Shown: positions 1-64,000 of the stretch, in pieces | Numbering within the stretch: position 1 is the stretch's first letter | How the letters are laid out: each line of letters begins with the position of its first letter | DNA from: Raillietiella orientalis | Taxonomy: Eukaryota | Assembly: GCA_036172245.1 (NCBI GenBank) | Contig: JAYWIR010000037.1 | Coordinates: 2,108,001-2,172,000, forward strand | DNA length: 64,000 nt | Reading direction: 5' to 3' | Translations under genes and position numbers: made by a program | Notes under the pieces: generated by a model | What the model was told of the DNA's origin: nothing | The model's input: only the letters and a program-made list of their open reading frames with translations | The model's database searches: none

Positions 1-3000
1 GCTTGCAGGACCTAGCCAGTGACCAGCAAAGTTCGCTATCGGAGGATCACTCATCCGGAGTTTGTTCCACGGCATACGCTTCTTTGCATAAACTTTTAGT
101 AAATGAAGTATGTTTTCGGGATTTTGATCGTTGGATGAATAAATACATATGTATTCACAATTCGATATATAGGTATTCAATAATGTACATCTATTATATG
201 CATGAATATATACTAATCTATATAAGGAAGATGCATTTATTATTTATAATCTTTAATATGTGTATTAATGATGCATATCATTGATTACATTTATAAATAC
301 GTGTGTTAAAATAGATTTGTGTATTAATGTATCTATCCACATATAAATTAATATACATAATGAACATATGTATGCATTTTTTTTACGATCTATCGGGATT
401 TTGATCGTCACGGAGATCTGTATGATCTCCGGTGTAGGATTTTTCATTTCTGGGCGGCAAGCGTGGAGACCCAAAAGGATCAGCAGCAAGGAGGGATCTT
501 CATGGATGTTGAGAATTTTTCGGGAACTCCAATTTTAACTGAGTGTCCTTTGTGATGTTGTTATGAACAGGTTTTTCGCACCCCGTGAGCAGCCCTCAAG
601 GGAATGCACAAAAAAGAAACTCCGGGGGCTACTCGTATTTTTTTTTCATCTCTAGCGTAAACCGCAGTAGAAAATTGGAAGTGGGTAAGGGCTGATTTGG
701 CTTCAGGGAAAAAACATCCCGCTCAAGGAATCGCGCATCGTTTTGAAAGGTTTCGAAAATCTGCAAAGATCTTGCTGAATTGAAACTACCACTCTCTCCC
801 ACAGTGAATTCCAAACAGCGGCCCACCTCAAAGACAGCAGAGAAGCGAAGCACCCGTACTGCAACGAACAGAGCTGCGCAGAGAAACTTCCGAGATTATA
901 GCTGAGATTTTCTTTCAAAATTGCATCACAGTATATAAAGAAGCATCAACTGAATGGTTCTGCAGTATCTCTCCTTCTTGGACTAACAAAATGTTCAACC
1001 TTCATGAGCTCAATGGAAGACTCGTTTCCTCTTCCGCAATTGTTCCCTCGAGAAGATTAACAGTCATCTGGAGGATGTACTAGACGGTGCGTAGAGTAGA
1101 GTAGACATCCCTACTGTACCGGATACATGAGACCACCATCAGGTTGCTCATTGTATCCTCATACCGATTCGAATGCAATCCGAATGATTCCGGATGGGCG
1201 GCTACCATGGAAACCTTGAGGATGCACCGTGTCTGGACAGTGGTCTCATCCTCGGAAAGCGCCGCAAAGTTAGTCGTGATGACTGAGCTCTCAGGAGCTC
1301 GCCACTCTTTCACTTTCTGAGCCTTCAGAAGAGGAAGCAAGAGTGGCACCATCCACGAGGTCTCCAGCTTTCTCTCGTCTTCTCTCTCTAGTACACAGTT
1401 GCAGCGATCCAGCCGACCTTCACGCGATCCACTTCCACTCCAGCTCGAGGCAATGCACGGCAACCATCTGGAGCTTTGACATCGGTAGTTCCTCTGAACC
1501 ACCGCCATCCTCTGCTACCGAAGGAGCTGCGCAGCTTCCGAAAGGAAGGAGCATGAATCCGAATGATCCCATCGTTCTGAGAGTCGTATCACGATTTCTT
1601 TCTTTTTTTTTTTTTTTTTAATTTTATCTGCTTTAATAGAATTGAGTACGATACGGCTGAACAATTCAAAACAAAAAGGGCTTGCCGCACTCGAACGCCG
1701 CACATTTTCTTGAATGGATTCGCATTTACGGAGCAGGAAGCAACAAACATGATCGTGAGAAACCCACAAACATTTTGAGCAGCTCTGATGCATCACGTGC
1801 CAAATCTTCCTACATATATGATGTGAATCATATGTAGAAATCCATCAAGTAACCAGTTAAGCTTAATTTCACGATTATCACGATTTCTCGAAACGATAAA
1901 TACAGCAAGGCGGTCCCCTGATACTTCCTGTCTTCTTTCATCCTTGTGTGGCTGATTTCCTCTTTCTTGTTATCAAGCGGACAGAAGACTTCGAGGATAA
2001 CTGTCCTATTTCCTTTCTGCAACACCAGATCCTGTCTTCAAGCTAGGAGTCTCTCCCAGGCACAGTGTTGTTCGTCGGCAGCAACTTTCATTCTGCGGTA
2101 TCCTTCGCTGCCACCGGTAGCCTTCCGGCCATGACATCATGCTTGGCTGTGTGCAGGAGAGAATGGCCTTATGCATGGTTCAAAATGTGAGTCAGAGACT
2201 CATCCCAAACTGCCCAGCATCGGCGTTGATTTTTCGCCTTGGCACGTCCCGAATCGGAAGCAGGGTGGATCTTGCGGCAAGGACGAACCGGAAACCGGCG
2301 AAGATGCTCTCCAGTCGGTCTCTCAGACTAGGGAACGAGTGAAGCGCATATCCGATCTCTGGTCGCTAGCACATTAGCGAGCATGATTCTTCTACGCTCA
2401 AAGCACGATTGATTCACACGTGGCAGTTAAAAAACTTTCCTTGAAAACCAGTGAAACGTGGTGAAGTCATATCTTCGATTCCTGAAAAAAGGGACAGGGA
2501 ATTGTCAATACAGGAGACCTGTGATCATCCAGACAAATTCAGATAGACAGCTAAGATCGAAAGATCTGTGTCATGTCACTGCGGAGCTATGAAGAGCTTT
2601 CCTTTGTTTCTTTTCCTGTGCGCGTTCCTTAGAAAGCTTACTGTTCACTGTGCCCTTTCTTCGTGAAATAAATCGGAAGGCCACCTCCTGTCTCATTTTC
2701 CGAAATCACAAAGTATTGGGGTGATAACGATCTTTTGGGAATGATGGCAGGTGATTCTAAGTAGCAGCGAAATTAGCTTCCTTCATGTGTGACTCCACAT
2801 ACAGTGGAGTCGCATATCACTTGGAGAAGCATCCCTAAAGGAAGTCCCTGAAAGTGCGTATGTGGATATGGATATGCGGCAACCTGTCGTCCTCCGTTTC
2901 ACACCGCCTGCAGAAGCGATGTTGCTTTCTTCTCCTCACTTTCTCACTGTATCCGAGGAAGACTGAAACGAGCAGCGTGTATAAAACGAAACCCGGAGGA

Positions 3001-5779
3001 GAAAAAGTGGTCTCCGTTCTCCAAAGATGGCTCCCCTACGGGCTGCGAAAAGAACGAGTTTCTTTTCGTAACGGAAATAAAATGATGCATGTGATCGAAT
3101 CTGTGGCAGCTCGTGGTTTCCATCGAGGTTCCCTCGCATCCAGAGGTAAAAGACATTAACGTACTTTGGTTCTTAGGTGCTCGCGAGATAATGAGTGCGG
3201 CGGTCCTCGTTTGAAGCTCCGTTTCACCCACATTTCGTTCCTGTTCGATTTGTTCAATCACTCGAGAGCAGTATGCCTGCAGCTCGTTCATGAAAGGTTA
3301 GTGGAACCACGAAGCAATGAAAACTGCGTCTTCTTTAAGTGAGCGCGCGTACACTGGTCATGCCCAAGAGGAAAACATTTAAATTTTATCGAGCACAAGC
3401 AGCACAACCATTAGATGAAAAGCAACGTGGAATGCTTATTGTATAAAGAACATATTATTGTATCAGATCCTTCCTTATTCCTTCTCGCATGCAAATGCAT
3501 ATCTGTACAATTAAGTAGGTGTATCATTCAAACAGCATAATGTCTGTTGTCAGCGATGGCGCGTTGTTTCCTTTCTGGACAGAAAAGATCTTCTGGCTAG
3601 AAGAACATGGAAGAGCAGCGACTACTGTCATTTTGGTTTTCATGATCCACATTCATTATTGTACAGTATACGTGTTTTCCCGCATTGCATTTCGTACACA
3701 CATTGCGAATTCAGTGTTTGCGTGAGAGATTTTGACACAGCTTTTGGTTCGGTTGCATTCAAGAGCTCTTCGATGAGACTGCAGAAATTCACTGTCAGCT
3801 AACACAGCAGAAAGAAATGCAAAGAACAAAAATACACAAAAATGAAATGAAGGGTACCGGAGATATGGGTAAGCAACGGAGGAAGACAGGCTGCTGCATC
3901 ACGAGGTTTCCTGTGCAATTTGAAGGAGTCACGCATATAGGATTGAGTCAACCTAAAGACGAAAATCTGGAATCTCGAGTTTTACTATTCCTTCTTTTTT
4001 GGTGCGCTAAGATGCTCAAGAACTGTTCGCCTCCTCAGGGACTGCCAACGCCACCAGAGAGTGCGCGTAAACCAGTTAGGGGGGAAACACCGTCCATTCC
4101 TAGCCTCGACTTCTGTACGACTAGGACCCCGCATGGGTCGCACAAGAAAAAGCAAGAAGTTTCTTGCGTTTTCTTCTTTTCTTTCTTTGAAAGAACAAAG
4201 GTTTCTGGAATCGCATGCATTGGTGTCTCTCCATGGTCGAGGAACAGGTCGACATACTGAAACTTCCTATCTGAGAGATCGAAGAACAAATCACAGGAGA
4301 TATAGCAGCCTTTTGTTGGGAAAGCACTGAATCGCTCAGAAAATACAAGTTAGAAGCAAAAACACTCGTAGAGTGTTTCTTTGGCCGAGGAAGATCAAAG
4401 CGGAGATGGGAGCTCGCAGCTGAGGATGCGATCCTGAAGACTTATCAGAGACTTTCACATCCCTTATTCTTTGAAGACCAGGGTCTCCCACAAAGTTTGA
4501 CAAGTACGATTCCACACATGGGGCATGTGAGCAAATATGAGTAAAACTGTCTTCAGAAAACTGAAGAAAGTCGATGTGCAGCCACAGGGGAGCGATACCC
4601 TCCCTCGTCGTCTAGAATTGCTGGTTCCACTCATATGAGAGGATAGTGATGTCTGATACTTGTCAATAGCTGTTGACACGGCTGCGCCAAGCTTCAACTG
4701 AGCTTCTGTAGAATCCATTACAGTAAGTGACCAGTCCCATGCACGCTTTAAATGATACTCTAGATGCATCTGCAAGTTTTCCATACCCAATTAATGGTAA
4801 GAATGCGTGGTAGATTACGTGCTAGAAGTAGTTTGTAGTTTGTAGTGTAGAGAGTAGTTTGTAGCACAACCATCAGATCAGCAATATGCTGAGCTACGTT
4901 GCCAAAGGCGCATGTAAAACAGCTAGCAGTTGTTGCCATGGTAACTGGCTCATGATGATGATGAGGTTCTGCGACTAATCCTGTAGCTGTTCTTCTTAAT
5001 GACCCATTATCAAGATATACTAAATTACTATTTCCTGAAGTTTCCATACTCTCGTCAAAGACCTGACCGTCCATCTCTAGTTTTTGGGTTTTCTCACAAA
5101 AAGGATTTCACAATAACTGGAAGAAGAAAAAAAAAAAAGCACAATTAGAGAGTATGCATAAGTGGATCATTCCGAAGACATTGAAAAATCATTTATTTAT
5201 GATTCCTGGTCTTTTCCTTTTTTACGGATTTTTCGTTCCTGTGCTCCATTATGAACGTGGAAAACTTATCGGACTTGGAAGGACCAGACAAGAGCCCAAG
5301 AAAGGAAAAATCGTTCGAAGTTTGGAGGAACATACAAATCTTCTCTTTATAAAATGTGGTATGAATATACAAATCAACACCCACACACGTAAACAGGGCG
5401 TGCACCACGAAGTTGAGGATTCAGGACTGTTTAACAAGCTCGTGAGAACCATCTCGCGTGATGAGCTTCCGTGTGTCATGAAGACCGCTAAGAAATATCA
5501 TTATTACAATGTTGAAGGGAAACAGTTGAGCAATAATGATGATTATTGTCAACTTGATTGGGTATGATAGCAATCGCCTTTCTAGCATGTTTTTTGGTGC
5601 TGAAATTATAATGGACTGAGTGATAGCGGAGGCTGGAAATATCGAGCAGAGGCATTTCTGATCGTAGCTGCCGCTATCATGTTCCAGATTGTTTCTGCTC
5701 TGGATATCTGAAACCACCTTCGTTCATCGGACTTGTTCGTCCTTTTCTGGAGTTCGATTTGAGTTTCGATTACTGCTGG

Positions 5780-6480
5780 TCTTCTTGGGGTGTCCAAGGT
5801 TCACATCTAGCAGATGGCGCATTCTGGATTGAGAAGCATTTAGTGGGGGAAAGTCATGTCCTGAGGGGAACTGAGCACGGCTTCAGACACTTCTTTGGAT
5901 GAGTGGAGATACCAGCTCCTATCCTCCAGCTTCCGTTTTACATACACGCTGCACTCGTCCCAATCCTCCCCAGATACATGGTACAATAAGAAAATGAGGA
6001 GCAGAAAGCAAGATCGCTTCTGCAGATGGTGTGAAAAGAAGGATGATCAGTGTTTGCGGTATCCTTCCGCATACACTGATCCATCACTCTCTTCATTCCA
6101 TCTAACGCCACCATGGAGTTGAACAGATTGAAGGAACAGCCGGAGGACAATGGAACTGGTTTTCCCCCGATTCCTGACTTGCATTCTCACCTTTGTCCTG
6201 ATTTGATGATTCAGAAGGACAAGCGGGAGGTCATTCTGGATGTCATCTGCCCTTATGAAAATACGGAGGCGGTGCTCGGTCTTCGACGAGGAAGAGTCTG
6301 GATATCAAGGATTAGCTCTCCTTTTGTTCTCCCCCGGACTATAGGCCTCTATGAAAGCTATTGCGGTGGGGTCTTGGCGGTCATGGAGCCCAAAAATGAT
6401 AATGTGCTCCAATTTTTAAAGTCCCCACGCCATTTGTGCATAGAATGTGAAGATCGATGGCTCATACTAACATGCAATAA
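5780..6480 (+). mobile_element. Degenerate non-LTR retrotransposon 3' end with restriction-like endonuclease (NeSL/Utopia/R2-group-like)
   Basis: Motifs in order across shifted frames: GKVMS (~5847), IHAALVPILP (cf. FIHRARLNLLP), CRWC zinc-knuckle start, RHHGV (cf. RHNAI), PDLMIQKDKREVILDVICPYEN (PD..D REL motif), then AATAAA near 6475. Stops and frameshifts present; boundaries approximate. Confidence 0.7.
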
Positions 6481-7264
6481 AGGAGGGACATCTGCGATCG
6501 GTTCGGTCGTTCTCCAGATAGGCAACCGGGATAAGTTCCCGAAATTCGACACCTCAACTGATGGAAGCTGTACCGTCTGGATACAAAGGCCGATGATGGA
6601 AGAGACAGCACCTCGAGTCAGCCAATGCGAGGCGCCACCTCTCCTCCAAACAGTGAACCGTGACGCTGCATCGACCTGATTGAAAAGATGGTGAGGCTCT
6701 CCCTCGAATTGCGTATCCACCTTCTTCCATGAGTTTCCGCCGGGATCTCCTTCAGCGTTCAAAAAGACCCGCATCGCTATGATGCCTGTTGCTCTTCCTA
6801 GCAGTGATCCGCTGAAGCTCATCTACTGCCTGTGCACACGGCAAAAAAAGAAAACACGCAAGATGCTGGTCCTTTCATACACTGCAAGTGGCTCCATTCA
6901 TGTTTAAAACGTGCTGCACTTTGCCTGTCCATCTTCTCAGGTAAGAACATTACTTGATATGTTCACTTGGCGATTCACCCTCGCCCTTAAGAAAACTCTA
7001 TAAGGGAGGAGTCCTGCTCGCACCCACCAGAATCCATGTAGAATCAAGCAAATGTAAGCTCGTCAACCTGATCGGGAATCTTTATGCTTCGATCTGTCCA
7101 GACTCTCACCTGAGGTGCACAAATAGTATGCAAAATGCTTATCACTAAGGAAGAAGAACGTTAGTGATGATGAAAGGTTCCAGTTGCATGTTCCGTTTAT
7201 CGTCCATTTTTGTTTATCCTCATTAAGCTTGGAAGATTCTTAGATTGTCGTCCGGTTGCTCCGG

Positions 7265-8550
7265 GGTGTTTATTTGAAACAATAAACATACAAGAAAGAA
7301 AATAAAAGAAGCAATGGGGGGAACATTTCGGGTCCCTGCCACGCTGAAATGTATTTGGAACCCGTCCGTCGAGATGCCGGCATGCAGACCGGCGACGTCC
7401 GCCTTGGCAACAGAGGAAAGAGAGACAAGCAAAATAAAAATAATTAAATAAGTTCAAAAACCTTTAGGTGGGGGCTCGGAAAGGGATCACTGTCTGTTGT
7501 CCGGCGCCTCCTGCATCCTTTCAAGCATGCCGGCAAGTTCCTCCTGCGTGGCTCCCAGGTGGGGCCTCTTGTTGTTCTCGTCAGGAAGCAGATCGAAGAG
7601 GATGGCGTCCCTATCGTTCCGGCCTTTTACGACGGCGATCCGGGCCGCCACGTTCCCGAGAAGGCAGCAAACGGCTGCTAACGATGCGTCTAGCGGTGAC
7701 ATCACGCACGATCCGGAGGGCCGTGGTGCAAGACGACCCCAAATGGGTCAGAGGATAACTCAGTCCACAAGCGGGTTCGAAAACGACTCTCGTTCTGCTC
7801 ACCTACAGCAGCTCAGGATTACACTTCTCATGTTGCAGTGATGCGGGCAAGCGTTGCTTAAAAGACCCCAGTGCAACGTCAGCAACGCCGACCCCTGCTA
7901 CTTGAGGGGAAGGATGCTACTGCCCAAGAACACCACGGTCATCACCAGATTCATTCACCACGGTCATCACGGTCATTCTGGTGGGATTTTTCAGGAACTG
8001 GATCCAGAGAATTAGTTTCTTTGGTGGGTCTGTTGGAGCCGCAGCGTATGTGAGCTGGCCCCTGGTCTAGCCACCAGGGAGATTCTGAGATGGCAATAAG
8101 TTGCGAATTCGGAGACTGGAATGATTCTCCCCATCTCTCCGAAACGCCTACTCAGGAAGAGTATTTCCAGATTATCCAGAACGAGTATCGCGTTCAAGCC
8201 AAGAGATTGTTTCTCCAAGCAGTGGTGATCAAGGCGTTGAGGGATAAATAAGAGAACTCTTGAAATCTGCTTCGGAACCTTCGAGAACAAATAGGAAGGA
8301 AAATCGTAAATCGAGAATGAGGAGAAATCTCGGAGATGAAAAGAACTTAATGACACGCTGAACATTGCGGAGGCTGGAGCCCGGTGCAGGAGAGATGCGA
8401 GAGATGAACACGAGATGGTGCAGAAGTGTCAACGATTTCTTTGGAGCTGAGACGGTTTTTAAAGAAACGAGAATACACGCACACTGAAGTGCAAATAGGT
8501 CGAAGAAGTAAGGATGTAGGAAATAAGGATTCCTCGTCTTCAAAAGGGTC
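7265..8550 (-). mobile_element. Second degenerate NeSL/Utopia-like REL retroelement (RT thumb to REL to 3' UTR)
   Basis: Minus-strand fragments ISPAPG..VIKFFSSPRF (cf. LAPWQK..FLFPRL), KQISRVLLFIPQRLDHH..LGL (cf. LYLPQRA..GLG) and IAVVKGRNDRDAILFDLLPDENNK (cf. PDIV..ILDVTCPFEN). Minus-strand AATAAA at ~7269-7274. GC-richer than flanks. Confidence 0.6.
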
Positions 8551-11500
8551 TGATTTCCTTATTATTTAGGTTGGGAGAAGTTACGGAACCGAAGGAGGAG
8601 GTTAACTGCTTCTTTAAAAAAGGAACGAACACTTCAGACGAACGACCACAGAGCAACTGTGTTTTTCCAAGCAGTTATCAGGACACCGAGACAACAGATG
8701 GATGTTGTTGGTGTGGGAAACGAATCTGTTGTTACCCAGGAACTCCGGATATTGGGCTACGGGCATAGGGAGCATATGCTAAGTGAGATGACCCACGCAT
8801 TAGCTACCTTCTCATACAGTTCCCGTTGCACGCGGCAAGTCGATTTTGCCGATTTCTGAGCTGAACCTCTTCCGATTGTTCCAGCTGGGCACCAGATTAC
8901 GAGGTTCTCCAATAACGCGTCAATGCTTCGTTATCAGTCGGTGAAAGCATCTCGTACCTGTCGAGGGTGCTAAGCTTTCCTTACAAGCAGAGCCATCTGT
9001 TAACAGCCAGCAAAAGCACTCTCACTGCTACCAGCATCACCTAAAAGTAGCCAGTTAGCTCAGGCTAGCTATGTTCTCCAGTCTGGTGATGCTGCCGTGT
9101 GTTTACTCTGTTTGCCCGAAAGAAAACTGGTTATGACCGCGTCGCGCGAGGTCATTAATTATTCCTCCTTACCACTATTACGATGAAAAGCATCCCGCTA
9201 GGTATCAAGTTCGAAATCCATCATGCGGTATTCCTATGTGTTGTCATCACGCGAACTCATCGCATGGGAACTCATGACTTTATTTTTGCACACGAGAATG
9301 CTGCATGCAAGAGGCGAAGACACATGTTTCCCCCCTCCAGAGCGTGAGCACACTCACGAGCCGTGTCAATTGCTTGCTCGTTCAAATTCCTTTGTGGATT
9401 TGTGCTAGGCAAAGCACGCAAATGGAATCTTCAGCGGGTCACCAATTGGCCTTTGTCTCTCGGTGGAGAAAATTCGCTTCATCATTTCTGCTCGTTCTTT
9501 TTTCCTCCCTTTTTTGTTCTCTCCCTGTTCTAATTTTTTCTCAATTAGGCCAAGAGTTTCACATCAGTGAGTCTCAGGCCATTAGCTGCACCTTCTTGGC
9601 ACATCCTCTTGAGCTTGTATTCGAATCATAGCTAACAAGCAGCTGCTAGGTGGAACTTGTTTAGACTCATTCGACTTGCTACGCCCTCTAGCCAGGGTTT
9701 CGACCTCCGGCCGAAAACCAAAGGAGAAACAAACAGGAACTACTGGACTATTTACAGGGCAGAAGTCTTACACTTGGACTCGAAAGACTTGAAACGTTCC
9801 TTCTGAGGCGGCATATGTTTCGTGTTCTTGCTTCGCCTCGACTGACTCATTTCCATTTGCATTCAGTTCCGGATCTCCTGAATTGTCTGGAGACACCTGG
9901 AAGACAACACGCTTTACCAAATATTTCTGAGCATTAATGCCAGATTCAGCCAACAGCCTGCTTATGTTTCCCTACTTTCTGAGCTCATCCCTGAGCTGTC
10001 CCCCCTAACTTGGGATCCAAACTGGTGAAGTTTCTAAGATTCCTTAGTCTTTTTATAAATTCATTGCTTGACTTTTGCATAGTCCGGCTATTCGAGCCAT
10101 TCGATGGCTTGCTGAACGACTATTAGCACAGCAAATCAGTCCACCATAGACACAGACTGTGGTCCTTTTCCTACCTCCATTATAAGCTCCTGATCTCGTT
10201 CGAATAGAATAGTCACCATCCTTGTCTGTTTTCGTCCCTCTTTCCTCTTTCAGGCTCCAAGACTGGAATGTAATGTTCGTCTGGCAGTCAGAACTTCATC
10301 TTAAAGGAGAATTCAAATAAGATTTCTTGGGGAAACACTCGAAAAAGTAAAATGGAGGAAAAAGAACGGAATCGCTTCAAAACATCATCAGAGACGCTAC
10401 ATTCCACACTCTTTTATCAATCCTTTTATAACTCGAAGTATTGATGTCAGCAGTTTATGGCACTCTACAAGGGAATATTTCCTCTTGACTCTTAAATATG
10501 TATGTATGTATGCATTCGTGTATTATATACGTATGTATATATGTATATAGTCAAATGCATGTTTTTTTTTTTTTTCCTCTTCTAAGCTGTAGGCGTCCTG
10601 CTATTCTTTAAGACCTTAATCCCCCTTGATAGCGTATTAGTTATGACTGAGGATTTTGCTTCGATAGACCCTTCTTTTCTTCCATTTTGGATTTCGCTAT
10701 TGAGAAATAGGTCTATCCGGCTGCTTTTTGCCGTCTGCGGGAGGCTCTTTTGTCAGTTAGAGTTTCTCGGCTGTTGATTCAGAGAAAGCTTTTCTTTTTC
10801 ACCAGCAAGCACACTGTCATGCAACACCCACAGTTCCACTGAAGAATTTCGTTTAATCTTCAGAACGAATCTCACACCAACAGGATGAGCATCACACTCG
10901 GCATGACCGCACATCGGCTCAAGACTTCCGTCGTTTCTCCCGCGTTCAGCTCCTCCGGGCTGTACTCAACGCAAGGTCAAGTATGCAGCATTCATGCCTT
11001 CATCTCCTGAGACAGGTGCAGTGGAACGCATGAATCTCGGCCATTTCAACGCGGTGCTGCACAGACTGTCTCCTCGGACGTTTCGTTTGGAATGTTTGTC
11101 CACCCTCTCCGCTGACTATGAACTCCCGGCGGAGATGAACTGAGTGGGTTCAAATAAAGCCACGTGGTCTCATCGGGTATTCTCCGTTACTGCATTTCTC
11201 CATAGGAACTGACATTTTCATTCAAATCCGCCTACCGAATTTCCATGCATGCAAAGTTCCGACAGTCTGCCTAATAAGCCGTACGTAGGGGAAATATTCT
11301 TCGGAAAATTAATGGAGTCATTGAGAATTTCGCTCAGATGAAGTGGGATGTTGCTTCCTGCTGATGTCGAAGACTTTCTAAGAACAGTATTGATAGAAAT
11401 GTATGTAGAAATAAATTTTTTCTTGAACCATGCAATAAGTACAAATGAATGTGTAAAAATGAATGAACTCCTTGGGGAGAAATGCTCCTCTCCAACATAT

Positions 11501-14500
11501 AAAAAATTGGTATGTATTTGGTAATAAAAAAAGCACCTCGGATAGGAAACGAACGGAAATGTTATGCCCCCACGGAATTCTCATGCTGTAAATCGAACGC
11601 TGGTAGCAAGGTGCACTCTCATCAGGACACCCCGAATGATGAATGGGAGGGGCACAATCGTGGTGTTTGTCGTAATCTTGCACTTTCATAATGAGTATCG
11701 AGCACAAAACACGAATCCCAGTCAAATGCTTTTAGTGACCAAACGCTGCATTCAAATCTCGAGCAAGGTCATCTGATTGAAAATTAGAGCTTTCGGGATC
11801 AATTTCTTTTCAATTACAATTCTTATAAACCATGAATCAATCCATCAATACTGACTTGATAATTACTGACACATCATCATGCAGGCACTCCTATTGCTTT
11901 ACCGAATGAATCGGAAACGAAATCCTTGAAATGCCTTAGACTGAACTGATGCGTGCTGATGACAATTTTTTTCCGATTTCTAATTTCTTTCCTAAAGGAC
12001 TTGAAACCAGAGGATAGCAGGACTTTTTTCCTTGTAAAAAGCTGGAAATTAGGCGATCTACATACTGACAGTTTTTCGTTCTTATATAGCAATAATGGTA
12101 CATCGGGAATCTGTTTTACAGTCATCAATGTAAAAATACTATGGAATTCAGTGTCATCACCTTTCAGTTTGCTTCTCCTTGAGAAGTGTGATACTGTTCT
12201 CTATAAAAACTCCGAAAAGCAAAAGTTCCAGATTTTTTCATTTGTTATTACCTTCAAAAGATATCAATTTATGGGAAAAATTGAGACAAGCTGTGTCTTC
12301 TTGCTACAAATTATGTTCACTTCCAGAATGTGTAGTTTAAACAAATGAAGCTGATTTCAGAATTTAGTCGTGGAAATTTCTAATAATCTACTTCAATCTG
12401 AAATCCGTTGAGAATTCAATAGAAACTTCAAAGACATCCACTTTCCATTCCGCATCCACTTTCGAGCCAAAGACGAAATCTATACCTATCGTAACCAGAA
12501 GTAATGCTTCTCTTTTCGACATCTCATGCCTTCTGCATTAGCTGTCGTCGTTAAAAGAATGCGTCATTCTTTCGGCTGCTGTAACAACATACATTAGTCA
12601 ACATTAAATGAAGAGAATTGCTTCTTCCATATAATGCAAAAGTATCGACGAAAGAATTAGATTCAGGAAATTTTTTGAAATTACTGATTACTATTTCTAT
12701 TACTAACATACAGTTCCTTGTTCATGCTTAGCACATATTGAACTCAAGGCATTCGAATCAGACTCCTGCAATTCTCGTGGCGGTTGTGATCACCGGAAAA
12801 AAAACAGAACTTTTATAAGGCTTAGAAGTTATAAATTATTGTTTATTATTAAATCATAGCATTATTATAATAATAAATCTTGGCATGAAGTTTGCTATCA
12901 AAATGATGAATCTCTATAGCTATTGAATATGGGCATATTTTTCAAGGAAAAAAAAAAAAAAAGTGCACATAGAATTATTTGTATTATAATGACTGTAATT
13001 AATCAGTTGCTTTCCTTTTGCTTTCTCTTTTTCTCCTTCTAATCCTGAAACTTCCAGATCCCTTCCTGAGACATTGGGCTTCATTCTTATGACTCCGATT
13101 TCTGAGTTTGTAATTACTAGGTACTTGATTTTTTTCTCTTACATCTTCTTTGATAGTCCTCAAAGAACCAGCCTGATTTACAAAGGAGGTTTGATAACAT
13201 ACTGTTATCGAATCTCCTTTCTGCTCCTACCAGACTTTTTAACTGAATTCCTTTTCTCTTTGACTCTTTGATTTTATCTGACTTATTCAAATAATTAGAC
13301 TTGGATTTTTTATACTTCGTAGATATGAGAGAATAATCTTCTATTTTTAATTCCCTTTAAATTTCTAAATCTTCACTTTAGCATTTTCATGAAAATTATT
13401 TGTATACATTATTCTTCCGAATCCTTTTCTTCTGTGTTTTCATTCATGTTCATCATATGGTTGAATTTGCACGCTCTTTTGCGAATGAGATGCTTAGTAA
13501 AATATTCAGTTTAACAAACAATGATTGAATAAATGGGGCATGTGGATTTTTACTCTCTTTCCTATAATTCTTTCGATATGTTGAGGAAGAGGTCATTCAT
13601 AAAAAACCTACAGAATTGATTAAATGGCCTGGCAACTCAAATTCCGTATAAAATATATTGATTTTGGTTGGTAACATAAATCATATAAATATTAAAATAA
13701 ATAAGTAGCTGCAATTCCTAGGTTTCATAGAGATTTGATGAGAATAAATGAAGTTTCATAAAAAATGAAAACAGGCAATAGACACGAAATTAAAAAGTAT
13801 TACTTATTTTCTCGAATGTGAAATCAACCTTTTCTGTTAATTCAAATTCATTTTACTTATTGACATCTTCTTACAACATTCTTTGAGAGCAAATCTTGTG
13901 TTTTTAAGGTCGTCGATGCTGAGAGAGTTTAATTTAACATTTCTCCATTGGACCTGGAAATACATTTTTAATCTAGCATGAGAACATATCTTGAGAAGTA
14001 TTCAACAATGCGGGACTGGCCTTAGAAAAATCTTAGAAAATCACCACAAAGATGGTAAATTTGTTAACTAAAAAGATATTCATTTGACATGTAGTGTGGT
14101 ACTATTGAGGAGCGAACACGGATTTTGTGAATTTGGAAACAGTGGACAATCTTTCTACTTTCAGATAAAGCTTTTTAACATGGATTTTACTTTTTACTAG
14201 ATGTTTGAAAAAGCAGAAGACTATATACAGTTTTTCAAGATTCGATTTCAGATATATTACAATTTGAGAAGACAACTTACAGAATGAACTCTTCTTCCAC
14301 AAGTAATGTCGTTTAAACTCTTTCAACAGCTTATAGAATCGTGCACAGATGATGAATATGTATAATTTTATATATTATATGCACTGTTTAACAAATTTCC
14401 TTAAGTCAAAGTAATCAATAGTGCTTAATTGTGGGCTTGGGTTCTCCAATTTCTCTCAGAAATGAGTCCTAGGTTATTTAGGATTGGATATCATCTAAAT

Positions 14501-16120
14501 ATTTTGGGATTTATAAATCAACAGATGTGTGATTATTCGTAATCCTTCGGTGTATATTTGTTGTCCAAGTTTTATAGTGAAACTAGCAAGCCCCTTAGTG
14601 GTTTCTTCGACGGATTATTGCTGTGGATTAAAAAGCAATAATTTGTCAAAGAAAGCACCAATTTTATAGAGATTCTTATAAGAAATTGTGCCATTTGCAA
14701 CGAACATGTGCCGAGAACATTTTATAATTGCAGAACTGATGCAGAAAGTTGCAAAGGTGTGGCAACCAAAATAACTGATGCTAACCGTTTTTTTTCTGAG
14801 AAATCAAGCATAAAGCATTTCAAAATCACGTTCTGTTGTGCTTAATAATCTCTGCTTTATTTCGAGATTTTTGTTCTCCAAAACGTTGGCATTTATGATA
14901 TTGTGTTTTATTATGTATAGAAGAATAATGTCTTACCACCTTTCATGGGCACTTAAAAAATTCATGCTTTTCATGATTGATTTTTGTGTCAAATTGTAAA
15001 TTACTACTCTTCCTTAAGGTGATTCATATATTATCCGTATGTATGTTATTAGAATGGTTTATGCATGGTTATGCATTAATTCCCTCATATAATTGATAAA
15101 GCTTAAATGATAGTTTGATGCTATTTTGCTGTGAAACAATTTTGAATATGTTTGAATGTTCTTTTATTATTCTTATTATTTTTTGTATGGAACCATTGTA
15201 TGCTACACTATAAGGTGTTGTTCCCTAAGTCTGCTTTGATGTTTTGTGGGGCTTATACAGAGAAAAATTAGTGTTTTTCTCAGTAATCAGTTTTCGCAAA
15301 GATTCACAGTATGTTCTGAGTTGCAAATGTGTTAATAGCAACTTATTCTAATTGAGAGTTTTGTTGATAAAACTGAGACTTGGAACATTTCAAGTATATA
15401 GATATAAAACTAGGAATGCATCTCATTTTGCTGTGAATTTAGAATTAATCTGTACATTGGTATGAACCTATTGAAGGTTTTTGTGGCATTATGAAAATTT
15501 TTGCTTGCTTGCATTGTTGTGTAGAAAATTGTTTGCATTAAATGTTTGAAGCAGGGATTATGCTTACTTGGCATGTTACTGTTATAGATGATTACATCAT
15601 CTATGTTTAGAATATGCATATCATTCCATAGGCAACATTAAAAAGATGTACGTGCTCCCTGATTTGGAAGCTGCTTTCCCTTTCCTTTGATTTCTGCAGC
15701 ACAGTTTGCATCCAATAAAAGATAATGTAGAATTTAAAGTATGTACAACATAGGTTTTGAAACTTGAATATAGGAAAATCTTAAGTCCTTACTTTAGCAA
15801 AAGGCATGTATTGGCCTTGCTTTATGCACCACATAAATTGTGACTGATTTGATGTGAATTACAAAACAGCGATTGTTAGTTGCAAATTAGGAAATATGTA
15901 ATATACAGAGAAGTTCAGCATTTTATTTGAATTCACATGCTTTAGAAAGTGCGTGATTCTTGATTAAAAAATTTGGTTCTGTACTAAAGTTTGAACATGA
16001 AAAAACAAGGAAATTCTTTACACATACCGTACTGAAAAACTTCCAAATTAGCAACATTTCAGATTTTTCACATTGTTGTCATCCAGATTGTGTATGTCAT
16101 AAATGTAAACTTTATTTAAG

Positions 16121-17462
16121 GTGATTGGGTGAAATTTTTCGTGCAGGCTGGCATTCCAGCCAGTGTATCTTCCAACTATGCAATCATTTTTGCTGATAAC
16201 CGAATTAAAATGAATATGCTTTTGGACTTGAACAAGGAATATTTGAAAGAAATGGGAATCTCAGTATTAGGAGACATCATTGCCATCCTTAAGCATGCTA
16301 AGGAACTACATGCAGAGGTTAGCAATGTTCAGTCTTTGAAAATGCCAACATTGAGTGTTTCAGCTGACCAAAGAAAAAATGTTAGGTCCTTCTGCAGGTT
16401 TGGAGTCACCCAGTGTTTCCACAAGTAAGTTTCATGTACCATATCTGCTCTTGTTTATAAATAAAATCTTTTAGAGATTTCGGTTAAAAGAAAACCTGTG
16501 GAAACTAAAACTCTTGTTGCTTCCAAAAAAATCTTCATTAAGAAACCAGATCGTCAGCCCATTAAGTTTGCTGCTTCTGATGTTCCAGTTGCTTGCAATG
16601 CTGTGCGCCCTGCCATGGATATAAGTGAGAAATCATATTGAGTTTGGTAATTTTTCTGATTGATTTTAGAACGAAGCTCTGTATTTGACAGACTGGGAGG
16701 AGACAGTTGTGTGAGTAGCACTACAGAGATTGATTCTCCAAGTTTCACGATTACTGGTCTGGGAAAGCAGTTCATCCGTTCCAAACCTCTAAACATGGTA
16801 AGTATTCCACATAACTGCTGAGCATTATAAATTAAGTATTCAATTTGAATTTAGGGAGCTAGTCCAGAATTATGTGAACAGCCACTGGCAAATCATGCGA
16901 CTCATCTCAGAATTGATCAACATCCCCAGAAAAAGCCTATCCCAGAGAATGGTACTGTGGACCGAAAATGGACTAATACTAGTAACATTAATTCTGGCAG
17001 ACTGTGTAGAACAGTAAACAAAAACAGCAGTTCAGAATTCCGAATGGGTATGTCCAAAAGTAAAATGTAAAATTAATTCTGGCTTCATTTTAGCAAGTGA
17101 TGAAATGCAAACACATAAGACTGTAAGAGATAGACTAGGAAACCAGATGACAAAAAGTGCTTTATCTAAGGTGAGCATGGCTTACTGAGTGGGAACATTC
17201 ATATTGCTTGCAGTTGGTTATGCCAGAATCTGTGAAGAAAATTGTCAAGAGAGATGGCAAGACTGTCATTATACTTCATAAAAACAAATCACAAACTAGT
17301 AAGGTTGCAGATGGAATGATCTCAGCAAATTTGAATCACTCAAGAATGGTTAGCCCTGTTGTTAAAGCACCTTCAACACCAATGTCCAAACGATTTGCAC
17401 TGAGCAGAGGAAAACCATATACAAAAGCCACAAGTGATGTATTTAGCCGTTTGGGCAGATAA
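16121..17462 (+). CDS. C19orf47-like SAM-domain protein (start exon unresolved)
   Basis: Exons 16121-16317, 16364-16424, 16475-16624, 16670-16797, 16855-17047, 17094-17170, 17214-17462, all GT-AG and phase consistent. SAM-like N-terminus DWVKFFVQAGIPASVSSNYAIIFADNRIKMNMLLDLNKEYLKEMGISVLGDIIAILKHAK. Repeated SVFDRLG / VRDRLG / DVFSRLG motifs. Confidence 0.85.
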
Positions 17463-17538
17463 ATGCTAGTTGCAAGTAATTTGCATTTTAATATGATCTG
17501 TGATTTATTGGATACTTTCAATAATTTTGTATTCAGCA

Positions 17539-17977
17539 TTAATCTGGCTCGTTTATTGCAGAAGAAATACCAGCTAATTTCAGTTGTTTGCTAAGTTCAC
17601 CACTTTGGTGCAGTTGTAAAAGAATGTCACAACCACCTATGAATTCACCATCAATGTATACTTGGGGGATGGTTGGCCATTTGCTGTATTCTTTGATTCC
17701 TATAATAGTAATAGTTAATCTTGGCAACAATAATTCAATAACAACCTTGCCGTAGTTCATCATTTTCTAAAACATTGTAACTCTGAAATTCCACATTATG
17801 CATACGTAAGATTTGCACAACTGCATTGCTGAAACCACACATAGGCTGATCAGGAATCCCTTTCATAAACACAACTACTTTATGATGATGTATCAGCTTA
17901 TCTAGATATTCTTTGTTTATTGTGCAAAGGAGCCTTTGATAGCATTTCCGTAAGCTACTGAGTTTTAATCTTATCAT
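17539..17977 (-). CDS. GLRX5: Mitochondrial monothiol glutaredoxin 5 (130 aa)
   Basis: Exons 17977-17746 and 17699-17539 with a 46-nt intron. Motifs VVFMKG, CGFS active site, [13 protein letters not shown]. Basic mitochondrial presequence-like N-terminus. Confidence 0.95.
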
Positions 17978-17986
17978 TACACTTAG

Positions 17987-18439
17987 TTAATCAGTGTACT
18001 CTTCTTCACTGGAAGAAAGGTATTTGAACAACCACTGATCATCCACCAACTAAAAAGGCATGCACAGAAACATTCGACCAAATAAGAACATGTAGGCTTA
18101 CGACTTGGGAATTCGAACTTTCCTCCTTTGTTCGTTCTGCAGTATGTAGTTTGTTTCCTAAATCTTCAATTGTTTCATGAAGTTTCGCTCTTGCTTCCAG
18201 TGCGTTATTTACCTAAGTGAAATTGTATCAGTATAATCGTAAAGCTACTGTGTCACTTAAAATGTACAAATATGCTTTTTCGATAACAAATTAAGTCAAG
18301 ATCAAGTTTTTACTTTCAGTATCTTGTAACAGCTACTATAAAACTCATCATTTGAGCTATGCAGTAAAACGTCAAAAATAGAACTCGTAATCCTTTCGTA
18401 GTAAAGTTTTCGACTTTCTATCGAATTTTTTTCATTCAT
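17987..18439 (-). CDS. Orphan 99-aa spliced protein with a coiled-coil-like middle, ending 9 nt upstream of the GLRX5 ATG
   Basis: Exons 18439-18314, 18212-18102, 18049-17987 with two phase-0 GT-AG introns (101 and 52 nt). Translation: MNEKNSIESRKLYYERITSSIFDVLLHSSNDEFYSSCYKILK-VNNALEARAKLHETIEDLGNKLHTAERTKEESSNSQV-LVDDQWLFKYLSSSEEEYTD*. Confidence 0.6.
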
Positions 18440-21079
18440 TTATTCCGCCGAATAGTATTATTGCCGAGTGCACCTCACACGCATACTACCAACACACACT
18501 ACCAATCACATCATAAAAGTAAAAATACAAAATCAAGAGCTTAAACTCCTTTTACACAAAAGTTTCTCTATGAAATACGGGCTCACGTTCAATTTTATTG
18601 AAACATGGATCAAGCACTAATTTAAACCAGGAAACAAACGTAATCAATGATTTTTAGATGAACCAAAACTGTAGTCTCGCCAGTTACTTGAAAGACATCA
18701 CTATTATCTTGTGTGCAAATTCGGTTTCCATTCATATTAAGAATTTCAGTTTAATTCTGATTCCAGAATTCAGAAATCAAAACTAAGGAGGCTGTTCCTC
18801 AGCAGGGAATTCTTGAGATGGTCTCAATTTATCTGTATAATGTAACTCTAGAGTAATTATGACGTGAATGAGCCTGATTTTTTCGACAACTGAGAAGACT
18901 ACTTAAATGCAGCTACATGTGGATTGTTATGTAAACGGCTTCTTGCATTTGGACAACGTTTAAGGAATTACTGCATTCAATCCGCTATGTCTGGAAGGCA
19001 TGTTATGTTAAATTAGTGCTTACCTTAATAAGAAACTGCATAATACCTTCGCCATGCTAAAATTCGTCTTCGCAAGATAAACTTTCAAAGATAAACATTG
19101 CGTTGTATTTTGCGTTTTTTACTTGTTTCCATTCAAATTTAGTCAACTAGACATGTTACAAAGTTGTTCTCCAAGTCAGCGCTGATATCTGAATCACATA
19201 GACATATTTGAGAATCTAAAGAAAGTAGTAAAGAATGCATTCAGCTTTAATATTTAGTTCATCTCTTTCACTTCATTTGTTTTACCATGTTTTGGTTCAA
19301 CAGATTTCCCTCATTGTAGAGGAACTGCAATGTGTGGATCGCAACTATACATTTCCTAAGAATTTAAGGTCCATGAGAGACACCTCTGATTCGGTTTCCA
19401 AGAATCAGGACTTACTGCACTCCAAAGATTATGTGGAATGAAATACAATATAATGCTCATGGGACTGACGATGGTGCTGTATCAAGGCCAAAATAGAAAA
19501 TTTAGATCAGATTTTCGTATACACTTTTTAAAATGTGTTATCTAATTAACGAAGAACGAAAAATGGTTTGCTTTTATTGATTATGTGATGCAGGCAGAAG
19601 AAATGTGCCTTGTGAGTAAAGTCTTGGGGAGAAGGACGATAACCACAGATACTCCATACAGAGAAGTATATTCGAGATAATAAATGATTATTATTAAAAA
19701 AAAAAAAAAATCTTGAAAAATTACTCCTCAGAGAATTTGATTCATTTTATTTCAAAGATTCCGATAAAAGATAACATCATACATATCGGAAATGATAAAA
19801 GTCGAACGATAGGAAGAAAATGTGAAGCGGATCGTTTGCCTGTCAAAACTTATGATTGAAGGTTCAGGTTGTGAGAAATGAATTAACCATTAGCCTTAAT
19901 GATTTCTTAAATTGAGAATAAATAGAAATAAGCAAAAATACAAGAAATGAAACAAGTTTGCGTTACATTCATTATTTTCTTGCTTCAAAGAAATCAATTA
20001 TTCTACTGCAATCATTTACAAAAATTTTGCTTGTGAGGTAAACGACTGCAGATTTTATGGAATAAGTCTAAACTTCTCATGTTAAAGAATGTATTCTTTG
20101 GTGGATTCTTAAGCTTTGTAGTACTAATAATCCATTACATAATTAATTAGACGAGAATTTGAGGAAAAAGAGCCAAAGAGAAGCTCGGGAAGAAGAAAGT
20201 TGCTTTCGTAATTGATGCTGGATTCTGTGATTGATTCTAGGATCCTATAAATAGTAGGGAAGAAACTTATAAATGAAGGGTACCTGACCAAAAAAAATGG
20301 GCATGATCATTACTGGAGAGGCTTGGAAAGTGTTACATTACTTTTTAGGTGGTATGAATAACAATGAGTTGTAAGAGTTTAAGAATAGCCTTGATTGGAC
20401 TTTTAAAATCAATTGATGATCACGAAAATCCCATGAAAAGTAAACAAGCTGGTAGTTTTGATGCATCTCAAGTGAAAACCAATCCAATTCCTTGTACCAT
20501 CAGACAGCACATCCCAATATTATCCTTTAGAAACCTTTAATAGCTCATAACGCAAGATAGAAAAGTTTGAATTTGAAATTAATTTAAGGAGTTTGCACTG
20601 AGTATATAAAAAGAAAAAAAAGCTGGCAGATTTGGAAATTACAATTTTATGATTATAAATGGGCGATTGACTTCAGCTCAGTTTTCGAAAAGTGTGCAAA
20701 AATGGTCTCACGATGAGTGAAAGTTATTTGCCAAATTTCATGATGCCAAACATGGTCAGACAGCGAATCTGTGCAAACATGAAAATTAATTGAATGAGAT
20801 GGAGTTTTTCAAATGATAATTTCAAAAATTGAACGATTAATCCCTCTCGTTAAGAAATTAATAACGGAGAACAGCACATTCCCTTTGCTATTTCTTTTGT
20901 GAACACAAAAAGCAAAGAGAACTATTTTCGTGGCAACATTATTTTCACATCAACCTTGAAAATCCTTTCTTTCCATTAGTCATAACTGTTTTCTGATTCC
21001 CCGATATTAGAGAGAGAGCATGAACCGTGAGTTCCAACTAAAAGTCTCGTTTTTTTTCTCTGCATACAATCCCTTTTCT

Positions 21080-21122
21080 ATCGGTAATATAGAATGAAGT
21101 CATCGGTAATATAGAATGAAGT
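21080..21122. repeat. 22-bp-period tandem duplication
   Basis: atcggtaatatagaatgaagt at 21080-21100 and again at 21102-21122. Confidence 0.85.
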
Positions 21123-22591
21123 TGGGTAACCGGCGAGGCTAAATCCCACGCTTTTGCCATTTTTTTGTTTCACTTTCCTGGAATCCGAACGGTGCGGGGC
21201 TTCCAGAAGGGTTTCCTTCCGATAGGGACTAACAGGATTGAGCAATTTGATCCATTAGCTTATCGTTGACACTAGAAACTTCGACATGAAATCGTTGAAC
21301 TGATGTTTCCACCAGACACTCATTCTTTAATCAGCGATTCGGCATTCGTTCTTCAAATTGGATGCGTCCTCGGCCGCCTGTAAGACTTCTGCAGTGAGGT
21401 GTAAAACCTAGTGTTGCTTGCCCTGCAGAGGCCACTGGTTTTCCTGGTGTCCCTTGCTAGATGAGACGGTCACTAGGTGCTTCTGTTGGTCGGTCGACAG
21501 GAATCGGTGATCGTCGGTAACATGTGGAAGTTATGCAAGTACGGAGCTTTGCTGTGAGCATCAGTGCAGCAACTTGCAACTGCATCTCCAGAATAAATGC
21601 TGCATCTGCTGAGCAATGAGTTGCTTAAAGAAATGCAACTTTCAGTTCCAAATGAACAGCTACATTAGCAGCAATAATTAAATACTTGGAAAATCACATG
21701 CTTCAAGGAAACCTTTACAATATGAATTCTGATTTGCCGAATCTATCGTTTCTTTTCAAATTAGTCCTTACAAAATAATTGGAAACATGAGGATATTCTT
21801 TTATGCAGCTCATCTTATTGAAGGTACTTGAAAAAAAATTCAGCAAACATATGGATTTTTAAAAATCTAGTTTTTAAAATTAAATGCTAATAAATCTTGA
21901 ACAATTTCTTAACAAGATCTCTTCTTACTTTGGTAATATATGCTTAATGAGTTACACCTAAGTTTGGGCTACACTTACAAAGCATTACCTTTGACATCTG
22001 CTAATCCTGAATAATGCTAATGTTACTCTATGGCTTAACAAGGAATTCAGTGTTTCTGATGTGATTCGCTGTGACAGTTTAACCAAGCAATTTACTACAA
22101 ATCTGATATTTCAAAACAGTCACTCTTTAATAAATAATTCTTGAAAGTTTTTCTCGCTCAAACCTCGGACTCTGAAATCTTCCAAGAAAAATGATCTCAT
22201 TGTGCAAAAAAACAAAGGAATTGATTAAAACTGTATGAAAATATGAAATCTTTCATATCTTCTGATTAACAGAATGCATGCACATTCAAGTGGAGCTAAT
22301 GCATGAATGATAATTATAATCACTTGAAATCTAACATATACACTACTAAAACCTAATTAATATATTTCTTCCAGCTGTGATTGTAATTAAAGAGCTTTGA
22401 GATTTTTCCATAAATTTTGCTTGAAGGCCATTTTTGTCACCAATCAGTAAAAGTCAGTATCTTGCACATATTAGTATACCACCACAAATTTTCTGGTAAG
22501 AAATGTATTTTCACAATTAAAAATCGAAAACACCTTCTTATGCAGCGAATTTTCAATATCAGACGACTAGTTTTAAAGTTCATAGTGATTT

Positions 22592-23474
22592 TCAAACATC
22601 TACCACCATCTTTTTGTGCACATCAGTATTTCCAACCACCTACACAAGCATTTTTTAATTTCATCGACTGCTTTTCACTTACTGTACAAAATTCTTCAAA
22701 GGAAATTTTCCCATCTTCATCTTTATCTGCAAACAGGATAGTTTTGTCAACAATTTGTTGCAGCTGAGTATCCTTCAGATTGTTTCCTACCATCATTTTG
22801 AGCACCTGAATAACATAAATCATGAATTTAAGGTTATCTAAAATACCTGAAATAACTCTCCGTTTGATATATATCCATCATTATCCATGTCATAAATTCG
22901 AAAAGCAAAACGCAATTTTGATTCTTTGTCTCCCTTCACACTAAACTGAGACATACCTTGTATGAACTCTGAAAATTACAAAAATTTCCCCACTTATATC
23001 ATGAAATGAGGCATTACCCTTAAAATCCACCTCTCCATTACCATCTGCATCAAAAATATCGATTACTCTTTGAACAAGAGGATTTTGTTGCAGTTCAGGA
23101 AGTGACATAAACTCTTCAACACTCAGACTACCAGAACCATCCAAATCTAGTTTCCGAAAACGCTTGCCCAATCGCTTGATCTCATCAGCATCAACTAACA
23201 TAAACATTAGAAACAGATCACCATTAACTTCCTCTACAATTTTAATGACTACTCTATATACTGCTTTGAATTCTCAAATGATTCAGAGCAAAAGAAAGCT
23301 AGACAAACACCTTGAGAATTTATGATTTCTTGATGGACAATTTTCTACACAAAAAAAGCCTGCCAAAGTATAGGAAGCATAACTTACAATTGGAACACAT
23401 TTCCATTGATAGTGATGCCTCGTTACCCTGCAAAATATAATGTCATAAACTGAATTGCTGTGGTTACTTACCAT
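22592..23474 (-). CDS. PPP3R1: Calcineurin regulatory subunit B (170 aa, 4 EF-hands, N-myristoylation motif)
   Basis: Exons 23474-23472 (ATG only), 23427-23388, 23194-23018, 22968-22847, 22805-22683, 22639-22592; total 513 nt. Translation MGNEAS...[29 protein letters not shown]...HKKMVVDV*. Confidence 0.97.
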
Positions 23475-23819
23475 TTTGTATTTTTTTTTTTGTATTTTTT
23501 TTGTTGCTGTTGCTGGGATTTTTTTTCAAGATTTCAATTTCAACAACCACTCAAGCATCCATATTGGAGTTGAAGTATTCTCCACCCTGCTATTTACGCT
23601 TTTCAAAAATCTTATTCAGTTTCTTTGCGCATTCAACTAAAACGGCCACTATTAACCTCTGCAGTTACACACAAAAATCACACGAGAAAAGGAAAGGAAC
23701 GGAAAAGGGAAAAAGAAAAAAAAAAAAGGAAAGGAAACGTTCCAAAAATTATTAACCGTGATATTCCGCTGAAAAACAAATCATTACGAAATCCCCAATG
23801 AAACCGTGCAATAAGTAAA

Positions 23820-24250
23820 TCCGCCTTCCAGGGCCACTCTGCACGAATCGCATCAAGTCCTAAACCTTTGGCTGCATGTCATTAATTAGCGCAAGCACGA
23901 CCAACACTTCCGTCTCCATCGTCGCGCCTGGCAACAGCACCGTGCGGTGCACTCGCCGCAACCGAGACCTCCGAAGCGCCGAGTGCACACCCCGCACTGG
24001 CGCAGCTGCCCGCCTTGCAAGCGATGAGACGTCTCCCGTGGAGGTGATTTCACGGAAAACAGTTTGAGAAATCAGGGTTCCCTCACGCGTGCACCTGCGG
24101 GTTGCCATGCTACAACTCGTGCTCTTCGTGTTGTCTGCCCGCTTGATTCCTGATTTCTGTACACTGCATGTTCGAAAGAAGAGCTTGGAGGGGTGTGCAC
24201 GAAGACAAATGCATGTGGATATACAACGAGTATACACAGCATGCATGATG
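23820..24250. other. GC-rich multi-stem-loop element (candidate structured RNA or regulatory island)
   Basis: Nested inverted repeats cgtctc-catcg/cgatg-agacg, gtgcgg/ccgcac and gtgcactcg/cgagtgcac (23911-24031). Further stems ccgtgga/ttcacgg (24036-24055), agaaatcagg/cctgatttct (24067-24158) and atgcatg/catgcat (24209-24247). Confidence 0.45.
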
Positions 24251-24937
24251 AACCTCCATACCTCCTCGATCGATTCTGGTTAAAGCATTTTGAAATGAAA
24301 ATGAAAAGTGTGCAGTCAGTGTCCCCTTGTGATTTCACAAATTCCAATGGCGTCATTAAAAAAAATTCTTTTGCAGCAGGGACTAAGAGAAGTACTGCAG
24401 AACAGTGCCATTCTCACTCAGTATATGTGTGTAGACATGCGGATAGACATGTGTATCAGTATCTCTTCAGCATAACTATGGCCCAAACAAAACCTGTAGG
24501 AATGGAAGAAGAGACAAGATGACATAAAAAAAACCAAACATCTGAACCATATCTTCATTTGAAACTTCAATAAAACGTCATGAATCTATACTTTCTAAGT
24601 TCCCTTATAAAAAAGATTCAAGTGGCAGCAAACGCGTTTTCATTTTTTTTTTTTATTCCATATGCAAGCTATTGCCTAAAAACGAGTAAATGGCTTTTGA
24701 AATCATTTTAAGAAACTTTTGCATCTTTTCGTTTTTAGCTGAGCTTCCTAACAAAGCGGCATGATTAAACTTATGACACCGAAAATAATAAGTAAATAAT
24801 TGGGAACCGCTAAGTGTGAACCATCGAAAGATTTGGCCTTGGTTTCCATGACACCTCCGTACGGATTATTAAACTTTTAAATTTCAGATCAAATACCTTC
24901 TTTGTGTAGCACGACTAAAATCCAAAGGTTCCTGGAA

Positions 24938-25841
24938 ATGATTCCGAAATCCATTCGGTAGTGATCATGAGACTAATATTTAGATAACGACCTACGTCTT
25001 TGGATTAAATTTAGATTGATTGCAGCCACTTAAATCGCTCCAGGATGAGAGAAGAGCGGGAGAGAGAATGCAGTGATCCAAGTAAGTTCTATGGAAACTC
25101 TTAGTAAACGAACGAACGAACTTAGGTATGCCATACTCCACGGGAACGCTCGAAAACCTTGTGGAACAGCTTCATGGGATTTCGGTAAGTTTCCACAGAT
25201 CGACTGGATTTACAGAAAAAAACGATAATGCAGCTTTCCAAGATTTTGAAATTCCTTCTTTTTCCCCTCCCCCCAGAACAGTTCATCTATGCAAAGGGAA
25301 AATGAAGAGCTTAAAAAGCGGATATCACGGATGGTACAGATTTCGTTTATTGATATTTCTCCATTTCTCTATTCCTTAAAATAATTGGCAAACTGTTAAT
25401 TGTCCTTTTGTTTTTGATAGCCTTATGAGTGGGCCGAGCGTAGGACACCTCTAGAAGACAAAATTAACGCCATCAGAGCTGATCTGAGAGGTATTTGAAG
25501 AAGTCGCTTCTTTTACGCATACTTTAACATTCAGATGCAGTGAATGAAGAAATAAAACTCATTTCAGTATATAATTCCGTTTTGTAGATGTGGAAAAGGA
25601 AATTAGAGAAATGCAAGAACAAGTGGAAATGGAAAAAAAGCAATATGAAGAGCGCAATCAAGAATATCAGAGACTTCTAGACGAACAAAGACGTCTTCAG
25701 TCAGAAATTAAAGCATACAGAGAAAAATCAAGGCGAATTCAAAAGCAGTTTCGTTTAGTAGGCCGTAAAATGGGGAATGACGCTGTTCTAATGGATGGGT
25801 TAGTTCCTTTATACTCTGTACACCTGAATTGTATCGCTTAA
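24938..25841 (+). CDS. Orphan coiled-coil protein (~171 aa, start uncertain)
   Basis: Exons 24938-24957, 25026-25081, 25126-25184, 25277-25333, 25421-25490, 25588-25841, all phase consistent. An alternative in-frame acceptor lies at 25534. E/K/Q/R-rich heptads such as QRENEELKKRISRM and EKEIREMQEQVEMEKKQYEERNQEYQRLLDEQ. Confidence 0.65.
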
Positions 25842-26225
25842 CTCCAGAAGGCGAAATTGCGACGTTTCACAGAAGTTTCGCTGAATCTCTTGACTCTTAT
25901 TTCTTTGAAAATAAGCAACTCTTGTATGGAGAATGAGTTATGAGAAATGAGAGGTCCTCGGAAAAATACTCGGAAATCGGACTCATGTGGCCGTAAAAAA
26001 AATTGGGTGCTTCTGAGGCTCGTCACGCAATCATACGTGCGACTTCCTCTTAGAAACGATTATGGGAGTACGCGGTTTTAATGCCGACGGGAATCGCTTG
26101 TGTACAGTTTCACTGAACTACATCATTGTACATGTAGTGACGCACCATATAATTTGTTTGTATCCGCGTTCTTGTGTTTCATAACCCAAGTAACTTTGGG
26201 AAATTTGGGGCAATCAAGACTGGAA

Positions 26226-28701
26226 ATGAATCCATGGAAAGACTTCAAAAATGCTTTTAATCTTCCTAAAATTCCTCAAAATATGACTGTTAAAATTTCA
26301 CGGGAGCTGGGGTGAGCCCCATCCAAACCTGTCGTTTTATTCCAGGATCGAGGCGATGGAATATGGTCGCGGAGGAAATGCACGGTGTGGGCGTCTGTGC
26401 TGCATCTTGTATGATTGCATACTTAATTGCTTCAAAGGGATTGGACGTCTATTTCTTCTTCTGTTTACTTGTTTCGGAATCTTCAAGAAAGTTCCAGGAA
26501 CAAAGACAACTGGTGGATTCTTGTCGTATATTCCATGCTGCAGTAAACGTGCGATATGCCCCCTGCTGATTGTGTTTCTCCTATTTTTGCTTCTGTGGTA
26601 TCTGGGAATTATAATCTTCCAATGCAAGTATCCATTTCCTGGAGGATACCTTCCTGGAGCAGGTATGATTTTAAAATGCTACTTCATGAAGAAACTCTGG
26701 TAAAACGCGCAATGCCTTTAAAGAAAAAAGGAAAAAAATGGACTCACAATCAGGACTCGAAAGGAGCATTGATAGGAATTAAGCAGGTTTTTCCGTCACA
26801 GTGATTAACTGGATTTGAGTCTTGTTAGGTTTTTTTTTTTTTTTTTTTTTTCTTACTGGGAGCGTACCTTTTAATGGACATGTAGGAAGCAGTGGAAAGT
26901 GGCTATTAAACGAGCGGGTTCAGACAAAGGTACTAACACGAAGGTAGGGGTGTTGACGCTAAAATCAACAAGCTCTTGAAGTCTCCGAGAGATTCCTCAT
27001 TTTGCGTCGACCATATTCTTATCAGTTTTCCATTTGTCTTCATGGGTTCAAAAAGGAAGAATGACCAAATGTGGAGGAGTAAGAACTTCGAGAAAAGCTG
27101 CACCAAGAAGTCGCCGCTCCCGAGATAACGTAAAGCCATTTTATAATTAATCGAGTAAAGCATTCAAGATATGAGTGATCCGTAAGAGTATTACCATCAA
27201 AATGTTTCGAATTGAAAAGAGCATCTAGAAATGATCTGTAGTAGTTCAAAGTGTACTATCAAAGCGTAGAAGTGAAAGTAGCATCAGAAAGCATCTCATT
27301 CCTTGTAAGAAACTGTGATGGCTGAGAAATGCACAGAAGTCGCTTTTTGTTTAAAAAACGAAAAACACCATCCCCTACTCAGGAAAGAAAGAGTCGGAAC
27401 CACTGTTGGGCAGAAAATGACAGAATTCTGACCGGAGCTAAGCATTTCTTAAGGTGACAAAGAATCCAAAGTCCACCCGTTCACTGTACGCTGATACTTT
27501 CCCCCGTGCGGGGCTGTCGAACTCGCTTGTAGAGACTCTTCACTTGCAAAACTCTGAAACCGGGATTAAATGCAGCAGGTAGCAAGGGAATTTGAGGGCT
27601 TAGAATACCTTGAGAGCTATTGGAAAGTGTGGAGAGATCAGAATTATCCTTCCCTCCATCTTCAAGTTTCTTTGCTTTGAGATTTTGAAATCTCATCTAA
27701 AAGTTGTATTAGGTGTGTTGCCATCCCAATATCTTGTTGTCCATGGTTCTACTAATTCTCCTCTACTTCTCCTATCCATCTGTCCGAGATCCTAAGAGTT
27801 CGTTTTTTATCAAAGGGAGGTTTTTTCCGAGGTATTACCAGGTTCGTCTGTGAGAAGGGAGTGCGCAGCAGTAGCACCAGAATCTCAGAAGGAGCTTGAA
27901 ATCATGTGGACAGGTCAGGACATGGCCACATGATTTTTAAGCTCCTGCTTTACCCTCCTGAATTCCGTATCATATGATCCTCCACAGTTTGGTTTTCCCG
28001 CCCGGAGCTCGACTCCTATCCAGCCCCCAAACGAGCCAGCTCCATCCAACTTGATCGGCGTTCAGTTGCGTTGATCTGCCGTTTTCTCTCTTTGCCTCTG
28101 GCAGGCTCTCTTTTTTATCTGCGTTTGGAACCAGGTTGATTTTCTAGCGTCTTCGGATTCTTTTGCACCGAGTAAACCGATGTTCCCGACTCGTTTCGCC
28201 TCGTATGCCCCTCCCCCCTCCTTCTCTCCTCCCATACGAAAAAGGCGCAGTTACTGTCCTACGCAAGAAAGGGAAGCAATGGGGACGCGACTTACTAGCG
28301 CGATTATCCTTGCGCTCCGTCCTCCAAAACGGAGCGGAATCTTGGAAACTAGGGGCAACCACGTTATGTCGGAATTCCACCTTCTGAGGCTCACTGGTGC
28401 GCAGTGTCCACTTTCTTAAGGTTAGAGTCAGTCGAAATCTCAGCTGCCTTTCTTTCTCGCTCACACACACTCACTAGATTTCTCCTCTCTAGGTCCCAAA
28501 ATGCCTCCGCAGCTTGGTGCTGCACCTCCAGGAGTTCAAGCTCCTGGCATCTTGCCTCTTCCCGCACCAGGAGCACCTGGCAAGGCACCTCCTCCAGCAC
28601 CTGCTAAGGGTAAACTCCCGGCTAAGGTTCCTCCTGCCAAGAAAGGTGGAGCTCCGAAGTCCGGGGAGAAAGCTGGGAAGAAGAAAGGAGCGAGCAAGTG
28701 A
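26226..28701 (+). CDS. Orphan 203-aa Cys-rich membrane protein with Pro/Ala/Gly/Lys-rich tail
   Basis: Exons 26226-26311, 26346-26662, 28493-28701 (612 nt, phases 2 and 1 match). Hydrophobic segment PLLIVFLLFLLLWYLGIIIF, clustered Cys, and tail PKMPPQLGAAPPG...KAGKKKGASK*. Confidence 0.65.
26829..28420 (-). mobile_element. Probable decayed L1/Tx1-like retroelement inside intron 2 of the orphan membrane gene
   Basis: Poly(T) run of about 22 nt at 26829-26851 (poly(A) on minus). Weak APE-like remnants AFNPG and DALF..TDHSYL..SW. GC-rich 5' portion. Highly degenerate. Confidence 0.35.
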
Positions 28702-31569
28702 GCAAGATGCCGTCCGATGCCTTGCCATGGCAATGGAATCTGCCACTGCGAAATCATACCTTTCTTAGCTAATAGAGAAACCTCCTTCACGTGACACCCG
28801 AACCTCAGCACTGTAAAGAAAGCAACAAAAGAAAGGTTTTAAGAAAGACTGTAATTTCATTTGAAAACGTCCAAAAGATCAAGGATGTGAGACATATGTC
28901 ACTTTGCAACCTTCTCTTCAGAAAAGACTTCTATAAACCATTGAAATAATTCAGTGTTCAGCAATGATTTCAACAGTATTTTTTTTTTACAAACAGTCTG
29001 GGATTTTTACAGTCAGTGCTTCTTTCGCATCGGCAGGAACTCGGGAACGCGGGAAAAAGCAACCAGTTGAGCCTTCGACAGAGAGGTTGGTAGGTGGAAA
29101 CCTCGAAAGCACATACTGGTGTGTTCGGAGCGAAGAGAGCCAAGGAGTTCCCTCATAAGGCAAGAAGCACCGTCCCTGACAGTTTCGTGTGGCTGCAAAA
29201 GTCGCTTGTTCTGAAGTTGAGTGAGAGGATATCGAGGTCAGCTTGAGGTTCATTGAGTAGGAAAGCAGCTTCCGCCACATTCGTCCCAAGCCACTCGCAG
29301 CTCAAGAGCCAAGGAAGGGTCACATTTGCTCTTGGCCGCCGCTTGAAGGGATGGAGTTTCGTAAGTCAACTCGTGTGTTTGTTCCTGAGGAAGATTTCAT
29401 GCTGAAGAAGGAAACAAACTCCGATACGACTGATTATTCAGTTGATGTCTCTGGAATGAAGGGGGAGGATTTAAAACTTTTATGGCAGGTCGAGGAAGAT
29501 GACTGAGTTGGGAAAGAAGCTCTCAGAAACAGAAGGTGCGGCCTTTGCGGTCAAGGAAATGGACTGTCCCTTTACGGTCGTTTTTTCTGATGATTTTCTG
29601 GAGTCGGGTGGCCACAGAAATACCGTTCTGGTACAGGTGAGTCTGGGGAATGGAGGAGAGCGTGCACACAGTCAGCTGCAAGGACTCGGTGGTGCAGATC
29701 ACTGCGGTGGCTGCTGGAAGCAAAACTGATGCAACATTGCTCAAGATTCAAGGATGTTGCTCTGTGATCTCACTGTGAGAGCTTGAGATCACAGATTAAT
29801 AGCTAGCATTCTTGTGAGGTAGGAAAAGCACCGTTCAAGCACTCCCCGAATCCTGAAGCCAATTCTGGGGATCTTGAATCTAGCTGATTGTTTGAAGAGT
29901 TGCATAGAGGCAGCACAGGTACCCTGAGCTCCAGGATCAGAAAGTGAGGATTATTTTCAGGAAGGAAGCCTGGTTTACAATTTGAAGACCCTAGAAGGCG
30001 AAAGTTTCCAGTTTCTTCGAGATTCCAGAACTAGGTTAGGGAAAGGTTGGATCTTGTGGACTCTTAGTACGCTTGTGCTCTTTCTATACGATAAAATGCT
30101 TATCCGGGGGATCTTGAAAATGATTGTTCAATGACACTGTTGTATTCAATGCAGCATTTTCAGTGCTCTTGCTTTCGGAATTCCAGACGGGAAACATCTT
30201 TACGAAAACTAAATTGATAATTTCTATGAAAACTTGCTGTTCATTCAAATGATTTCTACACAAGTGAAAATTTGCATTAAGGCTTGGATGCTTCGATTTT
30301 CAGATACAAACAATCTCATGATTGTTCAATATAAGATCAGAAATCAGTTATCAGGAAGGAATCATCCATCAGGAAATAGAACAGGAAACTAGATTATTTC
30401 GAGAAATATGGGATCAATTATCAGAAAGAGACAAAGCTATTTGTTTACGTATTACCTTATTCACATTTACAGCTCTTGTACAACATCTTTCATTACATAA
30501 TGATCTCATATATACGCCGATATGAATGGGACAAATTTCAATAATTACGATAAGAAAGATGCTAAAGAATGAAAGACACCATCTTTTTATTTATGAATGC
30601 GTTTCAATAGAAAATGTCTGAGTAGATAAAAAGTTGTCAATCATTTAACCAAGTAGTTTGAGAATATACTTTATTTCCACATTTCTAAAACAATCTGTTT
30701 TCTGTTATTTCGCCCTTCTCTGTGTTCACAGATTCTGCAAAAGTTCATTTGCCAGTTTCTTATTTGAAGCAAAGTTCCTTTTTTTCTTGAATAGATGCAC
30801 GGATTTTCATATCAAACCACAGATTACACTGATGTATGTAGCTATAGATTCTTCCATCCGTATTCGTATATGTTTGCTCTTCTGTATTCAACGATTAATG
30901 ATTAACTATCTAAATATACTATGGTAGAATTTTCACGATGCCTCCGAAATCAGGTTTCTGCTGGATCCTGACTACTTTCAGGTTTCAACTTGCAGCTAAC
31001 AGTTGAACTCTAAAATCCTCTCTGGAAGTTTATTTGCACTTATCTTTACATTTTCATATGCACATCTGATTTCATGAATGTTTACATATGCTACTGCTAT
31101 GCTTAAAAAATCCAGAAGGTTAAAAATCTTTAAAATGCTTGTCTCACTATTTGAGTCAAGCAAGGAAAACCAAACTGAGAATGAATTCTTACTCCGCTAT
31201 TATTTTTTTCGATTGTACTATGAGTGACACTCATGATTTAGTTGAAATTAAGTGAAATAAAACTGGAACTACTGTTTCTGAAAGGCGATTTTTCCATACA
31301 TATTCTCTTGCTTTCTTCGGTGAATGTGGTTCACAGATTGTAGAATGACCACGAAAACTATACTTGGTACAAGGGTGATAGCAAAATAGTATCACTAAAT
31401 GGAAAGCAGAGTCTGAGCCAATTCACTATCGTGCTTCACAGTAAGCGGATGTTGAGGGTACAGAAAGAAAGTAGAGTCTCTTCCACTGTATTCAGTGACG
31501 TTGCCAATTCGGTGAACGTCTTGCCCCTCAGAGGGGCGGGCTGTGTCCCCACGAGTGTCAAAGCATTGG

Positions 31570-32100
31570 TACGATGCAACCGTTGACAGGAAGACTTCGT
31601 GCAGCTGATGTCAAACTGAAAGCTATCAGATGTTTAGGTCAGGAATTGCAGAAAACCGATTCGCTGCTTGCAACGAGAATTGCAGTTTCCTTCCTTATGT
31701 CTCACAAGCACCTCAAACTGTGGGAGATTAAAGATTTTTCAGGTGTTACAAGATTGGAAAGATCCCAATTTTGTTCTTCACAAGCTGAACGTTAGACAAG
31801 GGCAACACATCCTGAAACACATGATGTTCTCGGATGAAGCAATATCTGATATATGAGAAAGAATTAACCTTATGATATGGATGTACAAATATTGGATTCC
31901 GAACAATATGGTGTTTTACATCCAAATGCAGTTCCCATCTTAAAAACCTCTGTACTCCTGACTGCACAATAAAATCTTTCTCATTTATTCTAGCAACAGT
32001 GGTCGAGATCATATGCATAACCTTTCTAAAAATTTTGTGCTGCATCATAGTCTTTAGTTGCAAGTGACTATTTTGTTTAAGCAGGACAAGGAGCGTCTGA
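31570..32100 (+). mobile_element. Possible degenerate Tc1/mariner transposase fragment
   Basis: HILKHMMFSDEA resembles the first catalytic-Asp motif (IxFSDEA), preceded by RLERSQFC and followed by ..IN..YW. Frameshifts and stops present; no TIRs identified. Confidence 0.35.
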
Positions 32101-33373
32101 ATTAGTGTCTTTGCAATGTTTTTAATAGAGCATATTCCGACCGATAAGATTCTTGAGACCGCATCGCCATATTCCCGGATTCTAGATTTTCTCCTTTTTT
32201 TTTTCGTAAGGAAATATGGAAGACCATGTTCATATTACCTGTCATGAACATTCATGACGCACATCTCCATTTCCACGATCACATCAGAAGTAATTAAACC
32301 TATTTAAACGAGAATACATCATTATCTAAGGATACCCCAAGTATTCAAGGATATTCACCTGAAGATTCGAAGGAAGAACACATTTTGGTATTCCAATTCA
32401 AAAAAAGGGAGATGAAGCAGCTCACTAGTTAGAGCTCTTTCATATGGTGAAATTGTAGCGTGTACCATGTATGCTTTCAGGCGAAGAATTGGTAAGTCAT
32501 CGAAAAATAATTTGCACAAAACTGCAAGTAGATAGCAACAAACAAGTTTTTTCGAGAATAAATATTTTGCACTGATGCTGTTTCTAGATAAATTCTTTGT
32601 TGAGCAATATTTTGATAACAATATAAAAACTCTAATAAAGAGTAAAAATTAAAACGTTTAAAGAAATACGAGTATTCATAGCATATTCAGAAATCGATAT
32701 AGCATACTCATAGCATATCTTGAGTACAACTACGATGTTGTAGGCTAACAAACGAGCATTTTTGTTTTGATATCACTTAAATTTACGAATAAGTGTCAGA
32801 TGTATTCGCAAACATATTTGTGAATATTCCTGATAAATTATTTAAGGTACATTATTTTTATCATGATATATCGATGCATGTGTCCATGTTTTTAAGAAAT
32901 AAGGCAAGTATCGATGCACGTTCAAAAGATTAGTACTGAGTTTAGTGCAATAGCTTAGGCAGCAAAATTATTGTAATTTCCAAGTGCAGACATGTATTTC
33001 CATTACTTCAGATCCATATTTTAAATTTGAATTCTTTTTTACGTTGTATTCAAACAAATGATCCGTTCCATAAGTATTCAACCCACACAGAAAAATAAGA
33101 CCTTCTTACTTTTAGAAGAAAATAGATAAAATAGAAAATTAATTTGCTAAATTCACTTCTGATGCCATTTTTGAGTATGATTCAGGATTATCCACTTCAA
33201 ACATTCCTTTTAAAATTAACTTATGGTTTTTTAATAACTCATTTTGAAGCAGTATGAATTAAACCTTCGAGATGCTGCATATAAAATCAAATTATACCAC
33301 AATATAAAATATTAATGCATGTCTTGGTATGATGACGGATCTTTATAGCCTTTTACCTGTTCAATTACCACTA

Positions 33374-33384
33374 CTTTCCCTTTT
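33374..33384 (+). promoter_or_regulatory. 5' TOP / TCT-type polypyrimidine initiator of RPL13A
   Basis: cta-ctttccctttt about 80 nt upstream of the ATG. The same cta-ctttcc core precedes UBA52. Confidence 0.6.
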
Positions 33385-33456
33385 GTCATTTTCTCGATTC
33401 TTGTCGATACATATGAGGCCATGGTCTTACGGATGTGGAAATAAGCATTCCGCAAA

Positions 33457-36246
33457 ATGCCTGGCTTTAGCGTTAAGGTAAGATGTGTTTCTCTATAGTT
33501 CTTTTCATAACACTGTGAAATTCACAAATAACGTTTTCAATAAAATGGTTCTTAAAATCTGTTTAATGCTTCCTGCAGTGAATATCAGAATTGATTTTCA
33601 GCGTTAGCTTAATGATTGTTAGTGGAAAGGTTAACCATGAAGTTTTTGTAAATTTGGAGCGCGTATTGCATCCTGTAATATTGTCTATTATTTAAAAAAA
33701 ATTATGCCTTCGTGTTTGTATGAACTTACTATTCTAATACGTGATTTAATTTCAGCCGGTTCTCATAGATGCCAAAGGGCATCTTTTAGGTAGGTTAGCC
33801 GCAGTGATTGCCAAATCTCTTCTTATCGGCCAACGAATTGTGGTTGTTCGATGTGAAGCCATTAATATTTCAGGGAGCTTTTATAGGTAAAGTACTTCAA
33901 GTTGATTGAACGTAATGTATGAAGGTTGTATGCACTTGCAATTACTTGTAACAGTTTGTAAACATTATGCTGTTAGAGTTTGGTGCATTGCAAAGTTGCT
34001 TGGAAAAGTACTGGTTAAAAAGCTGAAGATATGGCAAAGCACAGACATTCAGTGGAGTCACGATAATTGTCAGTGAATGAGGAAACTGTAGTTACATGTA
34101 GTGCTGTAGTTACAATGTTGTGCTTGTGGAGTGAAAATAAGAATGGTATTTTTCATTAGTTTGTGTGAACAAACGATTTCATTTTCAAAATATGAATTTC
34201 GCAGAAAGCCGATGCAGAGATGAACTACAATAGTTTCAAACTAGGGAAACAAATCTGTGAAGGAAATACAGAAATCGTTAAAACCAGTGTTCCGTATTAT
34301 ATTTCCTGCTTACAGTGGATTGCATTATCTAATAACCCCTGATCTTTTGGTTGTATTCGGAAAACCTCTTTCGTGTAGTGCAAATAGTTCACATGTATTA
34401 TCATGGTACATGCTGCACTGTCTCAAAGTCATACAGTGATTCATTTAAATGTTTATCATAAGTGTCACATATGGGTGCTAAGAGTTTATTGTGAGTTTTG
34501 TGTGACTGCACAAAGTATTTCATAAAGTTGGTGAGAAAGGTATTGAAAACCAAAAATGACCAAAGGCATTTTTGGTTTCAGAGTTTTTTAATTGTGCTCC
34601 AGGAACTTCATAATAGGGATACTATACTTACGTTTGCAAATAATATATGTAATAAACAATATAAGTAATATATATAAGCCAGCACATCTAAAAGTGGACA
34701 AAAACTAATGTTTCTCCACCATTAGGTTTTGTCAAATTTCAAATGAGAAATTTTTCTGATTCTTTTTAGTTTTATTATACAAATTTTACATGTGAGAAGT
34801 TTACAGTTCCATCATGATGGAAACACGAATTATCCGGATTGGAGTATCAAGTTCAAAGTATTTTGTTAGTTTTGCCAATTATCTGCTTTGAACATTCATG
34901 GAAACTGGAGTATTTCATGGGAACAAATTTTTAATTAACCTCTCTACTTAAAATGTAATTTGATTGTAAAATGACAAAGACTTGTATGCATGATAATGCA
35001 ATGGACTATTTTTAATGATGGCCAACTAAACTGGAGTGCTTGTGCATTAGGCACTAGATTGTTGAAAAAAAGTGATATAATTGGAAAGTGTTGCCATTGC
35101 TGAGGTTAAATATTGAATGTTTTGGCTAGTGTAATCCGCTCGCCTGAAGGGAATATAGTAGCCCTTCATTTGGAGAAAATTATAAATTATCATGAAATTA
35201 TTATCATGAAAAATTATAAATTAATTCGTGATTGTTTTAAAAGTTTGGAGACTTAATAGTTCATTATCTATTGTTGCCTTGTCATAAATATTAATGTTGT
35301 ATATGTTCCTGTTGTGATGTTGACTAAATTTGCATTTAGTGTGTAGTATATTAACTATAGTTGTAGCTTGTTTGAAATTTGTATGTGTTTTGGATTTAGT
35401 GTATTGACATTTATATATGATGAATAACACCTCTTGGAGGATGTTTGATGACATACGAAGTTATGCTGATTGATTATCATGACTAAAATAGTCTGTATTT
35501 GGAATTCAAACAAGCTTCTGATTCAGTGGCATTTCAGAAATAAACTGAAATACTTGGCTTTCTTGAGAAAAAGATGTAATGTCAATCCAGCAAGAGGGCC
35601 TTTCCACTTCCGTGCACCCAGTAAAATTCTTTGGAGATGTGTACGAGGTGAGTATTCAAATTAAGATAATGGTTTTTATTTCATGATGATGTAAGCGAAT
35701 TACCTACATTATCAGAGTACTAATGAATGGAGACATATAACTGAATCATTATGAAATGGTTTTCTCTAATTTGTTGGTTAAGTATTTGAAAGATTAAATT
35801 TTTAGGGATGCTTCCTCATAAAACTGCTCGAGGCAGAGCAGCTTTAAAACGTTTGAGAACATTTGAAGGTATTCCGCCACCTTATGATAAAGTTAAAAGA
35901 AAGGTAGTGCCCAATGCGATGAGAGTATTACGTTTAAAGCCTGGAAGAAAGGTAAAACTAAATAACTGTAGATCATGTTGAGATGCTTTACAGTATTGTG
36001 TTTTGGGACGCTTATCACATGAAGTTGGTTGGAAATATCAGCATGTTATCCAGACATTGGAAGTAAAAAGGAAGATGAAATCGGCTATTAGATACCATAA
36101 GAAAAAAAAGGAACAGGTAAGTGTGTTTGAAATTTGGCATGATGTTTGTTTTTGTTACGTAGAAACTGTTGTTGGAGGCCAAGCAGAAGGTTGTCCCACA
36201 AGTCAAGCATTTTCGAGAGTTGATAAGATCTTATGGGTACAATTAA
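33457..36246 (+). CDS. RPL13A: 60S ribosomal protein L13a (uL13), 204 aa
   Basis: Exons 33457-33477, 33756-33886, 35538-35647, 35806-35951, 35994-36116, 36163-36246 (615 nt). Motifs [50 protein letters not shown] overlaps the stop. Confidence 0.97.
35412..35474 (+). ncRNA. Candidate short box C/D snoRNA in RPL13A intron 2
   Basis: Box C ATGATGA 35417-35423, internal C' TGATGA, box D CTGA 35466-35469. The guide cgaagttatg complements conserved LSU rRNA CGUAACUUCG with one G-U pair. Lies ~68 nt before the 3' splice site. Confidence 0.5.
35678..35749 (+). ncRNA. SNORD34: Box C/D snoRNA, SNORD34/U34 (yeast snR62)-like, in RPL13A intron 3
   Basis: Box C ATGATGA 35683-35689, guide ttacctacatt 35700-35710 complementary to LSU rRNA AAUGUAGGUAA, D' CAGA 35713-35716, C'-like ATGAATG, D CTGA 35741-35744. 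Lies ~61 nt before the acceptor. Confidence 0.8.
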
Positions 36247-38463
36247 TAAATGCATGGCATTTATGATTTTTTTTTTACCGAATGATGACTTATGAACCTT
36301 TCATAATATGTGATAGCATGGTACACAGTTTAGGATTTTTGTCATTTCCTCCTCATTTTTTCAAGTTCACTTTGCGAAATGTTGAGTTTCTCGTGTTGCT
36401 TGATTCAGGATATAATCTGAAGTTGCTGATGGTCGCAGTCTTATTTAAATCAAAGGTGTTTATTGGATAATTGAATAGGATGGGCTCTTTGTAATGTGTA
36501 CCATGTGTTTAATACAAATACAGTGAAAGAAGCTGTAATGCTTTGTGAAAGTCATTCATCCAATTGTGACTTACGTACTGTCAAAACATCAGTTTTATCA
36601 TTATTTTCTCCAAAGATCCCATTAGACAAAAAGTATTTCTCAATAACATCCTAATGTGCTATAGTTCATTCAAAACTGTCAATAGCTTTAATTTTGTCAG
36701 AGTTCGTAAGTCTAATGCGACTTCTCATTTTACAGTTTTTCCATTGCAAATTGCAATTTCATTTCGCATATACATAGACATTCTTGTGCACAGTGTGCAA
36801 TGTGCACACACATCATTTGTGATCAAGCAAAACAGTTGTAAATGTAATCAACTTGCAAATTTGGGTGCAACTTGTAGTCAATAGGAAGAACAAAAAGGGA
36901 ACAGTATCATTTCATAAGAGTTCTGTGCTTTGAATGTTGTGATCAAAGAAGAATGGAAACAAATGTCTACTTTGTTTCACCATCATGATTAAAAGAATTC
37001 TTTGAACTCACGTTATCTTACATTTTCTACCCTGTTCAGGAGGTTTTATCTTTTTTTCGATATTTATTATGTATACCATCGTGTGGTCATACCTTGGTTA
37101 ATCATAATATACAGCATTTATGAATGCTGCATCAATGAGAAAGTAAGTTTCTTGTCTATAACAAGCACACATTCTCATATGCAACTGACCATGCAATTGA
37201 TCATTAACAACTTAGTATGAAAGGAATTACTGAAGTCAATTGAACACACATGCAACTTTTAGAATTATTGTAGGTTTAGAAAGCTGAGTGATGTATAATA
37301 CTTGAAAATCTAGGAGAGGCATGCTGTCAATTTGATATTGAAGTATACTGTCTTATTGAGTTGATTACATAATTGGAAAGATTTTAGAGTTTTCGCAGCA
37401 ACATGTTAAAGAAGCTAATTGATCAAGTTCTTTAACATCTTGAGATCTCTGCAGTAACCATGAATTAATGCTGTTGTTCTGGGGTGTACTCTACTATGCA
37501 ACATGGTTGTAACTGATATAGATTAAAGTGAAAATCGGACACTTGCAGTACATTGGTATATTTAAACGAGAAATGCAAGGGTTAAGTAACTGCTTTAAAA
37601 TGTAATGCAATCCATTGCCATCATTCAGCTATATGAAGACTAACGAAATCTTGAATTCAGGTTTAAATTAAATCAACTGTTCTTATCTACTGTCCTTCCA
37701 GTGATGGCAATGAATCATGCCATAATTCGAGTTTTTTAAACTTACTGCTAAAAGTGTTTCCAATATTACTGCATCATGTAACTGATGTTATGACAAATTT
37801 TTCTGTGCCTTACAACAGCATATCCTTATAGAGAAAGTTGTTCAAGTTCTTTATTCACGAAAGGATTACGTGCCCATAGGGATCGTGCACTGTGTGGAAT
37901 GCTGCACTTAGGCCAAGGACTAACCATTAAACCCGGAAGCATTAATTTGTACCAGACATTTCCGTCTCAAAAATCTGACGCAATTACAAGGAAAATAACG
38001 AATTAAGCCATATTAAAGAAGGCCTATTACATCAAAAACATCTACGACACATATTATTGCAGATCTCCATATTCGAGAAAGTTCCTATGATTAGATTTTC
38101 GTGTGATAGCATATTCTTGAACGTTTGAATGATGTATCTGATGTGTTACGTACGGCCTGATTTCCTTAACTTTAACCTGAGAATAACTGGACAATGTAAG
38201 CTGATGCGGATTTTAGTTTGTTAAATTTTGTTTTGGCATGAAAAAGTTTTTTAAAGTTGGAATCTGCTTGGATGCATTTCTAGGTAACACTCATGATTGC
38301 ACTTTTTGACCAAATTTCATCCCGAAAGAATAAGATAGGTCCGAAAGCTGGATCTGTTGTTTTGCTTCATTAACAAAAAAATAACTTTGGTTTACTTACG
38401 ATGGGAAAATCAATATGGAAATAAATTTTTCCCACCGTATTCACTGAAAATGCTATTAAAGTA

Positions 38464-38763
38464 CAGTAGGTCTTCCTATAACGCGGGGGATACATTTAGT
38501 CATACGAACCTGCTGGATAGACATGCTATTCTTTATAAAACATGTAAAATGTACCCCAAACATTGTAAGAGTATGGTATTAAAACATTTATGCTCACTTG
38601 AAAACAAAAAGAAGAGTTAAATCATCTGTTTGCATTCTTTCTAAGAACTGACGCTATACCACAAAATGAAAATTTATCCACAGCGTTGTACGGAGATGGT
38701 TTATCGCGTTACACGAGGATTTTTCATCGCGTTGTACGAATCTTAGTTTCAGGGGGCCTACGG
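38464..38763. mobile_element. pogo/Tigger (MER2-like) non-autonomous DNA transposon remnant
   Basis: Left end TA|CAGTAGGTCTTCCTATAACGCGGGGGATAC resembles Tigger/MER2-type TIRs. The right end has repeated gcgtt subterminal motifs and a degenerate ggggcctacgg TIR. Confidence 0.5.
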
Positions 38764-41739
38764 CATACATAAAAACAAACAAGCGAAAAACTGAATGCAT
38801 AATAGAGCACATGGATTCAGAAAATTTAATTACGGGATCCTTACATGTTGCATACTGGTATGGTGATCAGCTCATTTTACTAAGACACAGCACTAAGACG
38901 ACTCTCAAGACTGAACCTCTCAGCCATAGGTTATAAGAAATAGAGAAAAATAATCATACAGATTCCTTCATATTTAGGAGCTTTCATATTTAGGGAATGG
39001 CTGCTTAGTAATACGCCACAGCATCTATTATTCACCTTATTTTAAACACAGGTTATGATGGATTCAAGAATTGCAGGCATTCAAGGACTGATATGCAACA
39101 TTCATCAAGTATTTGTGATGTGCATTCCTTAAGCCATTGAACATTTCTCTATAAGATGAGTACATAAGCCGCATTTTATCTTTCCACTGGTGTTTAGGTT
39201 AAAATAGCCATCAATACTTGTGAGATATGTATTCTCTGCACATACAGACTCCAATTCCTCGAGAAATTTAAACGGATTTTCTTCGGTTTCAGTTATCGCA
39301 CAAACATAACACCAAAAAATGTACCATCTCAATAAGAATAAACTTTCAGTTGAAGCACTAAGCAAAACTTTTGTGTTTACTTCATAGGTTATCCAAATCA
39401 AGCATTGTAACTTCAAATTAAATTCAAATTAAGGCACGAATTTGCTTAAAGACACATGACCTCCTATGGTAGGTTCAAACTTTATGTAGTGATCCATACC
39501 GTTGTAAATCTGTAAACCTTATGTTTTCATATAACTATCTCACTGTCGCAGCTTCAGAAATCATACAGTCATAAGTACTCAAAAAAAAGTTGTCCTAATC
39601 TGAACCATGTTGTTTGCCAGTAATCTATTTCTCGCTATAAACAAATGCAGAATTATTGAGATGCTAGCAAGTAACACATAATTCTAGAAGAAGTTTACCC
39701 AAAGATCAATCGGGAAAGCTAATAGAAAAGGTAATAAGGGAATAAGGAAAGCTAATCGAAAGGAAAAGCAGTTCGTTGTCTGCAAGGGGATGATATCTGC
39801 ATTTTTTTAACGCAATTATTGCTTCAGTTTCAGAAATGCTAACTTACGTCTTATCATTCAAAGATAAACTATCTGATTCCTGAGAGATGACTTCTCTTTT
39901 CTCTTCTTGAGAGGCCATTTCTATAAATCCACTTTGGAAAACTTTCCTCGTAATGACCTAAGAGACGTTCCGTCCTTATGTATATCCATACCATTCCTAT
40001 AGATTACAGGAATCAGGAGAGATATACACCTTGTTGATGTCAAGGAAAAGACATGATAAAATTCTAAAGTAATTTTCAGGTTTTAGTACCCTGAATCTCC
40101 AAGGTCTTTTCCTGAAAAGATGCGTTGTTACAACCCAGTGCAAACGTTGCTATTAGTGACACGAACCAGTTACTAGCTATGAATCACTTTATGTAACATG
40201 TAACGCTAACATGTTTTGTTGCATAACTACTGGATTTATACAAATTATGCATCAAAACTAAAATTACAAATTTATTCAAATATTATTCATTTTCTTTCAA
40301 ACTGGTCAACTAAGACAGTATAAACCATAAAATAATGCAGTAAATCAAGAGATCAAACTTTATTTTCTGTATTCATACGAGTACTAAGAGCAGCTTTAAT
40401 CGTATCACAGCTGTTGTCTTCAAGCTAGAAAATTCATAAAGACAAGAAGCTCCATATTAACAGGTGACAAACAGTTGACTGTATACAAAGTCGTTAGTAT
40501 GATATAACTGTAGTCGTGTGAATCACGACTGTTCTGAACAAATCACTTTGTAAACACCAAACAAAATCTGAACTCCTTTTACTATTACATGGAAATAACT
40601 TTCCGAATAGAAAATCCCAATTCGGATTCGAAACAATTGTTCATAAAAATTCATTTAGCCATTTCCCAATGGAAATGCAAATGTTTGGCAAATTCCATTG
40701 ATTCTCTCTCCTACGTCCCAAATTCTTTGCAAACGAGTTTTGATGCCTTCGGTTCAAGTTTGAAGAAGCTGTAGATCAAAAACACCATGCTCCCTCAAAG
40801 TAATTTCTTTGTACTTTTAAACTGAACTCGAGTTAGATTTCCAAATGATAAAATTTGCATCAAAAATGAACTATTTATGAATTATCAAGGTCCTATAATG
40901 AAAGGTCAGTTCAGTTTTTCGTTTGGAGAACATAGAGTAGGGAACATAAATCTCAAGTATTCAGATGAACAATCTTGATTTTCTCTGAATAAAAACAAAC
41001 AAATATGAATATTCTTGATGAGTTTCACTTTTTTTGGTAATAATTTATTCTATCATTTTGAATTCATTTGCTTCTATGAAGAATTACATAGCAAAAAAGC
41101 GCTCAATTCAGTAAAGTAAATAATTTTGACTTCTAATTACAAGTAACCGTGTTCATTTACCATACAAACTAAAAGACACTAATTTACAATGCTCGAATAC
41201 TGCCTTGCCTGTCTGGATTTAAAAAACGGTATATCAAATAAATGTCTACGAAAATTTTTAAAATCCAAGTTCTAAAATATGAAGAAAATCTGTACTTAAA
41301 ATACTGCTAAGTCTTAAGCAAATTCCAGTTCAAATCATAGCATGCCTATTTCTTCTTTAGTCGTTTTATTAGGGCAAACTTACTGAACTCCGATTGTAAA
41401 CTAAATGAAATAATAGCTACGATGGAATAAACATCTCATAATACTCATTACTCATTAAATTATAAAGACACTTTTGAGATTATTTCATTTGATGACACGG
41501 ATATGATATGAAACAAGCAAATAATTTTTCTCTTTTTTATTGACAATAATTTTCAGTTCTGTATTCCGCTGCATGTAGTAAACAAACTTCTTTATATTTT
41601 GTACGGATATCACCTGAGTCAATTATGCTTTGTCATCACAATTGAAAAACTCAAATCTGAATCTCTTAATTTGAAGATTCTTGAGTATCAAAAGTTTTCA
41701 AAAACATTAAGAAATTATCCAAGTATAGCATCGTCGCTA

Positions 41740-41754
41740 CTTTCCGTTTCCTTC
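41740..41754 (+). promoter_or_regulatory. 5' TOP / TCT initiator of UBA52
   Basis: cta-ctttccgtttccttc, followed by a probable 5'-UTR intron ending ttttag at 41929. Confidence 0.55.
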
Positions 41755-41895
41755 GCAGAAACGTACAGCGAGGCTGTCGCTTGTGGAGTGCTGGACGGCG
41801 TTTACATAAGGCTTTTTGTGTGAGTTGAGAATGAATGCTGGCGAATTGTGTATTCCATTGTAGAAATTGAAAACTGTATTTATGCAAACCTGTAA

Positions 41896-42339
<444 letters not shown>

Positions 42340-42390
42340 CTTTATTATCACATCATTAGTATGAATAAACAATGATTTACACTGATGTGA

Positions 42391-45300
42391 TTATAATTGA
42401 GTAAGGTTACTGATGTAAGAATAATAGATATGTAAATTTGTGGGATGCACTTCTCTTAATGTTCCATTTCCTCTATCAAGATAACACTTATAAGTGTCTA
42501 GTGCAGCGGAGTTCACTGCAGGTATGTCAACAGATAACAGCTTGGAATGTACATAAGTGTGTGCAACTGCATCATGTAAAACGTATTTTTCATACAACTT
42601 TAGATCAGCTTTTTCAACATTGTTCACTGTTACACCATACATTTTTAACATTGATGGCATGACTACATCCAATGTGAGACTGGGAGTTGCAACCTTTGAG
42701 TTCTCAATTCTTGTTGATTTTGATGACAGGTCATTTGTATCAGTATCACTATCATCTGCATCAGAGCTTGAACTAAATACATTTTTTATTCAGTGAAATA
42801 TAAAACCCACTTACCCTGTGCTGCTTGTTGAACTTTTTCCTGTAACAGAAGGATTCTTACAAACATTTTTACCCCTACGATTGATTTCGATGTTTTTCCC
42901 AGGTTGTCGACGCACCACAAAAGGGCTAAAGTTTGTGGTGAAGTTTGGCATGAAATCTCTACAGTATTATGCTACTTTGGAGGAAGTAAAAACTCACCTG
43001 ACAGTGTGACTAATTTTGAAAGCAAAAAGATTGGAAAGTGTGCTGAATTCATAAGGTCTATACAGTTCTTGGTACATATCAACACTTTCATGAGCACAAA
43101 GCAATGTATTATTAACCAAGACTGGACGATGAACAAGATCAGCAGCTAATGGAAGACACTTCCTGACATTGCTGTCATACCAACTGGTCAAGCTTCTGCA
43201 TTTCTATTTATAAGACAAAGCCAAGAAGTAAACAAACCGTTTTTGTTGTTTAAACACGCTATCTATTGTGTGGTGAAGGAAATAATCTGTCTGAAAGCCC
43301 CATAAAGGAACACGATGTTCTTGCGCAACAAATAATCCCAGAAACAAGTTGATAGCATTTTGCTTGTCAGCATCTAAAAAATAAGAGCATCAAAAGGTTC
43401 CAAAAAATGACTTACCTGAAAATGTATTGCTGTAATAGCGACTCAGAGTTTGCATAATATCATTTCCTTGGGATGTCCAAGGAGATGTTTTTCGGTATGT
43501 CTTGATGCGATGCACTAATTGTGAACCACCATATTGAAGAGCTAATGTATCACCATGATCTTCATACATTCCTTCCAACACACGTATGCAATCAGAATCA
43601 AATTCCAAAGTGAGAGTGTCAATAACTCCGAGCAGATATAACTAGAACACAAACATGGAATAAATTCATAAAAAACTCTACTCATTCTTTCAAAGTGCAA
43701 TGTTTTAACCAGTTTCCAATTAATTTCAAATTAAGAATGAAGTACGTCTTCATGAGTTAATTTTTATTCATAAGTTAATTATGGATATTTATGCAGTGGC
43801 GGGCACAAAGTGATCTTGTGTTAATTGATCACAAACATGTTTATAATGACTGAATTAGACTAGCAATAAGACCATTATCAGTAAGTTACAGTATGTTACG
43901 AATATGATTGCAATTCATAAGTGTTAAGAGATACAATATCCACAAATCAGTCTGCAAATTAGCTGTATTTCATGTAATTTGAGTTATGTTGAAATTCAAC
44001 ATCACAAATCATGGTATTAAATTTTTATAAGTTATTTTGTCAATCAGTTCCAACCATGCAGTTTTTCTCATCTGGCTTCAGATTAAAATGCATACTTTTG
44101 CTATTCTGTTGAATGTTCTGCATGTATGTTTCGCAAAGAGGATTCCAAAATAGCATAGAGATCATGTTTCACTTTTATTGTGCTTAAAATGAACAGCCAC
44201 TTAAATGCGATTCAGTTCCTTATTAAGTCCTTTTCCTCCTGCACTTTCAATATGATAAGAATACTAGAAGGATCCTGCAGAAACTAACAACACTAAATTC
44301 TGGCATGACTCAAATGATAACATAAAAAAATTCCTTCTTTAAATCCTATACTTGTTCAGATTTTTCTGCTGCTTTTGAATAGCAACTATATTGAAATTAA
44401 AAAGTAAACAAATCTCTTGTTTGATACCTTCCTACTCAGACCTTCATATTCTCAATGCAGCTAATGTCAACATCTTCAACAACAATGTTCAAAAATCGAA
44501 AATCCAGCAGACATTAACCAGATAGTGCTTACATGTCTAAAAAGTATTTATCAACTCAACAACAGTGATGTGATCACCATGCTATTTGCTTCTATGAATT
44601 TGTCTTTACATCCTTTGCTCAATTTATCAATTTTAGACAAAACCATCATAACAATCTAGGGTACTCTTATCTCAATCCATCTGTAAAACTTTTTTCCCAT
44701 GTTTGTAGTGCTCAATTTCATCAGCATCTTTTCAAAGCAGCCACAATATTAGTCTGACTTAGCAATCAGAATGACAGGAATTCCTGGTTACAGAAGTGAA
44801 AATCAAATACAGGATGTAATGTTTGACTGTAGAAAGATGTAAGCTACAATACACATTCATAGAACACTGAATCTTTGCAACAAGGACATTTATTCCAAAT
44901 ATATAAACAATAGAAAGATATTTGTTTCTATCACCTATTATCACAATATACACAGAATTAAGTAGAAAAGATCCAGAAAATATGGTAAACATAGTTTCTT
45001 CTGGGTGGTATGTGTACCACCCACAAGTTCGCAAATCATAACTACTGGGGTGCAAATCATGAAAATCCTAAACAAGAGGGACTGTCACAAAAATTAATCA
45101 GTCAACTGTACAAATGCATACTTCTGTTCATGGAAGCATAAGTACCACGACAATGCTAATAAAAACACAGGAGTAGCAAACAATGACGGAAAATAATAAA
45201 AGTAAACTTTCAAACTTCAATTCAGTGTGCACTCCAGTTTGCTGGAAAAATCAGTTTTTTTAAAAAATCGTGTATTTAAACTTTGGGATGTTCATTATTT

Positions 45301-48300
45301 TGCATATGTTTTACGAACTGCCTTCAAGAAACTAAAGACATTCAAGAATTTACAAATAAATTTTACTGAAGCGATCAATAAATCAAAATATCGCTATCAT
45401 TTTAATGTGCTTAATTCACTCAGTTTGTTTTCCAAAATTCAATCAGCTAAAAGTCTAGAATAGCTGTTGCTGCATACACATCCAGTTTTTTTACCTGAAA
45501 TGCCAAAGCACATTTTCCAAGAGCAAACTGAGCAGTATTAGTTCGATCTAAGCAGTCTACACAATTTACTCTAGCTATGCCTGTTTGCACCCAGCAGTCA
45601 GTAATAGTAGGTAGGTAATGACTTCTTTCAGTAATAAATTCTGTAAAATGGTGATTTTTTCTGCGAAGCAAACTATAGTAAGTATGAAAAGAAACGAATA
45701 AACCAGTTTTTTTAACAATAGAGAATGCAATGTCTGCCAATCTTGACATGACATTGGCTTCTTTGCTCCTATGAATCAGATAATTTAAAAGTTTTATGCT
45801 ATCAATACCTCCTGCAGTCTTACAGCTTATTCATTCTTGCCATATCAAATCCAACATATTGAATACGATGAGACGGAGAAAGAAACTGATTCAAAAAATT
45901 TACAGCAGCAATTAACTCTTCACTTAATTTTGCTTCTTGGTTCTTTTGTTCTCGTCTCTTAGCCAAATTAAGAACAATAATGGGAGAGCCATAACGACAC
46001 AATAATCGGTTGAAATGAAGGGCTATTAAATAATAGTATGAGCTATGGCTTATTAATGACAAATTTACCGGCAGCTACATAACATGGATCAGCAATATCA
46101 AAGGAAATTGGAGGCTTAGGAACCATCTTGCTTAAATCTTGACTCCAGTGTGCTGGTACTGAGCCTCGTAATTGCACAAAAGATGCATAATGACCAAATT
46201 TAAATGATGATACTGAAGCATCAAACACAATCTGTTCTGTTTCCACTTCATTGGCAACATGTCCCTAAATATAAAAATATGCAAATCACTCAGTTCCAAA
46301 AATACCTCAAAATTAACACCTCTTTTTAAAAATCGGGTGCCAGCATATTTGCTAGATCGCCTAGCAAGTAAGGTCACATACAATGACTTTCCATACACAC
46401 AAATATTTGACTGGGCCACAAAACCATGAATAAGAAATAACTTCCAATCATGACAAAGAATATTATCAATAGGGTTAATGAGATGAGCATTCCAAACAAA
46501 TTGATCACATGGTTTAAAACGAACTGCTTGAAGAAAAGTGCCCTCCATTCTAAGGAAATCAAGGAGGAATATCAACTTGCACACACAATACTAATATTTC
46601 AAAGTGACTCATGCATTGAATAGAACAAGTTTAGATACACAAATGTTGAGCTTACGTTTTTGGTTTCAAGTAAGTACTACTTGTATTCTCAGAGTTTTCG
46701 CATTTGTCATGCACTAAAAAATAAAGAACATATTCACATATCAAATTACGTTTACATATTATAATTCACACCTTTATCATGCAATGTGCTAACAATGAGC
46801 AGTGAAAAATTTCTACACACCAACTGTAAAAAATACTAAACACTAAACTAATAGCTGTTCTCAAAATTGGTGATTCTTTTATTCTTTTATTATTTATTAT
46901 ATGAACTTGACAAGCAGTATTTGCTTCTATTCAAATATCTGCCCTTTTTGACTCTGCTGCATCAATTGGTAAAATTAAATTTTATAAAATAGTTTTTATA
47001 GCTTTAGCATGTTGCCACTGCAAGCCAAGTATTGATTCTATCAATTCATTTTTAAGGGAGAGTGGCTATAAAGTTCTTTAATAATTAAATAAACACAATG
47101 ATCCTGATAAAGTTTGAAATGGTTATACTTCAATTATTTTGAATCTTGCAAACTGGAATAATTAGAATAATGTTTACTGCCACTATTGAATAGCAATTTG
47201 TGTACTACACATATATTGAAACGACAACTTCAATAAATCAATGCAGCAAATTCAAAACTTTTCTGAGATAATGAAAATACAGAGCAATTTAATTACCCAT
47301 ACTAACAACTGTCTTTGTAACAACTGCACAACTGTCCATGCAGTTTATTAGTTTCAAAATAAAATCTTATCTTTACAACTGATTAGAACAGCACTGTAAT
47401 ACCTTTTGGAATTTCTTAATCACATGCTATTGAGAATCAAGTTTAGTGCCACAGTTATCTTGCCATATTTATTTGTATTTATAATATTTGAATATTTGCG
47501 AAAATAAGAAAATGATAAGATAGCATGCATTAAATTTCACATTGAAAATCAAATAATGTGAATGAATTTTTTTCCCATTATTTACTCTGTTCTATAACAT
47601 GCATGATGTCTTAAATATTTCCTTCATATATGTATCCACATAAACTAATTTCAATGCAGATGATGTCTGAATTGCATCTTATTGCATTAATCTAATCATA
47701 ATACTCTCATCTGGCATGAAACTAATGAAAAAAGCAATGAAGACTAAAAAACACAGGGAAGGAACACATAATAATAAAAAACGTCTTCACTTGGGACATG
47801 TTTTTTAGCATATATACTTTAGAAATTTTTGCTTCCTTTGAGTGGAATTCAATTTCTTAAACATTAGAAGAAAAAAAATAAAGCATCTTCAACATTCCCA
47901 ACAAAGAATAGAGTAAAATCACTCTCTCAACATGAAAATCATACATTTGTAATTCATAATCATAATTTATGACATGCTTGCAATAACATTACACACCTAT
48001 ATACTGCATTTGTGACTTGAAAAATAATTAAAACTAAATAATAGAAATATTTCTCCCTATAAAACGTGAGTACCAATTCATCATTCCATAACATTTGATA
48101 TTTTTATTCTTCGAAAAAATATCAAAAAGTACTCTTCTGTGCTGAATGTATGCAACATCAGCTTAAATTTCATTTATACATCAGAAGGCAAAATTTCAAC
48201 AATTACATAGTATTTAGAACACATCAAATACAGAAAAAATTATCATGACACAATGATTCATTCTCAATTATTTGCCCAAGATTCAATAAACATTTACAAA

Positions 48301-49255
48301 TTTAAAAAATTCGCAAACCTGGTGTATTATTGCTCTTGCCATCAATCAAACATTCAAGCTGATTTTGGGACAATAAATTATATTGGAGTGTATGAGTAAG
48401 ATCATAACTATAACTGGAAAAGTTTTATGAAAAACCATTCATCCCAAGGAATGCATTACCTATAATAAAAGTTACTTGATAAATCAATATTCTGAAATAT
48501 TTTGACATATCTTCCTTCATCTGGATGAGCTATACGAACTGACTCATTTGGTATGGCAATCATGCTAGTTTCTTCAACTTTGTATACAGCATGGTAACCA
48601 ATATTTGCAATCTTTTTACGTTTTGTAACAAGAATCATGTAATATCCTTCCAAAAAGCGCACAAATCCTAAATTCCCATAGAAATAAATGAACGAATGAA
48701 AACACTTACCAACTAATCCAAAAGCTGATGCAGTTTTTGTTAACCCACTGTTTCCACCAACTTTATTTTTATTACCTGTCTCTATCATCATAAGCAGATG
48801 ACGCATTTCTGAATATGAATAGGTAACACTATCATCTGTGATGACCAATTCCTTTGGTTCAGTTCTATCAATTTTTAATACTCTAAACTGAGTTTCACTA
48901 TTATTGGATCCAAAAAGATAGAACCTCTAACACGAAAAAAAAAATGTTATTCTCATTATTAACCATTATAAGAAAAGAGGCTATACACTTTTATAAGCAA
49001 AATGAACATTTACGAAGTTGGCATTTGGGCTTACTTATAATTCAGCAAAATTTACGGGATAAACTGGAAAAAAAAAGGTGAAACGACTATACAAAAAACT
49101 ATTATCCGGCTACTTAATAGTTTCAGTGAATCCGTTTATGATCTCTAGATATTTACTTTATTGACTTGAAACTTCGTCTGAGTACTTACGCATTTGGTTT
49201 CATACAGGACAATCCTCTGAATTGTGCAAATGAAAGGGGTGAAATCAGATTCCAT
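42391..49255 (-). CDS. FIG4: Polyphosphoinositide 5-phosphatase FIG4 (SAC domain), 14 exons, 880 aa
   Basis: Exons 49255-49190, 48926-48710, 48667-48460, 48413-48319, 46713-46656, 46549-46306, 46264-46069, 46022-45824, 45768-45495, 43641-43416, 43373-43238, 43195-42998, 42958-42815, 42772-42391, all phases consistent. Catalytic [12 protein letters not shown], plus [28 protein letters not shown]. Confidence 0.95.
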
Positions 49256-50468
49256 GGCTAAATTTTTCAACGAAATAAACTGTCTTTAAAACACGTCATT
49301 CAACTACCTGTTTTCGACTTCATAAAGCATGACACCACCGATACACTGCACCTCGAACTTCCCGAGATGAAGAATCACGGCAAGTTTCTGAAGACAGCTG
49401 AAAACCGTAATTTTTGAATATAACTGCTCATATTATATAACTGTTTTCCTAAAAACACAAAATAAACTGATAGTTCAGAATACACCAACATCAAATAGGA
49501 CTTCGTAATCGTGCCTAATTTCCAGCAAACCGGCAAACGAGCTACATCTTTCATGTATGTGGATTTATCTTCACACAAAAACATCATGCCGCATGATTGG
49601 GCTTGTAAATAAATCTAAATAAAGAAAAACAGATTTAATGCTTACCTATCAACCATGGTCTTCAATGAATTCCGTTTACTTTGATAGCTCAGCTAGTTCT
49701 CATTGAACATGTTTAACACGCATTTTTGGAGTTTTCGATGCAGATTGATTACACTTAATCGGGCATAACAAACACTACTCGATATTTCACAAATGTCGAA
49801 ATAAGGTAGAAAATGAGGACAGGGGATGCTGATTTTTGTCATCCCATTCCACTTTTCATCTTATGTACATTGTTCTACACGACCATCTTTCAAACTAATC
49901 AGTTTGTAATATTAAATTCAAAAAAAATATTTCCAAAGATCTATTCTAGTCGACCAAAGCTTTGTGGGTTGAGGACCTTCGACTCGTAGTTGCCTACTTT
50001 ATAATTTGAATAGTTCACGTTCTAGCAATTGGTTTACAGGATTTTAAGTTGGCCAATCTTTTTAAAACAATAAACAGCTTTGGAATCTGCTATACTTCCT
50101 AGAAAATCCATTTAGTCTTTGCTTCTGCAAGTGCACCTGACTCGTAACAGCTTTTGAAAAAAATTGGAGAGTTCAGATTTGTTAGTTTCCCTCGAGTTCA
50201 TTTGTTACAAAAGGAACCATAAATATTCAATTCGAGCTCTTTAACAAAATAATTTTAAGCCTTCATAGCTGGTAGTTTTTGTTCTAAAATGAAATCCTTC
50301 TCTCCCATTTCTCATTTAACCAATTCACTTATGCTCACAACAATGTGTTCATAGCATTCTCATTGATCAGTCTCTTCTTTTGGTGAGAAATATGATTTTG
50401 CTAAACACTGATAACAAGCCTCTCAAACTCATTTCCTCCTCTGCAGACATATATCTGTTTAGCACAAT

Positions 50469-53400
50469 TTTCCCCAAGTCCCACAAGGAATGGGGTAAAT
50501 TTATTTTCATATTTTATCATTCATACTACAATCACATTTATACAATACACTACCACTTTCACTTAGAAGTCCTTTGGGTCCTCTAAAGCTCTGCACTCAG
50601 GGTGGGTTTCCAGATGTTTGGTCCCGGGCGTCGTCCTCAATCCTCTTCAGGATGAATCGGCACGTCCAGGTTTGGAGTCGTCCACAGTTCCTGATACCGA
50701 TTTCCTTCTGTATCAATCCTTGGATAACTTCCATCGGGGATGCGACTCTCCTGGCTTTCCTCATCTTCAACACCTCACAAGTATGGCGGTGATGAAGAGA
50801 GCAATGGTCGTCCTCACCATGGGATTGTAACAGGGAACATTACCATTTCCCTGAAACATCCCGGCGAGGATTTCCATCACAGACTTGTTGTTTAGTCCTA
50901 TGATCCTTTTCAGGATCAGCCAGTCGCGTAGCAAAGTGGGACACGTCAAGATGTGAAGTCTCGTATCGATGTCTCCACATGCCGTGCAGTCTTCATCTTC
51001 CCGTCTTCCTGAGAAGTGCTTGAGTCTGGACCCGCTCTGCATTCCTCCATGACAGAACATCAGGAGGTAGTCCTGGGTGTCCGGCGGAAGGTCACTCCTC
51101 CAGAGCGTCGTGCCAATCGCCAACAGGTTAAATCGGTTACTCCCGTAGCGATCGGCGGCTTCTTGGAGGACACTGGTGTCTTGGTCTTCATCCTTAATAA
51201 TTCTTCGGAGGTTCAAATTGGTTACCCTGGACCATGCGAAGTCGTTGTGGTTTTTCCAGACTTCGCGAGTCTTATGGGTAAACCTACCTAACATCATCTC
51301 TATATACCGGAGTATACGAGTGTGATGTGGGTATCCTCCTCTTCTGAACTCCTGGATGCGTTGTAGGGTAACTCTGGACCGCTAGTAGATCCAGCTTCTC
51401 GTGTCCTGGGAGACCGGAAGCATCTACGGGATCACCAGGATGGATTCCTCCTGTCAGAGTTCCCTACTTTTGGGTACGATCTTGATCTTGTGCTTTCGCA
51501 CTAGCCGTTGTTTTCTTGTCCAGTTGGGGTCGATGGTTCTCCATTCCCCTGTTCGGCCTAGCAGCGCAGTCATCAGGTCTTTGGAGTTCTTCAACAACAA
51601 CGCGTAGGCCCTGGGCGCCGCATACGGCCAGTCATCCCAGTGAGTAGCGATATCCAGGATGTGTCGCGTATCCATGATTTCCATGGAATGTGCAAGCGAC
51701 TTCATCCCGGAGCCGCCTTCTTCCCTGGGACGAGACAGTTGTTTCAACCGGACTCTTGGGCGATAGTGTCCCCACAATGTCTTTCTCTGCACCTTTTCCA
51801 CTTCTCTGGTGTTTTCTTTGTTCAACCTTGCGAAGGCCGTTCCGAAGAGCACCTTTGGAAGGAGTACCCCATTCCATAGGTTGGCCTTTCGCTTCATGTC
51901 AAAGTCCAGTCGGGTGTACTTCGCTGCTTCCTCTGCCTTTTTCCCCGGGATTTCCGTCCACAGTAGCTTCGACGCAGAGCCTTCGCCAATGTAGACTCCC
52001 AGGTACTTGGCCGTGTCCACCGTTCGGAATCCTCTTCCTATGAGAGCGGAGAGGTCCAGGATTCCGACGGGCAAAAGCTGGCTCTTCTGGGCATTGATCT
52101 TCAGGTCCAGTCCTTTCATGAGCATCACCACATCCGAAAACGCTTGCTGATCCTTTTTTCCCCTGATGAAGAAGAGAAGATTATCCGCGTAGGCGAGATG
52201 GGTGAGCTTCTGGTTGTCAATATCCATCCCTTGTAGTCTCCCACTCTTCTCAATGAATGAAGGGAGGCCTCCATGTAGATAACAAACAGCATCGGACTTA
52301 GCGATTTGCCTTGCCGAACTCCTCGTTCCATCCGAATAGCTACTGTTTCCAAACCGTTGATCTTTATCCGGAAACGTTGATTCCGGAGGATCATTTCCAC
52401 GAAGGTGCTGAAGTATTCCGGAAGTCCCAGCTTTTCCAGAATCTTCAGCAGCATCCCATGGTCGATGGTGTCGAAGGCTTTCTCCATGTCGGTAAACGCC
52501 AGCACCAGGTTCTCGACGACGTATCGGCTGAGCCCCACGGTGGCCTGGGCACACTTGACATTGTCCGACATGTGTCGTCCTGGCGCTGCACATGTTTGGA
52601 CGGGAGAGATGAGCTTCGGCATGACCTTGCCTAAGCGGTTAGCCCAGATCTTTGCTAACCACTTGGCATCGCTGTTCAGGATTGAGATTGGCCTCCATTG
52701 GGTAACCTTAGTCAGGTCACCTCCTTTCGGCAACAGTCTTATCCTGCTCTCGTTGAAGGATGCAGGTAATCCGAAAGTCCTTGTCGGATGCAGAGCTTCA
52801 GCTGGTGGGACAAACGTCGGTAGGCATGCAAGTACCGCTGATAGTGAGAGATGAGGACACTATCAGGTCCCGCCGCTACATCCTTGCGTAATTCCTGAAA
52901 CGCAGTCTTCACCTCTTCCTCGGAAAAATCCTCCTCCAGTCTCTTCCGCTGGATATTGCCAACCTTCCTTTTCAAATGACTCAAGAAGGTCTTCTGTATC
53001 GCCTGACTCAGATGATCGCGACGAAATTGTCTCGTGTAATGCCTTTCGAATGCATCCACGATGTCCTCCGACGTGTGTCATCTGTGGTCGCCGTACTGAA
53101 TCCGAAAGATATCTGTGGCCAGATTCTTCTTCTCCAGTACGCCGACTTCTTCTTTTATGCTATGGAAGAGTACCGACTCTCGTACTGATCAAAGTACTTT
53201 GAGAGGGAGCGATCTTGAATGTTCAGCTCCCGGTACGCCTCCTGCCTCAATCTCCTATCTCCGAATTGCATATTTGCAAAGAGATGGATCCTGTGCTTCA
53301 GGCTGTCCAGTCGGCGACTCTTCGGATCGTGGTGGTCTTCAGAATCGCCTCCAGGACCTCCTGATGACGGGGATGGTTCTCGAACCAGGCGGGCATACTG

Positions 53401-54458
53401 ATGAGCACCGCCCTGGTGCCTTGCCTTCGCCGAGGATTTTTCGTCCTTAGGGAAAATTGCACCAACGGGTGATCGGACAACTCGGTGGGGATGTCACGAA
53501 AACCTTGAATGCGGTTCCCTAGTTCAGTACTGTGAAGGACGTGGTCTATCGGCATGTGGCTTGCCGTTCGCCACAGCAATCCGAACTCGTCGGAAAACCG
53601 CCGATACGCCTTCCTTCCTCTGGCGTCCTGGGAACGGGTGAGTTCGTCCAGGATGTGGAGATCGCAGCAACGATCACGACGTCCTTGGGAGCGATCTTTT
53701 CCAGGAGTGCCGCATGCAGCGCCTCCGCACATCGATGTTTCTGCCTGCGTGGCCCGTGCACGTTTACCAAGAAAAGGTGAACATTATAGGACTAGGCCAG
53801 TCGTACGCTGATGATACGTCCCGGCAAGGGACAGAAGACTTCCAGAATGGTAGGGGCCAGTTGGTTCTTGACCAAGACCACCACACCTTCCGTGTTCCGT
53901 TGTCCCTCGCTGACGAACATCTGCCCATCGAAGCATCGTTCCATTTGCTGGGTGATCTGGAGAACTAGCCTGTGGGTCTCCTGCAGGCACACGATGTCTT
54001 GATGTGCGATGATCCGCACAATCCTTCTTCTTTTAACCTGGTCGATCAGACCAGTAACATTCCAGGAGGCGATGTTAATCCTCCTAGCGGTCGATAGGTT
54101 GAGGCCATAAAGGGGAAGACCTACTTCTTGGCCTTCCTGAGCTTATTCTCTCTGGGAGAGCGTGGGGCTCTTCCAGACGAAGAAGAGGGAGCGAGTTTCT
54201 CGCTGCCAGCGTCGCTCTCCGTCCCGGTGAAGTCGGCCTCCTCGGTGGAGTGTTCGGCTCGTGCGACGAGTTTTCGGGGTAACACCTCTATAGCCACCTT
54301 TGCGCAGAAGTTCGCCTTCACGTCGAGCAACTTTTCCTCCAGCTTCTCGCGCTCGGCAACCTCCACCACCTGGTTGACGGTTTCTTGTGCGTTGCAGATC
54401 TTCTGCAGGAGTTGCTCCTGCTGAGGTACGCTCTGCACTTCCATCACCTCCTCCACCA
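50469..54458 (-). mobile_element. 5'-truncated Tx1/L1-clade non-LTR retrotransposon (ORF1 C-terminus, APE-RT-CCHC ORF2), inactivated
   Basis: APE motifs IASWNVTGL, CLQETH, SDH. RT motifs PKGGDLTKVTQWRPISILNSD, DMEKAFD, RGVRQG, YADN (52180-52191), KYLGV. Zinc knuckle CTACGDIDTRLHILTC. Multiple frameshifts. 12-bp direct repeat gtttagcacaat at 50457-50468 and 54459-54470. Confidence 0.92.
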
Positions 54459-56013
54459 GTTTAGCACAATGAACCCGTATAAACAAGAATGCTTCCATTT
54501 AATATTATAGTGTATTAAATGTAGCCACCTGAACAAAATGTAACAGGTACAAAAATCAGTGTTAAAATAATCAGTGTTAAAAAATTCTGATAAATAACTT
54601 CTCATGATTCATCATTTATTACACAGTGCTTTCATAAACTTAACGAAACTGTTGAAGATAGGAGATGCGAAGACTTCGCTATACACGTTACGGTTTGTCT
54701 CATTAGTTTCATGTTCAAAGAACTCGAGTATATCGAATTTCTATATTTCTAAACAATCTTTAACTATAACTCATAATTTTTGTCCATATCATTTTGAATT
54801 TCTAATCCTATCTATGAAATTATTCAGATTTTACCTAGTTTATGCAAAAAAAAATAACGTGACTGTTTGCAGTTGTCTTGAAAAATTCAACCTTGCATAT
54901 ACATCCTCTATATTCTAGTTTAGTTTCTTCTGGATAGCTACCACTTAATTATAAGCATTTTCTAGATGCACTTTCAAGTTTCAAATTTAATTCATCTCTA
55001 ATTCATCATAATTTGACTCCTTTGTCCTAACAATTCAAAATTTCCAGTCATTCCTAGATATCTTCAATTTCATAATTTAAGGAGCTAAATAGCCATCTGT
55101 TTATGTTGTCGTCATTTGAATTTATATTTAAAAGCATGGATTTAATCAGATCGCATAAGGAAAACACTTTCTAACAACAGAAAAGAAGCAATAAAAGAAA
55201 AAATATTTGTGGAAAATAGAAATGACTGAAAACATCAAGGAAGGCAAGGAATCAAACGGTGATATAAGAAACAAATACATGACATACTCTAAACAGTTCT
55301 AAGTAACAGTATGTTTTAATAGGCTATGAAATTTATTATTGAGAGACAATTTAATATATTGCATGATAGGAAATATATTGTAAGGATAATTTACAGATTA
55401 CAGCATTTCTAAACTTTTTCAAGATAATATAGTCCAGTAATACACTGGATGCTTGAAACTTTTGGATATCCTATGAGGACTCTTGAAACCCTCAGAGCGT
55501 TACTTAAAAAAACATCAAATCAAATCAATTATTTTAAAAATTCGACGATTTTCAAACTAAATGTAATTTTAAAAGAATCTTACCGATTCGATGGATACAC
55601 ATTTTTGATGTCTACCTGAATAAGTGTAAGCATGGAATAACTTGGAATCTCAATAATAGAATCATAATGTTTCCTAGATTCTGATTAATACAAATGACTG
55701 AAAAACAATGTTCAGGCCACAAAAATTCAAGTACTAATACATGGAATTATAACATATAGTAGCAATTTCTTTGATTTTCATATCTGAGAAGCACTAAACA
55801 GGATAAAAGGAAGTATAACAAGAATTATAGAAGTTTATGAAAAGAGTACTGTCAGTGTTATAACAATCACAATACAGAAAAGGATTCATACTCTCCCATA
55901 CTCAGAAAATATTGTCATATATGATTAGAATCGGCATTAATTCATGGAATTTTGTGATAAATGATCTTTTGAAATAGTCCACGAATTTATTATCAATTAT
56001 AAACTATATATTT

Positions 56014-57789
56014 ATGAAAATGCTGCACGAGACGTTTGGTAGTTGTACCTCCAAAAGAAAACGGAGCACGTCCAGCGAAAGTTGCGTGTTCCCGATCCTG
56101 AGGTTCTGTGTAAGCAAAATGCAAAATTGCACGGCTAGGTGTGAAATAATTGACATTTTAAACGAAGCAGCTATGCATGCAGATAGTAGTTTTAAAGTGT
56201 GCAATATTAAAAAAGTTCAGGAACTTATAATCCATAAGGATCCAGAATTATTGCCAGATTTTATAGATGAAGTTCTAGCGTTTCAGAGCTTGCCTAACGT
56301 GGATGTACGAAGAGCGGTGATTACGTTCGTATTTGAGGCTAGGTATATTCCATAGCTTAAAAGTATTCGTATTTCAGTGATTTCCTATTAGTTTTATTTC
56401 CCGTTGGTTTGGTTTTTCTACTGTTTTGGAACATTCCTTGTTCGAATCGAGAGATAGCTGTCAATTCTTTCGACAGCTATCTGTCGACATTTCTACATTT
56501 CTTTGTTACAATTTTATGAATAATAGGGAAATCACTCTCGAAGTTATTTTTTTTTTCCAATTTTAGCCGGAAGTGTAACGACTTCTTTTTAAAAGCTTTG
56601 TGTTGCTTCCAAGTACAACTAATGAATGATTCACATAACATTCAGAAACATGTCATCCATTTATTCACCATAATGTACCCTGCAATTTTTGAATATGTAT
56701 TGAGACAGAAAGCAAATAATGAAAACATTCAACAACTTCTAAAATTAACAGATTCCATTGGGTTGAAAATAGAAGACATGCTGAACCTCAATGAGTAAGC
56801 AAGAATTTCTAAAAATTTTGCATGTATCACATTTGTATGATATCTTGCCTAACTATATGAAATGATTCATTATTTTGCATGATTCGCTAACATATGAAAG
56901 TGTTTTTAATTATTAACAAGAAATGTAGATGTAGGTTTACTGTGGCAGATGTTGTTCATATCTTAATGAAGTGTATTTACATGGCTTACAAGATATGTAT
57001 ATCGATAGCTTATATATTATTTATGTCTTTAGTCATACTTTTTCTTTAGATTCTTAATATTCAGTTTATTATATCTTTAAAGAAAGGTGGATGTTCTCAT
57101 CTTAAACTTCATGAAAGTAGAAATTCTTGTTGGATTGCAGTGTCTGGATTCCTTACAAGGAACAAACTCATGTTTTTTGGACAAAGAAGAATTAAATTTG
57201 CAGTTAAGGTATTTGAAACTAAAAATTTGAATTATAGCAAACAATTTTTATCAAATTATTCAAAAAAAAAGATAATTTTATTAGATGTGTGCTTTAAGGA
57301 TGCATTTGGATAAACTGAAGCAGTATTTGTTTTCCACACATGCCAGTCCAAAATGTAGTATTAATAGTCTGATTGTCATGATAGCAATAGCAAAAGCACG
57401 TGCTGATTATGTGCATTGCATAATTGAAATTCTGAGGGAATTCTTTGGTCAGTTGTTTGAAATGCCTAATGAAAAAGAATGTTTATGTCAGGTAATATTG
57501 TGAAAACAAATGCTGAAAACATGCAGCAATTGAAGAAAATAGCCATTGAACATCTGTTAATTATTTTAAAACATAATAGTGTTGGTGCAAAAAAAGAATA
57601 TGAGAATTGTGTTCATTCTCTTTTGTATGAAATAGGGGCAACAACTGAGGATGTGAGTAGTATAAACTGATGGATTTTTTAAAGACAATTCCATAGATTC
57701 TACGTTCCACTCAACAAAAAACTAGATCCAGGAAAAACTCAGTGAAGTCATTGTATGCACATCCTGAAAAACGGTTTTGTTCATCGTAG
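56014..57789 (+). CDS. Symplekin N-terminal (HEAT/Pta1-N) domain-only protein, ~345-380 aa, divergent
   Basis: EIIDILNEAAM..KKVQELIIHKDPELLPDFIDEVLAFQ..VDVRRAVITFV matches the symplekin N-terminus. Later IAKAR and HLLIILKH..LLYEIG match the NTD end. Exons 56014(or 56119)-56342, 56567-56794, putative micro-exon 56921-56930, 57050-57208, 57285-57447, 57492-57652, 57697-57789 (TAG). Confidence 0.75.
56447..56487. repeat. Near-perfect inverted repeat (16-bp arms, 9-nt loop) in an intron
   Basis: tcgagagatagctgtc - aattctttc - gacagctatctgtcga, with 15 of 16 positions complementary. Confidence 0.75.
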
Positions 57790-59714
57790 GCTTCAGAAGC
57801 TAAGCTTACTGTATGCTAAATTTCAGTATGCTTGTTCAAAAATGTTTCCATTCTTGATATGCTGAAAGTCATTCTTGAAAATGGTTTATGTTTAATGTGA
57901 GGAGAACAAAAAAATTGGACAACAAAAGGCAGCAGGTATTTGCAAACCATGCTGTTCTGTATGCAAATATAAATATTTTTTAATTGAAGCTGTGAAGTCC
58001 ATGCACAGAAACTTAAAAACTATTTTGAAAATTTAGTAAGTATTAGGCATAAAAATAAATTCGAGTACATTTGATGAGGTGTGTAACTGCTCGTATTTTG
58101 ATCTAAATTTAGTTTAAAACAAAATTGGTTTATTATGTTCACGTTTATAGTTCATTTTTCTCTGATTAAGAAAAAAAGAAAAAGTAAAGAGTAAACAATA
58201 ATACAACTTTTGATTGCTGTTTTATTTATGGCTCTATCCAGAACTTGGTTTACATGATTGAATGAGAATCCATTCATGATTTTGAGTAAACTGAGATACA
58301 TAACTAGTTTAGAGAAAAAAAAATCATCCATTTTGCATTTCTATTAATTCTGGAAATATTTACATTAGCATTCATGATTATTGTCATTTACTGCTTAGTG
58401 GATATTTTTCAAGTTAATTTCATTAAGCAGCACTTGCCTATATTCATCTGTATTGCTTTGCAATGTACTATTTTATCGTGATTTAAAAAGTGCGTACATA
58501 CAGAGAGAACAAATAATTTATATACATATTTTTGTCTATAATTTTGATTGATGATTGTATTTAAATTTCTTTTCATTGATAATTTTATTAAATTATTTGC
58601 AACGTTGAAAATATTGAAGTTCATATGAAAATCTTATTCTAAATCAAATATGGGATTCTTTATTTTTTTGAGCTAAGAAAGTTCGATATAATTGCGCCTG
58701 ATATGCCATAAAACAGCTCATAGTTTCTTTAGTAATTTAGTCATCTTTTTCGGATGCCTTTTCTTGACATTTAAAGTAGCTTGCTGTATTGACAATAGCA
58801 ATCTGTTGACAGTATCACACAGTTCCTGTTAATGAGGGCATGTGTTCTTGTTGATTGTATTTTCATTCTAATTTTTGATTATGATACAGCATCAAATGAT
58901 GGAATATTATATTAGCAGGTGATCTTGTAGATATTTTGGTGTTGAAATCTGAATCATGAAGCAAAACATACCACATTCCAATCTGTTATTTTGTGTGTTT
59001 GGAATTTGTAGTGTTGATTTAGGTAGTCTGCACTTGTTGAAAATTTTCTTCCGCCCTAAATTGTTTTATTTTGCCATTATGTCTGTTCCGTAGAAGTGGA
59101 AACTGCACTTTTTGGTCTAATTTGTTTCTGAAATAATAGTTATTACATTCAGTATGAAGGGAGTTCTCGTTTTCTAAGTAGAAATTAATGGTAGGAACAT
59201 AATTTGCTGATCGATTTTTAAATATTAAATTTAAAAGATCATTCCAAACTATATGCGGTTGCAAATTCACCTTCAAATGGATAAGTTTATCGTATTGATA
59301 TCTGTTTGATTTTTATTTTTATAAGGTTTTCTTTACATCATAGTATGGCATGTGTTTTTGAAATATAAAAAACATCCATGCAAGGAAAGGTTACAATACA
59401 ATGAAATAAATTTTAGCATTTTTAATAAGAATAAAATGAATAAGTGCTTTGAATAACTTCACAAGCTTGTCCTTGCAGAGAATATTATCTTATAATTTCA
59501 GGAACTACATTAATGCAGATACAGCTACTGTAATTTGAAGTTCAGCTGTTCCTTACACCAGATCCTCTGTAAAAATTTAATTAGCAACACAAAATGTGCA
59601 TCACCATAGAAATATATGAACCATGTTATTGGGACACAAAGTGTATTTTTGGGCCTTAAAAGTGAAATTCAGCAATTTTGTATTTGTTATACTGCCGAAA
59701 ATTCGTGTAGAGAT

Positions 59715-62700
59715 TAAATCTCACAGGTGGCCTGCGGCCACCCTACGCGATTCAGTGTTCCGTGTTCGCAACACTCCGTGAGGTAAAGCCTTGGCAATAC
59801 TGCAGGTTCACGCGTGCTTTTCTGCTTCCAAGAGCGCCGCCGCCACGCCTCCTCGTTGTGCAGGAAACGGGGTGGCAAAGGAGGAGAAACCAGTGGCAAG
59901 GTGCAAGTCTCAGGGGAATGCTACAGGAGGGGGTAGCGTCGCTCTCCCTGCAGCCTCGTTACATCGGCGTGCGGTCCAGGGACAATTGGGGATCCTCAGC
60001 ATCGTGCGGTGGAGGGCCCTCCGTGCCGTCGACCCCGCCACCATGGCATCGTTCCGCAAGGAAACTGGCCCTCTACGATCCTTCCGAGTGGGGCAGCAGG
60101 AAATAGAATAAGGGGGCCTCGCTTCGGATGCTGCAGCGGAAAGCTGAGGGAGCTGTCATCGGGAAGCGCTTCCTGTGTCTGCTCTGGTGGAAGCTCTGTT
60201 CCATTAGGAAACACAGGGACGCTCTCCGCTGCAAATCCTGGCTTTCCGTGACGGAGGAAGCCTCGGAACAAACATGCAAAGAAAAATCGCACGCGCAGGT
60301 AATCGTGGTGCTGCGGATGACCCGGGAGTATCGAAAGCACCTACTCAAAAGCTGGATGGCTCTCGGCTCTGTTCACCTTCCCGATCGTCATGCGTCAGCA
60401 TGCGTTCTCTCGGAAAATCCGGTGGCGGTTTTGGCCTGGTCCGCGGGGTCAGCGTTTGCTATCGAGGGTCGAAGGGTGAGGTGCGCACATCGCGTACCAC
60501 TGGGCAACAGTGGTCCCGGAGCAGCATCCCTTTACTCTAGCTGTAGCCTTCATGATTTCGCCGAGAGTGTTTGCGGCGAAGATGACCTCTTTTCAGATGC
60601 GGTTCCTGACGGGAGAGATGGCCGCGTCCTGATATCAAGGCAGCAGCATCCGGTACGTTTCGTGCTTGGGCACTCAGCGCAACCTCTGGAGAGTCCAGTG
60701 GCACCTAGCTCTTCGCTACGCCATCACCTAAAAGAGGACCAAAGGCTCCCGATCAAGTCCGCCGCGGGAGGGAACTCCGCTGGGATCAGGCAGGAGTCTT
60801 ACTAGAGCCAGGAGAGGGCGGTCCTCTACCCCGTGCGACCCAGGGGTTTGATGGTGGAAAGATCTTCCGCGCGATCCTCCCGGCATCTCTGTGTGCTGTC
60901 GAACGCGGTAATGGCAGGCAGGGCTCAGGTGCTTCCTTTGCAGAGGCCGAGCGGACCGGTTCTTGGGTCGCCTCTACTCTTCCTGGAGGCGGCACGCAAC
61001 AGCAGGAGGACAGGAGGAGGAGTGTTGCCAGTCTTCTCTGCCCTGAGCAGCGCATCCTGGATTTCTCTTCCGCCCGGCTATCACCTGTGGGTGGGGCAGT
61101 CGAGGTTCGGAGCCGAGCTTGCTGCCCATCTTACGCCCTCTTTCCTGCGACTATTCCCTGGTCCCGCCCTCCAGATGCCGCAAACGGGAAAACGTCTCCG
61201 GCTCCGGGATCCCGGTCCGAATGTGCGGAGGTTTGTTTTCAGCAGCCTTTTCGAAAGCCTGTTACTGTTCGTATGACCACCTAAGGAAGTTCCTCCTCCT
61301 TTCTCGCCGAACGCCACCTTTTTCTTTCGGACTGCGGCGCCATCTCTCCTGCGCCATCCGCTGCAAGACGTCCCCTCCCTCTTCATCGCTACCCCCCGAA
61401 ACGAAGCACAGGCGAACCATCCAGTACAACTCTGTTTAATTTGGAGTTGGTCACCTTCCTCAAGGTGTTCAGCGGCGTGCCTACTTTGGCGGGTGGTTCC
61501 GGGTGAATTCTTGCCAGGCATGCGACTCCAGGAAGACGGGGAGAGGGTGAGTGGTGCGTGCACTCCAAACTTACCTAACCCACCAACAGAGAAGGCTCCC
61601 CTTCCTCCCCCGGGCAGCAGCAGACTCCCTGACCGGCGCTTTCCCGGCAGCGTGCACTGGCCCCCGACAGTGCACGCTGCAGGCCTGCATCATCTGTATC
61701 TTCTGTGGTTCTTTCTTCTTTGTTCCCCGGCTTCCAAAGCTGCTCCACCGTATCTGAGCTCTGAAGAGAAGGTGGGGGAAAAAAAAGCGAGCAAAGAAAC
61801 ATGAAGATCGCTGATCGTCCACTCACCTCCTTGTGGTACCAGTAGGCGGCTGCCGCGGCCTCTAAAAGGCAAACTGCTTATCCCAGTCTTGGAAATAGTA
61901 GGTTTCGAAAGCATGTTTACGAAGAGTTTTCTTTTTTTTCTACTTACATTCGAGAGTTGCCTAAGTAACAGTGAAAAGCCGAAAAAAGTCTGAAATTTGG
62001 GTGCGGCTTGGTTGCATACGCGGAAGGAGACGGTGGTCGGCGTCTCCAACGGGGTCATCTGCTCCCTATCCAGATGCCGACGGGACTGGTTCCCGGCTCA
62101 GATCTACTTGTTGGAAAGGGCACGGCATTGCAGGAGAATCTGCAGTTCTGTCTGTCCCTGGATGGCGCTGCTCTTGCTGCAGCAGCAGAGAAAGAGCGCT
62201 TATCTTGGCAGATGCACCTTAAACGGCTCAACGAATCACATTTGTTTCCCCCTACTCCTCTCCCGCAGACAACTCGCTGATTGTGGACATCCTCCCTCTC
62301 CACAGTCAGAAGTAAGCAAACTCACGCGCGCCCTCTTGGGGTGGGCGAGGACGGTCAGCTGGCTGCTAAGCGACGTGGAGCCGGGCGCAGTGCGCAAAAA
62401 CTGGACACGCCTTCGTTGCTTCACGAGCATTCTCGCCCCAGTGTCGGAAGAGAATGCTCATGGTCCAACACTTTGCCTGAGGTCCGTAGGACGTGCGTCC
62501 GCGGTTGAAGTCCCCGGTTCCTCGGCACGCTGCTCAGTCGGCCATCTAACTTGCATCTACCACGATAATAGCGCCTTCGCTGCTGCTGCAGCAGGAGCAG
62601 CGCTTGCTTGCTGCGTCCTCCCGTACCTCAGGGCTTCCTTGCGTTTACTGGTTGTGCGCTCCTCCTTTTCTGGAAACCTGTTGTGCATCTTCCTCCAGGA

Positions 62701-64000
62701 GAATCTAAGTCAGTACTCCGAGGGAGGTCCGAAGCTCATGGAAGACCTCGGGTATCGAGGAGGAGGTGGCACCTTGCGTGCTGCTCTCTTGCCCCACTTC
62801 AGGACTCCACGCGATTGCGCGCTAACCCGTGAGTCAGAAGCACTCCCTCGCCTAGGTGAGCGCGTGCCTATGCGTGTCGCGCTGGTGCGGGGAGGCGTAA
62901 CAGGTGATCATGACGGAGAGGTTTCTGAGGCGATGCACGCTTTCTGACGACTTCCTGGATCACGATCGGTCGCTGCTACCCACTGTGGGACGGGCATGAG
63001 GGAGAGCGTAGGAGAAAACGTTCCCGAGCGCGTGCGTGCTGCTTCCCGATGGCAAAGCACTTAGCTTCAGTGACGTCACGGGAGAGCCACCTCTGCTCCC
63101 TGCCTCGCACTGTCTTCGCGGTGCCGAAAAGTCAGCCCGCACGCGGGCACTAACTCACGTCTTCAGCACCTTCAGGCGGTAGCACAGAAGCGCCTTCTCC
63201 AGATACGTGCACTCTGACAAAAAAAGGAAAATAGGTAGGGGTTGGTGGATGCTCAAAGGTAGGGAGGATTCCGGAGGAGGAGGAGAAAAAACAACAACTC
63301 TTCGCTCCTCCAGATCTTTATCACTACAGCTCTTGCTCCCGCACGTGGAGCTGCTGAGACCAGGCGGAAAACGAGCCCGCGAAGCGCCCCCTGTCCAGGG
63401 CCCTGAGACCTTTCAGCGGAGAGGTGGCTCGCAGCCAGGGCTACGGAAACTGACATCTCTGCGCTATCCGTGGGTGGAACGTGGGAGGTAGTAACCGCAG
63501 CCAGATCGCCTCACGACCTCTCCAGTGGCGCGAGGTGGATTCTTCGGGGCTTCACATGTCATCGGCAGCATATGGCTTCTCCTGGGATCCGCCAACAAGT
63601 TTCTGGGCAGGCGAACTGGCCGAAAAAGCAGTTCCTGTTACCGTCATGAAGGGGACCCCTGTCCGGGAGGGAGCAGCTGCTCAACTTTCCTCCCGGGGAT
63701 GGACGATGTGCCTCCACCCACTCGCCACCCCTTACTCCATCTCGTGCAATCGCAGCTTCGTGCATTCCGCAGACGGAGCAGCACGTGGGGTCTTTCCTAC
63801 CTCTTCTCCTGCGGGATGAAGGCAACCAAGGGCCAGCAGTGGCATTAGAACACTCTTCTCATGCGCTAAAAAAGATGGCGAAAGAGTCCAACTGGAAGGC
63901 GAGTCGATGAACCAATAAAGACGAAGCGGAGGCCAGAGCCAAGAACCCTTCGTATTTCGTGCTGCGTATCTGCACTTCATTGCCTGTCTGGTGCCACTCG
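59715..64000 (+). mobile_element. GC-rich, heavily decayed non-LTR (L1/Tx1-like) retroelement sequence
   Basis: Abrupt GC rise at ~59715. Collinear eroded RT-like motifs: SIPLL..RVFAAKM (~60520-60585), FVLG, GFD, RG..CPS (~61100), YDH (~61270), FWK (~62670). No intact ORF. May be more than one element. Confidence 0.45.

Follow-up and report, generated by a model that had tools for sequence, protein, structure and literature searches.

A spliced 99-codon open reading frame ending nine nucleotides upstream of GLRX5 in Raillietiella orientalis: a possible case of tandem overlapping transcription units

Small proteins encoded directly upstream of a conserved main open reading frame (ORF) are known from several animals. 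In humans, the upstream ORFs of MIEF1 and ASNSD1 are cases of such small upstream proteins, and the main ORF of MIEF1 encodes a mitochondrial protein, as GLRX5 does in the locus described here. Further animal bicistronic RNAs with a small upstream protein are known, and dicistronic and polycistronic transcripts have been curated by FlyBase (PMC4528330); neither Grx5, CG14407 nor glutaredoxin was found in 12 supplementary files of that report. Another arrangement is that of the Ciona intestinalis operons without intercistronic DNA. There, the poly(A) site of the upstream gene is at the same time the acceptor of the downstream gene in the operons with mapped boundaries, and 16 of 18 such operons have no AATAAA within 40 nt; most ribosomal-protein genes escape trans-splicing (PMC1488885). 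Among the papers listed in a search of the literature for glutaredoxin or GLRX5 combined with dicistronic, trans-spliced or upstream-ORF genes, no described gene upstream of GLRX5 was found, and none of them named the glutaredoxin or GLRX5 in question; other papers may exist.

The locus lies in a 64,000-nt stretch of the Raillietiella orientalis genome, which was analysed as a whole and is referred to as the window. On its minus strand, at 18439-17987, three exons form an ORF of 99 codons, encoding a product of 99 aa (ORF99). An earlier note had proposed this phase-consistent, three-exon ORF with its TAA ending at 17987, and all of the coordinates hold when the minus strand is read and the exons are translated. 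Exon 1 (18439-18314, 42 codons) opens with the ATG at 18439-18437 and is followed by intron 1 (18313-18213; 101 nt, GTAAAA...CACTTAG). Exon 2 (18212-18102, 37 codons) is coiled-coil-like in sequence, and intron 2 (18101-18050; 52 nt, GTAAGC...CCTTTTTAG, thus ending in ...TTTAG) leads into exon 3 (18049-17990, 20 codons), which is closed by the stop codon TAA at 17989-17987. The junctions are in phase 0 throughout, and an in-frame TAA (18442-18440) immediately 5' of the ATG precludes an upstream extension of the frame. Between the ORF99 stop and the GLRX5 ATG (17977-17975), on the same strand, there is only the 9-nt spacer CTAAGTGTA (17986-17978), as the note had claimed and as direct reading of the DNA confirms. 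The two ORFs are in one frame, separated by a single stop codon.

The downstream gene is a monothiol glutaredoxin with two exons, also on the minus strand. Exon 1 (17977-17746) encodes a presequence-like N-terminus and the CGFS site and matches the Pfam Glutaredoxin family (PF00462) at an E value of 9.1e-12; an intron of 46 nt (17745-17700, GTTGTT...TATTATAG), in phase 1 after ...LRQG, separates it from exon 2 (17699-17539, coding at 17699-17542 with the stop at 17541-17539), which matches PF00462 at 4.9e-6. Both exons are above the curated cut-off of the family. A canonical AATAAA at 17509-17504, 29 nt past the stop, is the likely poly(A) signal of the gene. The predicted product has 130 aa, and the motif C47 G48 F49 S50 is invariant in the alignment of its relatives, of which 362 were found, the named ones being animal mitochondrial GLRX5. 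Of 13 aligned relatives, 10 consist of a single ORF whose similarity stops directly behind LRQG, as though an intron began there too. The N-terminal 20 residues are basic and without acidic residues, and since the length of the N-terminus is near that of the relatives, 17977 can be taken as the true GLRX5 start, with a G at position -3 of its ATG.

Genes lie in parts of the window with a GC content of 31-36%, and GC-richer repeat blocks are found elsewhere. The window has about nine genes in all. A calcineurin B gene is located on the same strand, 4.2 kb upstream of ORF99, and a SAM_4-domain gene is convergent with GLRX5, with 76 nt from stop to stop; FIG4 and UBA52 are likewise convergent, with 51 nt from stop to stop, and RPL13A and a reverse-transcriptase element are also present. 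RPL13A and UBA52 have in common a pyrimidine motif, CTACTTTCC, which precedes the leader in both genes (copies at 41737-41745 and 33371-33379), and this motif, together with the conventional leaders of these ribosomal-protein genes, points to ordinary capped, pyrimidine-initiated transcripts. The AATAAA of UBA52 is found 25 nt past the stop, a placement like that in GLRX5. The identity of FIG4 and GLRX5 to any named animal is at most 64-70%, and in a FIG4 tree of 28 rows, which used 27 of the 120 matches listed, the window sequence has the longest terminal branch (0.63, the median being 0.09) and is not placed with support. The apparent top FIG4 match, which carries the label of a contaminant in a sturgeon record, is a FIG4 with an internal duplication.

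Relatives of ORF99 were searched for with single exons as queries, which are weak probes for distant relatives. A word search with exon 1 at longer lengths against 5.8 billion proteins gave one candidate and no scored match, and phmmer against 1.84 billion representatives gave no match at E values up to 0.001. The Atlas yielded no usable match to exon 1, and its matches to exon 2 were all unnamed clusters or generic coiled-coil ones. Run against PDB chain sequences at E values up to 10, phmmer matched exon 1 only to Diaphanous (E 0.66) and exon 2 to nothing, and a Pfam scan of the exons at E values up to 1 gave no family above noise. No ORF99 paralogue was found within the window, those exons and translations of ORF99 that were looked up are absent from the protein collections searched, and an exact look-up of five window proteins in a protein collection found none of them present. 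The loose resemblance of the N-terminus to PMF1/Nnf1 of which the earlier note had spoken was not borne out: no Nnf1 was found in any exon (Pfam, E up to 1) and none among the PDB chains (E up to 10), so that these single-exon comparisons lend the identity no support. The ORF99 product is also about half as long as PMF1.

Among 80 GLRX5-like loci retrieved from metagenome contigs, the best match of ORF99 (locus L001, E 0.35) is found at a distance of 2.1 kb on the upstream side of a vertebrate-like GLRX5 that is rich in GC, and the ORF there looks non-coding. The genes upstream suggest that most of these loci are bacterial; 22 upstream ORFs of 75-90 codons that end at or just before a monothiol glutaredoxin were picked out among them, and all four of these ORFs that were tested belong to the Pfam BolA family. 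Nine loci were examined individually, and three of them (L002, L003 and L006) break after LRQG or LRKG like exon 1 of animal GLRX5; in these three, inspection by eye of the 120 nt upstream revealed no ORF abutting the GLRX5 start. Weak tblastn matches of ORF99 to these BolA genes (E 8-24) recurred at a constant place upstream of grxD. BolA was rejected as an identity for ORF99: with a local profile built from the 22 ORFs it scored 2.0 bits, which 107 of 2000 shuffles also attained; in hhalign the probability was 0.9%, and 16 of 200 shuffles did equally well; and Pfam found no BolA in the exons.

If ORF99 is real, the geometry of the locus would force one of three solutions: one RNA with two ORFs, trans-splicing, or transcription of GLRX5 from inside the upstream gene. 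No poly(A) signal lies between the ORF99 stop and the GLRX5 ATG, and the earlier note had seen no room for a 3' UTR. That view stands only if the upstream RNA has to end before the GLRX5 ATG, because an ATTAAA at 17969-17964 (18 nt past the ORF99 stop and 8 nt past the GLRX5 ATG) and an AATAAA at 17921-17916 (66 nt past the ORF99 stop), both inside GLRX5 exon 1, make an overlapping 3' end of ORF99 possible. The note had also pointed to an AG four nucleotides before the GLRX5 ATG as a possible trans-splice site. Such an AG is indeed present at 17983-17982, but it reads AAG after a purine-rich run-up with few pyrimidines, which makes it a poor acceptor; the CAG at 18011-18009, 31 nt before the ATG and preceded by the pyrimidine run CCTTTCTTCC (18020-18011, 34-43 nt 5' of the ATG), is a far better one but lies inside the coding sequence of ORF99. 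The two candidates were compared by reading the sequence, as a first 20-position acceptor matrix was over-fitted. The run and its CAG (18020-18009) fall within ORF99 exon 3, at codons 89-93, and could serve either as a GLRX5 initiator or as an acceptor. Leaky scanning to GLRX5, which the note had entertained, is implausible, since six ATGs, five of them in the +1 frame, precede that of GLRX5 in the spliced RNA counted from the ORF99 ATG.

The reading that we prefer, tentatively and at well under an even chance, is that ORF99 and GLRX5 form two transcription units in tandem that overlap, GLRX5 being initiated within the last exon of ORF99. In this reading ORF99, probably a real gene, would be restricted to its lineage and encode a small protein that is acidic and probably helical. 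What the DNA shows directly is the exon-intron geometry, the coding-like composition of ORF99, the identity of GLRX5 and where the signals lie; the RNA ends and the use of the two ORFs in translation are inferred from it. An RNA from upstream of 18439 would be spliced twice and translated into ORF99 only, and its 3' end would be set either by one of the two signals in GLRX5 exon 1 (ATTAAA or AATAAA) or by the poly(A) site of GLRX5; in the latter case it would be dicistronic in structure and monocistronic in use. For the GLRX5 protein there would be a shorter RNA, separately capped, whose 5' end would fall inside the last exon of ORF99, close to the pyrimidine run (18020-18011) and 31-43 nt before the ATG. 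In eukaryotes, ribosomes that have translated 99 codons generally reinitiate with low efficiency, and given this, the six upstream ATGs and the housekeeping role of GLRX5 in Fe-S assembly, GLRX5 almost certainly needs an RNA with a 5' end of its own; with a gap of 9 nt, that end would have to arise inside ORF99. In favour of overlapping units we count the convergent gaps of 76 and 51 nt in the window, which suggest that this genome tolerates overlap, and the pyrimidine motif of the ribosomal-protein genes, which, with the similar run before GLRX5, suggests that conventional cap sites are used. A 3' end proper to ORF99 is possible in addition, as its ATTAAA at 18 nt compares with AATAAA at 29 nt in GLRX5 and at 25 nt in UBA52. 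Several points count against overlapping units. There is no TATA-like element before the proposed internal start, and the pyrimidine run could equally well be the polypyrimidine tract of a 3' splice site. GLRX5 transcripts would also be required to ignore a poly(A) signal 8 nt past their ATG; in retroviral LTRs, such signals are known to be suppressed when they lie near the cap. Moreover, no search found a homologue of ORF99, and conservation therefore cannot vouch for the gene.

One alternative to overlapping units is that ORF99 does not code for a protein, being either a chance frame with suitable GT-AG pairs in the promoter or leader of GLRX5 or a set of exons of a non-coding leader, with GLRX5 an ordinary monocistronic gene. 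We regard this as rather unlikely, and the evidence is divided. Chance expectation was estimated from the longest ATG-to-stop ORF, with up to two GT-AG introns, ending at most 30 nt upstream of each position in 47,406 nt of control sequence. With any GT-AG pair allowed, 7.2% of control positions had a spliced ORF that reached 99 codons or more, a rate that, with about nine genes in the window, speaks for chance, as does the failure of every tool used to find a relative. With GTRA donors and pyrimidine-rich YAG acceptors required, a comparable ORF was found at only 0.13% of positions, which speaks against it, these strict rules having been set after ORF99 was seen and the controls including the real gene RPL13A. 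The introns fit the 18 introns of homology-supported window genes taken as reference, which span 41-278 nt (12 at 41-55 nt and 6 at 90-278 nt) and have GTAAGT-like donors and T-rich YAG acceptors: those of ORF99 (52 and 101 nt) agree in size and, with their GTAA donors and their TAG acceptors rich in T, also in sequence, intron 2 (donor score 4.3) belonging to the 41-55 nt class and the donor of intron 1 scoring 3.9, where the reference donors average 5.9 and go down to -0.1. The composition of ORF99 also argues against chance. Its content of D+E (0.19) is reached by 2 of 314 control ORFs, and each exon is extreme when taken separately, with 0.14 in exon 1 (top 3.2% of the 314 controls), 0.19 in exon 2 (top 1.0%) and 0.30 in exon 3 (above all 314). 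The purine fraction is 0.586 in the exons versus 0.451 in the introns, with the contrast falling exactly at the proposed splice sites, and GC by codon position follows the same pattern in ORF99 (0.42/0.30/0.33) as in GLRX5 (0.50/0.28/0.31). Codon usage is of no help in rejecting chance, as its likelihood score has no discriminating power (0.022 for ORF99, with 23% of control ORFs as good, and 0.001 for the held-out GLRX5, with 29%), and the ORF99 ATG has a T at position -3. Other spliced ORFs of at least 90 codons under the strict rules occur without support in AT-rich parts of the window (e.g., 20466-20124, 34403-34869 and 54604-55030), which again favours chance, but by eye these are hydrophobic and acid-poor. 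A non-coding leader would moreover place six ATGs before a housekeeping gene and cripple its translation. Taken together, ORF99 is probably a real coding gene.

If it is, the main mechanistic rival of overlapping units is an operon of the Ciona type, in which one transcript would be cut at the AG before GLRX5, the upstream RNA being polyadenylated at that G and the downstream one receiving a spliced leader. We consider such an operon, which is proposed by analogy, unlikely. Trans-splicing animal phyla are mostly long-branched, a tendency with which the long FIG4 branch of the window sequence (0.63) agrees, and a compact, AT-rich genome with minimal introns of 41-55 nt would suit an operon. Two further features match Ciona (PMC1488885): no poly(A) signal precedes the GLRX5 ATG, and the two ribosomal-protein genes have conventional leaders. 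Cutting at the AAG (17983-17982), with its purine-rich run-up, would however reduce the 3' UTR to 5 nt and the 5' UTR to 4 nt, while cutting at the CAG (18011-18009), 20 nt upstream of the ORF99 stop, would leave ORF99 RNA without a stop codon. In addition, the window contains neither a second tight same-strand gene pair nor a spliced-leader RNA gene or any other RNA family. A true bicistronic RNA, with coupling by reinitiation 9 nt downstream, or a fusion protein, made by readthrough of the TAA or by loss of a 42-nt in-frame intron at 17999-17958, is very unlikely in our estimate. The 9-nt spacing and the common frame would suit either, and the absence of a poly(A) signal ahead of the GLRX5 ATG would suit a bicistronic RNA, yet a common frame has a one in three chance. 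For readthrough, the C that follows the stop (TAA-C) is a permissive context, but TAA is the tightest of the stop codons. The 42-nt GT-AG interval is of typical minimal size, and its removal would place residue 8 of GLRX5 in frame behind residue 95 of ORF99, but its donor, GTACAC, is poor (score -1.7, with 67% of background GT sites as good), its acceptor region is A-rich as judged by eye against the 18 reference sites, and the strict rules allow no splice path to a fusion. The fusion is predicted to have 219 aa with the interval removed or 233 aa by readthrough, and in it the mitochondrial presequence would be cut short or buried. As for coupling, in caliciviruses the restart site is preceded by an element that is structured or complementary to rRNA, but no structured element of this type was seen at the 121-nt junction, where the RNA structure is not unusual (z -0.36, with 68 of 200 shuffles folding as well) and Rfam at E values up to 1 gave no family except two chance-level snoRNA matches; nor is an essential mitochondrial protein likely to depend on reinitiation after 99 codons. 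Least probable of all, in our view, is a genuine two-protein unit with an upstream product functionally tied to GLRX5, either a diverged BolA-like or other Fe-S partner, for which the bacterial bolA-grxD pairs are the model, or an alternative N-terminal module that, fused to GLRX5 by the readthrough or the 42-nt intron removal described above, would give a second, non-mitochondrial isoform.

If the overlapping units are confirmed, the locus would offer a clear case of a small-protein gene, spliced and specific to its lineage, that abuts an essential mitochondrial Fe-S gene. A coding exon of ORF99 would double as the promoter or leader of its neighbour, and the 3' end of ORF99 would lie inside the coding sequence of that neighbour. 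Such loci show how compact animal genomes accommodate new genes, and they are regularly mis-annotated as 5' UTRs. ORF99, if confirmed, would also be relevant to the annotation of this genome. At present it is an unverified gene model, probable but unproven, with the ordinary range of explanations.

Compared with the Drosophila dicistronic genes and the human MIEF1-MP and ASDURF loci, ORF99 is alike in that a small protein would be encoded directly upstream of a conserved main ORF, on the same strand and across a very short gap; it differs from them in being split by two introns, in having no known relatives and in being known from sequence alone. The Ciona operons (PMC1488885) resemble the locus in their head-to-tail genes, the lack of room for a separate promoter, the lack of AATAAA before the boundary, the AG at the boundary and the conventional ribosomal-protein genes. 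Their boundary, however, lies between a normal 3' UTR and a normal 5' UTR, whereas here only 9 nt separate stop from start and the AG is weak. The bacterial bolA-grxD pairs share with the locus a small gene, there of 75-90 codons, ending at or just before a monothiol glutaredoxin gene, but in those pairs the upstream gene is BolA, which ORF99 is not detectably. Small upstream genes abutting a main ORF and operons without intercistronic DNA are both already known, and ORF99, if real, would be notable among them for being spliced and an orphan.

The genic parts of the window are AT-rich (31-36% GC), and very short minimal introns of 41-55 nt account for 12 of the 18 reference introns, that is, the introns of its homology-supported genes (window positions 16120-49250). 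Together with the long terminal branch of this species in the FIG4 protein tree, these features mark the genome as that of a compact, fast-evolving animal. Gene spacing is tight within the two convergent pairs, in which the SAM_4-domain gene and the glutaredoxin gene GLRX5 are separated, stop to stop, by 76 nt (17463-17538), and UBA52 and FIG4 by 51 nt (42340-42390), so that the 3' UTRs of both pairs must overlap or almost touch. In the case of calcineurin B (23474-23428, minus strand), a 44-nt intron directly follows the start codon (ATG 23474-23472), and thus exon 1 codes for Met only; a pyrimidine tract of ~55 nt with a CAG is found ~190 nt upstream (about 23730-23660). Four GC-richer blocks (40-58% GC; 1-12000, 24000-32000, 50000-55000 and 60000-64000) contain no recognisable host genes. 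One of them holds a frameshifted reverse-transcriptase element with an RVT_1 domain, encoded on the minus strand by the ORFs 52859-52128 and 52638-51457.

ORF99, the three-exon orphan ORF upstream of GLRX5, has no internal in-frame ATG in its spliced form (18439-17978, minus strand). The five remaining ATGs of the spliced RNA are all in the +1 frame and are each followed by an A (ATGA), a pattern which is probably a by-product of the abundant GAT and GAA codons. Exon 1 also holds a C-box-like motif, ATGATGA, and a weak SNORD5-like match (18357-18291, minus strand) spans the boundary between exon 1 and intron 1; with 24.6 bits (E = 0.31) where the gathering score is 55, this sub-threshold match is probably due to chance.

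The same 9-mer, CTACTTTCC, precedes the leaders of both ribosomal-protein genes, at 41737-41745 for UBA52 and at 33371-33379 for RPL13A (both on the plus strand). In UBA52 the first exon is non-coding and is followed by a 110-nt intron (41820-41929), with the ATG at 41953. The shared 9-mer looks like a pyrimidine initiator of the TOP/TCT type. Ubiquitin is nearly invariant in sequence across animals; the ubiquitin part of UBA52 (41953-42180, plus strand) appears to depart from the usual animal sequence at four positions.
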